64,000 nucleotides of DNA, taken from positions 2,666,001 to 2,730,000 of the forward strand of contig CM106586.1 of assembly GCA_048013815.1 (NCBI GenBank). The letters are read 5' to 3'. Below the pieces are notes generated by a model. It ran no database searches. It had not been told where the DNA came from and saw nothing but the letters and a program-made list of their open reading frames with translations. This DNA comes from Setoptus koraiensis. Lineage: Eukaryota; Animalia; Arthropoda. This document shows positions 1 through 64,000 of this stretch, piece after piece (position 1 is the first letter of the stretch; each line of letters begins with the position of its first letter). Both the position numbers and the translations under genes were made by a program.

Positions 1-715
1 CCAGTGCTGCTGCTCGCGATCCAAACTTGCGATCCAAACTATTTTAATCTTTTCACTCAATGATGTCATTATGGAAGCAAGTTGCACAACCACATGACTC
101 GTGCACCATGAGTTCATGGCACTGTCACATTTGTCACAAAGTTTCCTACTCTTAGAGCCGTTTTTGATATTTTCCAACTTTACTCCCGAAACTTCCGGCT
201 ATTCTCTTCGAGCCATTTTCGCAGACAAAAATATAAGTTGATTGAAAAATTCTCACAAGCCATTCAATATCAATTATTATTATTTATTGTGTATATTTAT
301 AGAAAATCAATTTTCAACTATAACAATGAACGTTTTATATTTTAATCATTAGACTAATATAGGGGTGTTCTAGGCTTGTTTTTGATTTGCCTCAAAGTAC
401 CTGTATCTGATCTAAAGTAGCTGTTCCATAGACGTTTGGGCGAAAAAATTTTCCGTGAATTTCACTAAATAAGACGCGGTCGTCATAGCGCAACAAACCA
501 CACGCACTGTGTTGGGCTTTTGTGGAATGCTTGTTTTTGTTGAATCAGCTGGCTTTTTAATGTGAGCAAGATAACCCACTTTGCTAGAATTCTATTTGAA
601 GGTTCTCACTTGTCTTATTTACTATCACCAGTTTCTCTAGTGATTGGTTCATAAAACCCATTACATACATCTATTATTATTTTATTTTCTTATAACCAAT
701 TGTTAGATATTCGAG

Positions 716-1987
716 ATGGCCACATCATCATCCGGCGCCATCCCCATCATCAATGAGAAAGGAGAGAGATCTATGCAAAGGGTCAAAGTTGAACGTTATG
801 TATCTGGAAAGAAACCAAAATATGCACCAGAAGATTCATCCAGCGATGAAGATCTATATGATTTGGATGAGCAAGTTGAATCTAACGAAGATGATGAACT
901 AAACGATGAGGACGAAAAAGTTCTAGTCCATGATGAACCCCTGGAGCTTCCAGACGACCAAGATTGTGATGATCCCAGGTTAGCAAAATTGAAGAAGATC
1001 GCAAACAAACAATCTCATGCCGGATCTAGTCGTCTCAGAACGTTAACTAGAGTCACACCAGATAGAGACTCATATCATGATAAATTAAACAAAGAGAGTC
1101 TCGTTGACGATGACGATGATTCCGATTCAGATATCAGGCGTCGTCATGCATTGGCTCGCAATAGAAAGAAATTTGCCCCAGCATCTGACTTTACTCAGGC
1201 GAAACAAGAGGAACACAAATCAGATTCAGAGTCGAGCGAGGAGGAAAGTTCAGACGAAAGTTGCGAGGAAGACGATTCCGAACCCCGCCTGATGCCCATT
1301 TTCATTCCAAAAAGTGAAAGGCAAGACCCATCTAAGATCCAAGATGAAGAAAAAGACAAAAGAAAACTAGCTGAGGAAAGTCGAATGCAAACACTCAAAA
1401 TGATTGAAGAAGATATTAGGAGGCAACAGGCGCTGGAGCCAGATCAAGGTGATCATGAAATAACAAAAACAGCCATCGAGTCTGTCAACACGGACGACGA
1501 AGAAGACAGAGAGCTAGCCTACGAAGAATGGAAACTGCGCGAACTCAAACGAATCCAGAGGGATAGAGCGCAAAAAGAATCACTCAAGGAAACCAGTGAG
1601 GAGGCACAAAAAATAAGGAAGATGACCGAAGAGGAGAGAGAGATATACCTTGCTAAGAATCCAAAAGAAACAGTTAATGATATGCCTAAAGGAAGGATGA
1701 AGTATCTTCAGAGATATTATCATAAAGGCGCTTTCTATCTTGATGAAGATAGTGATGTGTTCAAACGTGATTTCCAGCAGCCAACATTGGAAGATCGTTT
1801 GGACAGAACTAATCTACCGCAAGCGATGCAGGTGAAGAACTTTGGTCGAAGTGGTAGAACAAAATACACTCATCTCGCTGACCAAGATACTACCAAATCT
1901 GACAATCCCTGGTCCTCGATAAATACCATTAACAAAAAGTTTTATGAGACAAAGGCCGGCGGTCTTAAAGACTACGACAAAAAATAA
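716..1987 (+). CDS. MFAP1: Microfibrillar-associated protein 1 (spliceosomal B-complex factor), single exon, 423 aa
   Basis: N-terminal KVERYVSGKKPKYAP, acidic middle, C-terminal YEEWKLRELKRI, KYLQRYYHKGAF and QVKNFGRSGRTKYTHL, which are characteristic MFAP1 motifs. Confidence 0.92.
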   Translation: MATSSSGAIPIINEKGERSMQRVKVERYVSGKKPKYAPEDSSSDEDLYDLDEQVESNEDDELNDEDEKVLVHDEPLELPDDQDCDDPRLAKLKKIANKQSHAGSSRLRTLTRVTPDRDSYHDKLNKESLVDDDDDSDSDIRRRHALARNRKKFAPASDFTQAKQEEHKSDSESSEEESSDESCEEDDSEPRLMPIFIPKSERQDPSKIQDEEKDKRKLAEESRMQTLKMIEEDIRRQQALEPDQGDHEITKTAIESVNTDDEEDRELAYEEWKLRELKRIQRDRAQKESLKETSEEAQKIRKMTEEEREIYLAKNPKETVNDMPKGRMKYLQRYYHKGAFYLDEDSDVFKRDFQQPTLEDRLDRTNLPQAMQVKNFGRSGRTKYTHLADQDTTKSDNPWSSINTINKKFYETKAGGLKDYDKK

Positions 1988-2053
1988 CAATATATTTATT
2001 ATGGTTGCCTTTCACTTGGGCAGCACAAGTCACACTAGAGTTTCTCATCACAT

Positions 2054-3793
2054 TTAACTTGGGGTTTTGCGATCTTCATTACAACTTTCTCCATTTGGTC
2101 CGGGTCGCAGTATCTGGTCGAAAACAGGCTTAGCCATCTCAAGACTAACACGACCAGCCGTCGTATCACTCAATTTTTGCATCAATATTTTCATATGACG
2201 GGTTTCTCCTGTTTTCGCATATTTTTTTGAAACGCCCTTCATACTTTCAATCACTTTTCTACAGAGTTGCTCTACCTCTTTGATATCATTGATTTGCAGC
2301 CATCCAAAACTTTCAGACAATTCTTTAGGCTCGCGTCGCTCCCTGTTGAAGACATACAACTTGATTAGCTCATAACCGATACAGTACGAGATAGATCTTT
2401 CCTCAACTAAATCTACAATCTGCGCAAAATATCTTGGTTGAAGCCCTATTCTAACGGCGCTGCCCTCAGCAAATGAGACATCGTCTAGTATGCCTTTGGC
2501 ATCTATATCCAATAAGTCTTTTCCGTGCAACAAGAACTTCGCCATAGAGTCCAAACTTTTGCATCTACTGAATCTGTGAGCCTCTAAGAGGAAATCCTTC
2601 ATACTATCAACCGAGGTAATATACTTGACCAAGTCCATAGAAAGTCCATACTGAGCAGCTAATTCCATGGCTTCTTCAAAGGGTCGTTTACTGAGTGTTT
2701 GTTCTAAGTTTAATGATTCATACTCAGTTGTATTTATCGGGGGTAAGCTTGGCTCTGGAAAATATCGGTAGTCTATTGATTCTTCTTTTTTTCTTAACAA
2801 TACAGATTTACCAGTTTTTGTATCAAATGATCGAGTTTCACGTTCCACCCTTTCGCCCGACAGAAGTAGTTGCCCTTGCCTAAAGATCTCATGCTCGATA
2901 CCTCGATTTAGAGATCGCAAGGAATTGAGATTCTTAAGCTCAACACGACCAGTTCCATCAAACCTTTGCCCGTCAATAGAATCTATTGATATATTGGCAT
3001 CTACACGCAACGATCCCTCTTCTAGCTGACAGCTGCAAGTTCCTATTGATTTCAAGATAGTTATGAGTTCAGTCAATACAGAAGTTGCTTCATGCTGGTC
3101 TTTTAAATCTGGCTCAAATACAATCTCCATAAGGGCGACGCCAGACCTATTGAAATCCACGAGACTAAAGTCTTTTCTTTGGCCATCATGAAATGTATTT
3201 ACATCATGGAAAGATCTAGCAGAATCTTGCTCGAGTTGTATTTGTTTTATCTTGGACCTTTTAATGTAAGGTTGAAATATTCTGTCTTCATTTTGTTGTG
3301 CCCTGAAAAATTGAACAAGATCATATGATTGAGAGCTGTGAGCCCTACTATACGGTGTCACTATGCAGTCGATGTAACCATCTGTGGCAATAGGTTTGTG
3401 GTATTGTGTCAATTGGTATCCGGCAGGTAAGTCGCTATAATAGTAATGTTTTCGATCAAAATGTGACTCCTGCTGAATAATACAATTTAATGCCAATGCG
3501 GTCCTGATAGCTGATACAACACACTGTTTATTGAGAGATGGTAGTGTTCCTGGCAACGATATATCAAATAAATCTAGCTGAGAATTGGGTGGCGCGAGAT
3601 ATTTTGTACCTCCGCGGCTAAATAATTTAGAATTGGCCTGTATCTGGGCATGTATCTCCAGGCCAACTTTGGCCTCTAGCGATTTCAATTGTTGTTGATG
3701 TTTGTCACAATTGTGACGATTGTGTAAAGTCCCCAGCCTATAAATTGGCTTGATTCTTTTTGTATGTGAAAAGATCAGGTTAGGAGTAAACAT
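2054..3793 (-). CDS. GATB: Mitochondrial Glu-tRNA(Gln) amidotransferase subunit B, single exon, about 579 aa from the first ATG
   Basis: VGLEIHAQI, FDRKHYYYSDLPAGYQLTQ, QIQLEQDS, DFNRSGVALMEIV, EGSLRVDANIS and RVELKNLNS motifs. The ORF track starts at a TTG (3844); the first ATG is at 3793. Confidence 0.93.
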   Translation of the reverse strand: MFTPNLIFSHTKRIKPIYRLGTLHNRHNCDKHQQQLKSLEAKVGLEIHAQIQANSKLFSRGGTKYLAPPNSQLDLFDISLPGTLPSLNKQCVVSAIRTALALNCIIQQESHFDRKHYYYSDLPAGYQLTQYHKPIATDGYIDCIVTPYSRAHSSQSYDLVQFFRAQQNEDRIFQPYIKRSKIKQIQLEQDSARSFHDVNTFHDGQRKDFSLVDFNRSGVALMEIVFEPDLKDQHEATSVLTELITILKSIGTCSCQLEEGSLRVDANISIDSIDGQRFDGTGRVELKNLNSLRSLNRGIEHEIFRQGQLLLSGERVERETRSFDTKTGKSVLLRKKEESIDYRYFPEPSLPPINTTEYESLNLEQTLSKRPFEEAMELAAQYGLSMDLVKYITSVDSMKDFLLEAHRFSRCKSLDSMAKFLLHGKDLLDIDAKGILDDVSFAEGSAVRIGLQPRYFAQIVDLVEERSISYCIGYELIKLYVFNRERREPKELSESFGWLQINDIKEVEQLCRKVIESMKGVSKKYAKTGETRHMKILMQKLSDTTAGRVSLEMAKPVFDQILRPGPNGESCNEDRKTPS

Positions 3794-4072
3794 TATAATT
3801 ACCCGATATTTTTTTGCTGATATGTTATAAGGGGTGGTCGCCAATATTTTGGCGAGTTACTAAAGCAACTGGACCTAGTGGATACAACAAGCAAGAATCT
3901 TCAAATAGAAATCAAGCGAAATGGATCACCTCGCTCACATTAAAAAACCAGCTGATTGGACCAAAACACTCATCCCACAAAAGCCCGAGGCAATGACTGA
4001 AAAAGAAATAGATGCGAACTTAAAGGAAGGCACTAGCCTGGTCTTGTATAAGAATGATTTAATTACACATAT

Positions 4073-7000
4073 TTATCCCTCACGATGATTATCTTCTCTT
4101 TTCTGCTTCATTGACTCGGCTATAGCCTTTGCCATTTGGGCATCATCGTCAAGCGATTTCAAACGATCTCTCCTCCATTGAGCACGGAGTTCGGGACCAC
4201 TCAAACCACTTTCATTGTTCTGGCCCATTCTTTTCTGTCTCAGCTCGGCCTTAAGTGTGCGAGGTTTGGCAATGGGGTTTGTTGTTGTGGATGGTTGATT
4301 TAATGATTGAGAGCTGATTGGCGATGTGCTTGAAATCCTGATGTCGCTCATTTCATCGCAATCGGCCATCATACGGTTATCTGGCGTTGTTGACCGTTTT
4401 CCTTCTGATTCTTGCTTTGTCATACTACTCTCCTCAAACTTGCGTTTTTTTTCCGTGAAACTTAGCACCTCCGGGCCTTTTATTGTTGCCTCGGCCGTAA
4501 GTTCCTTGGGCTTGGGAGGCTTGGCTGGTTTTGGAGGAGGCAAGAATGTCGGTTCATGCGAACGAAGACCTTGAAGCCGCTTATGGATAGAATTTGATCG
4601 CGCTTGTGATGTTGTCACCATACCAGGTATAGCGGCTGAAGAATTCGTCATGTTATGTATGTTCAATGATACATCGCCACTAGCCAGACTACTAACAGAT
4701 CCAAACGTAGGCCTTCTGTATGATCCTGTGAACGATGGTCGATGAGCCATGTATGATGAAGAAGAATAACCCCAACTCTCGAGAGGAGGTCGAGGTGGCA
4801 TACTCCTGAGGGCCGCATCTATCGGGTCATCGCTTTCTCCTCGAGCAACAACGATTCGCACAAATCTATCAGAGGAATTCAACAGTGCGACTACACGCTC
4901 GTGATCCAAAGGGGCCACATCAGTTCCATTGATAGTTATAATCCTATCGTTTGGCTGTAACTTGCCGTCTCTTGCAGCAACACTGTCTGGTTTAATGGAA
5001 GTAATAGTCACATTTGATGTGCCAGGCTTACTATCGTCGGAATCTGCGCCTCCTTCTATTCCCAATCCCAAGCATCCTTGCTTGTCCCGAACCAATGTTG
5101 TGAAGATAATGTGTTTATTCGAGGAATTATCTGCTAAGCTAAGACCTCTAGCCAGTGATGCTGTGACAGATTCACTTCTGCCGTCCCTACATGAAGCGCG
5201 TATATTAGTTGGCGCAGCAGTAGTACTCTTTGTTGTTGTCATAAGTGATTGACGTAGATTGTTGATTGCTCGATTTCCATTTGGAGCATCTGGGATAGAA
5301 TAAGATCGCACGAAAGTATTCGTGTTAGGCATAGTATCTTCCGATAAATTCTGTTTTTTAATAGTTGTACTATTAGTTGAATTGTCTGTCGGCTGTACAA
5401 ATGCGTCATCTTGCGACTCGTCCTCATCTGCTTCGTCTCTCAAGACTTTCAATGTGAACTTATTACAATTTGATTTGACCTTTTTGAAAATCTCCACCGC
5501 TGTCGCATGATCTATGCCTTCATAAAATTCTTTATCATTCACAGCCAAGATCTTATCCTTCACTTTAACACCGGCAGCTTCAGTGGGACCTTTTGGCGTA
5601 ACTTTAGACACAAAAATACCTTCATCGTCATCTTTGAACGGGGGCGTCCCTTTACCGCCAGCGATGCTTAATCCTATACCTGGATCTGTTCTGTACACGT
5701 CAATGTAGATAATTCTTTTCTTATCTTTTGCAAGTAACTCAACTTTACGCTTGTCTTCTTTACTTAGTGCATTAACTTGTTGATTCTTCAGGTGATGAGG
5801 TGTATCCCGACGATGCAATTTACCGCGTGGTTGATTGTCAATCTCCTGTTTAGGCTGATCGAATATGACAGTTCTATTTTCGTTAGCTTCATGTTCTTCC
5901 CTGTCATCATAGGGGAGCTGTGTATTCCTTAGAGAAGACAGGGATTTATTTTGGCGGTTCAGTGGGATATCTGGTAGGCCATTTGCGTGATAACCCAATT
6001 CTGTGCCGATTGATTGCTGGCGCTCGCCATTTTCAACTTGTTTGGTGTCCTCAGAATACTCCAAACCATTCTGAGCCTCATTTTTATCTTTTACAAACAA
6101 TCTCTGATGTCTTGCTTTAAGCTCTTTTGGATGAGGGGTATCGTGTCTAACAAATTGTACATCGCTATTGAATTCATTGTCCTCGATGGCTTCATTATCA
6201 AACTTGACAGCGGCTGGCCTGGTATTCTCGTACTCGTCATCCGATTCTAAGCCACGCGATGGATTATCGTCAGTATGAAGATTTTCTTTCTTATCGTTGA
6301 TTTGAGGGAGTAGATAACAAGTGAGGATTTTTGCTCCAGAAGGCAGTTCATCCGTTTGCAATTTGAGGAGAGGTTGTGCTTGATTTGTAGATAACCATAG
6401 AGCACTCAGTTCCAAGTTGGTGAAACTACATGGTAGATATTCCAAAATGTTATCCGCTAGATCAAGCACCCTGAGATGTTGGAGATTTCCTATCTCCGAA
6501 GGCAAGTGTACCAACTTATTGTCCCTCAAGGATAAAATTCCTAATTTCTTCAAAGATCCAATCTGCGGAGTTAATGTCCTCAACTTGTTTTGATCTACAT
6601 TTAGAGTTCTTAGATCAGAGAGGCACCCGATGGTTGAAGGAAGTTCTCTCAATTCGTTGGAAGACAAAACTAACTCTTGTAAAGCAACGCAACCCCCAAT
6701 TGTTGAATTCAGTTCTGTGAGGTTATTTTTATCTACTTTCAGAGTGACTAAATTCTTGAGTTGCCCAATTCCATCGGGCAAGTAATCTAGAGTGTTATCT
6801 GAGAGATGTAGATTCGTTAGGCACTTAAGACCTGAGATTTCTTGAGGCAGATGACTTAGTCCTCTGTATTCGCATATTGTTTGCACATTATCGCCATTTT
6901 GTGTTCGATCTTTAGGTGCTTCTTGAATAGTTGCTCGTTCCTGTTTCACAACATCAAGGAGTTGAAGGTTTTCTAGAAGGCCAATCTCCTCTGGCAAAGT

Positions 7001-7624
7001 TTGAAGATTATTCATATCGACAAGTAAATATTCTAGATTGCGAAGCTTTCCAATATCGTGAGGTAGTTCCCTTATAAGATTTTGGCCCAAATCGAGTCTA
7101 CGCAAATTTTCAAGAGATGTGAAACTTCTAGGCAATGATTTAAGTTCATTCTCTCGAAGTTCGAGAGATTGCAAGTTCTTCAACGAACCAAAGTCATCTG
7201 GCAATTTTGTTAGTAGACAATAGTTTAGATTAAGTGTAGTAAGATTTTTAAGTTGCACCAAACCAGCGGGTAATTCCTCAATATTGTTTGCACTAAAATC
7301 ACATATTTGCAGACTCCTCAAGAACTTAATCTGTTCAGGTATGTGCTGTATTTTATTTCTACTACAATCTAACTCGACCAAATGAACTAAATTTGCAATA
7401 TCCGGAGGTATATCTTGTATGATATTGTCGCCAACATTTAGTCTCCTCAGTCTTGTTAATCTAAACAAGGGTCTTGTAAGAGTAGTAAGTTTGTTTGCTC
7501 CTAGGAATAACTCTTCTAAGGATCTAGAATAGTTTTGAAGATTAGGCACATCTTCCAGGCTACAGTGGCTCTTATCTATAACTTCAACTTGATGTAAGCA
7601 ACGCAGTAGGCTTATGCACTTCAT
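4073..7624 (-). CDS. scrib: Scribble/LAP protein: LRR array, two PDZ domains, conserved C-terminal tail; single exon, 1183 aa
   Basis: MKCISLLRCLHQVEVIDKSHCSL N-terminus, LRRs, ALWLSTNQAQPL...LTCYLLPQ (LAPSD), PDZ1 GIGLSIAGGKGTPPFKDDDEGIF, PDZ2 with RFVRIVVARG, tail RTLKAE...WRRDRLKSLDDDA. Confidence 0.9.
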   Translation of the reverse strand: MKCISLLRCLHQVEVIDKSHCSLEDVPNLQNYSRSLEELFLGANKLTTLTRPLFRLTRLRRLNVGDNIIQDIPPDIANLVHLVELDCSRNKIQHIPEQIKFLRSLQICDFSANNIEELPAGLVQLKNLTTLNLNYCLLTKLPDDFGSLKNLQSLELRENELKSLPRSFTSLENLRRLDLGQNLIRELPHDIGKLRNLEYLLVDMNNLQTLPEEIGLLENLQLLDVVKQERATIQEAPKDRTQNGDNVQTICEYRGLSHLPQEISGLKCLTNLHLSDNTLDYLPDGIGQLKNLVTLKVDKNNLTELNSTIGGCVALQELVLSSNELRELPSTIGCLSDLRTLNVDQNKLRTLTPQIGSLKKLGILSLRDNKLVHLPSEIGNLQHLRVLDLADNILEYLPCSFTNLELSALWLSTNQAQPLLKLQTDELPSGAKILTCYLLPQINDKKENLHTDDNPSRGLESDDEYENTRPAAVKFDNEAIEDNEFNSDVQFVRHDTPHPKELKARHQRLFVKDKNEAQNGLEYSEDTKQVENGERQQSIGTELGYHANGLPDIPLNRQNKSLSSLRNTQLPYDDREEHEANENRTVIFDQPKQEIDNQPRGKLHRRDTPHHLKNQQVNALSKEDKRKVELLAKDKKRIIYIDVYRTDPGIGLSIAGGKGTPPFKDDDEGIFVSKVTPKGPTEAAGVKVKDKILAVNDKEFYEGIDHATAVEIFKKVKSNCNKFTLKVLRDEADEDESQDDAFVQPTDNSTNSTTIKKQNLSEDTMPNTNTFVRSYSIPDAPNGNRAINNLRQSLMTTTKSTTAAPTNIRASCRDGRSESVTASLARGLSLADNSSNKHIIFTTLVRDKQGCLGLGIEGGADSDDSKPGTSNVTITSIKPDSVAARDGKLQPNDRIITINGTDVAPLDHERVVALLNSSDRFVRIVVARGESDDPIDAALRSMPPRPPLESWGYSSSSYMAHRPSFTGSYRRPTFGSVSSLASGDVSLNIHNMTNSSAAIPGMVTTSQARSNSIHKRLQGLRSHEPTFLPPPKPAKPPKPKELTAEATIKGPEVLSFTEKKRKFEESSMTKQESEGKRSTTPDNRMMADCDEMSDIRISSTSPISSQSLNQPSTTTNPIAKPRTLKAELRQKRMGQNNESGLSGPELRAQWRRDRLKSLDDDAQMAKAIAESMKQKREDNHREG

Positions 7625-7660
7625 TTTGATGATGATAATAATAATAATAATTAATGATGA

Positions 7661-7835
7661 AAAATGATACTGGTAAAATTGTAATGGTTGCCTCTCTCTG
7701 ATGATGGCAATAGTGAATTAAAATAATACTGGTAAAATTGTAATGTTTGTCTCTCTCTCTAATGATGGTAATAGAGAAATAAAATAATACTGCTAATAAA
7801 ATTGTAATGTTTGTTCCTCTCTAATGATGGCAAGG
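7661..7835. repeat. About 3 tandem copies of a ~60-bp unit just upstream of the scribble ATG
   Basis: aatactggtaaaattgtaatg...ctctct...atgatgg recurs near 7664, 7724 and 7785. Confidence 0.8.
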
Positions 7836-7865
7836 TGAGGTGAAATGAATTGTGTAGGATTATTC

Positions 7866-7945
7866 CGTTTGTCTGCCTGTTCGTCCGTTCGTATGTCCGT
7901 TTGTCTGTCTGTCTGTCTGTCCGTCTGTCTGTCTGTTTGTCTGTT
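7866..7945. repeat. Imperfect (TGTC)n tetranucleotide microsatellite
   Basis: Direct reading; gives the RQTD repeats in spurious ORF 7793..8008. Confidence 0.85.
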
Positions 7946-8119
7946 CATGTAACACACCCAGTATCTGCGTGCCTTATCTGAGCCAAACTCAAAATCTAGG
8001 GTGATCAATTGGAGCCATCACTACTGTTATTACTGTAAACAAGTGCTTATAAGCAAAGATGTGTTACCTTTTGTTGTTGCGTGTTATTACTATCACCCAT
8101 CGTGTGTAATAATTAAATT

Positions 8120-8497
8120 ATGTCAAAAATTGCCAGGAATTTACAAAGACAATTGACTATCACGGCCTCTTGCGTTAAAAGGCTCAAGGAGATTATAAAT
8201 GAAGAAAATCAATTCTTGCGTGTGGATGTGGAAAGTGGCGGATGCCAAGGATTATCCTACAAATTCAAACTAGACAACAAGCTAAATCCAACGGAGGATG
8301 TCGTGTTCGAGAAAGATAAACAAAAAGTTGTTGTAGATTCGGAGAGCTTGTCCTACATACAAGGATCTGTGATAGATTATCAAGAGTCACTAATCAAAAG
8401 TTCCTTCAAGATTGTCGATAATCCCACCGCCAGTAATAATTGTAGCTGCGGATCTTCTTTCTCAATAGATATTAGTGATACAAACAATAATAAATAA
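8120..8497 (+). CDS. ISCA2: Iron-sulfur cluster assembly protein A2-type (HesB/IscA family), single exon, 125 aa
   Basis: LTITASCVKRL, LRVDVESGGCQGLSYKF, IDYQESLIKSSFKIVDNP and CSCGSSFS. Confidence 0.9.
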   Translation: MSKIARNLQRQLTITASCVKRLKEIINEENQFLRVDVESGGCQGLSYKFKLDNKLNPTEDVVFEKDKQKVVVDSESLSYIQGSVIDYQESLIKSSFKIVDNPTASNNCSCGSSFSIDISDTNNNK

Positions 8498-8731
8498 TAG
8501 TTATTAGATTCTGTCCTATAGCACCATCGAACTTGTTAGCGTTTATTTTTCACTTTTTGAATCGGGCGCTATGAAATGCCGTTCTTTTTCAAAAGAGGCG
8601 CTCCTGCACGAGTATCGTGTATCGTCATTCATGCACCATTGTTGCTTTCGATCTATAGCGATAATTCGTCTAGGACCGGTCAGTTTTCGCAAAATTTCCT
8701 AAATAAATTCTGATTAATAATCTCTTGCAAC

Positions 8732-9028
8732 ATGTCAACTTACCAAGGAGCCCAGAGAATTCAAAAGGTGATGGTACAGCCCATCAACCTCATATTTAGG
8801 TATTTACAAAACAAAGCTAGAATACAGGTCTGGCTGTCAGAAAATGTCAGCATGAGGATAGAAGGAGCCATTATAGGATTTGATGAATACATGAACCTAG
8901 TTTTGGAAGATGCCTGTGAATATTATCTAAAAACCAAAACAAGGAAGCCGGTCGGTAGGATACTTTTGAAGGGTGAAAATATTACTTTGATTCAGAGCGC
9001 CACCACAACTGTCAAATCGGAAGAATAA
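8732..9028 (+). CDS. SmE: Small nuclear ribonucleoprotein E, single exon, 98 aa
   Basis: [17 protein letters not shown]...IQVWL...[16 protein letters not shown]...[14 protein letters not shown]. Confidence 0.96.
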
Positions 9029-9163
9029 TAATCATTCTCATTATAATGAATTTGTAAATCAGTTTATTACTTATTTCCTTAGATACATTATTACACTCTC
9101 TTGAGTACATTTGGACACATACACATAATTATTGTTTTTCTCAACATTGATCTCCGCATATCA

Positions 9164-11389
9164 TCATTTCATCTTAACTCGAAAGCGTTCATAATCTTTT
9201 GCTGAGCACATCGGAGTCTCAACCGGCAATATCCTGTTAAACTTATTGTAGTCAATGATTGTTTGCGCATAAGGACCGTAACCCTGTGTGGATATGATAG
9301 GCTCAAATCTGTATCCCCATTTGACTTCACTGGGAAGATAAGATGTTCTAACTTGAATTGACTGACCAGTTGATTCCACAGTACCTTCTATGACAGTTAT
9401 AATTTCAAATTTGAAATTCGCCAGTTGCTCGGAGTTCATTTCATAGAATAAGCTGTCTCTGTCGATTATGTGTACTATGGTTAGTGGCCAAATTAAAAGA
9501 AGATTGTTCCTTGCGTCATCTATTTTAACATCCAGTTGATGGTGATAGAAGGGAATTATTTCACCTTCATTGGTCAGTTTTTGACTGACCAATGAGGCGC
9601 GTATCGTTGCCCCTATGATATGTGATTTGCTCCTTACGTCGCCAACCCTGAATGTTAAACACATTTGATCATCCCTCAGGCACACTGTGGCATATTTACT
9701 AAACATTATAGTCTATATTTATTGATGGATGCAAATGATAAGAGGTGAGCATGAGGAAAGTAAATTAGCCACGTGCTTTCTGCTACATTCAGCCAATTCA
9801 ATTAGTTTGACTCGCTTGCTTACCTGAGACCTCTTAGCGGGTCGAGATAATTTTGCGAATACCATACCAACAATCAGACATTCTACTACAACTCCGAAGA
9901 TTAGTTGTGAACAAAATATTATTATGGCACCTGGGCATTCTACGCTGATTATTCTTGAACCGAAACCAAGTGTTGATTGAGTTTCTATAGAAAATAAAAG
10001 TGCAGCTGAAAAAGAATGTACGTTAACTATGCACGGCTTCCAATTTGGATCATTATCGTGTGACAGATCATCATGAATATATAATACAATATACCATATT
10101 GCTGCAAAGAATATCCATGAGAATACAAAACCCAACGAGGCCGCAAGCAGATTGTATCTCCACTTAATATCTATCATAGTTGTGAATAGATCTCTGAAGT
10201 ATTGTCGCCTATCTATATTGTCTATGTTAAGATTGACGGCACCATTTTTTCCTACCAATCTAGGCAGAGGAGCCGTCTTAGTGCTACCCGCTGTAACTGT
10301 TGTTATAGTTCCACCAACTCCTGCCACTGTAGCCGGTATAGATTGATGAATTTCCGATGTACGCTGATTGTGCGACAGTATATTATTATTGATTGCGTCA
10401 ATATTAGTTAGATTACTGTTGTGGTTGTTGTAAGTAGTAGTGATAGTTGTAGTAGTTGTAGGTGGATAGGTAAAGCCTTCAAAATGCACGATACTATTAG
10501 CTCGTTGTTGTAGATGACTTCCGATGATGTTGTTGCTATCACTGCCAATGACATTAGCATCGTGTTTCACATGTTCAATAGAGGCTTTAAGGTTAGCTAT
10601 ATCGTCGTCATTAGGATCGGCTAAAGTGTCATCTGCATGGTTATTGTTGATGTTGTTGTTGTTATCATTACTGATGTGATTATTGTTATTATGTAAGAGA
10701 TGACGCTGTTCAACATGATTGTCATCATCATCTTCATCATCATTATTATTAATATGTTCGCGGTGATTGGCCAATGATACCATGTTTAAATTATTTTCCT
10801 GTAAATATCTAGCACCATTGGTATCATCCCTAACATTGAGCCTTTGCAGACATTGATTTAGTGTAACATTAATCAATTTTTTTTCCAAACGCATGTTTAT
10901 CTGTTGCTGTGGGTCCTGATAAGAATTATCATCGCAAGCACATTGATCATTTAATTGTGGACTATCTACCGAATAAGACATCAAACTCTTGGATGATTCA
11001 TTGAAATCGAGTTGCTGTTGTTGTTGACTTGAAGGATTAAAGTCATCATTATTTTTTAAAGTTTTAGTATTAGTTTCTCCCAATGTTTGATGGTGTGTAT
11101 TTCCATTATAAAACTGGTCGGTGTTGTTATTGTTGTTGTTATTAACGAGGGTATGACCAAATGATTGAGAGGAGGATGCTGAGGGTGTAAGCGATGATGA
11201 GGATTTCTGTTGTTTGTGTCGATCAAAATTGGATGCTGAAGATGAAGAAGTTGAACAATCTGACTCAAGTGATGATAACAATAATGTTGAAGTAGTTTCA
11301 GTTGAAATCTGTGTGTGATATGTTTGTTGGTGTTGCTGTTCTTGATTAATACAATTTCCCTGTAAGTTTTTATCTTTCTGGGTGGGCAT
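9164..11389 (-). CDS. Inward-rectifier K+ channel; two coding exons (11389..9824, 9712..9164), about 704 aa, with a long low-complexity N-terminus
   Basis: RYFRDLFTTMIDIKWRY, FLFSIETQ-type pore loop (LLFSIETQSTLGFG), VFAKLSRP, WPLTIVHIID and SYLPSEVKWGYRF. A phase-0 GTAAG...ATAG intron at 9823..9713 joins KRSQ to TIMFSKYA. Confidence 0.92.
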
Positions 11390-11390
11390 T

Positions 11391-12379
11391 CTGAAAATGT
11401 CAATTAGTGATCATTTAGCTTTGGAAACTATAGCGATCTTATGAACAAACAATATTGATGGCAATTAGAGGAAATAAGTTTGTATGTAAGTTGAATATTA
11501 TAGATAGACCTGTTGATTGATTCTATTTCAATGGGATTGCCACAAGAGTATTGTTGGTGTTTCTTTAATCAATCGAAAATCCAGCTGATTGTTTGGCACC
11601 TTTATCTCAACTTGTTGTATAGGTTGATTATAATATCTTGCTGGTAAATTGTTGTCATAGTTTAGTCATAGACAGTCGCTAGAGTTGTTGAAATGATTGT
11701 CACTGGTGCACCACAACTTTAACAGTCTAGTCGATCGTGGTCCTTGGCCTTGATAGCCTTGATGTAGCAATATTGTCTGACAATTGTGAGAGACTCAGAT
11801 CAAACAAATTAGATTTACTCACAACACAACTGTAACACAACTATAACAGATAGGTGGAGAAGATAAGAATTTGTCGATATTATCATATCGTGTTTTTCCT
11901 CATCGATAGTAATAAATTTTACTTTTCTATTCTCTCTGTTTCTATCAAGATGCTCGCTACATTGACAATTTCAAGTTTTGATTTGGATCATTAGAAGTAA
12001 TTATTTATACGTGACCTAATGTTTACACTCATATTGTAGTCTATGTCAACATATTTTACAATAGACACTAGACTATTCACACTTCTTACAAACATTCGTT
12101 TATGATGATCTACATGAAAATGGCGATAATAACGTCGACTAATTGACGAAATATTTGCCGGTTTTTCCTCTTTTTACAATCGCTAATGTACGTTAATCAG
12201 CCATAACAATTTATTTGCAGGATAGAGTTTTCTGCTTCTACTGCTATATTTACTAAATATGTTAAGCTGGGTTATTGTCTGTTCGCTTTGATCGCATTAT
12301 CAATGCGATATTTGCAGCAAGAAAGAAAACAAATAAGCTATAATTCGATTTGTCGACTCAAATAAAAGATGAGACTCAC
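11391..12379 (-). other. Putative 5'UTR intron of the Kir gene
   Basis: Minus-strand donor CAG|GTGAGT at 12380/12379 and acceptor ttttcag|A-ATG one base before the start codon. Confidence 0.5.
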
Positions 12380-13865
12380 CTGTCGACTGTATTGCGAATG
12401 TAAATTTTAGTAGGTGGAGTTTACCCAACACTCTAATGTGTGATGATCTCATCGAAGTTCAAACACACTCTCACTACGAGCATATCTGAGATATTGCTCA
12501 AGATGTTGTCGTAGTCAATTAAATATTTCCGGTTGTCAAGATGATAACCGGAAATATTTAGTTTGACTTTGAATTTTAGTTTGTTTTCGAATCTTCGAGA
12601 CACCCCTTCACACTCACCAAGCAACTAATTAACAAGTTGGTGCCATCAACTTGTGGATATTTGAATCGCCTATATCTTGCTTCACTATATTTCGCTTGAA
12701 TTTTCAACACAACACCGCTCTACCATGCATCTACTATGCTATGCCCATTCTCGAGGCTTCGCACATTCTCGCAAGATCAAAAGGCATCGCGAATGGGTTA
12801 TTTCATCAGGACGAATTTCTTAATTGTTCACACTGCTCGCTGCCTTCGAGTAAATGAAGCTCCTCATCATGTGGCCAACTTGTTAGTGAAAACGAACCAT
12901 GCCGATAATCAATACTACAAGACAATAGTGAGGCCTCAAGTATTATCAAGACTGAATGAATATCGGAGAGCAAACAAACAATCACCGCAGTGGCTCAACA
13001 AAAGTGATGAACGACACAAGTGGCAACAAGTGCATTCACGTACAAGTACTTCCGAACTTCGCACACTTGTAATGTCTCTATCGTATTAGGCCGTGTCCTT
13101 ATCTCAACTTTGGCTTGTGTTCTTATAACAAGTTTGTTGATGACATCATTGTCTCAATTCAAATTAGCACTGACGTATAACTCAAGTATTTGTTTTTTCT
13201 TTGTAGCCCATTTTATTATTGAAGCCGTTGGGCAACTCGAGGTGCCATGTAAGTTCAGTGTGCGGATGTTCCGATGGCCTTACACCTGCTTCGAAATAAA
13301 TCCTATAGGGCGGCGCTACTCAGCTTTCTTTAAAGCTACGTAAGCGAGTCATGACTCACGACGACCAGTTGATAACTGGCTAATACTGTAAGCAATGTGC
13401 ACCGTTGCTTATTAGCGCTTTCACTCGAGTCCACTTCACAGCATGTTAAAGCAAGCAATAAACAAAAATGAATTATATGAAGTAGAATTGAACAGTCTGC
13501 GTTCGGCTGCACATTCTTAGGCGATGCCAGCGCCCCTTGCAGGTACCTCCCGAATCAGATGCAAGGTCATTAGAATATGGGCACACAGTGCTCATTATGC
13601 AAATCTCGTTGCACGCAAATAGCAACCGAGATAAATCAACAACGAGATTGAGCACCTAATTAAAACTGGCCATTTGTTTCGTCGAGAAGCTGGAATTCTT
13701 TATGAAATTCTTCAGTGTAGTTATAATATCCCCGAGGCCATCTATCGGCGCCTTTAGGAATAGCCTGATGATCGACACTAGTCCGGCAACGATTTCATCC
13801 ATGATGATTTGTATCCAAGTCCCAGGATGGCGGCACCGTCGTGCAACTTGCGCAGACAGCGACGG

Positions 13866-14306
13866 CAACAGATTAGATAAGGGTAGAGATAAAAATAAAA
13901 TCAAGATAATAACGCCAGCCATTCTATTATTAAAAGCTACAACATTCGGGCTGGCTGGCGATTGTTGGCTTGTCTTGCACTTGCTGCGAGCGCAACCAGC
14001 TGTTGTTGTTGCAATTGTTGTTGTTGCTGTTGTTGCCAGTCTGGGCAGGTTGCAGCTAAAGGAAGCGCGACCCAATTCGAGTTCAAGTGCAGCGAAAAAA
14101 GGCTACGCCGACTAGTCAACTTTTGCGCAACAACAACGGCAACAACAGCGGCAACAACAGCAACAGCCAGTTGTAACCTAGATACGGGCCGATGGCTCCT
14201 TTCACTCCTTTCGCACAAATTTATTCATAGCTCTCGCTGAGCCGAGCCGCTCGAGTCGCCGGGCCTGGCCGAGTCCAGTTGCTGCTTCTTTGGGCCAGTG
14301 TGTCAG
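13866..14306. repeat. Direct-orientation diverged copy (A') of non-coding segment 35503..35898
   Basis: Shared blocks such as cagctaaaggaagcgcgacccaatt.gagttcaagtgcagcgaaaaaaggctacg and gttgtaacctagatacgggcc...ctctcgctgagccgagccgct. Confidence 0.9.
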
Positions 14307-15363
14307 AGCCACGACTGACACACTAGCCCAAAGAATGCTCATTTTATATGATACGAGTATTATTATCCGACGCTACATTGCACTCATAGCAAACATGAAG
14401 CGAAGGTTATTGCATTCGTGCGACTCAGTTATCCGTCTCAAATCGAATGCGATACCAACCTGAACAGTGAATTGGGCGACGCCAATCAATAGAGTTGCAC
14501 ACATTGTCACTGGCGTGCAATGTTCCATTATTCAATTTATTGCAATTATCCTCCATATTGTTCCAATCAATACCAAAACTATTACATTTCATATATAACA
14601 TTCAGACGACATTTGTTTCGACGATGCAGCAGAAGCCGTTGATAGGGGCTTCGTTGTTTCACTTGGCGCAACTATTTCACATTGTTTCGACTTGGTTCGA
14701 CAAACTGTATTTCAGTAATATTGCATTATCTGCACAGAACATTCCGTTTGTGGCTGTAGTGACCCCAGAGCTATTATTATCTTCATAGGCACTATGAGGA
14801 TTCAATATTAATTATGTAGATTGACCACCAGTAATTCATTGTCAAGTTGGCGTGGTGTGACCTGAGGGCACTGGCGACACGGACCAATGGGGCGACCATG
14901 AATTGGATGAGCCCGAATCAGATGAAAAAGACCTATAACAGACATAAGCTGATCAGAAGGCCTCTTTTGGCTACGTTTGTCTAGAGAAAGACAGAGAAGA
15001 GAAATTGATTGTTATCAAATAATCTACTGCGAAATCATAATGAGCTTTTTTGAATGAATTTTGCATCCTTCAAAACTTGTAGATGACGCTCTTCTCGCTA
15101 TTGTTTCAATAGCGATCTTTCTTTGATGTGCTTGTTGGCAACACTAAAGAGAAGACCCGAAAATTAAAATATCTCAAAGCAATGACTGAAGGTATCGCTG
15201 GCATTAAATTATGCATGTATTAGATGTACGACCATGAAATACTCGTTCAACGAAATCTCCCTTCTATGAACTGTCCGTCAAGCAAGTATATGAAAATGAA
15301 ACGTTGCTTGATGAATGAATGATTTCGTAGTCAGTCGTAGTTGCTGTTGTTGTTGCTGCTGCT

Positions 15364-16237
15364 GCTCACCTGTGTATTTCAGCCGTACACACTCTCGATC
15401 TAACCATTGATGTTGTCGTTGTTTTTATTATTATGTTACTGGCTAATTTTCAATGCCAATCCGTACACTGACCCCAAATGGAGACACACTCAACAGGTGA
15501 ATACGCTAACTCTCTCTGCTTGTGTGTTGCGCTGGCTTGACACAAACACAAGCCAACTGTTGTTGTTGCTGTCGTTGTTGTTGTCGTTGTTGTGCACCCT
15601 AAAACTGTGTGTCCCTTTTCACTGTAACTGTCTAGCCAGTTACTGTGAAAGAGCCGCAAAAGAGAAGGTAAAACAAGTGAACTTATAACAGTTTTGGGCT
15701 CGATTTGAGTTGCGCCAAGTTGAGCCGAGCAGAGATAAGTTGAGCAGAATGGAATGGAATTGAATTAAACGCAATCGTATTGAGCAGAAATTGGATAGAA
15801 CACAGATATATCCCAAAACTGCTATTGGCCGTCTCTCTGGCAAGCTGTGTCAGTTGCTGCCTTAGTATTGCAGACAAGTTTGACTTTGACCTTAATATTT
15901 GTCGACGAACGCACAAACCAGCAAGCTTGCCACAAATCACAAACACACACACACACGCACACGCACACACCAGAGAGCTTGCCAGAGAGAGATTGTGGCC
16001 GTCATGGCAGAGACACGGACAAAAACAGAATCAGGTGATACAGGTGAATCAGGTATACAAAAACAGAATCAATGTGCGCTGACAATTGCCAATGTAAACT
16101 AACTGTAACTAACTAACATAACAGTTGATACTTTTGTTGCGCTCGGTAGGATATTTATATACAACAATGTCAAATCAATTTATACAATCGTTAAGTAATT
16201 ACTAATTACTAATTAGGTTGACCGCTAATCAGTGAGT
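15364..16237. repeat. Direct-orientation copy (B') of non-coding segment 37269..38069
   Basis: Long near-identical runs, e.g. ttattattatgttactggctaattttcaatgccaatccgt and gcagacaagtttgactttgaccttaatatttgtcgacgaacgcac. Confidence 0.92.
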
Positions 16238-17068
16238 GAGTTTCAAATTGTTTCTCGAGGATGGCACCACCATCGTGCAACTGTTCATGACGTGATGTAA
16301 ACATGGCGATATACGGAAATGTGTATCACAATGAAAGTACATGGCGACTAGCCTATGTGTCATAGGTGGCAAGTTAGGTTTTAGATAAATGGATGTGATA
16401 AAATGGAGAGATAACATGCGAGCATGAGAGAGGTCATTTGCAATCAGATGGTAGGTTCGTTGGTCGTAAATTGTTAGTTTGTGACAGATGCAACGATCAC
16501 ATTGATGGCATGTAGAAGCGACCATATAAAAATGTAGATATAAATAGATACGATGTGTTGGCTGATTGAGCTGTCAGCCAATGACAATCGCCACAAACAA
16601 GCAGCTCGATAATTGCAATTGCACACACGCACACATAAACAAACCCAGAATAAGACGAACACAAAAACAAAGTTTATTAGTGAGAAATAATAATTTTCAA
16701 ATAATGAAAATAATATTTGGCAAACAAAACACAAATCTTTGGCTAGTTGTGAGCGATGGAATTGTTGAATTTTAGTTGCCAACTTGAGAATAATTATTTA
16801 ATAATAGTGATATGAAAATTACTGCATAAGATTGCACACATGCGACACTGATAGATAGGTGGTGGCGCACTGTTTGCACTGACAACAACAACGAGATGGC
16901 CAATCAACAAACGAGAAACAATTAATGCTCGCTAATGCTGTTGTCCATTATGTCAACATTGATTGCATAATAGTGATGGCAACAATAGCAACAATGGCGC
17001 GAGATGGGAAATTGGAGACAGGGTGATCATTCGTTCATTGAACGTCCACTTTCGATTCATGGCAACTT

Positions 17069-17069
<1 letters not shown>

Positions 17070-17162
<93 letters not shown>
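17070..17162. repeat. Perfect (TTG)31 microsatellite
   Basis: Direct reading. Confidence 0.9.
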
Positions 17163-17163
<1 letters not shown>

Positions 17164-17886
17164 CGTTATGTCTTTTTATGTGGCCACACTATCAAGTTGC
17201 AATGTGTGCGCACATAAGTGATTTATACTTATGCAATATATGCTAGTATTTATGGCAATGACAAGGATGAGTCTTGATTTTACGAGATTGCTCTTTGCTT
17301 GTTTGCCGCGAATCGTCGACGAGCGAGTTGTGTCATTAGCTGCTAGTTGTAGCTAATGCCACAAGTGAAGCCGCCGAAGTTTGTTGGTAATTGTTGCCGA
17401 TCGTACACACACACACACACACACACACAACTACGAGATGACAAGCACGTCACGCATTGAACTTGATCAAGTCAGGGGTCACCTAACACTTGGTAATGGT
17501 TGTGATATATGAGTTGTTGAACTCATTTGTCTAATTGCTGCTGTGCAAACGATGGACAAAAGTGGCAAGCTACTTTTGTTGCTCATCACACACTCACAAT
17601 AGTTTGTGGGCACGCGCTACCGGCAAACAAACCAACAATTGGCTGGCCAGTGTCACTGTCAAGGCCCCTTGTTGGTGATGCCTTGTGTAGTGGCCATCAT
17701 CGATAATAGATTCAACCCGATGTAAACAGGGCAATTTCTGTTTGTTATTTGTACTGGTTCGTTTATTTTCTTCGCCCGATTAAAGTGTTCAAGTACCTTG
17801 TTTGTAGCCTGTTTAAAATCAACAATGCATGTTGCATAATGGAACTTCTTGATTGGCAACATTGTGAGATTTAAGTATTTTTTTCG

Positions 17887-18490
17887 CTGACCAATGAGGC
17901 GCGTATCGTTGCCCCCGTGATACGCGTACATGATCGACAACTCTGAAAGTTGAACACCTCCCTCAAGCACACTGTTTACATATTCGTTTATAGTACTTTT
18001 ACTCTCTGATGGACGCAAATGACAAGCGATGAGTGAAGTATGCGAATAGTGAATTAACCACGTGCTTTCTCGTGCCACCTTCAGCCGCCTGGTGATCAAA
18101 AATTATACTCGCTCGCTTACCTGAGCGGGTCGAGATAATTTTGTAAAAACCAAATATCATACTAACAATTATGCATTGCGCTGCCCAATTAGTTATCCAA
18201 GATTACTTGTGGACAAAATATTATTATCTGAGCTCGAATCAATTCCAATGGCAATTGCAATCAGAATCGCAATTTGAGTTTCCATAGAAAATAGGAGTGC
18301 AGTATGGCAATATTATCGTGCCACAGATCATCATGAATATACCACATTGCTCTTTGTATTGTCATGGATATTCCTTGCTGCAAATTCACGAGAATCCATG
18401 AGAATCAATGAGAATCCACGAGAGAATACAAAATCCAACGACTCGCATGTGAGCCGGCGTCAGCCAACAGATCGTATATACTTACACTTA
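17887..18490 (-). pseudogene. Degenerate Kir fragment (copy of about 9585..10166) that retains the intron
   Basis: ctgaccaatgaggcgcgtatcgttgcccc, cacgtgctttct and ctcgct.gcttacctgag...gcgggtcgagataattttg match the Kir gene; many indels, no intact frame. Confidence 0.85.
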
Positions 18491-18679
18491 CTTTGTTAGC
18501 GGCGAATACCACAACTGGCAGCAGCGGCCGCACTCGCCAGTCGCCAGTGCCTAGTCTGCCATAAAGTGTGCTCACTCTCTATTGATGCCACAGACATTGC
18601 GTTGAATGTTACGTAACAGCGCATAGATGCTACTATGCTCTATGTGATGCAACCGCGTGTGTGTCTGTGCTCCCATTTG

Positions 18680-18692
18680 AGGGCATTGACCG
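18680..18692. promoter_or_regulatory. EcRE-like IR-1 element AGGGCA-T-TGACCG
   Basis: Imperfect match to the EcR/USP IR-1 consensus, about 70 bp from a GTTACGTAAC palindrome (18608..18617). Confidence 0.35.
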
Positions 18693-19077
18693 CTAACTAG
18701 CAACTGTGCTTATGACCTCGACTCTCACTCAGTCACTCACTCTTACATAACAGCAGCCGCAGCAGCAGCCCATATGAGCCCAGAAATGGCCTGTCCATGC
18801 AGACACAGACACAGACACAGATAGAGGCGCACCAACTCGCTTGTTGTTGTTGTTGTTGTCGGTAGTTGTTGGTTGTTGCTGTTGTTATATACACTCTCGA
18901 GCCCCCAGCGTAGTCGCACGATAGTCGAGGCGCCCATCATCTGGCGTGCCATTGTGTCTGCGATATATAGTTATGTAACAACAACAAACAAAGTGAGAGT
19001 GAGTTTGCCGCAAAAGGTCAAACTCAATAATAGATGAGTCGGTGCTGCATTTGAGTCTGCTGCTATTACATGCCATA

Positions 19078-19485
19078 ACTATATATAGCGCGGCCTCTTG
19101 TATGGCGTTAAGGGGCTCAAACACATGACCAATGAAAACAATCAATTCCTGCCTATGCATGGCCGAAGTGGCCAATGCCAAGGATTATCCTACTAATTCA
19201 AATGAGACATATTTTCTATAAATCTCAACAATGATGATGTAATCGAGAAGGAAAAACAAATATTTTTTGCACATTCAGAGAGCTTGGCCTACATATCAAG
19301 ACGAGATTTGAGATTGCCGATAAGCCTGCTGCCAGTGATAATTGTGGCTGCAGATCTTCTTTCTCTATAGATACAAATAATAATAAATAACAGTTATTAG
19401 ATTCTGTCTTATAGCGGCATCGAACTTGTTAGGGTTAATTTTTCATTTTTTGAATTGGCGCTTTTTCGGTTGAAAAAGGTGCTCC
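19078..19485 (+). pseudogene. Degenerate IscA2 copy including the 3' flank (source about 8156..8605)
   Basis: cggcctcttg, atgccaaggattatcctac.aattcaaa and aataataaataa.agttattagattctgtc.tatagc; frame disrupted. Confidence 0.88.
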
Positions 19486-19520
19486 AAGTTCAATCCATAG
19501 GGTCGAAGTTTGCAAGTTTG

Positions 19521-19815
19521 GTGGCCAAATCAAAACAATATTCTCTCTTGCGTCATCTATTTTGACACATCGAGCTGATGGCGATGAAATTATTATTTTA
19601 TTATTTTACCTTCTTTGGCCAGTTGTTGGCAGACTAAGGAATGGAATTACAATATTATTATGAAAGTTAACCGAGTGTTGATTGAGTTTCAATAGAAACG
19701 GTGCAGCTGAAAAAGAGTGTACGTTAACTGAACAATGTTCCCGATTCTAATCGTTATCGTGTAATATACCGTCATGAATATGCTGTGCTGATGCGAAGAA
19801 TATCCATGAGAATAC
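19521..19815 (-). pseudogene. Second Kir fragment (sources about 9484..9597 and 9915..10125, joined by a deletion)
   Basis: gtggccaaat...cttgcgtcatctatttt, agtgttgattgagtttc.atagaaa, gtgcagctgaaaaaga.tgtacgttaact and gaatatccatgagaatac. Confidence 0.8.
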
Positions 19816-20100
19816 ATGTTGACTCACCAAGGAGCCCAGAGAACTCAAAAAGTGATGCTGCCAACAACCTCACATTTAGGTATTCATGCAACGAAGCCAG
19901 AATACTTGGCGTGAGAAAATGTTAGCACGAAGACAGAAGGACTCATTATAGGATTCGTTGAATACATGAACCTAGTTTTGGAAGATGCCCGTGAATAGTA
20001 TCTAAACACCTAGAAAATCAGTCGATATCAAATAATAATTATTGTCATTGTAATGAATTTATAAATCTGTTTATTTATTACATATTTCGATTAGATATTC
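19816..20100 (+). pseudogene. Degenerate SmE copy with 3' flank (source about 8732..9090, internal deletion)
   Basis: accaaggagcccagagaa.tcaaaa.gtgatg and cattataggatt...tgaatacatgaacctagttttggaagatgcc.gtgaata; indels and a stop. Confidence 0.88.
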
Positions 20101-20112
20101 TTTAGATATTAG

Positions 20113-20358
20113 CTTGAATATTGACTGTCCAGTTGATTCTTCAGTGACCTATCACAGTTATAGTTTCAAATTTAAAATTGGCCAGTTGCTACTGGGAGTC
20201 CATTTCACATACGTGTGTGTCGATTATGTGTGTGCTATAGTTGTTGGCCAAATTAAAAGAAGATTTATGTTTATTACGTCATCTATTGTCACATCCAGCT
20301 GACAATGATAGAGGGGAATTATTTCACCTTGAGTGGTCAGTATTTGGCAGACTAATGA
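20113..20358 (-). pseudogene. Third Kir fragment (exon 2, source about 9351..9597)
   Basis: ttgactg.ccagttgatt, tttcaaattt.aaatt.gccagttgct, ggccaaattaaaagaagatt and ggaattatttcacctt. Confidence 0.85.
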
Positions 20359-20391
20359 TGCATTAGTAATGATGCATCGTTGTGCCGATGA

Positions 20392-21894
20392 TCAGTTCAT
20401 TATTGACAGATATAATTTCCTTGGCGAGGCCAACAGCAGCGGCGATGTGAGCGCCGATTTGAGGATGCCCGTAGTTGGTGTTGTAGTTGTTGAGCCTGGC
20501 GAGCTGGAGGTGTCGTTGAGATGATTAGGTGGTGACTGCAATGCCGCAATTAGTGCCGAGGCTTGGGGCGTTTTTGAATCTATTGGCGGCGATATACATG
20601 TGAGACCATTGAGTTGTTGTCGCTGTTGTTGTTGCATGTGATGATGATGAATTGGCGATATGGCACCAGTGAGAGTGTTCAATAGATGCTGATGAGGATG
20701 AGATGCTGACGATGGCGAGGATGCTGCTGAGGCGGTGGTTGTAGTGGTGGTAGTAGTGGTGGTTGTGGTGCTAATGGAGCTGGTTGTGTGTTGTTGTTGC
20801 TGTTGGTTGTTGGCAGCGTGCAGACTAGAATTAGTGCTACCACGGGTTGTTGTGGTGGTGGTAGTTGTGTCTGTGGAGCTTGTTGAGGAACTAGAAGAGC
20901 TGGAGCTAGAGGAAGGCGACGACGACGACGACGAGCTTGCTCTCGATTGATTAGACTTTTTGTGTTTCTTGTATTTGACTTTGTACATGTTGTAAACGGC
21001 GCCCGAGTTTCGTCCGCCGGGCATTCTGTCCTCTCTGACTGCGGCCAGCACCATGCCTTGGCGCAAACATTTCTGGAAGCGGCACGATTGACAGCGATTC
21101 CTCTGTTGTTTTGTTATGACACATTTGTCTTGGCTGACACAAGTGTAAACGCGCTTGTTTTGCACCGTTCTCTTGAAGAAGCCCTTGCAACCCTCGCAAG
21201 TTATAATGCCATAATGCAATCCGGTTGCCTTGTCCTCGCATATCATGCAAATCATCACCTGATTTCCGTTTTGTTGCTGGCTGGCCTGTTGCTGCTGATT
21301 GGCGGGGTCCATGAGTGCGGGATCCTGATGATTGTGATTGAATTGTTGTTGACTAGCGGATGTTGTTGTGGCGGTTGCGTGCGACGATGACGGCGCGCCC
21401 CCATTGGAGGTGGCCGTCGTTGTTATGGATGGCGGCGGTGTTGACACCATCAGTTTGTTGGCAACGGTTGCACAACCGTTTGTTGTTGTTGTTGTTGTTT
21501 TTGATTTGTTGATGTTGTTGTTGTTGTTGTCGTGCTGATGATGTTGATCGTGTTGTTGGTCTACGCACATGGGAACAACTGAATTATTGGTGGCGGCAGC
21601 TACCGACGATGGCGACAATGATAACGATGATGCCGACGACGATGATGAGCTAGATGAGAGCGTCGACGATAGCGATGACACCGACGACGTTGACGACAAC
21701 GACGACGTTCGCCTGCTGCCGGACGACAAATCTAGACACTGATTCATCCATGAGGGGGGCGATTGCGACAAATTGTAGCCGTTGTTTGTGTTGCCGTAAT
21801 TGAGCTGATTGTGGCCCAATTCGGCGACACTCAATGAGGCCAGTGTGGCGGTCATTGAGGATTTTCTCTTTTTTAGAGGCAGCCGTTGTTCCAT
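20392..21894 (-). CDS. Hr4: Miniature HR4 paralog, 500 aa from ATG, intact ORF, DBD only
   Basis: cacaccATGG start, [11 protein letters not shown], a C4 zinc-finger DBD identical to that of the main copy, and the same terminal [20 protein letters not shown]-stop. Whether it is expressed is unknown. Confidence 0.75.
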
Positions 21895-22651
21895 GGTGTG
21901 ATGTGACGACAAAATGCAATCGGATGCAATTGTGATAACCTTGAGATTGGCCAGATTTTGCTGTTTGAATAAAATATTTTTAATGGAAGCTATTGAAATA
22001 ATATCATTACTAACTGAGCACCGTAGTGTGAGTGTGTGTGTGTTGTGGCGTCGATGTTTACCCGAGCTAGCCAAAATTAGCACTGATGCTGCTGAGCGTT
22101 CAGTCGCAGCAGACAACAACTGCTGCTAGTTGCTAGTCGCAGAATGAGATCACCAGAAGTTGCACAACTTATAACTGTTAACGTTATTGTTACGTAACGC
22201 ATACCCTTAACTTTCAATGATCATGCTGCGAGGGGGAAGGAATGGGGGCGGGGTGGAGAGAGCGAGAGAGAGAGAGAGAGAGAGAGTTCAATAGTTGTTT
22301 TTAGTTCACCACACCATGGCACAAATAGCCCCTGGTGTCAAGGAACTCAACTACAGCTATGGCATGACCTTTTGAGACTGTATGAGGTGCTTGGCATTGA
22401 CACTAACGCTCACACAGACGCACGCACCAACTAAAGAAAGGCTTATAGTGAGACAAACGGGCACGCACACAGTCGAGCGCTCAATGTTACGTAATCAGGC
22501 CGCGCGCACACACACACACACACTGCAAAAAAGCCTCACTGTGACTCATCTTGTGCGTCTGTCACGTTGAGTTGAGTCGCTACTTGTTGTGAGACTCACG
22601 CGGACAACAACAGCAGCAGCGACAACAACGACGGCGACAACAACAGCAACG

Positions 22652-22696
<45 letters not shown>

Positions 22697-22775
22697 TCTC
22701 AATGGTCTCACATGTACTCACCAGCGGCTTACCAAGTGAAATGAGTGAAAGCAAACAGCCAGCCGATGCCTCAGT
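21895..22775 (-). promoter_or_regulatory. Diverged copy of the HR4 proximal upstream region (source about 30607..31800)
   Basis: Shared islands aatgagatcaccagaagttgc.caactt.taactgttaac, cccttaactttcaatgatcat, gagagagttcaatagttgtttttagttcacc and cacacagtcgagcgctcaatgttacgtaa. Confidence 0.8.
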
Positions 22776-23950
22776 GGTGAGAATGTGAAGTAGCAATGAC
22801 CTTTGAGCTAGTTTTGTTGATCTAGCCACAGTGAGGAGGCTCTGGCGCGATGCACAACAGATATCACTGACACTTGCTCCAGAATCATGCTATGTGACAA
22901 ATGTCATTGAATCCATTGGCCGATCATTGATACATTGCCATGATTTTTTGCTACTCGAGCCTCACCGATCAAACTTTCATCACATCGTCTCTAATGGCGC
23001 CATGTCGCTATGATGGCGCAATTGTTCATTTAATTGTAACGTTATTTGTATGCCACCAATACTGACAACTTGTTAATATAATGACAATGCAATTGCCATG
23101 ACTCAATCGATTGTGTGCCCACCTAAATATTTATTGAGTTGACCAACAAACAATTTTAAGCAAGCACCAGATTACGTTACAGTTTTATACTGCAAACACC
23201 CTGTCATAAACTCGATAAACGCAATAAATCTCTACTCTGCTCTCTGCAACTCCTATCTCACATTCTCTTCCGTCGTCATGCAACCACAATATTCTTATTC
23301 TTTACTCTATCATCACGCCTGACAATTCGCTCACATTGTAATTTCCAAAGTCTCTATTTCAAGGTCCGATTCCGGCCGAAAGGTGGCTACCAAATGTGTC
23401 ACAGTTGAAAACATTCATAGCACTGACTATTGATGTTATCAATATTCTGTTTGAAACCTGATATAAGACCTCATATAAGCGGTTAATCAGGCGAGATATA
23501 TTATGCTATCAGCGTCACAATATGGTTCATCTGAAATGCAAGAGAATGGAGATTAACGAATGTTGTCAGCTAACGAGAGATCCATTTGTGCTCAGTTAGG
23601 TTGCAATCAAAACGAAAAAGGAAGCATTTTCGTTACGAGAATGTAGAATGGACGAGAAGACACTCAAGCTAGGTCCACAAAATGAACAGCCTTGCATCAA
23701 AAATGAAATAATGTTAACTTTCCATCGAAAGATTGGCTACAACGCCAACAATCAATGGGCACAAATTTAGCATATCCGGCCAATGGCAGGCCGACCAGGT
23801 ATCTCACTAAAGCGCCAAAATCTTTGTCCGCCAAAGCTGTCTTCGCTAAGCAATTGAAAGCTCCTCTATGCCGACTGGAAAGGACAGGAAGCTAACGAAT
23901 ACTACGGTCTTGCTCTAAATTATTTAGCCCAAAGGCTACAAGATAGGATG

Positions 23951-24679
23951 TTTCAACCTTACATTAAAAGGTCCAAGATAAAACAAATACAACTCGAGCA
24001 AGATTCTGCTAGATCTTTGCATGATGTAAATACATTTCATGATGGCCAAAGAAAAGACTTTAGTCTCGTGGATTTCAATAGGTCTGGCGTCGCCCTTATG
24101 GAGATTGTATTTGAGCCAGATTTAAAAGACCAGCATGAAGCAACTTCTGTATTGACTGAACTCATAACTATCTTGAAATCAATAGGAACTTGCAGCTGTC
24201 AGCTAGAAGAGGGATCGTTGCGTGTAGATGCCAATATATCAATAGATTCTATTGACGGGCAAAGGTTTGATGGAACTGGTCGTGTTGAGCTTAAGAATCT
24301 CAATTCTTTGCGATCTCTAAATCGAGGTATCGAGCATGAGATCTTTAGGCAAGGGCAACTACTTCTGTCGGGCGAAAGGGTGGAACGTGAAACTCGATCA
24401 TTTGATACAAAAACTGGTAAATCTGTATTGTTAAGAAAAAAAGAAGAATCAATAGACTACCGATATTTTCCAGAGCCAAGCTTACCCCCGATAAATACAA
24501 CTGAGTATGAATCATTAAACTTAGAACAAACACTCAGTAAACGACCCTTTGAAGAAGCCATGGAATTAGCTGCTCAGTATGGACTTTCTATGGACTTGGT
24601 CAAGTATATTACCTCGGTTGATAGTATGAAGGATTTCCTCTTAGAGGCTCACAGATTCAGTAGATGCAAAAGTTTGGAC
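23951..24679 (+). pseudogene. Inverted, near-identical 729-bp internal fragment of GatB (source 2549..3277)
   Basis: The translation matches GatB from FQPYIKRS to RCKSLD. I found one difference by eye (24019, F to L). No native start or stop. Confidence 0.92.
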
Positions 24680-24849
24680 ACCAAATGTCCCATTCGTTGA
24701 GTGAAAGACCAATATCGTTCTCTATCAGTTGTGAACTAATCAAGTAGCAGTTCTTCGGCAATGGATAGTAAGTAAGAAAGTACGAATAACCTTTGTTCAA
24801 AAGGTATGCAGAAACATGATATATGAAAAAATTGATGGAGAAACCCTGA

Positions 24850-24961
24850 AACTGTCCTGTTCGATCAGTCTAAACAGGATATTGACAATCTAGCACGCGG
24901 CAAATTGCATTGTCGGGGTGCACCTCATCACCTGAAGAATCAACAAGTACTAACTGCACTA
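24850..24961 (+). pseudogene. Inverted diverged scribble fragment 1 (source 5873..5765)
   Basis: tcgatcag.ctaaacagga.attgacaatc...cacgcgg.aaattgcat...cacctcatcacctgaagaatcaacaagt. Confidence 0.8.
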
Positions 24962-25481
24962 TCAAGGAACCCTACTTAGGTGTTGGACTCCTATTGGGCT
25001 ATGCTTAGCCTATCTGTTCTCGGCTAGTCGAGCTGAGCACGAATACGCTAGTCAAATACCTGTTTTTTTGTCGTTTTTCTGCAATATTCATAGTAAAAAT
25101 TTCATTGTTTCTGACACTCTCACACCTTATTAAGACAATCTGAACAGTTCGGCCCCCCAGTGTAATGACCTTTTGCACAGTTATTACCGGCACCGAATTG
25201 TCCGGATTTTATCGAGTCCATGGTCCATCTGACCATGGACTCGATGTCCACCCGCTTCCAACTACCTGCTGGAGGTGGGAGTAGTTAAAAACTTACTTTT
25301 TTTACTTAAAGGGTGTTCCATTCCAAACGCACATTAGAACTGTTATTTAGTTTTCCTGATGTGTTTGATAGATTTTTTGGGTGTTGTAGCGACTAGGTCC
25401 CCACTCAGAATTTGATGAAACTTCACAAACGGGCTCCGTAGGGGCCCCATATCACAAATTGAGTAGGTATTTGTGGTGTTG
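24962..25481. mobile_element. 520-bp insertion splitting the scribble pseudo-fragment, flanked by a duplicated TA
   Basis: The source reads gcacTAagtaaag; the copy reads gcacTA-[520 bp]-TAagtaaag. No convincing terminal inverted repeats. Internal 15-bp-stem hairpin. Confidence 0.4.
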
Positions 25482-25817
25482 TAAGTAAAGAAGACAAGCG
25501 TAAAGTTGAGTTACTTGCAAAATATAAGAAAAGAATTATCTACATCGACAGTCGACTTACACCAAAAGGTCCCACTGAAGCTGCCGGTGTTAAAGTGAAG
25601 GATAAGATCTTGGCGGTGAATGATAAAGAATTTTATGAGGGCATAGATCATGGGACCGCTGTGGAGATTTTCAAAAAGGTCAAATCAAATTGTAAAGACG
25701 AAGCAGATGAGGACGAGTCGCAAGATGACGCATTTGTACAGCCGACAGACTATTTAACTAATAGTACAACTGTTAAAAAACAGAATTTATCGGAAGACAC
25801 TTTGCCTAACACGAATA
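25482..25817 (+). pseudogene. Inverted scribble fragment 2 (PDZ1 region, source 5766..5317, two internal deletions)
   Basis: KDKILAVNDKEFYEGIDH.TAVEIFKKVKSNC and DEADEDESQDDAFVQPTD match scribble. Confidence 0.88.
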
Positions 25818-26607
25818 TTTCTGTGAGATGTAGGAATCGGCCAAAAAATGGCGAATTGCGTTCAGAGAAACCATTGAACAATGTCGTGACATCATCTCGC
25901 CGAATATACAATCCAACACAAGCTAGAATATGCTTCGAAGTGAAAACGGGCGCCCCACGTAGGTATTGTGTGAGAGCCAAAGTCGGATAGTAGACGGATG
26001 AGTTGGGCATTCGCAACAATGGGGCGATTGTCGATGAAGTATGATATACTTGTATCATGTATGAAATCAAATAAAATGAAAAGTGCACGTTGATGAAACG
26101 AGCCAGAGCCGCGAGAAAATTTGTTACGCGTCTAGAGATAAATGATAATTATTACTCAAGGAGTTTTAAACTCACAAGAGCAATCTCTCTATTTATAGTT
26201 AGCTTATTTACAAATTATCAATAGCATTGCACTAAAATGTGATGATAAGTGTGTATGTTTATAACAATGTTTTCGTTGTTTGTTTGCAACCATCCGCTGA
26301 TTGACCACTTATATCAATATCAAATTGAATAAATTAATAGCGGCTCAAATTGTTGGCTAGTATGGTGGAGCGGCAGTTCATATACATAGCATACATTTGA
26401 TATTTGTAATTGTTGTTGAGTTGTTGCCAATAATAGTTGACAACTTGTAATGTAATGTATAATATATGATATTGCATTGTTTGCATCTATTCTATCTACG
26501 CTTGCCATCAGTTTGGTCGGTCGATCGAGTTTGATTGAATTCATTTGATTTTATTATTAGTAAACTTCATTTTAAATCAAGTGTCAACAATCAGTGCAAG
26601 CGAGCAA

Positions 26608-29600
26608 TCAGTTCATGATTGTTACGTACAACTTTCTTGGCGAGGCCAATTGCAGCGGCGACGTGAGCGCCGATTTAAGGATGGTGCTGCCCGTGGTGGA
26701 TGCCGTTGTTGTTGGCGTTGTAGTTGTAGTGGATGTGGCCGCCGTGGTTCCGTTTGTCAAATTAGCCGGACTTGCATTTGTGGTCAACGGGGGCGTTGTT
26801 GAGCCCGGCGAGCTGGAGGCCGTGGAAGCGGAAGTGCTATTGCCGGCACTGTTGCTGTCATTGTGATCGTTGTTGTCTTGGCCGTTTAGTCTGGGCGACA
26901 TTGGTTTAGGTGAGCCATTGGAACTGGGTGGACCTGTTGTCGATGTGCTGTTCAGTGCAGTTAATGAGTTTGAAATGTTCATTAGCGACGGCTTAACATC
27001 TTGATTCGACGATGACAATGGCGATGTTATCGAGGAAGAGGAACAAGTGGATGATATCGACGACATGGATGAAGTAGACAACTTTTTGGTTGAGTTGCGC
27101 TGTTGCGGCTGTTGAGTATCATTGAGATAATGGTTGTTGTTTGTTGGTGGCGATTGCAATGACGCAATTAATGCTGAGGATGGCGGTGATTTTGAATTTA
27201 TTGAGCTACTGTTAGACTTTGGTGACATCAACAATGACGACGACGACGACGACGACGACGAACCGGCCGCGTTAGACGATACAATTGGGGGCGATATAGA
27301 CGTGAGACCATTGAGTTGTTGTTGTCGCTGTTGTTGTTGCATGTGATGATGATGGATTGGCGATATGGCACCAGTGAGAGTGTTCAATAGATGCTGGTGA
27401 GGATGAGATGCTGACGATGGCGAGGATGCTGCTGAGGCGGTGGTTGTAGTGGTGGTAGTAGTGGTGGTTGTGGTGCTAGACGGGCAGCTGGTTGTGTGTT
27501 GTTGTTGTTGCTGTTGGTTGACCAGCGCGTTGTCGTTGGCGGTCTGCGGACTAGAATTAGCACTTGTATCACTTACTGTCATTTGCTCCAATTTGATATT
27601 GCTGCCTTGGCCATTGGCGTTGTTGTTGTTATGTTGTTGTTGTGACATAATTTGACCATTGGGCGGCGACGCAATTGGCGACAGCACACTCGTGGGCGAC
27701 GACATCGGGTACGACTGGCCAGTCTGGTTGTTGTTGTTGTGGTTGTTGTTCAACTGATTGCTGGCACTGCTGCTGGTAGTGGTGGTAGTTGTGTCTATGG
27801 ATGAGGTCGATTGTGTCGGCGACGAATTCACCGATTTCATCGAGGCGCCAGAACTGGAATTGCAACTGGAACTAGATGAGCTAGAGCTAGACGACGAGCT
27901 AGATGACGAGCTCGACGACGACGAGCTTGCTCTCGATTGATTAGACTTTTTGTGTTTCTTGTATTTGACTTTGTACATGTTGTAAACGGCGCCCGAGTTT
28001 CGTCCGCCGGGCATTCTGTCCTCTCTGACTGCGGCCAGCACCATGCCTTGGCGCAAACATTTCTGGAAGCGGCACGATTGACAGCGATTCCTCTGTTGTT
28101 TTGTTATGACACATTTGTCTTGGCTGACACAAGTGTAAACGCGCTTGTTTTGCACCGTTCTCTTGAAGAAGCCCTTGCAACCCTCGCAAGTTATAATGCC
28201 ATAATGCAATCCGGTTGCCTTGTCCTCGCATATCATGCAAATCATCACCTGATTTCCGTTTTGTTGCTGGCTGGCCTGTTGCTGCTGATTGGCGGGGTCC
28301 ATGAGTGCGGGATCCTGATGATTGTGATTGAATTGTTGTTGACTAGCGGATGTTGTTGTGGCGGTTGCGTGCGACGACGACGGCGCGCCCCCATTGGAGG
28401 TGGCCGTCGTTGTTATGGATGGCGGCGGTGTTGACACCATCAGTTTGTTGACGACGGTTGCACAACCGTTTGTTGTTGCTGTTGTTGTTGTTGTTCCGTT
28501 GTTGTTGCTGTTGTTGACATGAGAAAGTGTCGTAACAGGCGTAGACGGTGCAGAGGTCGCACAGACCGGTGAGGAGGAACTCAATTCCATTAGTGTGGGC
28601 AATTGTTGTTGTTGTCCATTTGTTTTATTTTGTTGCTGTTGTTGTTGACTTAGATTGTGTGTTAAGTGATGCTGTAAATGCTGATGATGTTGGTGGTGGT
28701 TGTTGTTGTGGTTGTGCTGATGATGCTGATGGTGCTGCTGTAATTGGTGTTGCAATTGTTGTTGCAGATGGTGGTGCGCATGATCGTGCTGCTGATTGGG
28801 TGCGGGATCTACGCACATTGGAACAACAAGATTGTTGTTGTTGTTTTCGTTGTTTTGATCTATCGATGATCTGTTGCTGTTGCTAGTGAGATGCAACTGC
28901 AATTGACTGTGATGTTGCTGCTGATGCTGATGATGATGATGATTGCTCGTCAAATGGTGATGCAACGCCGATTGACCAAATGTTGTTGTCTGTCCCGTAT
29001 TTATGGATTGCTGCTGCTGCTGTTGCTGTTGGTGCAATGGAGATATTGAATTTCTCCTCTGTTGTTGCTGCTGTTGTTGTTGTTGGTGGTGGTGCAATTG
29101 ACTTTGGTGGTGGCCCAAATGCAAATGATGCAAATTATGATGATTATTGTTGCTGTTGTTAGATGTCAATTGCGACGTGAGATGCGGATTGTTGGCGCTG
29201 GTGGCGCTACTGTTGTTGCTGTTGGTATTGAGTAATTGAACAGGTTGCAACAGTTGCGATACCAATTGTGAATTGTTTGATCCGGTTGTCGATGTTGTGG
29301 TCGTGGTCGATGAGTGACTTTGGTGGTTCTGATATTGGTTGTTGCTGTTGTTTGTCAATGATGAAGATTTCAATGGCGACGATGTGGCAGCACACAAATT
29401 ATGCAAATGATGTTGCTGGTGCGACGATGATACTGAACTGAGTGTGACTGGAGTCGGGGGCGACTGCTGGCCCCCAATTAGATGCAGCGATTGCAACTGT
29501 GACAACTGTTGTTGTTGTTGTTGTTGTTGTTGCTGCTGTTGCTGTTGCTGCTGTGATTGCTGCATTCCCGTTGACATAATCAACGATGAGGCCGATGAAG

Positions 29601-30606
29601 ACAATGTCGACGACGATGTTGCAATCGACGATACTTGCACCTGATTCACAACGGCGGCCAGGGCAACCGCGGCAGCCGATGAGGGCGACAGTGATAATGA
29701 TGATGTCGACGACGACGACGACGACGAGCTAGATGAGGCCGACGAAAGCGACGACACAGAGGCAGACAATGACGAGGAGCCTGTGGATCCAACGGAGGAG
29801 GTCGACGACAGCGACGACGTTCGCTTGCTGCCAGACGACAAGTCGAGACATTGATTCATCCAAGCGGGGGGCGATTGTGACAGAGTGTGGCCGTTGTTTG
29901 TGTTGTGGTGATGATTGTGGTGCGGATGTTGCTGTTGGTGGTGGTGATGATGGTGGTTGTGGTGTTGGTGTTGAGAGGCTGCGGCGGCCGCTGCGGCACT
30001 TGCAACCGCAGCTGCTGTCACTGCATCGGCAACCAACTGACCGTGATGGTCAATCGATGCGACGTGTTGTTGCTGTTGTTGTTGTGCATTTAAATGTGTT
30101 GCGTTAATTAGATTGTGTTGCTGCTGTTGCTGCGAAGCGGCCACGTTGGATAAATTTATTAAATTGTTCAATTGTTCATTGGTGGCGGCGGCGGCGGCCG
30201 CGGCTTGATCCACCTGAAATTTGCACTGGCCAGCAGCGGCCTGATTGTTGTTTAGATGATGTTGTTGTTGTTGTGCTAATTGTTGTTGGCGCATTTGCTG
30301 CGTCTGGTGCAGAGCTTGCTGATAGTGATGATAGGCGAGCGCGTTCGGAGGTGAGGGCGACATGCTCTGTCTGTTGCCGTTTTGCTGCTGTTGTTGCATA
30401 ACTTTCTTGAGAGTTTCCATAAGTGTGACAGAGGTGCCAGAGGGGCCAGAATGGTTCACCGGTGACTTGTTAGCCCTGGCGCTGTCCAGTTGGTGGCCCA
30501 GCGCAACCACCGATGAGGCCCCCAGTGAGGCCAGTGTGGCCGTCATAATGGAAGCGGGGTTTGTTGTTGAGGATTTTCTCTTCTTTAGTGGCAGTCGCTT
30601 TTCCAT
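26608..30606 (-). CDS. Hr4: Nuclear receptor HR4 (NR6A/GCNF family), single ORF of 1332 aa from ATG; Q/H/N/S/T-rich, DBD present, no LBD in this ORF
   Basis: [31 protein letters not shown]...[28 protein letters not shown] is the HR4 DBD plus C-terminal extension. caccATGG at 30606; the ORF track start at 30648 is a TTG. Confidence 0.9.
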
Positions 30607-31474
30607 GGTGATGCGATGTGATTGGCGATGTGATTGGCGATAATGCAAATGATTTATATTATATAATCGATGATTATATAATGATATTGATTGATGCTAA
30701 TACGATTATATTATTAGATAATATACTGATGCGACTCTGTGTTTGCCCGAGCTTGCCAAAATACACACTGACTGGCTGTTGGCTTGCTGGCTAACAGACA
30801 ACTGCTAACACTGCCAATGAGATCACCAGAAGTTGCGCAACTTCTAACTGTTAACTGTGTGTATTGTTGTTTCTATACTTGTCTCTCTCTATACTTGTAA
30901 TCACACCCTTAACTTTCAATGATCATACTGTGTGTGTGTTACATAAGCGTATAAGCCATGTTATGCTACTTACCAGTGTAGCTGTTAGCCAAGTGAGAGG
31001 GAGAGAGTTCAATAGTTGTTTTTAGTTCACCGCACCATGGCACAAATAGCGGCCCCCTGGTGCAAAGAACCTGTACTAGTGAAAGGCATAACCTTTTGAG
31101 ACTCGCCGAGATGTATGGCATTGACACTAACGCACACACAAACAAACGCACCAACTGACGAAAGGCTTACGACGAGACAAACGAGCACGCACACAGTCGA
31201 GCGCTCAATGTTACGTAACCTGGCTAACACACATTGCGGTTAAGCCTCGCAGTGACTCATCTTGTGCGTGTGTCACGCTGAGTCGCTCACTTTTGCTTGT
31301 GTTATGTAATGTCTGTTGTGTATTGCGTGTATGTCTGACAGTGTTGTCTGTGGTGATACTACAGACACTGCAAAGCACAATTGAGCCAACAACAGATAGG
31401 GGCACAGAGGCGAGCAAATGTAAAAATAGATGCAAGCGTGTAAATACAAGAAACTTCTCCAATGTTGTTACCAA

Positions 31475-31492
31475 CAATATTACGTAATATTG
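31475..31492. promoter_or_regulatory. 18-bp perfect palindrome CAATATTACGTAATATTG (PAR-bZIP/Vrille-type core) overlapping a TTGCGCAA C/EBP-type site
   Basis: Direct reading; TTACGTAA at 31480..31487 and TTGCGCAA at 31490..31497. Confidence 0.45.
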
Positions 31493-31871
31493 CGCAACAT
31501 TGCTGCCGTTGCTGCTGCTGCTGCCGGCGCAGTGTGAGTCCAGCAGTCACTGTCGAGCGCAGTGTGTGCGGCGACAGGGGCACTCGCTCTGCTGCAGTCG
31601 CCATTTGCGGAGGCTCGCCGTTGTTGTGACTCACAAAATGTGAGACTCGTTGTTGTTGTTGCCGACAACAACAACAACAACAGCAGCAACAACGACAACA
31701 ACAGCGACAGTGTGGGGCGCAATCGAAATATCGCAGAGCGAGAGCCAAGTGGCCCACCAAGTGCATGCAGTGAAAGCTGCTGCCGCAAATGCTTCAGTCA
31801 ATGCGCGGCCCGACACAATGCTGCCCAAACCGAAACTCACGAGGACAACGAACGATGAGTGAGCCGCAGCT

Positions 31872-31884
31872 AGGTCATTGACCG
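31872..31884. promoter_or_regulatory. Ecdysone-response-element-like IR-1 AGGTCA-T-TGACCG, about 1.27 kb upstream of the HR4 ATG
   Basis: 12 of 13 positions fit RG(G/T)TCA-n-TGA(C/A)CY. HR4 is an established ecdysone-response gene in insects. Confidence 0.55.
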
Positions 31885-34800
31885 AGTCGCGCGTGCGCCT
31901 CAACACTGCAACACTTGAACCCCAATGCGAGAAGCCCGACATGCCAGCAGCGTACGTTACGTAATACACACAATAATGTATTACACAATAATGGCACACA
32001 CACGCATGCAGCATTGGTAGGCCATTGTCGCTCATTGGTGCCACTATCAATGCTATTCTATGGGCTATGGAAGCCGCTTCACTCTCTACTAACGCCATTG
32101 CACATCATACATACACATGAACACACTGCAGTCAGGATAATTATTTACAGACGAGCCATTGCGCAACACTCAACTCCTGCCAAGCTAGCTCGACGCTGTA
32201 TGTGTGCATGGCAAGCAAATTAGTGATAATCACAGGAAGTGGCGCACACACACACACACACCGACCGATGAGGCACGTAGCAGCCTCAATACAGGTCATA
32301 CGCTCTATGCGCACACAACAGAGTCTATGCGCACACCGACACAGAGGGGTCTGGGTCGTTTCATCGACGCACACTTCATATTATGTCACTTCATGCATGA
32401 TACAAGTATCGTTTCATCGACGCTACATTTCGAGTTCATTCTCAGGTACGTGCCTTTTCATGGATGCAGTCGAGTCACTTCTGGCCATTGATGTCGATTG
32501 CTCACTAACAATGGCACTCACAGCTCATATGTCGATGTTGTTACATACATGCAACATCGAATGGCGCCCCCATTCGATATTGAAGGCCTGTTAGACGGCA
32601 AAGGTTGAGTATGAGCGTCATTGGTCTGTTTGCGTTACGTCAGCGCTGCCTCATAAATTCATTATCTGCAATGACACAAACTTGAAGTGAACAAATGTGT
32701 GCCCATTGAACAAAAATACATTTTTGGGCCACATCTTTTAGTTTGTGTCTCTTGTCTTGTCCCCATACACACAGTATATGTGTGTGTTGATCTACAATTG
32801 GACAGTAATAATGATGACGAGAGACTAAGAATTGGATTAAAATTATTCGAAGAAATCATGCTACACATTATCGAACAGTTCCTCACAGCGAGCCATTTTG
32901 TCGAAGTGTGTCGCAAAACTTGTGGACAGACTGCGCTGCTTGTGCCACAGTTTCGTCACGTGCTTCATAGTTGATTATTGGCAACACCCAAGACAAGATG
33001 ACTGCAAACATTTGACATGTTGTCTCATGGTGAAATGCAACAGAACAAAGGTATATTTGGCATCAATATAATATGAATGTACGATAATGAAATGCTCACT
33101 CTTTATTTTTGTCCCCTCGGTGAAGTGTGCGTCGAGGAAGTGTGCAAAAATAAAGACACGCAGGCCTGGAGATTGCAAACAGAGATAAGAGCAAGAGTTT
33201 TTGTTTGAGCTGACTGCTGGCCGGTCGTTCGGACAGGGCCAGCCAACGGTTGTGTTGCCGGTTTAATGGTACCGCAGCGACTGGTTGCGTTGGTGTGTTC
33301 AATGGTTGCGTCACAACGACAGAGGATGGCGCAGTTGGAATTAGAGTTCATGTGACTGTTTGATTTGATTGTGGCCTCTCACCTGTGCTGCGTCTGTCTT
33401 GTCTATTTGACCGCTCGTCGTTGTTGTCGAGTGAGGTGAATAGAGGTGAAATTCACCTCTATTCAGTTGGCTCATTGAGATTCAACTTGAGCTGTGGCTG
33501 CTGGCCAGTTGTTGCCAGGATGATGTAACAACCTATTTGGCGTGCGTCATGATGAGGCAAGCAGCAAAAGTGAGCGAGTGAGTGAATGCAATAACAGCAA
33601 CTGTGCACCTGTGTTGCCATCTAAACTTAGCCTTTCTCTCTCTCTCTCTCTCTTTTTCTCTCTATCTCTTACATAACATTACACAACATTACATAATAAT
33701 GTTGTTGTTGAACGGCAACAACGGCCACTAGTTCACTAGGTTACATGGCCGCTCACGCTGACCTGATGATGGATCACGCTGTGTGCTATTCTCTCCATGC
33801 CTCTCCAACATTCAACAAGCGCCGACAAGAATAACGGTCGCCGCTATGTCTGTGTGTGTGTGTGTGCCCGGCGCCATTACCTGTGCTGTAAGCTATTTGA
33901 AGCCAGTTGCATGGAGCGACTCACCTGTTGCCGTGCAACAGGTTAAAACCTGTTTTGCGCTCACTCTTCTCATGCCCTGTTCTGTTATGTTATGTAATGT
34001 TACGTTATGTTGTGTTGAGTTGTGTTGTGTTTGCTTGTCGCTTGTTGCTGTCCGACTGGCCGCCTGCCATTCGCAACCTGTGAATGTAAGTTAAATATAG
34101 CCGCTCGGGTGGGCGATGCAGCCGAACGGTCTCGCCGGCTGGCTGACTGGCAACAATGACTTACACTTGTTAGTGGCTCACTGACTCACTGACTCACTGA
34201 TTTACTCAATTATGATCACGCCAACCGTTAGTGACCAACGACAACAGCAGCGCCGTTCGAGATGCGATAAACGCAACAATGCGCATCTTGCGCCGTCGCG
34301 TTGCACTTATCGCAAACTTATTAGCCTATTAGCTTGTTAACCGCGCCTGCAACTGCCAATGACGACGATGGTCAAGTGGCGCAAGCGGCGCAAGCGGCGC
34401 AACTTGCGCAACTGGCAAAGGCGCCTCGAAAGTGGAGCGAGCAATACAAACAACTCACTACTTTGTATGTTTGTGGCGCGCACACTAATTGCAGCGGCAC
34501 CATTTGCGCCACTTGCGCCGTGTGCATCCGTTGTTTGCCTGTGCCGGCCAGGTGAGCCCCCGAACGGATTGAACTCGAATTGACTCTGCTGACACACGCC
34601 ATCTCAAGAGACTGCCGGCAAGCCACTCATATCGGCACTTGGCTCGCATCGGTCGAATTCACGGGTATTCGAAGGTATCCACAGGTATTCAGAGGCATTC
34701 CCGGATACCGAATAGGCGAATATCCACAAATGTGGCGCCGCTATTCACAAATGTAACTGGCTCGCTGACCGGCATAAATTGGACGGCGTGAAGCGGCGAA

Positions 34801-35502
34801 ATGAAGTAGCAAAACGAGAGCTCGTTTGTGTGCCAACGGATTGCAAGTACAAATTGCGTATTGGTGTCCATTGGCGGTGCAAGGGAGAGTGCGAACGGCG
34901 ATTGTTGTTTTGGAGTGACTAGTGCGGCCAGCAGAAACTTGCAGTCAGCGGCACCTTGCGTTGAGACGGCGCAGTCTGTGGCAAGCGACAGGTTCACGTT
35001 GGCAAGTCAGAACGAATTGGCTGTCATGAATTGAATGACAGCCGCACAAGCGGCGCCAAAAGAGCGAGAGTGCAATGAACTAAACTGATGACTTACTGAC
35101 ACACACCCGGCGTGCCTCGGGATGACACACAATGAACTAACCTAAATAAAGGCGAGCGAGTCAAGTGTGAGCTTGGCGTGTTTGTTGTGAGAGTCGGCAG
35201 TGTCGATCGGCAGCGAAAACAACTTTTGTCAGTGTTGCACTCACACCGGCGCTCCTATGCAATATAACAAACTAACAACAACACGGCAAACAACGCAACA
35301 AACAAGCCAGCAAAAGTGATGCAGCCGTTCAAGTTGAAGTTGCGCAACCTGCTGCCAGTGCCAGCAGCCAGTCGCTAGCAACGAGTCACTAGTGGCAGTC
35401 AGCACAGGTGAGCCGAAGCTGACCAATAGGCCAAACGGCTGCTGAGCAGACTGGCCGAAGCGGCTGACCGACGGAGGCGCTGGTTGCGCAACTTGGCGCT
35501 CA

Positions 35503-35898
35503 CAACAGATTACAACAAGATAAGCGCAGAGATAAAAATAAGACAAAAATAATAATGCCAGCCAGTCTATTATTAAAAGCAACAGCTGACTGGCTGCATG
35601 TCTTGCACTTGCCCCCACCGTTGCCGTTGTTGTTGCCGTTGTTGTTGCCGTTGTTGTTGGTGCTGCTGTTGCCGCTCTGGCCAGCTAAAGGAAGCGCGAC
35701 CCAATTTGAGTTCAAGTGCAGCGAAAAAAGGCTACGCTGACTAGTCGGCTATTGCGCAACAACGGCAACAACAACAGCCTGTTGTAACCTAGATACGGGC
35801 CAATGGCTCCTTTCACTCCTTTCGCGCAATTTATTCATAGCTCTCGCTGAGCCGAGCCGCTGGGCCGGCCAAGTCGCTTCTTTGGGCCAGTGTGTCAG
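35503..35898. repeat. Non-coding segment A (source of A')
   Basis: See 13866..14306. Confidence 0.85.
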
Positions 35899-36403
35899 TC
35901 GGCACAGTGGTTGCTGTTGTTGCTGTGCTCGCCCAGTTCACCAGACAACCACATGAACTTGCCAAGTAACCGTTGCCACTTGCGAGGCGCCAACAGAGCC
36001 ACCTGACGAGCAACAATTCGGACAAATTGGTCAAATTTGTTGCTCAATGAGACTGTGCCCAACAAGCGCAATCGCTTGTCGCTGCAATCACGGCAACTGT
36101 TGCCAGTCAACACCCAAAATGGACAACGACAACAACAACAACAACGACGACTCTTGTAAGCAGCAACTTAATTATGCGATTACACCTGTATCGCATGCAT
36201 GCATGCAGTTGGCCGATATTAATTAGCACATAACTGGCCGTTGCTGGCCGATAAACGTTGCTGGCCACAGGCTGCTGCTGACGGGCACCGCTGGCGGCCT
36301 CGACGCGAAGCTTGCACAGCACAAGATTGGCTCATTTCGGGCGGCTCGACTCACCGTTCGAAGCCACCACAGACTCTGGAGAGAGAGAGAGAGTCGACCT
36401 TAA

Positions 36404-36412
36404 TCAAGGTCA
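36404..36412 (+). promoter_or_regulatory. TCAAGGTCA extended half-site (FTZ-F1/NR5A and GCNF/NR6A type)
   Basis: Exact motif match; function is inferred. Confidence 0.35.
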
Positions 36413-36438
36413 ACTCTCTCTACACCGCTCTCCACCTT

Positions 36439-36497
36439 GCAGAGTCTACACTGCAGAGTCTACACTGTAGAGTCTACACTGTACAGTCTACAGTGTA
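36439..36497. repeat. 14-bp tandem repeat x4 (g(c/t)agagtctacact)
   Basis: Direct reading. Confidence 0.8.
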
Positions 36498-36751
36498 TCA
36501 GCCACCGAGCCAACAATATCAACACATGATACAAGGGTAAAAATAACGGTGAACAATAACAATACAATAATAGATTGCAGTGCCAATCAGTTGCTCATTC
36601 ATAAATGTCAAGCCATCTCTGGATTGTCTCGATTGTCTGGATTGCCAACGGGGGCACGTACGTTTTTCATTTTCGTGCGCTCGCCCAACGAATGGTTCAT
36701 TTGGTCGAGTGAGCGTGCCATGGTAGCTCATAATTTCATCCGTCCAGCGTG

Positions 36752-36798
36752 CGATATTATCGAGTCGATATCATCGAGTCGATATCATCGGATCGATA
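36752..36798. repeat. 14-bp tandem repeat x3 (cgatatcatcgagt)
   Basis: Direct reading. Confidence 0.75.
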
Positions 36799-37268
36799 GG
36801 TGCCCTGTCAGTTGTAATGTGGAGACTGTGCTCCCATTATGGGAGTCCCTTATCGTCTGCAACCGGCATTTGGAGCATTCGCAGTGTCGGTGCTGCCGAG
36901 TGTCGATCGTCAGACGGCAGCCACCAGATCCGGAAAATGACGAATGGGAGCTCGAGCTCAACGAGCGCCTCATGCAAGCCAATCGCTAATCTGCGAGTTT
37001 CAGCAAGGGAGCCACTTGAAGCCTTTCGCTGACGACAGCGGCCAAAAAAACACGGCAAACCAGCGGTGTCGAAAAATGAGAAATGGTCTAGCGGCAAATT
37101 GTCTTGGGAGAAGCGCTTGGGAGAGGCGAATGGGAGAGGCGAATGGGAGAAGAAATGACAGAGATGACAACATTTTATTGTGAGCAGCAACAATATAGCG
37201 GCAAGTGCTGGCAAGAATGGGGAGGCTCGTCGCAATAGTTGCAAATGCACACACTTGTTGCCGTTGTC

Positions 37269-38069
37269 GCTCACCTGCTTGTGTGTCGATCCAGCCATTG
37301 ATGTTGTTGTTGTTTTTATTATTATGTTACTGGCTAATTTTCAATGCCAATCCGTGCACTGACCCCAAATGGAGACACACTCAACAGGTGAATACGCTAA
37401 CTCTCTCTCTCTGCTTGTGTGTTGCGCTGGCTTGACACAGACACAAGCCAACTGTTGTTGTTGCTGTCGTTGTTGTTGTCGTTGTTGTGCACCCTAAAAC
37501 TGTGTGTCCCTTTTCACTGTAACTGTCTAGCCAGTTACTGTGAAAGAGCCGCAAAAGAGAAGGTAAAACAAGTGAACTTATAACAGTTTTGGGCTCGAAT
37601 TGAGTTGCGCCAAGTTGAGCCGAGCCGAGCCGAGCAGAGATAAGTTGAGCAGAATGGAATGGAATTGAATTAAACGCAATCGCATTGAGCAGAAATTGGA
37701 TAGAACACAGATATATCCCAAAACCGCTATTGGCCGTCTCTCTGGCAAGCTGTGTCAGTTGCTGCCTTAGTATTGCAGACAAGTTTGACTTTGACCTTAA
37801 TATTTGTCGACGAACGCACAAACCAGCAAGCTTGCCACAAATCACAAACACACACAAACACACACACACACGCACACACCAGAGAGCTTGCCAGAGAGAG
37901 ATTGTGGCCGTCATGGCAGAGACACGGACAAAAACAGAATCAGTTGGCTGCTAGCAATTGTTAATGTAAACTAACTGTTAGCCCATAACAGTTTATACTT
38001 TTGTTGCGCTCTTTAGGTTATTTATACAACAATGTGTCTATCGCAATCAGTGGCCGCTAATCAGTGAGT
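37269..38069. repeat. Non-coding segment B (source of B'); possibly an HR4 promoter or non-coding 5' exon
   Basis: Its left edge is a minus-strand CAG|GTGAGC that is also kept in B'. Confidence 0.8.
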
Positions 38070-41010
38070 TCTGTTTTTAGACTCTTGAGACTGTTCGCTT
38101 TGAGTCGGTCAAATTTTTACAAAACAAAAAGCAACGATGCTCAAATGTCCCTCCCAGGGATAAAAGCATTGATTTTGTGTCCTCGACACAAACGAACAAC
38201 CAAGAAACAAAGCACAAACTCATCGTTCTTTTATTATGTCTTGCGTCCTGGTAAATATTTGATAATCCACAAATAAACACTGATGGCACTTGATCGCGAT
38301 TCCCGGCTGGAAAAGGGTTTAATTTGTCGGGTCATAGCATTTGCAGCATGAATACAAATCAATAAAAGCGGCCAATATCAGTAGGCTAATTGATTAAAGC
38401 GATCGCCAAGAATGGCAGTGCCACGACCACTGGTTGCTCTTTGTTGCTGGCTTGACAAGTGCGAGAGAAGTGCCGACAGAGCAATTTGGGCATTTTTCCG
38501 GGCAAATTCCGCCAAGCTAATTTTTGGGAGGAAAGCAACGACGATACTTTACCATCATAATGGAGTGCCCCCTGTCTCCCAAATTGAGTCTCACAACTTG
38601 CGAGTCACAAGTTGTCAGCTGGAGAGATTTTGCCCAAAATTCCTGTTTGGCCAGTGTTACATCATGTGTGGCTGCGATAGCATTGAATTTGGTTGAGTTT
38701 GGTCAGTTGAAAGTTGAAAACAAGCTTGACGTTGTGACTCACCGTTGAGCTGCCAATTGGCTAACGGGCAAACAGCAAGCGCTTGCACAGGTGAGTGTGT
38801 CTTTGGCATTGAATTTATTTTACTCAATTTAATAAGCCACTGACCTGGTAACCTTCACCGACTCTACCTAGTTCACTACCACTATTCGTGTTATAACTGT
38901 TATCGCCGCTGTCACTGCTTTTGCTGCTGTCACTGCTAACACTGCTGGCAAGGTTAACTCGCAACAACCAGATACCAGCACACAAACATACAAACAATTG
39001 CGCAATGATTCAATTGCGGTGACTTATCGCCCACTAATTAGTTATTGGCGTCGTTAATTGAGCGTGCTATTACTGGCCTGCTCACATTTGTGCCCATTTG
39101 TGCCTATTTGTGCTTGCTTGTGCCCGTTTGCTCAGTGAGTGCCCTGGTGGTTGCACTTGTGTTTATTTGGGTTTAGTGTTGCATAACTGTCCACCACACA
39201 AATAAAACACACCTTGTGGTGACACATGACACAAATGTTCAACTGCCGCCTTGTGACGACAGTGTTGTCCAATCAGTTCAACCCCTCGGTCATAATCGTG
39301 CAATGCAAAAGTGTCAATATCGTGGCCGTGTCGTAAATGCAGCTAACAAATTGTAAATTCAAGATGAATGACACAACAGTATTGAACGGTTACTGTGCAC
39401 ACCAAGCAACAGTATGCTACGATACCGTGCCATTTATCTAGTAACGGTTATATTCCGGCCAATGTCACATTGTGCCGGCTGCCTGACCTTGTGAGTAACT
39501 TTTAATGGACGGGTAAATTTTAATTTATGGCCAACTCGCTTCGCCTAGTCATGATGCCAAAAATAAAACAAGATTGTTGAGATGACCATGTGAAATGGTA
39601 GTCGCTATTGCCCTGTTTGTGTCTAGCTGACCACTCAATTTTGGGATCAATTTTGGGATCAATTCTCCACACTCCATATATTTAGTTGTTCCCGACGAGA
39701 GTTCCTGCCAATCAGTGGGCAATCAATATGCTATTGCACATTGCAAATAATTATTATCTCTCTCATTAATAATTATCGTTTCGGTAACTTGGATCGGCTA
39801 TTCTGTTTATGTGGTGGATACAACGGCAGACGAAGAGCAAAGGATTGCAAGTTGTGCCGATGTAATATATATTATATGTGCGATAACTGTTTGCATCCAA
39901 AGCAATCAATTGCGAGATAACATGAATGAGAATGGCTACAACCACGCGACACATTCCTCTGTGTGGCTCCATGTGACGATAACTAACAGATAATTAACTA
40001 CTAATTCTATATTTATCGGCCATTTTTCGTCGGTAAAACATCGTGATAATGTCACGAAAGTGCCCAAAGTTGCTCATAGATCAGCTCTGATTCTAAAAAA
40101 CAAAACCGGCAAAACTGTTGTTGACCTTATTTCATTGGCATGGTCATAATGTCGCCAGAGGAAACATTTGATGATGTGATTTCTTGGTGAGTAGCCAATC
40201 AGACAAAACAATCAATCATATCGTGAATTTTATCGTGAGCCAGCAATTTATCATCGACGCTTGCTGATGTTCATGGTCACCGGCTTGTTATCTTGGATGA
40301 GTAACTGTTGCTTTTGTTGGCAGCTTATGAACTCGAGCATCAAGATCAACAGCCACCAAGAGACACCTAGATATACGAAGTGTCAATAATATAAAGCCTA
40401 AATAATAGGCATTATATTATTGACACCAGAGAATCCATTCTGCGTGTCGCCAAGAGCTGCTATGTGGATTCATGTGGATTCCAATGGATTCCAATGGCAA
40501 AAATGATGACTCGTGATAGTATCATGCTGATGTTATCGCCATGATGCCGTGCACATGAACCGTTATGTGCTCCACTTTCAGCAGTCAGATGTACATGTTT
40601 TGGTTGCGCCATAGGCAAACACTTGACATGTCTCGACACATACACACTACAATTAGACAACCGTCGTTTATTCGCTCTTGTTGTAGCTCTGTCATTGTTA
40701 AGTGTCATTAGATAACATGGCGCCGGCTATTTGAGGAGAGCGAAAGTTAATATCAAGCTCACTTGTTGCGGCAAGTGTATATTCTGTAGTTGGTTAAGTT
40801 GTAGTTTGTAGTTGCAGTCAGTAATAGCAGGCACTAGCGATGGAAGCGATAATGAATGTAGAGCGCCTGATGAAACAACAACGACAACACAGTTAGCTTG
40901 CAGTAGACAGATTGAGAGAGGGGGAGAGAGAGCGAGAGAGAGCAAGAGAGAGAGAGAGAAGAAGCCAAGGACCATTTACATTTACAGTTAGCGTAGAAGC
41001 TTGACAAGCG

Positions 41011-41023
41011 AGTTCAATGACCC
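41011..41023. promoter_or_regulatory. Consensus EcRE IR-1 AGTTCA-A-TGACCC
   Basis: Full match to RG(G/T)TCA-n-TGA(C/A)CY. Confidence 0.55.
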
Positions 41024-42645
41024 AGCTTGGAGTGATTTTGAAGACTCTATTCCCACAAAACTCAATTTATATCCACCACTACTTAATATACCCATCCAGC
41101 CGCTTTTGTATAAGCTTTGTTAACTGTGTGTATATCACTACGTCAAATAAACATTTGATTGATATTATACAACAGAGATAGCTTGTCGCACTTGGCTTGC
41201 CAGCATCACCAGTATTTCGGCTATCTATTAATATCAAAGATATGCGATCAAAGATACAACTATCGACTATCAAAGATTTAATTTCCGTTGTCTGCTGTGC
41301 CGCTGTGACATCACTGTAAATCTTGATTACAAATGCACATAAACAATAAATAAAAATAAATAATAATAAAATATCCGCCAAGATTTTGATAGCTGACAGC
41401 TGATAGATTGGGCCAGATTTGAGATCGTCATCTATACTCGATCAGTATTCATGCCTGGATATCTCACTTGTCAGCGAAATAGCCAGACAATTATCCATGC
41501 AGGCTGGATATGATGTGCCGGAGAAGAGGTGTCGAGGCGCACTAATTTGGCTAAACTGGCGCTCGAATGGACCCCATCATCTGGCTATGCGTTGACCAGA
41601 AGTTATCTAAACTCTAAAATTAGCTACATGACGTATGTATGTTGTGTTCGCGTCAGAGCTAAAGGTCAAGCAGCGTGACTTGCCTGCCCTCACTGGGTAT
41701 CCGTTTTAACTAATTACTCGCGCGCGATCACAGCGTCTCACAAATTATTACATATTATGTATATTAGGAGATTATCACATTGGTATAATTAAAATGAGTT
41801 TGCTCGATCAGCCGATGTTCGCTGCCAGTAGTGAGTAGTGGTGGGTAGTAGTGAGTAGTGGTGGGTAGTAATGAGTAGTGGTGAGTAGTAGACACCATTG
41901 CTGATAGATGATCATTAGCGACAATCGAATGGGCGCTTGTTTCCAAAAAATTGTTTATTAGCTGTTTACGATACCAATTAGCATGTCACCCACAATTGAT
42001 TAATTGACTCAAAAACAACTATGCGATCAACGATCCTTGATTGTTCTTTTCCAACAAAATTATTTCACACAAAAATTATCTTGTGTGTTATTTTATGAGC
42101 TATGTGATGCCTATAACGGGCCAGCAAAACTATGCAGTTTCAAAATAAGCTAAATCACCAGTGCACCAGTTAACTTACTCATTTTGCCCTTCGCTAACAA
42201 TTGTCGATAAGTAAGATGAGATGATAAAACTTGCTATTTGGCGTCTCTATTCACTAGCCGAGTAGCAGACTAATTCGACAGTAGCTCAATTCAACCTCGA
42301 CCCCTAGATAGGTGGACTCGGACGGTGTCGCCGTCTGGCGATCGTGCGCCATTACACAAGTAGCACATAGATGATATAAACACCATTTTAGCTCGGCAAG
42401 CTCGCCATATCGTTATTGAACGCACTGACAAGCTATTATATTGTAATTGTATATTCAATATTACCATATGTATGAGCGATGTTTAACGGCCTCAAGGACT
42501 GTTGCTGACTGGTTACATCACTTTGCTGACTGCAGTGAGCTGATAGACAGATATCGGCATTGCGATAGATCAAGCATCAGCTGCACACTGAATGGATTGT
42601 CTAGTCTAGTTAGCAAACAACGACAATTCGTATCGAAACTGTTGC

Positions 42646-42677
<32 letters not shown>

Positions 42678-45600
42678 GTCATGGACCTTGCGGCAACTAT
42701 GTTATAAATTGACAGGGTACTTGCTATATTTGTTGCTGTTATGTAATGCCATCTCTTTTTTTAACTTTCGCTTAACACAATCGAAACCTTCCTCTATGTG
42801 ATAGCCAACAACAACAATAACAGACAATTCAGACACTGAAAGTAACGGCAAACCAACAGCGAGCTAGCTGATATTGGAGCTTGTCACTTGTTATGCTCTA
42901 TATGAAGCTGCTGATATAACTGTCTGTCTCTCTCAAACAACTTCTACCAACTTCCCTCCTTTTTTCGGTGCAAGTGCAACAAACGCCGTTACTTCTGATA
43001 CATGCATGATATTGACTACCTCACACATTCTGTTGAGTGTCGTTAGTTTCACAGTTACAGTTGTTTAGCTAGCCTAAACTGTTGCATAACTACCACCCTG
43101 TTTATAAGTATATATGCTTATGTAAGATGTGAGTGTGTGTGCCTTGGAAGTGGCAGACGACTCACTCTCACTGTTTATTTTCATTGGGTTTCTATTTTGC
43201 ATTCTAGTTTTACTAAATGCAGTAGAATTGAAGATGCTCATACAACTGCTACTAACACTTATACATATGTATACATACATGTCGGTGAGAGAGGCTAACG
43301 ATCGCGACAGCCAACCAAAGCAAAAGAAGCCCTAAAACATAGGCACAACGAAGCGGCTTAATCCAGCAAAATTTATCCACACTGGCACACATAACGACTA
43401 AAAGGAAGATCATGAAGTCGCTGCAATCTTGGCCTCGTTATCCCTCTTCGTCGCCATGATGAACAAACAGACAAAGCAGTTCATGGATAAACGGCCATCG
43501 TCGAGAGAAAGTTCTTGTAGATAATAGCAATGATCGGCGATTGAACCTTGCAGCGTTCATTGCTCTAATTTTTCTCCATACTTTGATCATTTATCAAATC
43601 ATGTGATGCCTATACACCTACATACAACTGTAACTGTTTGTCAGCTTTATTTTTCGCTAAAAACGCTCACTAGTACGTGGCTTGTCTATCTGGCTAGACA
43701 ACAATGTACGCCAGATATCCTGTTTTATGCTGCATGATGTTAGGTGCGAAACAAAGGTTTGCCTAAATTGCCCTGTTGCGCTGCTTGTTGTTCCACTGCT
43801 GATTGACTTGCAATCTATCTATTATTTAACGATAGATGGATTAGTGTTAGCGAACTGAAAACAAAAACCAAAAAATAAAAGCTACCTATTTGTCAGTCAT
43901 CCATCGATCTGTTGACGTTAGTTGATTAGACAACCAGGGATCATCTGTCAGATCAACTGCTACTATAGGTAAATTGACCTAATAGAATCGGATTATTCAT
44001 TGGAGAGTTGGGCCAACACAGACACAAACAAACACAAACAGATACAAAAATAATAATAATAGTAATAATGACTTATCTTGATTATGTCATACCAAAATAA
44101 ATGGCCTTCCCAGCAAACGCTTCATTACATTCTTTTCCCGTAACTAGCAAAAAATACATTATTACATATGTACTTTAGCACTGTGTGTTGATGCATTGGC
44201 CAGTCAGTAGACTTACTCAAACAAACCACAACTCATTGTAATGATGGAGTGTAATTTATTTTGTATTTTATCACTTTAACCTGTACACGGAACTATTGTC
44301 GCTATCGGTCGAATGCAAGTTATAACAATATATCATCATCATGTATATCAACATTATAGTTGAACAAACATAGAAACATCACACATATACATACCAAAAT
44401 AATGTAATGCCAACAACAATTTTGGGTAATGTGGTGCAAATTTCTTTAATGCCTGTTGTTATTGTTTATACACAATCAACCACCAATAGTGAGCATTGTT
44501 TGTTTTTCATCATCATTAATATTGTTGCTGAGAAAAATCAATTAATCACTAGAATCAATGTGATTGAGCAATAGGTTGCGCTCTCTGTGACTTGGCTTGC
44601 ATAATGGTGAAGTTTGATGAGGATACAGACTCAGCTCACAAGGTAAACCTCTCGAGTGGTACACTCGTATGGACCCAAATACAGTTTTTCTGGACTCTCC
44701 ACATTGAGAGCTAGAAGAATACGCTATTCTCTTTGTAGTTTTTGCAATATCATCAGGTTTCCCTTATTCTTTATCACGACTAGGCTATCAATCCTGAATA
44801 GAATAACATGGAAATTAGCCTGATATTTCGATTTCAAGAAATTATTTTTTCTTTTTATCTCTATGAATTTTATGTTTCCGGGGATCTACCTCCTTCACGG
44901 GATGCATGAATTCTGCTTCACAGCTCAATTGGAAATGGGAAGGTCTCAAACCCAAATCCTTGAAATTTTGCTTGATTAAAAGTCTATCTCACCCTGGAAC
45001 GACCTCCATTCCGAAAGATCACTTTGAGGCTTTGTATCAAACAATGTAACCAAGCATTTTTAACTGTGGATTTTTTTCTGACGGAGCTATTCTCCTAGAC
45101 CAGATGAGAACAACCGTTTACCTGTTCTGTTTTCCTTTTTTGCGATACTCTTGTTGATTCCTATCCTCTCGAATGGACTACCAAGACTGTCTTGTACAGA
45201 AGGCTAACCTGCCTTCACAATGCACTTGACAGCTTGGGGTGCTCATCGAAAAATGCCTATATGCATGCACAAGGGTCGGTAAGAACAAAACTGACGGATA
45301 TGCAGGCTGGGCGAGATTTCCAGAGATAGACTCATTAGAAGAAATCTGAGAATTACAATGCCTAGGTTACCTCATGAAACGCGATTACAGCGATTGACAA
45401 GTTAGATTTGTGTTATGCGCAATATTTTATAAAACAATCGATAACAAACTGTATGATATGTGTCAAAGAGTTGAATCTTCGAGTTGATGTTGTTTTTTTC
45501 TTTGTTTAAGCATCTCATTTTACATGTTCACTTTTCGAGTGAAACTGTCAATACATCATGTATCATATATATGTTCTGGTTTATATGTATCATGTGAATG

Positions 45601-46071
45601 CACAAATATTATTACATCACATACATATATGTTTATACATAAGCAAACCATTTGCTATCATCATAATGTATATATAATATCAATAAGTATATAATTGGAG
45701 AAGGATAATAAGGGCGTTTGCTATATTTGTACATCGTTATGCACATAATGATTTTGCACGAAAGATCATCCCCGATCACCTGGATGCTTGACTCACATTT
45801 CAAAACTTAAATGCTTTTCGTTTCAGTTTTTTTATCGATTAGCTAATAATTTATCTTTGCTACTAGTTGTCGATGTTACAAGGTTCTTGAGTTGGTAAGT
45901 TTTTAAAGTTGTGATTTGTTTCCGGTGTATGTCCACTTTGCTCTTCCAGTTGAAAGTTGATTGAATGTAGCTCGAAAAGATTTCGCGTTTCGTCCAAATA
46001 TATAGTTACTGGTGCTGTAATAGATAATCAATCGGAGACGAGATAATAGTGAAAATTGCAACACAGTCGCT

Positions 46072-46523
46072 TCATTGGCAATTAGCTCGTTGATTCTCCC
46101 AAATGAATATTATTGAGAATAAGATTGCCAATTCGCTGATGATGCCCAAAAGAGGCCACAGTGCTATTAATTTATCTCTAACACGTATGAAAATAGTCTT
46201 GGAGCTTTTGTCTGTAACATTGTTGTCGGCACGACACGAATAGAAGCCTCTATCCTCCATTTTGACCGTTTCTATTATGAGTGTTCTGACAAATTCATTA
46301 TCATCAGCTTGACCAATCTTAATACGTGGATTGGGGTTTTTTCCATCTAATTCCATCAGAGTTTCCTCATCATCGGGTATTCTCGATTTAAGCCAGGTTA
46401 TTGTTACAGGTCCAGAGGTATTTCTCACTTCGCATTTGAGCTCTAAACGTTCTCCGTCTGTTATTATTCCTGATTTTCCAGTATGACTAGTGGCAAGACT
46501 AAAGTCTTCAATGAAGGGTTGTG
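46072..46523 (-). CDS. Bsg: Basigin-family gene: last coding exon (membrane-proximal Ig domain, TM, short tail)
   Basis: LELKC...ITW...DRGFYSCRADN...RVRDKLIALWPLLGIISELAIL, the basigin hallmark with an intramembrane Glu. Acceptor ctctacag at 46524, phase 1. Confidence 0.88.
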
Positions 46524-46623
46524 CTGTAGAGGTGATAAAAATACAATAACAATAATTTAGTGAAAAATAGCTTGAAAGTGATAAATGTCACTGTAATATG
46601 GTTGTGGTTGTAGAATTAGTTAC

Positions 46624-46814
46624 CTCTGACTTGGAAAGTTGCCTCCTCTTTATCAATGGGAGTATTGGAGTCGCGATTTAAAGCTTTGCATTGGTAGTCG
46701 GCCACCGATGCTGGGCCAGACTTTTTGATCCAAAGACGTTCATTGTGAATCTCGAAAGCATCATCATCTGGGTCTACTTCTTCCGTAACGTTTGTGCTGA
46801 GCTTTGTACGGTAC
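46624..46814 (-). CDS. Bsg: Basigin-family gene: exon with the second half of Ig3
   Basis: Acceptor tttgcag (phase 2), YRTKL...RLWIKK...ADYQCKALN...FQVR, donor GTAACT (phase 1); 100-bp intron to the next exon. Confidence 0.82.
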
Positions 46815-48844
46815 CTGCAAAGGAATCAATTGATGATGAATGTTTGTAAGAAAAATGGTAGTTGTTGGTAATGAGTGATGTGTGTGTAGTGAGTGGAAGA
46901 ATTTTTTGAAAGCTCAAAATTTTATCAGCGTACGTACCATTTGAAAAAGGCTTTAGAATCGTCGGTTTTCTCGCACTGCAATAGCAAATCCTGGCCAGGC
47001 ACTAGTGTAGCCCTGCCATTAGGTGGTTTAATGGTTACGACAGAGGAAGCTGATGGGCATGAGATGACAACAATTATAAAATATATAAGATACATTAGCA
47101 ACATGTTGAGCTGTGTTAACCAATTGTGTATATAATGCTTGTGTTTTCACAAAATACAGCTATTGTTTTGATTCAATACTGATAATAACAACAGGCAGCT
47201 GTAGCTAGTGGTCGAGTAAGGGGCACCAATAGTGATGGTGTTTTGTATAAATAATTTAATAATTCTGCTATAATGATAGTAACAACAATACGATGTATAT
47301 TTATCTCAACGAATAGGAGAGCTTTCAATAGTGTGAGTGTTTGTGGTCTGTGTGATCGCCGGCGTGAGAGTAACAAGTCTCCAAATGGATTCAGATTCTA
47401 ATATTCTAATTAATATTGAGTTAAACGTGCGGATATTTCGATAATATTGCATTCAGGCATGTTATTGTGGCTATTTAGCAATGTATTATGAATTTAGAAT
47501 AATAATTGCGACAATAATTGTAACATAATAATGCTTATTTTAGTGTATAACAACAATGGTGGCGATGATAGCAATAATTAGCCAGTTCATCATGTGCGCC
47601 AGCAACAATGTTTGTTGTCCTTTGGATGTGCGTTGGGAGGAGAGATCATTGGAACGACACTATGGCAATCAAGTTAAAAAGCGCACGTTGCCATCGACAC
47701 AGCAGCTTTAGAGCACTGTTTTGTGCAGTTGTACACACATAAGGTGTTGCAAAAAACGTGTTACCGCACATGAGCAATCCGCCATCTATACATGACTTTG
47801 AGCAACTACAAACTAAACTATATGCCCTAGTTCACTATCCAGACAACAAGCTTGTCGTGTGCCTTTTAACTTTACCAGTGGCGTCACTTTGCAACCGGGT
47901 AACAAGTACATCCAGTCTAGACTCTATCAATCTTATATGTGTAATTTTAGTATATGTCTATATGTAATTTTAGTATTTATGTCTACATGCAATTATATAT
48001 ACGGTGTAACTTTATGTAACATCAATCGACACACAAGCATGGGATGAATATGATACCAAACGTTGTTTGTTGTTGTCAATGTTGTTGACTTTTGTTCTTG
48101 ACTTGTGCGCTCTTGCTGTTGTTGTTGTTGTTGTTTTTGTCAGCACAACAACGACATCAACAACAGTTAGTTATAGAGCAATTAGTGTGACGCAATATCA
48201 TCAGATTATTTAGACGTTAATAGGCCCTGGTGACGACTGGATGGGCTAGCCAACTGCAGAGAGCGCTGAAACAAGAAACAAAACTAGAGCATAGCGACCA
48301 TCAGCGAGCAAGCGTGAATATTATAGTGGAATATCATGCTTTACGACCAACTCGATGGCCATTGCCATTGCCATGGTGCTCCTCTAATGGCCAGTCAAAC
48401 CAGCAGCGCGTAATTGTGGGCGCAATCTCTTGACCGCCAGACCAGAGCCCAGTTACGCCATTATTCAAATTATTCAAACCAATTGCCCAGTTATCGGGGC
48501 ACATAGCAACCGGCAAAGAGTAACCAGCAACGGCAAACTGCAACAAAAAGCAAGCGCCTGTCAAGCTTGCGAGAAGCAGGTAGCTTGTGAGTAGCAGATG
48601 CAAATAACATTGTGATAACACTAGTGGGCAACGTTGATGATTTTAACCTGGTTCGTTGTTTGCCGAACGCCTCTCTACTGCAGGTGAATGGTTAATGGGC
48701 AAAACTCACTGCACTTGCCCGAGTGTTTATTCATGTTTCTATACATGTGTTTCATTTATGTTATGATGATGAAAATATATTCATTATATGCATCGTTGGC
48801 CATGCAAGTTGCGGCACCAACAGCAACACCACCACCACCACCAC

Positions 48845-48876
<32 letters not shown>

Positions 48877-49451
48877 GTACCAACAGCGACGTTACTTTTC
48901 AGGTGAAGCATCACCACTGTTCTATATCAACAACATTGTTATCGCACACTACACTAGGCTACACTATACACGTTTTCATACCATTATTGTATAATAGTCA
49001 TTTGTTGTTGCCATGCGTTGTCCCATCTATGAATCGGTCGTGCCTTTTTGTGCAATTGCAACAACGCGTGCCAGTCGCAACCAAACTAGGTTACAGGCAC
49101 GCAACTGGCTAACTGTAGTAGCAGCAGCAGTGTTACATAACAACAATTATGACTGCATAAAACAGTAACATCATCTTAGCACAATATTTCTATATGACGA
49201 CACTGGCCCTCTAGCGACTGTGACTAGCCGATTGTTAGTCTGTCGGTCAGTCAGTCGGTCGGTCGGTCAGTCAGTCAGTTAGTCAGTCAGCCAGCCAGTC
49301 AGTCAGCTACTCAGTTAGCCACTCAGTGAGTCAGGAAGTCTGTTTGTTTGTTAGTCAATCAGTGGTCAGGTGAGACAAACTGTCAGTTGACCAAGGAGAG
49401 ACAGTTATAAATTGAATTGTTGTGTTGATTTTGTCGTCGCAAACACACATA

Positions 49452-49494
<43 letters not shown>

Positions 49495-50951
49495 TCATAC
49501 ACAAAACACGTAGCTCACCTGGACTAGACTGGCAATCATCTAACAGCAATCACATTTTGGCAATCTCATTATTGCAACACTAATAATCATCATCATCATG
49601 ATAATCGCTATATTGCTACCAGAAGAATAACATTGTTGTGACTACCGGCTATTATGGTGGACGCCGTATTAGTTGGCAAATAATGAGTTGCTGCTTGTTG
49701 CAACAATCAGACTCAAAATAATCACGATCCACACCAATCTGTACGCTCGTGCCCAATGTCTGTTAAGGCGGGCGTTAAGCTGATGGCCTTCGCCTATACG
49801 CAAACATATTTGACATAACTTAACTGCACATTATCCGTTTGCTCTATCAGCCGAATAGCAACAACGGCAGCAGCAGCAACAGCAGCAACAGCAACAACGA
49901 CAACAACAACAACAACAACAGCTTATTTTAATCTCGCTAGATAAACATTGTTTGCACGCACCTCCATCTTGACTATATCCAACCATTAGCACTGCATTTC
50001 TAATTGGAACATAACCGTCGGTTAGCTGGCCACTAGCGTCGACTGGTGGCCGCTGAATACACACTGGCACACAAATACACAGGTGATTCTGGGCGTGTTC
50101 ATCATATCCACTATACAGATAAAGCGCCACCAAGGGATTGCGATAGGCCTCACTATATATCTGTATTACGCAATATACAATGCACAGTTCTAAGTCTAAT
50201 GGCTAGTAATTTTGTCCTTGTGAACCCCATGGCTACGGGAAGTATAAGTCGTTTATATTATATTGTGTGGTGTCTCAAATGGCGCAGTTCCCAATAAATA
50301 GATGGGCTACAAGACCTTTGAGACATGTGAGAAATGTGTAGTGGACAGCAGCACCAGCAACGACTAATCCAACCAGCATTGGCACCAGTGATTTGATCAT
50401 ATCACAGACAGTGTCCCTCAAGCCGACAAATTCTCATGTTGGTCGTGAATAAGAACACCAATGTGTTTGGAATTACCCAAAGCAACAATACAAACTCGAG
50501 CACTATGTTACAATCACCGCCACATTATCGCTTGATGATACTTGATGATACGAGAGCGCCAGGCGCCGTCAATTCGTCGTATGATTGTTGTCATCGATAA
50601 TATTAGTACGTTTGTTTCCGTTATAGCATGCCAATGTGCTCTCATGCAACCGCTAAGTGGCTCCTGTTTTAGTATTCGTCCAATAATTGTTGCAAATAAT
50701 CATCATGCATCCAGGATTGCAGCTGACTGTTTGTTATAGTTAGTCAATATGACATCCCGTCCACCAGATAGCACTGCGACTCAATCATGCAACAAAGCTC
50801 CCTTCCAATTTGTTATTGCCCGATAACGCAAGTCACTGCATCGCGATTCAACGATAAAATTGCGCCTCATTTTATTGGGGCCCGCTGAATCGCTTATCAT
50901 CGGGCATCGCTTATCGCCGGGCATCACTCATCATCGGGCATCATCAGGCAT

Positions 50952-50991
50952 CAGTGGGCACCAGTGGGCACCAGTGGGCACCAGTGGGCAC
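50952..50991. repeat. (CAGTGGGCAC)4 within a stuttered gggcatc region
   Basis: Direct reading. Confidence 0.8.
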
Positions 50992-52375
50992 TGGCTCGAC
51001 TGTGGATTGGTTGGTGCATTCATTTCGAGCGAATAATCAGCGTGCAATTGATTTGATAGAAATTTGCGAGTTGCGTCATGGCAAGTTGGCATCGCCATGC
51101 ACAAAGATGTGTGTGTCTCGTCAGAAATGTGCACAATTCACTATCAAGTTTATCTATTGAATTATCTATGAATCGTGTGTGCACGTTGAGCAAAATCAGT
51201 TCAGTCAAACAGAATACAGAAGTAATAGTACACATTCGGCAGTAAGTGACTTACAACAGCAGCGACACACACCATGACAACATGTTGTGATATCGACAAG
51301 CATCTTGTCTAACCAAATCGTCGTCGTCCTATATTAATTTAAATAAGATTGCGTCATGCGACCTCGTTCAAGCCAGGCTGCCATCATGATAGCGCTCATT
51401 TGAATTGTTTTGATCTGGCCACTTTGACTCTGGCTGACGACTGTTGCCACTGGAAATGCAGTTGTCATATTGATGCAGCAAGCTAATCTAGTTAACAGTT
51501 TGATAAACGCCACAGGAAGGGACGCGCTAATCGCCGGGCGAAGACATACGAGGCTCATTTCAACAGCCTCGTTGTTTTGGCTGAAACAACTCAGAGTCAC
51601 ATTCAGATCTAAAGTGCTGCCATGCTCGTGTGACTGAACAAATCTCGCTTTGAGTGTCCATGACAAGCGGGTTACAATTACTATTGACGCGTACGTGTTC
51701 AATGTTGGTTACGCCGTTGTCTACATTGCACCGTCACAGCACATATTTTAACTTGACACTTTTTGCCGGCCATTGTTTCTCTACATGGCGCCTTGCTCTA
51801 CATGGCAGCGTCATGACAGCTCAGTCGGTGTGTTTGCTTATGGCCGTATAAACATAGTTGATCCCGTGTCCGTTGTTTTAGATGTGGCGACAAACACGAT
51901 TTATATACAAGAGCGAAAGCGAAAGCGAATAATATCAATTGTCTCAACAATAATCAATTCATTGGCAGTGGTCAATGTCAGCCGGCAAACAAGCAGCCGG
52001 CCAATGGCAACGGTGCAACATTTGTATTGGCATGTAATAGCGCCACCTCAATACAAGTCTCTATCGCAAGCCAACATAATGCCAGACAGAGAGCAATAAC
52101 TATAACCTTCCGCTCAGTCGCTTTCGGACTAACCGATTGTGGTTGGTGCGAAGGCTTTGTGTGACTTTGCTAGCTGCTGTCCGAAAGTCTCGATTTGTCG
52201 CCGCGCGTTACGAGCTACCCACCAAATAGCAGCTTTCGTCATGTGAAAGCCGACGCAGCGGCAGCCGCGCCGTCATAACAAAAATCGCTTGCATTGCGTC
52301 ACTATTAATAGTGACCGTTGGTGATCGTTATTATATTATCACTGTTGCAATTGTGTGTCGATGGCCGGAGAAACA

Positions 52376-52377
<2 letters not shown>

Positions 52378-52444
<67 letters not shown>
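52378..52444. repeat. (GT)~33 microsatellite
   Basis: Direct reading. Confidence 0.9.
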
Positions 52445-52449
<5 letters not shown>

Positions 52450-52634
52450 GAGGGACAGAGTTGAATTGGTGGTGAGGTCCGGCTGAGCACGTGTGAGAGA
52501 TCTAGCCAATAATCCGATACAATATATCACTCTGTTCGAGCTCACTCAACCATTTATCCTTCTATCTCTCGTGTCCGTTCAATCTGGGCCCAGATAAGCA
52601 TTGGATAAGCTCGTCTTGCCAGAATTGGCTCCAT

Positions 52635-52671
<37 letters not shown>

Positions 52672-54477
52672 TACCATTGGTGTGATACCAACACACAATG
52701 TAATAATGCAGCAAATGTCACTGCACAGTGTGTGTTCGTTTGTGCAAGCAAATTGGGTCAACCTACAAAACATATCGATGGCGATGCTGGAATCATTGAG
52801 CCGCATGCTCAACTCTGGCCGATGGCATTGGTTTGCTATCGGCTATATATTGCCAGCTATACGCCAGCGATGCATACTATACGTATGGCATGTATGCAGC
52901 CCTAAACTAGAATAGGACAAGATTGATAAAAGAAAATTGATAAAGACGCACAACATTTTCGCCCTCTTTCCATCCATCTTTTTATTTATATGTTTAAATA
53001 TATAATGGTGGCTCCAATGGGCAGATATGACAAACCAGACAGAGCGGTCAGCGAATCTGTGCACTGCAACTACAAGATGACAATCGCTGTCTGGCCACTG
53101 TGTCCTGTCTTACTGGACAACAACTATGAGCAGCTCCATGTCGATATATGCAACCTTGTCTCCATTACTATATAGGCTCACTTTTATCTAGATTAAATTA
53201 TTACTGCTGATGGCGATCATGATCAATAGACTTCTCTAATCTAGACCCATCCAACAATAGCTCGTCCGAGTGCCCTCTACTGGAACACATTACATAATTA
53301 CTGATACAAAGGTGATAAGAAGTGACCATAGTGAATATTAATATCACACTAGTGTGTGCTTTTTTCAGGGGCTCTTTTCCTGAATGGTGGCCCCCGCTAA
53401 TAGTTTTAATTTTTGGCCTTGCACACTGTGCGTCATACTGCACACAGTGACGTTATCCGCACAATCTTGGCGCACCCAGCGGCAAGATTGCGACCAGGAC
53501 CCAACCGAACCGAAACATGCCTGAACAGTTGTCTCCAGAGCTGTGCTGTCTAGACGGCAACCCTGCGGCACAGCTGTCTATTAGACAGTGTCTAGGGGGC
53601 GCAGGCGAGTCGCGTTAGGCCGCCTAGATGCACCAGACAGAGAGCGCACTGTTTTTTGTTCAATTTTAAAACTATTACCGGCCAGCCAGACTCTATTTGT
53701 AGCCCAGAGTTTGTTTGTGTCTCGCCAATGGTATCTTCATCAATACATGTTTGAGCAATCGATTTTGTAATTTTGTTCTAGTGCCAGCTGGTCATCAACC
53801 ATCATCAATCATAATTGAAAAGTATCTGTTGGCGATCAAACAATGAACAATATGCCATTACCGTTGGCCCACATTCTCTTATGTGTACCTTCTCTTATCA
53901 CCCAAACACGCCTATTGGTATTGGTGTGCATGTAGGTAAACAATTGTTGGGATAGCTTACACAATAATTAGATTGGGCCTCGCATGGCGGCCTATTAAAC
54001 GTGAGCTCCAATCTAATTATTGAAGATAAGCCAAGATTATTTCTTTAAATTCATTTGGTAATGCAATTACTGTAAATTGTCTGCAAGTGATTGCATTATA
54101 TAGTTAATGCAACTCTCGTTGATGGTTGCTAAGTGAAGTGAGAATATGGCATCACCGACGAATCTCCCTTTCAATGACTGCAACTAACTAGCTATTGTTG
54201 CATAATGACACCACCTTTGTTGTTGCCTATGATGGCGCTATTGTGCTATTTATGCTATGTTTATGTTTATGCTATTATTGGCTCATAGCGACAAAAGAGA
54301 ACGATAGAAAGGTTATTTTCATTGTGATTAAGCTCACTGGCCAGCTAAACAAACTTTCACCGCCACCAACACACATCTGGCTTGCCTCTTGAAGGTGCAT
54401 ATCGAAATGTTCAATCTCTAACATGGCGCACTACTTTTACTTTCGCATCACATTGCATCACGAATTGCGTCACATCA

Positions 54478-54590
54478 CATCACATCACTTTACTCTACTC
54501 CCAATCCACTCTACTCCACTCCACTCCACTTCACCCCACCTCACTTCACCTCACCTCACCTCACTTCACCTCACCCCACTTCACTTCACT
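54478..54590. repeat. Imperfect pentanucleotide array (cacat/cactc/cacct/cactt)
   Basis: Direct reading. Confidence 0.8.
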
Positions 54591-55702
54591 TCGGTCGGGC
54601 CAGGCTCAGCTCGGCTCACTTGTCTTCTCTTCTTTCCACCTCGCATCTCCTGTACCCGCTACTCCCCCCCCCCGCTTTGGGTTCCCTAAACCATAAATGA
54701 CACATGTACACACATGCTGCTTTCAATGTCCTCCTCTTCCTCACTCCCTCGCTGCAAACTTGTTTCACATCAATTGTGCCTAAGATGCCGGTCAGTTATA
54801 ATCCATTTTCCTATATAACGGTTCTGTCTTGCTGCTCACAGTATCATAGCAGTAACAAGTTTACTTTGGTGAATGTCGACAGTCTTGTCTGAAGTTGCAC
54901 ACGTACCCATTGACCAAAACATATAGCACGTGTTCAATATCATACAACAACAACAACATCTCTAGCCGCTTCGTCTCTTGGTGCAAGCCATTCGCCAAAC
55001 TAATAAGACAACCAACAAATGATGAAATTGGACTATGGCAAATAGTTTTGTGTGTGTCTGTATTGCTAAACCACAGCACAAACACTTGTCCGATATTGCG
55101 CATCATCGTCATCCCAACAAACAACTCTAAGCCCCTTTTTTCTTGCCATGACACAAGAGTTTCTATCGCTCCACTTACTTGTTTATCCCTTTTATAATGT
55201 GCTCTTGTAGCTTTCCTATTATTACCAAACTGTCCAGCCCGCAATTTCATTGCATCATGACTGAGCGTATTCATTTATACTCTATCTCTCTCTTTCCCCC
55301 GCCCCCACACACACAGTGGTCGGGTGGCCAGTCCGGCCAAACCGCCAGGTAAACAATTTATTACCAGTTAACGTTTTTGTCAAGATTGAACTGTGTGACT
55401 GAGATAAAGTAGAAAGTAAGACATTGGCAAGAAAGTAAAGTTATGTTGCCAAACTGTGACAGCTTGCACCAAGTGAATGTGCCTTGCGACAAACCATCTT
55501 GTTCCTCGGCAAATATCATCGTCATGCTGGAACGAAAACAACTGTACAAGCTCTATCAACTTATGTCCTCTTCCTATGTTATGAGATTATCTCATACACA
55601 GCATAGGGACCCGCGCGCAAGAAAAACAGAAAAATCCATTTCATGTTGACCACTGGCTATAAGTCTTTCTTTATCTCTCTCCCTCTCCCTCTCCCACTTT
55701 AC

Positions 55703-55856
55703 CAAATGTCCACAAAGGGCCCACAACTGAACACAAAATAATTGTTGGATCCATACTTCTCCTCGTTGTAATAAGCAGCAGTCTTGGCATGAGCGGCATG
55801 AATGCCAGAATCGTCCCTAAAGAGGTCACCAAGATTGACAAAAATGAGATCCCGAC
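55703..55856 (-). CDS. Bsg: Basigin-family gene: putative exon with the first half of Ig3
   Basis: An open 154-bp frame, phase 1 in and phase 2 out, ends ...FVFSCGPFVDI-TG|GTAAAG and completes Trp with the G of exon 46814. The acceptor (tgag) is weak. Confidence 0.55.
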
Positions 55857-57653
55857 CTCAATATGAATTGAATCATGAATCGTGGAGTGAGTAAATATAA
55901 CAGATAGATACAAAGATGGTATCAGAAATATTTACATCTTTTCTCAGTGGTATCATCGAATCACTGTTTCAATCCGTTCATATTCAGCAGTCTGCTCTCA
56001 ATGGGACCAACTCTCAACTTTCTTGAATATTCCACATTCAGGTCATAGCTCATACATTAAATTTTCTATGTAGATTGAGTAATTTTATTCAAGTAGAAAC
56101 ACAATAGTCTCTTCAAGATCATTCTGAAGCAGCCAACTTGAGTCTCACCGTGAAAAAATAAAATAAGATAGGACCATTGCTACGGAGGAATCTGGACGTC
56201 AAAGATCGCTATCATTCAAGTTCCAGGGCCAATCCGAGAGAAATAAAAATTTTACATACACATTACAGTGTGGGGATTCACCAATAGCCTTGCTAAAGGT
56301 TCAGAAAGCTCCGGCAGGGCGGCGCTTCTTAGCTTTCCATGAGGAGCTGAAGCGAGTATTAGTCGATCATGGTGAGCAGTCATCCGCCGGACTGGGCACT
56401 GGCAAAATAGCAATGTGTCATTATGCACCAGAACTAGTTCACTCGGATCGGCTTTACAGCAAGCTAAGGCAAGCAATCAAAAAAAGAAAATATTTAATGA
56501 TGCAGTCTGTCTTCGGCCACACATTTTTGGGTGATGCCGATCGAGTTTTATGAAATATGTGATCACGAGCCGTTTGAATTCATCATGGAACTCCACAGGC
56601 ATCCCTAATACATATTGTTAAAGGCACCCAAGTTATGACAACGCCAACAGAGTGGATAGAAAAACAAGAATCCGTAGCTGTCATCCAAGAAGTAGCTACT
56701 AGACAAGTCTTTGAAACTAAATTTGAATATTCATTCAGATACTTTGAGTGGTAGAAATCGCCATCAAAGTATTACATTCGGGGGAAATTTTTCTCAGTAT
56801 ATTGTAGATAGTTAATGATGCGATGAATACTCATATAATCTATCAAAGTGATCAGTGTCATTGTGAGCTATCAAGTAAGCCGAGTAAATCGGCTTATAAA
56901 ACTTTGTCACGTATTCACCTAGATTATACATATTGGAAGAAAGTGAAAAAAAAAAAGAAAAAAGAATTGACATTCCACTAACTCATGCATGGTGCTTCAA
57001 AAGTCATGAAGTCTTCAATGTCTCCCAAACTTTCGATTTCGCTGTCATGTTTTTCTTTGTTACCTCTCAAGATCGTGCGAAGACATGCGAAAAGCTCTAT
57101 CTGAATTTGGGACAGTTCCTCACCTTTTTATAAAGGATAGCCTCTGCTTTTTAATAAGAAAAATTATGAAGAGGTTTCTTGCGACAGGAATGTTGAAGAG
57201 CTCGATCAAGCAAAATAGAAGCAAGTTTTTTTCACCAAAATTAACCGACTATCGTATTATACATCTTTTCCTCAGAGTCGAAAGTACTCACGTCCCATCC
57301 CTTAGGATTAATCTTATCGGTTTGAGTACTTTGCACAAGCAGTATTTTTCGGATTTTAGAACAAGTTGTTCGACCTCTGGACTTTCACATCTTATTCACG
57401 TTATGAATGATCACAATATAACTGAAGGAAAACTGAACCACTAAAAATAGAAGAAAGATCATCCTTTTTGATCGATTCTATATCACTTTGCTGTCATGAA
57501 CATACCGTAAGTATAGATATATAGTCAAGCTTATTCAACTTCACTAAAATATTTGAATCAAGAGCATGGCGAGTATGATACTGTCTTGCTCTCGAGTTCG
57601 TCATGCACCTTTGTATTGATCTATAGAAACTAGATTACAACGTCTTTACTCAC

Positions 57654-58133
57654 CTTGGATCCGTATCATCGTAGATACTTCATCCGAACTGACACGGTTT
57701 TGTGCCCTGCACGCATAACGGGATGTATGCTTATCAATGTCTAGATCACGTACTATTAAAGTTGACTGGATGAGAGGTGTAGAGGAAATGCTTCCCTCCG
57801 TCACCGTTGAAGTTGTTGGTGCCCCTGTACTATGGCTTGCCTTGCGATTAATTATAGCGGTATTGCCTTTGGCGTACGAGTTCGCGTTCTGGCGTAACTT
57901 GTGTGTGGTTGGTTTTGGACTTATATCGACGATGTATTTCTTTTCCTCGTCAGAATTTCTGTTATCTGAATAGTCTGGAGACATATGGGTGCCACCGTCT
58001 GTAGTAAGGGTGATAGTTGGAAGCACATCGGGGCTGGTGGGATTTTGCTGCTGTTGAATCATGTCGTTATTAGATAGAACCTGTACTTTGCCTTCGTTAT
58101 TCCTTAGATACTCGGAGTCAACAATCTCGTTTC
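57654..58133 (-). CDS. Bsg: Basigin-family gene: second half of Ig2 (480 bp, phase 1-1)
   Basis: Acceptor tttctctcccgattcag, STLIVRDL...RYACRAQNRV...IRIQG, donor GTGAGT. Confidence 0.72.
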
Positions 58134-58317
58134 CTGAATCGGGAGAGAAATTGAGATAAATGACATTTGGACGTATTAACAACAAGAGATGAGATTGTGT
58201 TATTGATAAAAGTGATGCCGGGGAGTGCAAAGCACGAATCATCATTAGTTTGGTTTGAGCATCAGAATGATTGACTAAGGCTCTCGTGGGGGACTCTTTA
58301 ACTCTTATCTAACATAC

Positions 58318-58519
58318 CTATGAACCACGTTATTTGTGGTGGCGGAAAGCCGCGTTCTATAGCACACTTGAGTTTCAGATCATTGCCACGTTTCAACTTA
58401 TAGCTGGCTCGATGACGGCGCAACTTTACTGGCGCCAGCAATTGAATCATACTTCCGGCGCTGAGGGGGTTAATAGATCGAGAAGTACCTGACGTGGCTT
58501 GAGAATCAGTGTCGTCAGC
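58318..58519 (-). CDS. Bsg: Basigin-family gene: first half of Ig2 (202 bp, phase 0-1)
   Basis: YKLKRGNDLKLKCAIERGFPPPQITWFI-G|GTATGT. The 3' edge is solid; the acceptor (aaag) is less certain. Confidence 0.68.
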
Positions 58520-59081
58520 CTTTTCATGGCAAGTAAAAGTATGGACGAATGATAATTGGTTGAATATTGTTTGTTATTTCGATTTTTAATGCGTTTGTTG
58601 CACCATGAGCAAAATAATGTTTGTGTGCGCCAATGAATCCATATCCGCCAGTAGGAATAGAGGAAAGGCAACCATAAGGAAGGATTTGAGAAGAGGAAAT
58701 AAATGCATGATTGAAATAATATTGATTGAATTGCATGCAGCTGGGCTTGGAGGATCGTTCGATTTCATTTTCCTAAAGTGAAATGGCACGATTTGTGCTA
58801 ACAAATACGTATGGATCTATGTATAAACCTGTTTGTGTGCATCAAATGTATCTGGTTATAAGGTGTAAACTGTGCACCCTATAACTGGATTATCATGAGG
58901 CTCACATTTGAGCTCGGATTGAAATTTTGATATTGGTATGTATATGGTGAAAGCTCAACTATGTTGGCTGTGTATAGTGTGTACATAGCAAACATAGTGT
59001 GCTCGTTGGATGCATAACGTTACACAAAACCGCTGTGAGTATAAATGCACTGATAAATGATAGTTTAGATGCGACACTTAC

Positions 59082-59874
59082 CTCATGTTGGCTACTCATT
59101 TGTAATGTATTCAATAGCTTGGACCATGAACAAAGCCAATCTCCTGAGTCACCATATTGTGCTGATTCAATGTACAATTGTCGCCCATTGGCTTGCCTAA
59201 ACTGAATTCTGGGCTGTTGTAATCGTGGATCTATGTAACCTGGCGCTACATGAGCCTGTTTATCGCTTGCCATTGGGATGTTGGTGCCTGTGGCATGGTA
59301 ATGAGAGGGCCCATTTTGTTGATCTTGCTGATGTTGTCTGTTAGCTGATGTTGCGGATTTACCTCTGAGACTTGATTTGATTGCGGCGGCTGCAGCTGCG
59401 GTTGTTGTCGTTACCATTCTGTTTGTATTGTTGGCTAATAGTGGATTGGACAATGAGGGCGACAACGATTGTTGTTGCGCTAATGGTTGTTGGCTTATAA
59501 TTTGTTTTCCATTCTTGAACCAGGCCAATTGATAGAATGGATTTGAATCTAATCGTTTTAGAACGTACTCGTCTGATATGTTGCAATTCCAAATGAGTGT
59601 CTTATTTTCAACAATCAATATTCCTGGCATTGAGAAGGAGTTGTCTAAATTGTTGTTGTTCGTTGCAGTTGACTGGATTGGTCCTTGATTGATGATGCTA
59701 TTGGGGGCGTTGATGGTGCCAATCAAGTTGTTATTGTTGCTGCTCCATTGTCGCAGAATGTTGTTCGGGTTGCCCATTTGAATCAATTGTTGTTGCACCT
59801 GATACAGTTGACTGTTTGAGACATGGCTGGGCACCACAACCAGTCTGTGGGCCTTCCTGCTGTATCTGTCGCAC
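59082..59874 (-). CDS. Bsg: Basigin-family gene: exon containing Ig1; signal-peptide exon not located
   Basis: TLIWNC...LAWFKNGK...RQLYIESAQYGDSGDWLC, donor GAG|GTAAGT; 5' edge tentative (ttatag). Confidence 0.62.
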
Positions 59875-61797
59875 CTATAATTGCCAGTGTCATTCTTTGT
59901 GTGTTTGAGTGGACAACAAATTGCGATAGAGATAAAATGAAATGAAATGAGATAATTTTGACAAAATCAATTGTTTGTTGTATGCAACATTCGATCGCCA
60001 TCTTGCCTTGGTGCGTGCATCATTCTAGCGCCATCTTGGCTCGGTGTGTGCACCATTCGATCGCCATCTCAGCGTGTGCTGACTCCCGCATAGATGGTGC
60101 ATAGATTGCGCATTCGGTAACCGCCCCCTGTCACCCCCTTGCAACAATTGCGCCAGAGAAAGTGAAAAAAGGTTGAGGGGGGGGGGCACACACTGGCGAT
60201 AGTGCGAACTTTTAATAGTGCGGCTCTTGTTAGTTAACGGCCACGTGGCCACTGTCGACACACATCGAACAACCGACAGCAGCAACAACAACAGCATCGT
60301 GAGAGCGTGCGTGCGAGGGGGGCGGGCTGCGCAAATCTTGTCTTAAATAGTCACCATCAATAGTGAGTGGTGCAGTCAACAGTAATAATGAAAAATAATA
60401 ATGAATATATAGAGTCGATGTGGCAGAGGCCATTGTTGTTGGTCGCGCGCGTCCCATACAATTGTTTGTTCAGGCAGCAAACACAATCAAACAAGCGAGC
60501 GAGCGAGCACAACACAACGAGGCTTCAACAAGCTACTCACAACTGGCGAGGCGCGCGAGTGTGAAGAGTTGTTCAGCTACTCTTCACACTCGCACACACG
60601 CCTCTGGTTACTACTGCTCTAGTTACCAGTTACTAGTGTGCAGTTGGGTGGTGCACAGCAGCGCCAGTACGTGCAGCAAATGATATTACTGCACAAGGGC
60701 ACTATTTATAGTACACTGTACCAGGGGCGTATTATCGGCGCACACACTTACGAAAGAGTCTACAATGCAATTGGCGCAGCTTAGCTCGGCGCACAATATT
60801 TAGCAGCCAATATGGATCCGGCGGGGTAGCGATGTCGCCAGTGATGCCATCGTTTGTAAATGGTGTTAATTGAACGTGTGTGCGGCCCGCGCGCTTGTCC
60901 CCGAGCTCCGTCGTTTTGTGCGTCTCATTAATATTGAGATTCTGTACAGAAAACAAGCGGGCAAGCGAGCGGGCGAGCGCGAATAAAATAGGATAGAACA
61001 AAATGGTGCCAAGGAGTGCATCACACAGCAGAATGGATTAGAATAGAATCGTATGAAATCGAATTGAGTCAAATGGAATCGAATTTCTGTCAACTTGCCA
61101 CCGTTTCTGCCACCATTGGCCCAATAGCGTTGGCCCAATACTACATACGCGCTGTCTTAACGGCGCGCGCGGCCACGCTAAACTAGCCAACTAACCAATT
61201 GCACGGCGATGCCCTACAAATACAAACTGCACCCGCTGCACAGTGCGCGCTGGCATGCACCAGAAACACGATAAATGGGCCCCACTGAGAGGGCAGGCGG
61301 CGTGTTCATCATCGCGCCGATTGCCGGCACCAAACGCATTAAAGTGGCCTGTAGTTAGCCCGATAGTTGCGTAACGCGCCTGTAGACAATGCGCGACCAA
61401 GCGGGCATTGTAGACACCTGCAATTGCTCACAAATGTTGTTGTTGTTGTTGTTGTTGTTGTTGGCTGGTGCATGAGCACTATTATGCGCTGGCTCACACT
61501 GTGCTAGCCATCATCGCCACTACACTAATGCCACAACTGATGCAACCAATGATGCAACCAATGATGCAATAAGCACCGTAATAATCCAGCCAGCCAGCCA
61601 GCCAACCAGCCAACCAGCCAACCAACCAGCCGTCTCGGTGGCTCGGTTGCTGGGAGCCGCAGGGAGAGTGGGAGTGAGAGAGTGAAAGAAAAAGTAACAG
61701 CCAGCATATTACATGTAGATGCTGGACCCATCTAATAATGAGCGTTCTCTCAGAACGAAATTGGCGGCTTTTTAACCCCGCAATGGCCAATGTGTGC

Positions 61798-61828
<31 letters not shown>

Positions 61829-62195
61829 CACAGTGCATATGCGTTGTCGCTGCCAGCCGCCTTGCCCAAATAAGCTGCAGCTTATCCCCCGTGAAGGGGC
61901 CCCAACCAACTGGCGCACACGAATAGAGGAGACAGTATTTTATGTGCAGCCAGCGCGCACTCTTGCACCACATCTCGTGAGTGTGGTGCTCCAGTCGTGA
62001 CTCATAGATTTCACTATGCACCAACACGCATCCTCACCCAGAATTCCTCGGGCCACAATGGAACTGCTCGCTTCGCCAACAAATGAGGCCCGCTGTCTAA
62101 ACGCTGGCGCCTCTGCATCTTATCCGACACCCCGAATCAGCACCCAAATCGGCAGCCCGAATCGGCAACCCAAGCGAGGCCCAGAAGGCTCAAAA

Positions 62196-62245
62196 AGGCG
62201 CAAAGAGGCGCAAGGAGGCGCGAAGAGGCGCAAAGAGGCGCAAAA
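62196..62245. repeat. 10-bp tandem repeat x5 (aggcgcaaag)
   Basis: Direct reading. Confidence 0.75.
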
Positions 62246-64000
62246 GATTGAACGGCTGGCGTGTTAATGATTGGCTTCTGGTAACCAGAATCTGGTTGAT
62301 AAAATCCTGTTTGTGTGCACACTTTTCGGTAGCTTACCCTCTGATTTTGACTTTTATGAGTGCCGATGCAGAGCCGGTCGCGTCTTCGCATTGATTGAAC
62401 GGTGCCAAACAGTGATTGGTATTATTACTTTTAGATTGTGCAAATTAAATTGTTATTGTTCCAATTGATCGATTGTACACCTGAGCTGGTGCCCATTGTC
62501 GGTTGTGGCATCTTCATGATGACTTTTTAACAGTGCTAATTGTATGCTGTTGCCGTCCGAACCAAACAAAACGAACAAATCTAATAACAACTAATCTATG
62601 TGATGCATACACAAAATTATATCCATGTGTGAGCATAGATAGACAAGTCACTTATTGAACAGCCTACACCGCTAGTTGACAGCATAATCTAGCTGCCACT
62701 TGCTGGCTCATCAAAAGCCACATAGACAGCGCGCGTGCCAGTGTCACTCACGACCAACACAAACCATTTTGCAAGCTCCAATACCCAAACACGTAACACC
62801 TCATTCGGCTAACCAACCAGACACATTAGCATGGCCAAAATCAATCTCTACTTGTTATTTTTCTCACACAACAAAATAGACAAAACGTAAACATTATATA
62901 CTTGATATTATATAACACTTCACATCATGTCATACATTATATGAAATTTCTTCTCATCCCAGGCTATCAAACAACAGACAGCAAAAAAGTAAAAGTGATA
63001 ACTTAGACACCTGGCAGAATCATAACTCACAACTGGAGGCTCTGCAAGCACGTGGTGCACCAGTAATGGGGCCATCGCGCATAATGCTGTCACTGGACGG
63101 ATGGTCGCAAAGTTATCATATTGAGGCCAGACAGGACACAATATATTTGGAGGGGCACAAAAGTGAAGTGCCCAACAGCGTGACAGGCGCAAACAGTACA
63201 GTTAGATAGATATATAGAGAGACAAATGAGAAAGAAAAAACCAACTCTAACACGGATAAATAGACAGCAAGCCAAAAGTTCGGGTGTTATTTTAAAGTGG
63301 AACAACAGAATCTAATTGTAACACATCAGCAGTTTGCACACTCATACTGTGTAGACCACGAGCAAGCTGGGCCATTTGTAAGGACACACTTGCACATTGC
63401 TATTGCTATTTGCTTGCCTCTACATAGACGTAGAGTTATGTTTGAATACATTGGAAACAGCGGAGTACTTGAATGACTCAGCCATTACAGCAGATATTTG
63501 CTAAATGGCCCCTAGGCTAAAAAGACAAAAGATATATATATCTATGTAAGAATGACCAATTCGATTGCGTCCATCGGCAACGATGATGCTGTTGCTGTTC
63601 TCGGCACAAACTGGAGCAAGGTATTGTTGATGTGTTTTGTTCACTAAAGTGCCACAACAAAAAAAGTGTGCTCACCGCCATAAATTTCCAAGTGTCTTTA
63701 CTACCATAACGATCTCGGAGTATAGCTCAAAACCATACTGGAATCATCATTATGATTCTGGCACAACCAACTCCCAGTATATACTTGCACACAGCATACC
63801 AAAAAACAAGAAAAACAGGATATTCCCGAATAGAATTGTTGTCTACCGGTCTCGGACCATCTTAGGGCCCCAAAATCATCGAGCGTTCATTGATCCCTAA
63901 CGAATCGCTTGCACACTGTGTCTCTCGAGTTTAAACCACTCTCAAGCCATTTCTTTGTCAAATCAAACAAGTCCATTTAATAGTTGTTATGATTGTTGAG

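Follow-up and report, generated by a model that had tools for sequence, protein, structure and literature searches.

Tandem duplication followed by random loss serves as a model for changes in mitochondrial gene order, and also for "gene accordions". Gene conversion between a gene and a nearby paralogue or pseudogene, a form of concerted evolution, is typified by CYP21A2/CYP21A1P. Cases of FoSTeS/MMBIR and chromoanasynthesis (PMC5120786, PMC4352052, PMC8421209) show many short segments templated nearby, in both orientations and with little or no junction homology, accompanied by small fold-back insertions at the joints, a palindrome at recurrent breakpoints and a net gain in copy number. In human segmental duplications, a rotated order has been described as the signature of circular intermediates (PMC7450558, PMC7188851). 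The locus analysed here shares the features of the FoSTeS/MMBIR cases and, as in the circular-DNA duplications, its duplicate is rotated but keeps the same orientation; local messy duplication of this sort is an already known kind of event.

The differences are also clear. The FoSTeS/MMBIR cases arose recently in the human germline or in tumours and have intact junctions, whereas this patchwork is old (about 17% mismatch), is found in every sampled mite strain, and is decayed and partly converted, and its origin in a single event is inferred. Unlike the circular-DNA duplications, which lie at a distant site, the copy resides inside its own source interval, with non-adjacent ends and an unclean closure joint. 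As expected from tandem duplication and random loss, there is a colinear, same-orientation unit with complementary survival (HR4 in one unit, Kir-SmE-IscA in another); however, some pieces are inverted or out of order, adjacent blocks are separated by non-homologous DNA, fold-back scars are present, and HR4 survives in two copies. Sharp-edged tracts of near-identity, silent sites included, within older homology, probably donated by the functional gene, recall conversion of the CYP21A2/CYP21A1P type, but here several unrelated fragments, direct and inverted, would be affected at once over 7-22 kb, in a direction that we infer.

Self-BLAST of the window (the whole stretch of 64,000 nucleotides that was analysed) revealed about 25 copied pieces of GatB, scrib, IscA, SmE, Kir, HR4 and the DNA upstream of HR4 at 13.9-26.1 kb. 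They form a patchwork of about 12 kb between two adjacent genes, Kir and HR4, in a tiny mite genome. This confirmed that the patchwork is real and consists mostly of dead, old copies of the surrounding genes. The sources are the following.

2054-3844, minus strand: GatB gene, source of GatB' (Pfam GatB_N, GatB_Yqey)
4073-7624, minus strand: scrib-like gene (LRR + PDZ), source of scrib' (Pfam LRR, PDZ)
8120-8497, plus strand: IscA gene (Fe-S cluster biosynthesis), source of IscA' (Pfam Fe-S_biosyn)
8732-9028, plus strand: SmE (LSM) gene, source of SmE' (Pfam LSM)
9164-11389, minus strand: Kir gene (Pfam IRK, IRK_C)
9164-9712: Kir exon 2, with exon 1 upstream of the intron, from homologue alignments and the Kir gene of a relative
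9713-9824: Kir intron, 112 bp, GT..AG, between two reading frames; missing from the relative's Kir
9567-9595: Kir palindrome, with a perfect 12-bp stem
26608-30648, minus strand: HR4, a 1346-codon reading frame with a zf-C4 domain, partner of mini-HR4
35503-35898: A, partner of A'
37286-38070: B, partner of B'

All the pieces listed in the earlier note, from A' through the inverted scrib', were recovered at roughly the positions it gave, and the self-BLAST added three more: 15071-15300, 13256-13528 and the inverted 26030-26110. The same-orientation pieces and mini-HR4 are as follows.

13256-13528: old direct copy of 56266-56538 within the Kir upstream spacer (62% identity, 284 bp, E=1e-15)
13866-14306: A', noncoding DNA upstream of HR4, direct copy of 35503-35898
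14286-14335: scar of a fold-back at the right edge of A', with 21-nt arms, the second being an inverted copy of the last bases of A
15071-15300: x', in direct orientation, an old copy of 32914-33154 that breaks the source order between A' and B' (62% identity, 251 bp, E=5e-7)
15395-16237: B', direct copy of 37286-38070
17868-18445, minus strand: Kir', copy of Kir 9568-10145 with its intron, beginning at the Kir palindrome
19091-19500, plus strand: IscA', a pseudogene copied from 8163-8605 and carrying frame-breaking indels
19518-19816, minus strand: Kir'', Kir 9481-9595 joined to 9964-10127 (19518-19640, or Kir''a, which terminates at the palindrome, and 19669-19816), within the IscA'-SmE' spacer
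19814-20097, plus strand: SmE', pseudogene copy of 8730-9085
20110-20390, minus strand: Kir''', copy of Kir exon 2 (9349-9619), abutting the mini-HR4 stop codon
20392-22119, minus strand: mini-HR4, an intact 575-codon reading frame with a zf-C4 domain
20923-21460, minus strand: DNA-binding-region tract, near-identical in both HR4 copies
22120-22716, minus strand: copy of the HR4 upstream region, source 30649-31800

Mini-HR4, which with its upstream DNA (20391-22716) matches 26607-31800 by self-BLAST, is the sole open gene in the patchwork. Excluding gaps, the pieces are 79% to 99.7% identical to their sources, a range that bears out the earlier description of divergence from near zero to heavily decayed. 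Copying occurred at the DNA level, as had been proposed: the intron, spacers and upstream DNA were duplicated together with exons, and the alignment of Kir' continues through 9713-9824. The local origin of the pieces also held, but not the limit of about 25 kb placed on it, since the source of 13256-13528 lies 43 kb away. The rest is filler, about 5 kb in total, with no self-BLAST match anywhere in the window.

14336-15070, 16238-17867, 18446-19090 and 25830-26606: filler, no match in the window
22717-23742: filler, no match in the window, at single-copy depth

None of the filler reading frames contains a transposase or helicase domain.

The seven main direct blocks (A', B', IscA', SmE', Kir''', mini-HR4 and the upstream copy) follow the source order in rotated form, for which the chance is 7/7! 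= 0.0014, or smaller still if orientation is counted. IscA'-SmE'-Kir''' is a single contiguous colinear copy of 8163-9619, with Kir'' sitting in its spacer. One extra tandem-like unit thus suffices for the backbone, and amounts to the central unit of a triplication that underwent two large deletions. The earlier note had postulated 3-4 tandem units with complementary deletions; its tandem-like, same-orientation order stood, whereas that number of units is not needed. Plain loss from intact units predicts neither the A'-B' intervening DNA, which by self-BLAST has no homology to the A-B intervening DNA and contains a piece from 32.9 kb, nor the fold-back scars at the junctions.

The inverted pieces lie between the HR4 upstream copy and the resident HR4.

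23743-23899, plus strand: scrib' part a, inverted copy of 6022-5879, of the old class (K2P 0.23)
23940-24679, plus strand: GatB' core, inverted copy of 3288-2549
24693-24843, plus strand: old flank of GatB', with about 79% identity to 2410-2348 and 2207-2174 in colinear order
24850-24961, plus strand: scrib' part b, inverted copy of 5873-5765
24962-25481: later insertion splitting scrib', of which 25225-25421 belongs to a high-copy repeat
25482-25829, plus strand: scrib' parts c and d, with 95-97% identity to 5766-5305, of which they are an inverted copy
26030-26110: inverted copy of 32347-32421

By self-BLAST, GatB' as a whole (23940-24843) matches 3288-2174 in inverted orientation. In the source, scrib' part b restarts 4-5 bp from where part a stops, which places GatB' inside scrib' with a loss of only 4-5 bp. 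The later insertion corresponds to 533 bp that are skipped by the contig of the source gene, and the summed contig depth of the repeat is about 5730 versus about 130. The right flank of GatB' reached an alignment score that 0 of 500 shuffles attained (K2P 0.24), whereas old homology at the left flank of the core was not significant (60 of 500 shuffles); the core may be a recent templated insertion that landed next to an old fragment. The inverted insertions had been taken as later arrivals; as the block holds old-class parts, scrib' a and the GatB' flank among them, it is not later than the direct pieces.

A single mismatch level is common to thirteen pieces of both orientations (pooled 16.9%; chi-square homogeneity p=0.67), with 16.7% in direct and 18.6% in inverted pieces (p=0.49), under an old/young grouping, the basis of the single-burst claim, that was set after the data were seen. 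Intermediate values were found for A' (9.7%) and scrib' b (9%). The young stretches are cores within older homology, a result at odds with the staggered ages that the divergence spread had suggested. In B', the core (15443-16024) matches B at 576 of 582 positions and its flanks are 86-88% identical; the GatB' core (23951-24679) matches at 727 of 729, that is, with 2 differences; and the left and right halves of A' are about 82% and 94% identical to A. The two HR4 copies differ at 3 of 528 nt in the DNA-binding tract, and four-fold sites differ at 2 of 75 in that block versus 8 of 29 in other conserved motifs, a pattern that we read as a putative conversion tract. Because such cores are embedded in diverged homology, the near-identical stretches of the HR4 DNA-binding region, B' and GatB' point to gene conversion, with the functional parent gene as the likely, presumed donor. 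Conversion between sequences about 80% alike is inefficient, and near-identical cores would need repeated conversion since the duplication.

The fold-back at the end of A' forms a hairpin (dG -22.1, z -7.5), whereas the source A does not (z 0.1). The tail of Kir' carries a small inverted-then-direct repeat of 10099-10140, and an inverted snippet (22677-22716, from mini-HR4 20595-20634) lies exactly where the copied upstream DNA stops. The edges of the perfect Kir palindrome coincide with the start of Kir' and the end of Kir''a; the relationship among Kir''a, Kir''' and Kir is star-like, their unique sites numbering 18, 11 and 6, respectively. Microhomology of 2-3 bp was found at two old junctions, one of them Kir''/SmE' (3 bp); the junctions are decayed, so this is not a full count. 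Extra pieces are located at block junctions. Together, the fold-back scars and the breakpoint cluster at the palindrome point to template-switching repair as the probable source.

For reads, we used Logan contigs and unitigs over 20300-26200. This interval is carried by contigs of runs X1, X2 and X4, from three studies, and of the low-depth X7; X4 differs by SNPs and is therefore another strain. Unitigs cross or abut the edges of GatB'. Flanking unitigs have single-copy depth and the unitig common to both HR4 copies about 2.3 times that depth. The expectation that Kir adjoins HR4 in relatives was borne out in one related eriophyoid (L004/L005), which has Ig, HR4, about 3 kb and Kir, HR4 and Kir sharing a strand and Ig lying upstream, which is also the order found in the window; synteny comes from this one relative, and three other eriophyoid Kir loci are not syntenic. 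From this arrangement, the patchwork would fill the ancestral HR4-Kir spacer of about 3 kb.

On balance, we consider it somewhat probable that the patchwork decayed from one old local DNA-level duplication burst and was later partly overwritten from the parents by conversion. It seems unlikely that IscA-SmE-Kir-HR4-A-B was instead amplified to 3-5 units that suffered complementary random deletions and later separate inverted insertions, divergence giving the age of each event. The direct blocks are indeed tandem-like, colinear and of single orientation, a triplication with two large deletions yields the backbone exactly, and Kir' and Kir'' could be remnants of further units. Yet the inverted pieces include old-class parts indistinguishable from direct ones, the young tracts are cores within older homology, and no repeated unit-to-unit junction was seen; the A'-B' DNA would still be alignable to its counterpart at about 17% mismatch, and fold-back scars and palindrome-centred Kir breakpoints are unexpected under plain loss. 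Numerous independent double-strand breaks between HR4 and Kir, each repaired by nearby copying over a long time, would fit the pieces from 33 kb and 56 kb, the intermediate divergences of A' and scrib' b, and the at least partial layering of GatB' and the repeat inside scrib'. Such independent insertions would not give a one-orientation rotation (p about 0.001 or lower) or a homogeneous mismatch over 13 pieces, and we regard this history as quite improbable.

A DNA circle running from IscA to B, either excised or copied from the neighbourhood, opened elsewhere and reinserted in the HR4-Kir spacer, would rotate the seven blocks in one step while keeping one orientation. We find this very unlikely: in the source, 3.7 kb separates the two ends of the extra copy (31800 and 35503), the closure joint B'|IscA' holds 2.85 kb, including Kir', and the inverted block and out-of-order pieces stay unexplained. 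Capture of gene fragments by a Helitron-like or Pack-MULE-like element, of which such patchworks are typical, could be suggested by the high-copy repeat; but all identified fragments are local, the filler lacks the domains mentioned above, no terminal repeats frame the patchwork, and the 20.3-26.2 kb unitigs are otherwise single-copy, which makes capture extremely improbable. Least credible is a chimeric or duplicated assembly of real genes. Assemblers can err at near-identity to parent genes, as seen in the HR4 DNA-binding tract and the GatB' core, but most pieces are 10-20% diverged and must be separate DNA, the same junctions occur at single-copy depth in contigs of three studies, one from a different strain, and the shared HR4 unitig has about twice single-copy depth. 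For 20.3-26.2 kb, the read contigs largely refute an artefact.

Under the favoured duplication burst, a single complex event, or a few close in time, would have inserted DNA into the spacer of about 3 kb that formerly separated HR4 from Kir. As the likeliest mechanism, replication or repair synthesis would have switched template repeatedly within about 45 kb, in a FoSTeS/MMBIR-like manner, perhaps partly triggered at the hairpin-forming Kir palindrome. The backbone would be one extra, rotated copy of the neighbourhood (A-B, then IscA-SmE-Kir, then HR4 with its upstream DNA), with extra templated pieces near its joints, Kir' at B'|IscA' and Kir'' between IscA' and SmE'. The copied HR4 upstream DNA would be followed, up to the resident HR4, by the inverted HR4 snippet, the inverted scrib' with nested GatB', and the inverted 32-kb snippet. 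Afterwards, all copies except mini-HR4 would have turned into pseudogene debris and the repeat element would have been inserted, while the HR4 DNA-binding region, the B' and GatB' cores, scrib' c and d and half of A' may have been repeatedly overwritten from the parent genes. Conversion of this kind, rather than successive insertions, would account for divergences that run from near zero to heavy decay.

Pfam scans of the long ORFs gave the gene map of the window, in which the patchwork of pieces copied from neighbouring genes (about 13.9-26.1 kb) lies between Kir and HR4.

Genes of the window, from Pfam scans of long ORFs
716-1987, plus strand, MFAP1
2054-3844, minus strand, GatB
4073-7624, minus strand, scrib-like LRR/PDZ gene
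8120-8497, plus strand, IscA
8732-9028, plus strand, SmE
9164-11389, minus strand, Kir
20392-22119, minus strand, HR4 paralogue of 575 codons (mini-HR4)
26608-30648, minus strand, HR4
near 46-47 kb, minus strand, Ig-domain gene

The closest relatives of Kir were found in eriophyoid mites (Aceria tosichella, Fragariocoptes setiger); for an eriophyoid mite, a gapless 34.5-Mb, two-chromosome assembly has been published (PMC11879100). An exact-protein look-up with SmE for further assemblies of this species gave no match. Neither Rfam nor tRNA scans of the complete window gave a hit, so A (35503-35898) and B (37286-38070), the two segments upstream of HR4 that are represented in the patchwork, are not known RNA genes.

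Self-BLAST of the window at three sensitivities recovered every piece listed in the earlier note and added several more. In total, about 25 templated pieces of 40-840 bp were found, 8 of them inverted, with sources at 2.2-56.5 kb; copies are marked below with a prime, and upstream' is the copied upstream DNA of HR4.

Pieces from the self-BLAST of the window
13256-13528, direct piece, matches 56.3 kb
15071-15300, direct piece, matches 32.9 kb
reaching ~22716, copied HR4 upstream DNA
extending to 24843, old part of GatB', matches 2410-2174
26030-26110, 81-bp inverted piece, matches 32.4 kb

The intron that Kir' had been said to keep is indeed present: Kir' (17868-18445) aligns unbroken with Kir 9568-10145 across the 112-bp interval 9713-9824, which is an intron, because it splits two reading frames, has GT..AG ends and is absent from the Kir of a related eriophyoid. 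The copying was therefore DNA-level. An RNA-mediated retrocopy is ruled out by the retained intron and by the spacers and upstream DNA that were copied as well. In the relative (L004:7815-7817), Kir is a single uninterrupted ORF, so the intron was either gained in the lineage of the window or lost in that of the relative; the eriophyoid clade is known for intron loss.

The backbone of the patchwork consists of seven main blocks (A', B', IscA', SmE', Kir''', HR4' and upstream'), all in direct orientation. Their sources run in the order IscA, SmE, Kir, HR4, upstream, A, B, and the patchwork is a rotation of this order starting at A, for which the chance is 7/7! = 0.0014 with orientation not yet counted. 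A global alignment showed that 19091-20390 is a single colinear copy of 8163-9619 (IscA, SmE and the 3' part of Kir); it abuts the stop codon of mini-HR4, and Kir'' sits in its IscA'-SmE' spacer. Kir' is placed between B' and IscA', at the joint of the backbone, and the stretch between upstream' and the resident HR4 holds an inverted mini-HR4 snippet, an inverted scrib' that encloses GatB', and an inverted snippet from 32 kb. The earlier note had proposed 3-4 tandem units; one extra unit, placed between Kir and HR4, is enough to explain the backbone.

Homology between the two HR4 copies begins 0-2 bp from the stop codon (20390-20394 and 26606-26610), and the 3' flank of mini-HR4 is a Kir exon-2 fragment in sense orientation. 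That a breakpoint should fall so exactly at the HR4 stop codon is an odd coincidence.

The same backbone could be reached by three routes: as the middle of a triplication followed by two large deletions, by two backward template switches, or from a re-inserted circle. Under the accordion history of the earlier note, in which tandem units undergo complementary loss, the copies should keep source order and orientation with wrap-around allowed, as the seven-block rotation does. However, no homology links 14336-15394 to 35899-37285, the former stretch containing the piece from 32.9 kb, and there is no recurring unit-to-unit junction, the sole candidate (between B' and IscA') being filled by 2.85 kb that include Kir'. 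The rotated block order would equally suit a circular intermediate, but the ends of the copy map to 31800 and 35503, which are not adjacent, and the closure joint contains the same 2.85 kb. Template switching of the FoSTeS/MMBIR type agrees with the short templated segments of nearby origin, direct as well as inverted, and with the fold-back or inverted templated insertions at junctions (the A' hairpin, the Kir' tail and the mini-HR4 snippet). The idea that the pieces are islands of one continuous diverged copy, with only parts detectable, was rejected, since a mismatch of ~17% keeps noncoding DNA alignable and the fillers (stretches without a match in the window) are unaligned.

The junctions carry scars that bear on these routes. 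A' ends on its right side in a hairpin with 21-nt arms (14286-14306 and 14315-14335; dG -22.1 kcal/mol, z -7.5), whose second arm is an inverted copy of the last bases of A, a source without a hairpin (z 0.1). In the tail of Kir', 10099-10140 is repeated inverted and then direct. A 40-nt inverted copy of mini-HR4 20595-20634, which resembles the version in mini-HR4 more closely than that in HR4, closes upstream' at 22716, exactly at a break between read unitigs. Kir itself contains a perfect palindrome with a 12-bp stem (9567-9595, z -5.6). The left edge of this palindrome coincides with the start of Kir' and its right edge with the end of Kir''a, while Kir''' stops 24 bp past it. Microhomology of 2-3 bp was seen at the two readable old junctions, the remaining ones being decayed or separated by filler. 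Synthesis-dependent repair with template switching could account for these scars. Polymerase-theta-type end joining at deletion junctions could do so as well, which keeps a history of duplication and deletion among the candidates; the evidence favours one extra rotated unit together with templated pieces at the junctions, formed in one old burst.

The age of the pieces was assessed from their mismatch to the sources. Thirteen pieces (Kir', Kir''a, Kir''b, Kir''', IscA', two parts of SmE', HR4 a and d, upstream 2, scrib a, the GatB' flank and the 32-kb snippet) were homogeneous when gaps were excluded (chi-square 9.4, 12 df, p = 0.67; pooled mismatch 391/2308, 16.9%), in a grouping whose weakness is that it was chosen after the data had been seen. 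Direct and inverted pieces differed little (16.7% vs 18.6%, p = 0.49). This homogeneity is compatible with one event, while the position of GatB' inside scrib' and the existence of pieces of intermediate divergence leave room for several; GatB' was inserted into a pre-existing scrib' copy, and just 4-5 bp of scrib were lost at the site. Compared with one another, Kir''a, Kir''' and Kir have 18, 11 and 6 private sites, respectively, and so form a star. Derivation of Kir''a and Kir''' from a shared intermediate copy is not supported: just 2 derived sites are clearly common to both, compared with their 18 and 11 private sites.

Other parts of the patchwork are nearly identical to their sources. 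A block of 176 codons in HR4 differs at 3 nucleotides, which are confined to its left end, and four-fold degenerate sites differ at 2/75 positions in this tract versus 8/29 in three other conserved HR4 motifs, where the differences lie mostly at third codon positions (17 synonymous vs 7 non-synonymous codon changes). The core of B' matches B at 576/582 positions, with flanks at 86-88%. In GatB', 23951-24679 has 2 differences in 729 nt, followed by a 139-bp deletion and then by colinear GatB homology of ~79%; this right flank scores 34 against a shuffle mean of 10.5, a score reached in 0/500 shuffles, and a test for old homology left of the core was not significant. Identity also changes within A' (~82% in the left half, ~94% in the right) and within scrib' (80% in part a, 95-97% in parts c and d). 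Older homology thus borders the near-identical tract on both sides in HR4 and B', and significantly on the right side only in GatB'. Silent sites are homogenised too, at the four-fold sites of HR4 and in B' and GatB', which are noncoding or dead, so selection alone does not explain these tracts. Judging from the substitutions, the HR4 block is read as a conversion tract within an old duplicate, with both HR4 copies under purifying selection.

The simplest reading is a single old age, with conversion by the parent genes wherever similarity stayed high enough, and it follows that the inverted block is no later arrival. Of the earlier account, local DNA-level duplication in a tandem-like order stands. 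Its successive events behind the spread of divergence give way to gene conversion, given the homogeneity of the thirteen pieces, and its later inverted insertions do not agree with inverted pieces that belong to the same mismatch class as the direct ones. A joint reading, which we put forward tentatively and consider rather unlikely as a whole, is that a single germline 'chromoanasynthesis-like' event, triggered at the hairpin-forming Kir palindrome, assembled ~25 templated pieces, drawn from 55 kb of neighbouring sequence, in the HR4-Kir spacer of a streamlined 34-Mb genome. It would then have spread to every sampled strain and given rise to a second functional HR4 gene, with parts of the scar still kept identical by parent-gene conversion.

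Support from reads was examined for 20300-26200, which is present in seven public runs, none of them an RNA run; contigs of four runs from four studies were aligned, and these short-read contigs show that the junction sequences exist but give no long-range order. One unitig (22717-23980) extends 41 nt into GatB' in three runs (X1, X2 and X4), and another (24650-24992) begins 30 nt inside GatB' and then exits it (X1 and X2). Run X4 has the same structure and SNPs of its own, so it represents another strain, and the joint between Kir''' and mini-HR4 is exact in the low-depth run X7. In X1, flanking single-copy unitigs have a depth of ~120-140, and the unitig common to both HR4 copies (20923-21460) reaches 294, which fits two real copies. 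At position 24307, the window has T and the contigs of X1, X2 and X4 have C, the letter of the GatB source; this mismatch may be a consensus error or the polymorphic edge of a converted tract.

The fillers, 0.65-1.7 kb long and ~5 kb altogether, have no match in the window and no recognisable protein domain. Pfam searches on 20 ORFs from the fillers and the A/B region gave no significant family, so neither transposon proteins nor gene fragments of non-local origin are indicated. Capture of gene fragments by a transposon is unlikely, as neither terminal repeats nor a transposition domain was found and depth over 20.3-26.2 kb is single-copy apart from one repeat. A 0.5-kb insertion (24962-25481) splits scrib' and contains a high-copy repeat (25225-25421) with a summed contig depth ~40x that of the flanks. 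Several motifs in this insertion (e.g. 24976-24986 and 25374-25388) resemble TTTGGTGTTGG, the telomere unit reported for an eriophyoid mite (PMC11879100).

In one related eriophyoid, represented by two metagenome contigs (L004 and L005), the Ig gene, an HR4 ORF of 613 codons, a spacer of ~3 kb and Kir follow each other on one strand; on its minus strand, the window reads Ig, HR4, patchwork, Kir. The predicted adjacency of Kir and HR4 is thus borne out in this relative, which has other genes (ECH, bicarbonate transporter) downstream of Kir. Three further eriophyoid Kir loci (L001/L002, L003 and L006) are not syntenic or too short toward HR4 and are uninformative on this prediction; a metagenome scan with mini-HR4 found 38 HR4-like loci, none of which, except L004/L005, also had Kir. 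The HR4 ORF of the relative (L005:5184-7022) is close in length to mini-HR4 and far from the large HR4 (1346 codons); the ancestral gene may have been about as long as the short form, with the difference due to growth of the large copy through low-complexity insertions and not to shrinkage of the mini copy. The distance from Ig to HR4 is ~15 kb in the window (30648-46084) versus ~3.3 kb in the relative, and no Pfam-recognisable gene lies in between, so the upstream region of HR4 also grew in this lineage. At L004:2270-3366, the public gene calls are two ORFs opposite the HR4 strand that miss the real HR4 frame, and for this reason protein databases probably lack the HR4 of such contigs.

Near-identical repeats persist in the region: GatB/GatB' (2549-3288 and 23940-24679; 729 bp, inverted, nearly perfect, 20.6 kb apart), B/B' (~580 bp, direct, 21.9 kb apart) and the HR4 copies (~450 bp, direct, 7 kb apart). 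These could drive deletions or an inversion of the genes between them. The GatB/GatB' repeat encloses scrib, IscA, SmE, Kir and most of the patchwork, and could give rise to an inversion polymorphism undetectable with short-read contigs. B' and A' (13866-16237) lie upstream of Kir (11389), where they repeat the arrangement of B and A upstream of HR4 in both order and orientation. The core of B' is kept 99% identical to B, and the segments are candidates for shared regulatory DNA.

All the processes involved are already known, and no new kind of mechanism is implied; what is new is an example in an unusually compact animal genome, with a patchwork more intricate than previously described. As a practical warning, the apparent 'ages' of duplicated pieces are unreliable in such regions, because conversion by the parent genes makes parts of old copies nearly identical again. 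In a genome that ranks among the smallest of animals, the region is a well-preserved natural case of a compact neighbourhood that was copied locally, scrambled and mostly discarded, and a second HR4 nuclear-receptor gene is its sole surviving product predicted to be functional.

What the first reader, a model, noticed from the sequence alone, without database searches (positions are those of the whole stretch)
20392..21894. Intact miniature HR4 paralog (500 aa versus 1332 aa) with signs of purifying selection
Seen: neighbouring copies are frame-broken, but this one stays open across several large indels, totalling about 830 codons, that fall in low-complexity tracts. It keeps all motif islands: [24 protein letters not shown], the DBD, and ILKSALTSP. 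In the last ten codons (PRKLY.. IMN) there are five synonymous third-position changes and two conservative replacements, with the same stop. The Kozak context and upstream islands are kept. Inference: a functional second HR4 with the same DNA specificity, possibly acting as a competitor or stage-specific repressor in the moulting cascade.
Basis: partly seen in the sequence, partly recalled or inferred. Interest (0 to 1): 0.85.

Follow-up and report, generated by a model that had tools for sequence, protein, structure and literature searches.

The report
Second ligand-domain-less HR4 gene in mite
A compact mite genome carries a real second copy of the moulting-cascade transcription factor HR4; selection has kept it intact and its DNA-binding core is kept identical to the first copy, but whether it is expressed or acts as a competitor is not shown.

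Summary
A 500-codon ORF on the minus strand (20392-21894) is a shortened duplicate of the 1332-codon HR4 ORF at 26608-30606. It has the same start context, motif islands, DNA-binding domain and stop.

It is real DNA. Error-free contigs from four runs in four studies (one, X4, with SNPs of its own) span its junctions, and its depth matches its flanks.

Outside two near-identical tracts, dN/dS is 0.15 (95% CI 0.09-0.24) at dS 0.48, and all net indels are in frame. The adjacent Kir and Scribble fragments are full of stops. A 465-bp stretch of exact identity covers the DNA-binding domain, which shows gene conversion.

Neither copy has a ligand-binding domain anywhere in the 64 kb. Similar HR4 genes on three other compact-genome contigs are 217, 449 and 589 aa; the two longer ones end with the same short tail. 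A published eriophyoid genome also reports HR4 without this domain. So the shared stop is genuine, 500 aa is a normal size for this group, and the 1332-aa copy is the outlier.

Expression is only hinted at, by one patchy, RNA-like run. The competitor or repressor idea is untested.

Verdict: a new member of a known kind, of moderate interest. The scan also noted this stretch as s1-356697.

The parts
20392..21894 (-). Short HR4 paralog: complete intronless ORF of 500 aa plus TGA
   Evidence: ORF listing; Pfam zf-C4 only; HR4 is the best-matching family
20956..21249 (-). DNA-binding domain plus C-terminal extension (aa 216-313), identical in protein to the long copy
20923..21387 (.). 465 bp exactly identical to 27913-28377. 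Identity continues to 21460 with one mismatch at 21388. This is a gene-conversion tract.
   Evidence: The shared contig 20923-21460 has about twice the depth of the copy-specific contigs.
20621..20777 (.). Second near-identical tract: 157 bp with 5 mismatches to 27326-27482
21895..22600 (-). Upstream region with conserved islands shared with 30607-31310 (likely 5'UTR and promoter); CACCATGG start context
20237..20391 (-). Sequence after the stop, mostly derived from the Kir fragment, with AATAAA at 20270-20275. A contig of run X7 ends at 20237. Possible 3'UTR.
19105..20361 (-). Kir channel pseudogene fragment, 75-83% identical to 8172-9598, with stops and frameshifts. It starts about 30 nt after the short HR4 stop.
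26608..30606 (-). Long HR4 copy: 1332 aa, also without a ligand-binding domain, with about 830 extra residues rich in Q, H, S, N, T and A
23940..24679 (+). Inverted GatB fragment, 99.3% identical to 2549-3288; truncated but open
24850..25829 (+). Inverted Scribble pseudogene fragments, 87-88% identical, with stops and deletions

Best explanation
The ORF at 20392-21894 is a genuine second, intronless HR4 (NR6A-type nuclear receptor) gene. Like the long copy and like HR4 in related compact-genome mites, it has a DNA-binding domain but no ligand-binding domain.

It arose by a local duplication that carried about 700 bp of upstream sequence and ended 3 nt past the stop codon, where it now abuts a Kir pseudogene fragment.

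Since then the two copies have diverged to dS of about 0.5. They differ by about 830 codons of low-complexity linker. Purifying selection has kept the short reading frame and its conserved islands. Gene conversion has repeatedly made the DNA-binding core identical.

Shown: the DNA is real, the ORF is intact, the coding sequence is constrained, conversion has occurred, and there is no ligand-binding domain.

Inferred: the protein is made, and it binds the same response element as the long copy. It would differ only in its disordered Q/H/S-rich regions, and therefore possibly in activation strength or partner recruitment.
For: Family: HR4 proteins are the best matches, with E about 1e-60.

Real DNA:
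- Contigs with 0 mismatches span the Kir/HR4 junction in X1, X2, X4 and X7. Short-specific parts are also covered, 21549-22247 in X1 and X2 and 21549-22032 in X4.
- Depth in X1 is 117-140 for short-specific contigs, 125-129 for the flanks and 294 for the shared tract.
- X4 has SNPs of its own at 23693 and 23778, so it is an independent sample.

Selection:
- 219 codons outside the conversion tracts give dS 0.478, dN 0.071 and omega 0.149. The bootstrap 95% CI is 0.09-0.24, and no replicate reaches 0.5.
- Using only non-repetitive codons gives omega 0.153 (Fisher p = 5e-11).
- The upper bound for the short lineage alone is 0.31.
- All net indels are in frame.

Internal control: the adjacent Kir fragment, at similar divergence, has stops and frameshifts, and so does the Scribble fragment.

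The stop is real: LBD-less orthologues P0143 (449 aa) and P0181 (589 aa) share the LPLKKRKSS start and end 12-13 residues after ILK[ST]AL.SPL. Unrelated genes follow them, and no ligand-binding domain lies within about 5 kb. Greenhalgh et al. 2020 (PMC7738191) report no predicted ligand-binding domain for HR4 in Aculops lycopersici, where 84% of genes are intronless.

Expression hint: run X7 covers only genic pieces. These include the short-specific stretches 20237-20477 and 20697-20867 with 0 mismatches.
Against: - No run of known RNA type shows the transcript. X7's type is unknown, and it gives no cover over the short-specific 5' third (21400-22200).
- The gene sits in a 12-kb mosaic of dead gene fragments.
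- Roughly 45% of the ORF lies in conversion tracts, which would look intact even in a pseudogene. The few differences there, at the tract edges, are 7 non-synonymous to 2 synonymous, which is near the neutral ratio.
- Many indels fall in trinucleotide-type repeats, where slippage favours multiples of three without any selection.
- Its native 3'UTR was lost at the duplication breakpoint.
- dN/dS measures past constraint, so a recent death cannot be excluded.
Confidence: 0.6

Rival explanations
1. It is a non-functional or recently dead duplicate. It is a by-product of the local rearrangements that also left the Kir, GatB and Scribble fragments. Its core looks intact because the working long copy keeps converting it. 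The rest is open by chance and because slippage in triplet repeats keeps the frame.
For: It lies in a mosaic of pseudogene fragments. Conversion tracts cover the DNA-binding domain. Differences at the tract edges are near the neutral ratio. Expression is unproven. The native 3'UTR is lost.
Against: A neutral short lineage predicts a pairwise omega of at least 0.5. The observed value is 0.15, with an upper CI of 0.24, also in non-repetitive codons. The neighbouring Kir fragment of similar age has decayed. The start context, the upstream islands and the clade-conserved C-terminal tail are all kept.
Confidence: 0.27
2. The short ORF is an alternative first coding exon of a single HR4 transcription unit. 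It would lie downstream of the long exon and be spliced to shared downstream exons.
For: Both ORFs are on the same strand, about 4.7 kb apart, and have similar upstream regions.
Against: No downstream HR4 exon or ligand-binding domain is found in the window, by tblastn or by a 96-sequence profile. The short copy has no good splice donor near its end. The orthologues end at the same tail and stop, followed by unrelated genes. A published eriophyoid genome is 84% intronless (PMC7738191).
Confidence: 0.05
3. It is an assembly artefact: an alternative haplotype or a contaminant species placed in tandem.
For: The genome may come from a pool of wild individuals. This is an inference from PMC11920263, and the identity of the genome is not verified. 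The depth ratios seen within the mosaic alone cannot exclude a half-depth haplotig.
Against: The same junctions appear with 0 mismatches in contigs from four runs of different samples and studies, one of them with SNPs of its own. Divergence of dS 0.48 plus about 2.5 kb of indels is far beyond allelic levels. The flanks are not collinear with those of the long copy.
Confidence: 0.03

Closest known systems
HR4 / NR6A (arthropod hormone receptor 4; vertebrate GCNF)
   Same: The DNA-binding domain and C-terminal extension match HR4 best, with E about 1e-60 and up to 94% identity to other HR4 proteins. An N-terminal LKLKRRK-like motif and the ILKSALT motif are shared with other HR4 proteins.
   Different: There is no ligand-binding domain. 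Canonical HR4 proteins end in a ligand-binding domain with a KMFYVPFLL-type C-terminus.
HR4 without a predicted ligand-binding domain in eriophyoid mites (Aculops lycopersici, Greenhalgh et al. 2020, PMC7738191), and the unnamed orthologues P0143, P0181 and P0201
   Same: DBD-only architecture in single-ORF genes on compact-genome contigs. They share the LPLKKRKSS start, the CLDL island, RCQSCR in the second zinc finger, and (except P0201) a stop 12-13 residues after ILK[ST]AL.SPL.
   Different: Here two copies sit about 4.7 kb apart and exchange sequence by gene conversion. The contigs of the other species show one copy each. I did not find a second copy reported in the paper's main text; its NR tables were not among the files I could search.
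DBD-only nuclear receptors of the NR0A group (Drosophila knirps, knirps-like, eagle); from my own knowledge, not tested here
   Same: A zinc-finger DNA-binding domain with no ligand-binding domain, acting as a ligand-independent transcription factor.
   Different: A different subfamily. This DBD is NR6A-type, and the loss of the ligand-binding domain would be independent and specific to this mite lineage.
Tandem paralogs homogenised by gene conversion (the classical pattern seen in globin or opsin gene pairs); from my own knowledge
   Same: An exactly identical core of 465 bp is flanked by sequence with dS of about 0.5.
   Different: Nothing unusual. Here the tract is centred on the DNA-binding domain.

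Membership tests
HR4 / NR6A nuclear receptor | C4 double zinc-finger DNA-binding domain whose best matches are HR4/GCNF | tested here: met
   Pfam PF00105 with E = 3.6e-30. The top hits are HR4 across arthropods.
HR4 / NR6A nuclear receptor | C-terminal ligand-binding domain (PF00104) | tested here: not met
   No PF00104 match in either ORF. tblastn with HR4 C-termini finds nothing. A profile of 96 HR4 ligand-binding domains run against the six-frame window gives a best E of 0.17.
HR4 / NR6A nuclear receptor | Family-specific linear motifs: the N-terminal LKLKRRK-type motif and the ILKSALT motif after the DBD | tested here: met
   LPLKKRK at residues 6-11 and ILKSALTSP at 477-485. The same motifs occur in other HR4 proteins.
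LBD-less HR4 of compact-genome (eriophyoid-type) mites | Single ORF starting near LPLKKRKSS and ending at a stop 12-13 residues after ILK[ST]AL.SPL, with nothing HR4-like downstream | tested here: met
   Alignment A2 with P0143 and P0181. Gene neighbourhoods. No ligand-binding domain in L002 or L003.
Functional protein-coding paralog | Intact frame and dN/dS well below 1 outside the conversion tracts | tested here: met
   Omega is 0.149, CI 0.09-0.24; the short-lineage bound is 0.31. Indels are in frame.
Functional protein-coding paralog | Paralog-specific transcript | tested here: inconclusive
   Run X7 has short-specific contigs and a patchy, genic-only cover. Its type is unknown and the 5' third is not covered. 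No matching protein or contig is on record.
Functional protein-coding paralog | The protein is made and binds DNA | not testable with these tools
   This needs proteomics or a binding assay.
Gene conversion between paralogs | A tract of identity far exceeding what the flanking synonymous divergence predicts | tested here: met
   465 bp have 0 differences, where several tens of synonymous differences would be expected at pS of about 0.35.

The most novel reading that the evidence does not exclude
After HR4 lost its ligand-binding domain in this mite lineage, its activity may have come to be set by the ratio of two paralogs. Gene conversion locks both onto the same response element. The 1332-aa form would carry long Q/H-rich activation or condensate-forming regions, and the 500-aa form would lack them and act as a competitor. 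That would be a dosage-based substitute for ligand control in the moulting timer.
Probability: 0.1. Interest if true: 0.7.

Novelty: new member of a known kind. Interest (0 to 1): 0.36.

Why it matters
Published eriophyoid mite genomes are dominated by gene and domain loss. A retained, selectively maintained duplicate of a core moulting-cascade transcription factor in such a compact mite genome goes against that trend.

The pair is a clean natural example of two things. One is gene conversion holding a DNA-binding domain identical. The other is disordered linker regions being free to expand or shrink nearly threefold.

The work also corrects the reading of the gene. HR4 here ends at a real stop without a ligand-binding domain, as published for one eriophyoid. 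This matters for anyone modelling ecdysone signalling or looking for targets in this group of mites. It is not a new kind of system.

Tried and rejected
- **Ligand-binding domain search.** tblastn with full-length proteins and with C-terminal pieces, plus an HMM of 96 HR4 ligand-binding domains, gave only noise in the window and in L001-L003. A weak, recurring tblastn hit at 46780-46923 lies in an unrelated region upstream of both copies and does not look like a ligand-binding domain.
- **Exact-protein look-ups.** The 500-aa, 575-aa and 1332-aa products are not on record.
- **Search with the last 106 residues of the short copy**, to find spliced or transcript fragments: blank.
- **Whole-library phmmer search.** It found no relative closer than P0143, P0181 and P0201.
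- **Bacterial-type promoter and terminator scan.** Run, but irrelevant for a eukaryote.
- **Upstream regions against those of the outgroup loci.** Only simple-repeat matches.
- **Long-only segments against outgroup proteins.** No significant similarity, so I cannot say whether the short copy lost them or the long copy gained them.
- **Supplementary tables of PMC7738191.** Searched for the NR list; not among the files held.
- **Joint 20595/22717 on opposite strands.** It has a 40-nt side in a triplet-repeat region, so I take it as repeat-induced rather than structural.
- **Identity of the genome.** The T2T eriophyoid genome of PMC11879100 does not fit: its chromosomes are about 17 Mb, but this piece spans more than 21 Mb. 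The two-chromosome, 47-Mb Setoptus koraiensis assembly fits better. This stays an inference, because organism names are coded.

Full report
**What is there**

On the minus strand, 20392-21894 is an open frame of 500 codons from its first ATG. A second minus-strand frame of 1332 codons lies at 26608-30606. Both match only the nuclear-receptor zinc-finger model PF00105 (E about 1e-30) and have no PF00104 ligand-binding domain. Database searches place the DNA-binding domain firmly in HR4/NR6A, with hundreds of arthropod HR4 proteins at E about 1e-55 to 1e-64.

A codon-aware alignment shows that almost every codon of the short frame has a partner in the long one. The difference is about 2.5 kb of extra sequence in the long copy. 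Every net indel between in-frame blocks is a multiple of three.

- The motif islands are present in both copies.
- The last ten codons show five synonymous changes and two replacements before the same TGA.
- The CACCATGG start context and the conserved upstream islands are shared.

**Setting**

The short copy sits in a mosaic of duplicated pieces:
- A Kir-channel fragment at 19105-20361, 75-83% identical to 8172-9598, starts about 30 nt after the short stop.
- An inverted GatB fragment lies at 23940-24679 (99.3% identical to its source).
- Inverted Scribble fragments lie at 24850-25829 (87-88% identical).

The Kir and Scribble fragments carry stops, frameshifts and internal deletions. The GatB fragment is truncated but open. 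Similarity between the two HR4 copies runs from about 700 bp upstream of the ATG to 3 nt past the stop, and no further.

**Is it real DNA?**

Six runs hold 74-96% of the sampled words of 19100-25900. I laid the contigs of four runs on 19000-24999.
- Contigs with no mismatch span the Kir/HR4 junction: X1 19960-20642, X2 19969-20642, X4 20240-20642, X7 20237-20477.
- Short-specific sequence is covered too, 21549-22247 in X1 and X2 and 21549-22032 in X4.
- In X1, short-specific contigs have depth 117-140, the flanks 125-129, and the contig shared by both copies (20923-21460) 294. That is what two full-depth copies would give.
- X4 differs from the window at 23693 and 23778, so it is an independent sample.

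The divergence between the copies and their non-collinear flanks rule out an allelic haplotype. I could not compare depth with a region outside the mosaic, so a small residual doubt remains.

**Selection and conversion**

Identity along the gene is very uneven. A stretch of 465 bp (20923-21387 = 27913-28377) is exactly identical. With one mismatch it reaches 21460. It covers the DNA-binding domain at 21249-20956. A second 157-bp block has five differences. The remaining blocks are 67-100% identical, mostly 80-90%.

In the 219 in-frame codons outside the two long blocks, dS is 0.478, dN is 0.071 and omega is 0.149 (bootstrap 95% CI 0.09-0.24). With only non-repetitive codons (111), omega is 0.153 and Fisher's p is 5e-11.

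If the short copy had drifted neutrally while the long one stayed constrained, pairwise omega should be at least 0.5. No bootstrap replicate reached that. Assigning every replacement to the short lineage still gives omega of at most 0.31. The ratio is not affected by the timing of past conversions.

The exact identity of the core, against pS of about 0.35 in the flanks, can only be gene conversion. The intact DNA-binding domain is therefore not in itself evidence for function. The few differences at the tract edges are 7 non-synonymous to 2 synonymous, close to the neutral ratio.

**Why the stop is real and 'miniature' misleads**

No ligand-binding domain is detectable anywhere in the 64 kb, either by tblastn or by a profile built from 96 HR4 ligand-binding domains (best E 0.17).

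The searches found three unnamed relatives with the same signature: an LPLKKRKSS start, a CLDL island, and RCQSCR in the second zinc finger.
- P0143: 449 aa.
- P0181: 589 aa.
- P0201: 217 aa.

P0143 and P0181 end 12-13 residues after ILK[ST]AL.SPL, with a tail resembling the one here. On their contigs they are single ORFs among other single-ORF genes. Unrelated genes follow them, and no ligand-binding domain lies within about 5 kb.

Greenhalgh et al. 2020 (PMC7738191) report that in the eriophyoid Aculops lycopersici, HR4, DSF, HR38, E75, HR51 and SVP have no predicted ligand-binding domain, and that 84% of genes are intronless. Earlier notes on this genome list DSF-like, HR38 and HR4 genes without that domain. 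The window itself has single-ORF GatB and Scribble genes with tiny spacers.

I therefore infer an eriophyoid-type genome. A two-chromosome, 47-Mb assembly (PMC11920263) fits the piece sizes better than the 34-Mb one (PMC11879100). Organism names are coded, so this is not verified.

In this setting the shared TGA is the true end of the protein, 500 aa is an ordinary length, and the 1332-aa copy is the outlier. Its extra segments are 58-82% made of four residue types and have no detectable match in the outgroups. I cannot tell whether the long copy expanded or the short copy contracted.

**Expression**

No run of known RNA type was offered. Run X7 (depth 2-9) covers only these parts:
- 20237-20477 and 20685-20867, of which the contigs at 20237-20477 and 20697-20867 are short-specific with 0 mismatches;
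- 20923-20997 and 21108-21387, sequence that the two copies share; the first piece belongs to a contig that runs on unlike the short copy;
- pieces of GatB, at least one of them from the true gene.

It has nothing at 19000-20199 or 21400-23799. One of its loose ends matches the long copy at 27749-27778. Such genic-only cover is what RNA would give and is very unlikely for DNA at that depth, but this is an inference.

The contig end at 20237 lies about 33 nt after an AATAAA at 20270-20275 inside Kir-derived sequence. That would suit a new polyadenylation site. The short-specific 5' third is not covered, and contigs carry no strand. I rate expression as probable but unproven.

**Mechanism**

Shown:
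- There are two LBD-less HR4 genes with identical DNA-binding domains and C-terminal extensions.
- The upstream region carries shared islands, and the short coding sequence is constrained.

Inferred:
- Both proteins bind the same element without a ligand.
- They differ in disordered Q/H/S/N-rich regions, which could change activation strength or partner binding.

Redundancy or modest subfunctionalisation is at least as likely. The conserved upstream islands do not favour sharply different regulation.

**Verdict**

This is a lineage-specific paralog of an already described LBD-less HR4 type: a new member of a known kind, of moderate interest. The same stretch was also noted by the scan as s1-356697 (gene conversion) and within s1-356665 (mosaic). 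My tests agree with both.

Noticed in passing
L004:219-872 (Logan SRR29668618), protein P0201: A complete 217-aa HR4-type ORF in another sample. It has the LPLKKRKSS start, the CLDL island and the DBD, then stops about 20 residues after the DBD extension, with no ILKSALT motif. It is an even smaller LBD-less HR4.
   Followed up: partly
L001:6884-8773 (-) and L001:10001-12163 (+) (ENA ERZ26858887), proteins P0132 and P0124: Two HR4-type ORFs sit head to head on one 14.9-kb contig of a different organism (they start MSLYQDLKLKKRK). So local HR4 duplication is not unique to this genome.
   Followed up: no
window 22485-22492 and 22185-22192 (minus strand); long-copy counterpart near 31200: A TTACGTAA palindrome lies inside a perfectly conserved upstream island of both copies, and a second one occurs only in the short copy. 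From memory it resembles a PAR-bZIP / D-box site.
   Followed up: no
window 13875-16170 versus 35518-38035: Sequence from far upstream of the long HR4 copy is duplicated (79-96% identical) between the Kir gene and the mosaic. It is part of the same complex rearrangement.
   Followed up: no
window 24307: Contigs of X1, X2 and X4 all read C where the window has T, inside the GatB fragment. This is either a consensus error in the assembly or the contig path of the true GatB gene.
   Followed up: no
window 9707-9718 region (Kir gene, minus strand): The Kir gene is split into two ORFs (9719-11389 and 9164-9706). The pattern suggests a short intron after the AKRSQ codons, so short introns do exist in this otherwise single-ORF neighbourhood.
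   Followed up: no
window 26608-30606: The long HR4 copy carries about 830 residues of Q/H/S/N/T/A-rich sequence with no match in the 217-589-aa orthologues. This is unusual bloat for a streamlined genome.
   Followed up: partly

What the first reader, a model, noticed from the sequence alone, without database searches (positions are those of the whole stretch)
26608..30606. HR4 ends without a ligand-binding domain
Seen: after the DBD there are about 440 aa of S/T/Q/N-rich sequence, then a stop. No LBD-like frame was found downstream on the minus strand before Kir. The paralog conserves the peptide and stop at amino-acid level but destroys the only plausible donor (GTACGT becomes ATATCT), so the stop looks real. 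Established: insect HR4 and vertebrate GCNF have an LBD. I recall LBD loss in several nuclear receptors being reported for an eriophyoid mite genome; that needs verifying and would lower the novelty.
Basis: partly seen in the sequence, partly recalled or inferred. Interest (0 to 1): 0.7.

Follow-up and report, generated by a model that had tools for sequence, protein, structure and literature searches.

The report
Mite HR4 receptor lacking ligand domain
This compact gall-mite-type genome carries a real, selection-maintained copy of the moulting-cascade nuclear receptor HR4 that keeps its DNA-binding domain but has truly lost its ligand-binding domain; the same loss was already published for HR4 of the eriophyoid mite Aculops lycopersici, so this extends a known case.

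Summary
Window 26608-30606 (-) is one uninterrupted 1332-codon gene. It has an HR4-type zinc-finger DNA-binding domain, a 440-aa tail that is 74% S/T/N/Q/H/P/G, and a stop 18 residues after ILKSAL, a hinge motif that in other arthropod HR4s lies between the DNA-binding and ligand-binding domains.

No ligand-binding domain (LBD) was found:
- not with Pfam PF00104;
- not with an HR4-specific LBD profile that scores left-out LBDs from tardigrade to fish at 125-367 bits (best window frame 8 bits);
- not with a degenerate motif scan of the whole 48.8-Mb genome.

All ten LBDs in the genome sit just downstream of other receptors' DNA-binding domains.

The tandem 500-aa paralogue (20392-21894) ends the same way. 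Its last 24 codons differ mostly at synonymous sites (omega about 0.08), and similarity stops at the stop codon. It also lacks the only candidate splice donor.

Independent contigs confirm the assembly at the stop. No run on record as RNA holds this stretch, so splicing was not tested directly.

Greenhalgh et al. 2020 (eLife) already list HR4 among six LBD-less receptors of Aculops lycopersici. Contig lengths suggest this genome is Setoptus koraiensis, a second eriophyoid lineage. Earlier notes of this scan had already flagged the paralogue and other LBD-less receptors in this genome.

The parts
26608..30606 (-). HR4 (NR6A-type) gene, long copy: a single-exon CDS of 1332 codons plus the stop
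   Evidence: Uninterrupted ORF. Best protein hits are arthropod HR4. The N-terminal motif [11 protein letters not shown] matches the orthologues' MSLF.DLKLKRRK start.
28039..28242 (-). C4 zinc-finger DNA-binding domain
   Evidence: Pfam zf-C4, 103 bits. Genome scan places it at C2:2694039-2694242. The 92-codon core is identical in DNA to the paralogue.
27949..28038 (-). HR4/GCNF-type C-terminal extension of the DBD ([30 protein letters not shown])
   Evidence: The same sequence, apart from one M/L exchange (AVYNMYK here, AVYNLYK there), is present in the mite HR4 orthologues read out. The next-best DBD in this genome is only 62% identical.
26611..27948 (-). Low-complexity S/T/N/Q/H-rich tail of about 440 aa that stands where hinge and LBD should be
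   Evidence: Composition. No Pfam domain. No confident fold outside the DBD in a single-sequence model of the paralogue, which is weak evidence.
26665..26682 (-). ILKSAL, a pan-arthropod HR4 hinge motif; here it lies 18 residues before the stop
   Evidence: The motif was found in most of 120 HR4 orthologues, always between DBD and LBD. It is kept in both copies.
26624..26629 (-). GTACGT, the only candidate splice donor near the end; most likely unused
   Evidence: Sequence. The paralogue has ATATCT here, and the 8 codons behind this site still evolve as coding sequence (Sd 5, Nd 2; p 0.003).
26608..26610 (-). Stop codon TGA
   Evidence: Sequence. Paralogue similarity ends one base past it, and the 90 nt downstream are 23/90 identical.
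26550..26555 (-). AATAAA, a possible poly(A) signal 53-58 nt downstream of the stop
   Evidence: Read directly from the sequence; its use is inferred and was not tested.
20392..21894 (-). Tandem short HR4 paralogue (500 aa), also without an LBD and with the same C-terminal peptide
   Evidence: Translation. Pfam finds zf-C4 only. Alignment to the long copy. Omega 0.02-0.13 in the conserved blocks.

Best explanation
This is the orthologue of the ecdysone-cascade nuclear receptor HR4 (NR6A group; DHR4 in Drosophila, GCNF in vertebrates). In this lineage its reading frame has been cut short inside what is one large DBD-hinge-LBD exon in a trombidiform relative. The protein keeps the HR4 N-terminal motifs, the zinc-finger DBD with its HR4-type extension, and the ILKSAL hinge motif. 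It then ends in a short lineage-specific peptide (...SPRKLY[VL][TS]IMN). Shown here: the truncation, the absence of any HR4-type LBD in the genome, and purifying selection on the new C-terminus in two diverged copies. Inferred: the protein acts as a ligand-independent, DBD-only transcription factor. It would bind HR4/GCNF-type extended half-sites or DR0 sites through the DBD plus extension. It would recruit partners through its long disordered Q/H/S/T-rich regions and conserved short motifs, not through an AF-2 surface. The loss most likely predates the split of the eriophyoid families, because Aculops lycopersici HR4 also lacks a predicted LBD.
For: Orthology:
- The DBD region is 85-92% identical to HR4 of mites, spiders, ticks and insects.
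- Only two HR4-type DBDs exist in the genome, both in this window; the next best is 62% identical.
- The HR4-specific motifs are present.

No LBD:
- PF00104 searched over the genome in six frames gives 11 matches at 10 loci. None is in the window, and each lies within 10 kb downstream of another DBD on the same strand.
- The HR4-LBD profile A1 finds nothing in the genome (best 11.9 bits) or the window (8.2 bits). The same profile scores left-out HR4/GCNF LBDs at 125-367 bits, and most 45-aa tiles of them at E<1e-4.
- The P0034 LBD used as a query finds nothing.
- The degenerate VQWTKxLPFY pattern gives 1 hit, which contains a stop, against 4 and 2 hits for the control patterns.
- 100 kb sampled further downstream gives a best of 6 bits.

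Selection on the end:
- The last 24 codons show Sd 9, Nd 3, dS 0.75, omega 0.08, p 0.0006.
- The 8 codons behind the candidate donor show Sd 5, Nd 2, p 0.003.
- Similarity between the copies ends at the stop.

Other support:
- The assembly is confirmed by separately filed runs.
- In Dinothrombium the DBD, ILKSAL and the first half of the LBD lie in one exon.
- Literature: A. lycopersici HR4 has no predicted LBD (PMC7738191).
Against: There is no transcript evidence. No run on record as RNA holds the stretch, so use of the GTACGT donor in the long copy is excluded only indirectly.

The genome-wide profile search relies on a loose first look of unknown sensitivity.

Only half of the next 200 kb downstream could be fetched for an exhaustive scan.

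The selection tests rest on few codons.

DNA binding and ligand-independent activity are inferred, not shown.

No eriophyoid orthologue sequence was available to test whether the stop position is shared.
Confidence: 0.85

Rival explanations
1. The gene still has an LBD, encoded by one or more downstream exons reached from the GTACGT donor or another donor. These exons would be too diverged or too distant to be recognised.
For: GTACGT, 13 nt upstream of the stop codon, is a reasonable donor. Pfam does miss genuine HR4 LBDs in trombidiform mites: P0034 scores 20.4 bits, below the 23.5 cut-off, and P0006 scores nothing. No RNA data were available.
Against: The HR4-specific profile includes those trombidiform LBDs and detects tardigrade, mollusc and vertebrate ones, yet finds nothing in the window, in 100 kb sampled beyond it, or in the genome. 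There is no orphan LBD in the genome. The paralogue lacks the donor but keeps the peptide and the stop, and the codons behind the donor evolve as coding sequence. Six or more other genes lie in the 26 kb downstream, in a lineage whose published relative has a median intron of 170 bp and 84% intronless genes.
Confidence: 0.05
2. It is a decaying relic: after losing the LBD the gene is non-functional and is simply not yet disrupted.
For: The tail is low-complexity and differs greatly in length between the copies (440 against 180 aa). Expression is unproven.
Against: A 1332-codon frame stays open. The two copies have dS 0.6-1.8 in conserved blocks with omega 0.02-0.13. The HR4 motifs are kept at both ends. 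The DBD core is identical between the copies. The published A. lycopersici gene is also retained without an LBD.
Confidence: 0.05
3. The stop is an assembly or polishing artefact in a CLR-based assembly.
For: The likely source assembly used noisy PacBio CLR reads polished with short reads.
Against: Contigs built from four public runs filed under four studies (X2 and X3 may be one data set filed twice) cover the stop and its flanks with zero differences. The paralogue has the same stop in a diverged sequence context.
Confidence: 0.01

Closest known systems
Aculops lycopersici HR4 (Greenhalgh et al. 2020, eLife 9:e56689, PMC7738191)
   Same: It is an eriophyoid HR4 orthologue reported with a DBD but no predicted LBD, one of six such receptors (E75, DSF, HR4, HR38, HR51, SVP).
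   Different: That report rests on Pfam/CDD prediction only. It states that D. pteronyssinus and T. urticae HR4 also lacked a predicted LBD. Here the current D. pteronyssinus model has PF00104 at 38.6 bits, and trombidiform HR4s have clear LBDs that Pfam under-calls. The loss therefore looks eriophyoid-specific. This genome also has a tandem pair. I could not obtain the A. lycopersici sequence to compare the stop position.
Drosophila DHR4 / arthropod HR4 and vertebrate GCNF (NR6A1)
   Same: It shares the DBD and its extension, the N-terminal LKLKRRK-like motif, the CLDLS motif and the ILKSAL hinge motif. DHR4 acts in the ecdysone cascade and in timing steroid pulses (PMC3181225, abstract seen).
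   Different: Canonical members carry a C-terminal LBD (PF00104 is listed for nearly all hits). This protein stops 18 residues after ILKSAL.
NR0A-type DBD-only receptors (knirps, knirps-like, eagle; C. elegans odr-7); named from general knowledge
   Same: The architecture is the same: a nuclear-receptor zinc finger with no LBD, acting as a ligand-independent transcription factor.
   Different: The descent differs. This gene is an NR6A/HR4 orthologue by DBD, extension and motifs, not a member of the knirps group.
The tandem short HR4 paralogue at 20392-21894 (earlier scan note s1-356656)
   Same: It has the same motifs, an identical DBD core, and the same C-terminal peptide and stop.
   Different: It is 500 aa against 1332 aa because most low-complexity linkers are absent, and it has no GTACGT at the end.

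Membership tests
HR4 / NR6A orthology group | C4 zinc-finger DBD closest to HR4/GCNF | tested here: met
   zf-C4 scores 103 bits. The named top hits in the word search are almost all HR4 or NR6A1 (a few carry NR5A2-like or uninformative labels); mite, spider and insect HR4s are 85-92% identical over the DBD region.
HR4 / NR6A orthology group | HR4-type C-terminal extension of the DBD ([26 protein letters not shown]) | tested here: met
   It is present, differing from the mite HR4 orthologues read only by M for L in AVYNMYK. The next-best DBD in this genome is 62% identical.
HR4 / NR6A orthology group | HR4-specific linear motifs outside the DBD (N-terminal LKLKRRK-like, CLDLS, ILKSAL) | tested here: met
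   All three are present in both copies. ILKSAL is found in most of 120 orthologues.
HR4 / NR6A orthology group | C-terminal ligand-binding domain (helices 3-12, LVQWTKxLPFY and KMFYVPF signatures) | tested here: not met
   Nothing was found with PF00104, the HR4-LBD profile, a protein query or a degenerate pattern, in the window or the genome. The profile's reach was checked with controls.
Canonical nuclear receptor architecture (DBD + LBD) | Both domains in one polypeptide | tested here: not met
   DBD only. It is an HR4 by descent, but by structure it is a DBD-only receptor.
Functional transcription factor (expressed, binds DNA) | Transcript and DNA-binding activity | not testable with these tools
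   No run on record as RNA holds the stretch. One low-depth run (X4) has a transcript-like patchy pattern and runs unspliced over the donor and the stop, but its kind is unknown.

The most novel reading that the evidence does not exclude
The LBD was lost once at the base of Eriophyoidea, and the protein was re-terminated just behind ILKSAL. That would make this pan-arthropod hinge motif (an LxxAL, NR-box-like helix) plus the new SPRKLY..IMN peptide the effective C-terminal functional module. One possibility is that it docks HR4 onto the AF-2 surface of another receptor such as FTZ-F1, so that HR4 signalling no longer needs its own LBD. If true, the mite pair would be a natural minimal HR4 that shows which parts of HR4 are sufficient for its role in the moulting cascade.
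Probability: 0.08. Interest if true: 0.55.

Novelty: new member of a known kind. Interest (0 to 1): 0.27.

Why it matters
It confirms, with tests stronger than domain prediction, that an ancient and otherwise universally two-domain receptor of the moulting cascade can persist under selection as a DBD-only factor.

It suggests that this state is shared by two distant eriophyoid families. That inference rests on two things: the contig lengths point to Setoptus koraiensis, and the A. lycopersici report already exists.

It also corrects an impression left by the 2020 paper. Dust-mite and trombidiform HR4s do have LBDs, so the loss goes with eriophyoid genome streamlining and is not an acariform trait.

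For annotation pipelines, it warns that PF00104 under-calls diverged HR4 LBDs. 'No Pfam LBD' therefore needs a family-specific profile before a loss is claimed.

Tried and rejected
1. RNA evidence. The look-up of sequencing runs returned no run on record as RNA. Read laying gave contigs only, which cannot show splicing or transcript ends. The transcript-like pattern of run X4 is suggestive but its kind is unknown.

2. A closer (eriophyoid) orthologue that might share the tail. Three word searches found only DBD-level matches (coverage 16-19% of DBD plus tail), so the age of the stop could not be tested by sequence. Many 'PF00105-only' hits, such as P0007-P0009, P0124 and P0125, appear to be first-exon or partial ORF calls and not LBD-less genes.

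3. The supplementary tables of the eLife paper hold no searchable HR4 entry.

4. An exhaustive six-frame scan of 200 kb further downstream.

5. Telomere repeat check for eriophyoid identity. The contig starts carry no TTTGG arrays, so this was uninformative.

6. A single-sequence AlphaFold model of the paralogue. Mean pLDDT was 38.8 and only the DBD rose above 50, which is too poor to say more than 'no confident fold in the tail'.

Full report
**What is there**

The minus strand of window 26608-30648 carries a 1346-codon open frame. From the methionine at 30606 it encodes 1332 residues. The start, [11 protein letters not shown], resembles the N-terminus of mite HR4 orthologues (MSLF.DLKLKRRK).

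Pfam finds a single domain, the nuclear-receptor C4 zinc finger, at window 28039-28242. It is followed by the HR4/GCNF-type extension [30 protein letters not shown]. After that come about 440 residues that are 74% S/T/N/Q/H/P/G and only 14% large hydrophobics. Twenty real HR4 ligand-binding domains have 27-41% large hydrophobics. The frame ends ...[24 protein letters not shown], with TGA at 26608-26610.

**Identity**

A word search with the DBD region returns HR4 of mites, spiders, ticks, crustaceans and insects at 85-92% identity, and NR6A1/GCNF of chordates lower down. The genome has about 18 receptor DBD loci. Only two are HR4-type, both in this window; the next best is 62% identical.

A motif survey of 120 orthologues shows that ILKSAL is a pan-arthropod HR4 motif. 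It always lies in the hinge between the DBD and the LBD. Here the protein stops 18 residues behind it.

**Is the ligand-binding domain really absent?**

Pfam alone is not a safe test. The Dinothrombium HR4 (P0006) and a related protein (P0034) have obvious LBDs (LCSIGDSIV.KLVQWTKKLPFY ... SKMFYVPFLL). Yet they score nothing, or 20.4 bits against a 23.5-bit cut-off, with PF00104.

I therefore built an HR4-specific LBD alignment of 20 sequences that includes these (A1), and ran the following checks.

- **Window.** With all filters off, the best of 3086 six-frame segments scores 8.2 bits (E 0.22), and it lies upstream of the gene.
- **Control.** In the same database, LBDs that were left out of the profile score 125-367 bits. 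These come from oribatid and dust mites, crustaceans (salmon louse, brine shrimp, a copepod), a tardigrade, a mollusc, amphioxus and fish. Most 45-aa tiles of them score E<1e-4.
- **Whole genome with A1.** The best hit is 11.9 bits.
- **Whole genome with one LBD as query.** The best hit is E 0.1.
- **Degenerate pattern.** The invariant VQWTKxLPFY pattern with up to three mismatches gives one hit, which contains a stop codon. The reversed control patterns give 4 and 2 hits.
- **PF00104 over the genome.** It gives 11 matches at 10 loci. Each lies within 10 kb downstream of another receptor's DBD on the same strand, so no orphan LBD is left over for HR4.
- **Further downstream.** Half of the next 200 kb could be fetched and holds nothing (best 6 bits). 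The other half could not be fetched.

**The paralogue as a natural experiment**

About 4.5 kb downstream on the same strand (start codon at 21894, against the long copy's stop at 26608) lies a 500-aa copy, 20392-21894. It keeps the same islands: the N-terminal motif, the CLDLS motif, the DBD, two tail motifs and the C-terminal peptide. Most of the low-complexity linkers are missing.

The 92-codon DBD core is identical in DNA, which fits gene conversion. The other conserved blocks have dS 0.6-1.8 with omega 0.02-0.08, so the duplication is old and both copies are constrained.

| Stretch | Synonymous steps | Non-synonymous steps | Other figures | p |
|---|---|---|---|---|
| Last 24 codons | 9 | 3 | dS 0.75, omega 0.08 | 0.0006 |
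| 8 codons behind the candidate donor | 5 | 2 | – | 0.003 |

The candidate donor GTACGT (26624-26629) reads ATATCT in the paralogue, while the peptide (RKLY[VL][TS]IMN) and the TGA are kept. BLASTN similarity ends one base past the stop, and the next 90 nt are 23/90 identical. This is the pattern expected if translation ends here in both genes.

**Assembly and transcripts**

Contigs of three runs (X1, X2, X3) cover 25721-27223 without a single difference, and a fourth run (X4) covers 26585-27223 likewise. X2 and X3 are of equal size and give identical pieces, so they may be one data set filed twice. The stop is not a polishing error.

No run on record as RNA holds this stretch. Run X4 has low depth, no coverage of intergenic parts, and coverage of 26197-26515 at the same depth as the coding end. 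That looks like a transcriptome, and if it is one the message runs unspliced through the donor and the stop. Its kind is unknown, however, and contigs cannot prove it.

An AATAAA lies 53-58 nt past the stop.

**Origin of the truncation (inferred)**

In Dinothrombium, one exon holds the DBD, ILKSAL and the first half of the LBD (protein residues 1-553). A single intron follows in the LBD. The stop in this genome therefore lies inside an ancestral exon and not at an exon boundary. That points to a nonsense mutation, frameshift or deletion event, followed by complete erosion of the downstream coding sequence.

**Which organism**

The two contigs measure 24,221,962 and 24,533,333 bases. The published Setoptus koraiensis assembly has two chromosomes and an N50 of 24.53 Mb, and it was annotated without RNA-seq (PMC11920263). 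The match in N50 makes this species the likely source, but that is an inference.

The receptor complement fits an eriophyoid pattern. It has a tandem pair of receptor genes, each with DBD and LBD (the paper reports two RXRs, but I did not identify these loci), and many DBDs without LBDs. The eLife paper and earlier scan notes on dsf and Hr38 in this genome describe the same pattern.

**Comparison with what is known**

Greenhalgh et al. 2020 (PMC7738191) state that no LBD was predicted for E75, DSF, HR4, HR38, HR51 and SVP of Aculops lycopersici. They add that for HR4 none was predicted in D. pteronyssinus or T. urticae either. The core finding is therefore published.

Three things are added here:
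- The absence is shown by family-specific and genome-wide tests, not only by Pfam.
- Dust-mite HR4 does have an LBD in current models (38.6 bits), oribatid HR4s are listed with PF00104, and trombidiform HR4 has one that Pfam under-calls. The loss is therefore specific to the eriophyoid lineage.
- The end lies just behind a conserved hinge motif and is under selection in two diverged copies.

By architecture the protein resembles the DBD-only receptors of the knirps group. By descent it is an HR4.

**How it most likely works**

This section is inferred. The protein would be a constitutive, ligand-independent DNA-binding regulator using the HR4 DBD plus extension. Cofactor contacts would be supplied by conserved short motifs and long disordered Q/H/S/T-rich regions.

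The role of DHR4 in the ecdysone cascade and in timing steroid pulses (PMC3181225) suggests that the mite genes still act in moulting control. This was not tested.

**Verdict**

Novelty is low: this is a second lineage, and a better-proven case, of a published loss.

The scan had already noted the paralogue (s1-356656), the conversion pattern (s1-356697) and other LBD-less receptors of this genome (s1-338129, s1-330310). I reproduced the first two myself.

Noticed in passing
window 24949-25481 and 25300-25499: One contig in each of runs X1-X3 skips 533 bases here (8 other letters stand in their place), and word depth at 25300-25499 reaches about 13,000. This looks like a multi-copy repeat or transposon insertion that is polymorphic among samples.
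   Followed up: no
window 23940-25817: DNA contigs of X1-X3 join 25817 back to 23940 ('goes back 1878'). This suggests another arrangement or another copy of this part of the mosaic between the two HR4 genes.
   Followed up: no
window 23948-24700 (+) and 2054-3844 (-): An inverted fragment of GatB (GatB_N profile positions 110-273) lies between the two HR4 copies, while the complete GatB gene lies 20 kb away. Contigs branch exactly at 24679.
   Followed up: partly
window 9164-11389 (-): The Kir channel gene is split into two ORFs, IRK at 9719-11389 and IRK_C at 9164-9706, only 12 nt apart. This is either a very short intron or an in-frame interruption.
   Followed up: no
proteins P0006, P0034 (trombidiform-type HR4): Pfam PF00104 fails on genuine HR4 LBDs that carry long acidic insertions (no hit, and 20.4 bits against a 23.5-bit cut-off). 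This probably explains the published statement that T. urticae HR4 has no predicted LBD.
   Followed up: partly
proteins P0124 and P0125 (one 14.9-kb ENA contig): Two HR4-like ORFs of an unnamed arthropod lie on the same contig, so tandem HR4 pairs occur outside this genome too.
   Followed up: no
genome G000: C1:23862558, C1:20267973, C1:13119095, C1:20062204, C2:8128081, C2:11329796: Six further receptor DBD loci have no PF00104 match nearby. This fits the published list of LBD-less receptors in A. lycopersici.
   Followed up: no
window 30816-30855 and 22143-22182: A 40-nt block upstream of both HR4 start codons is 95% identical. It may be a shared 5'UTR or promoter element.
   Followed up: no
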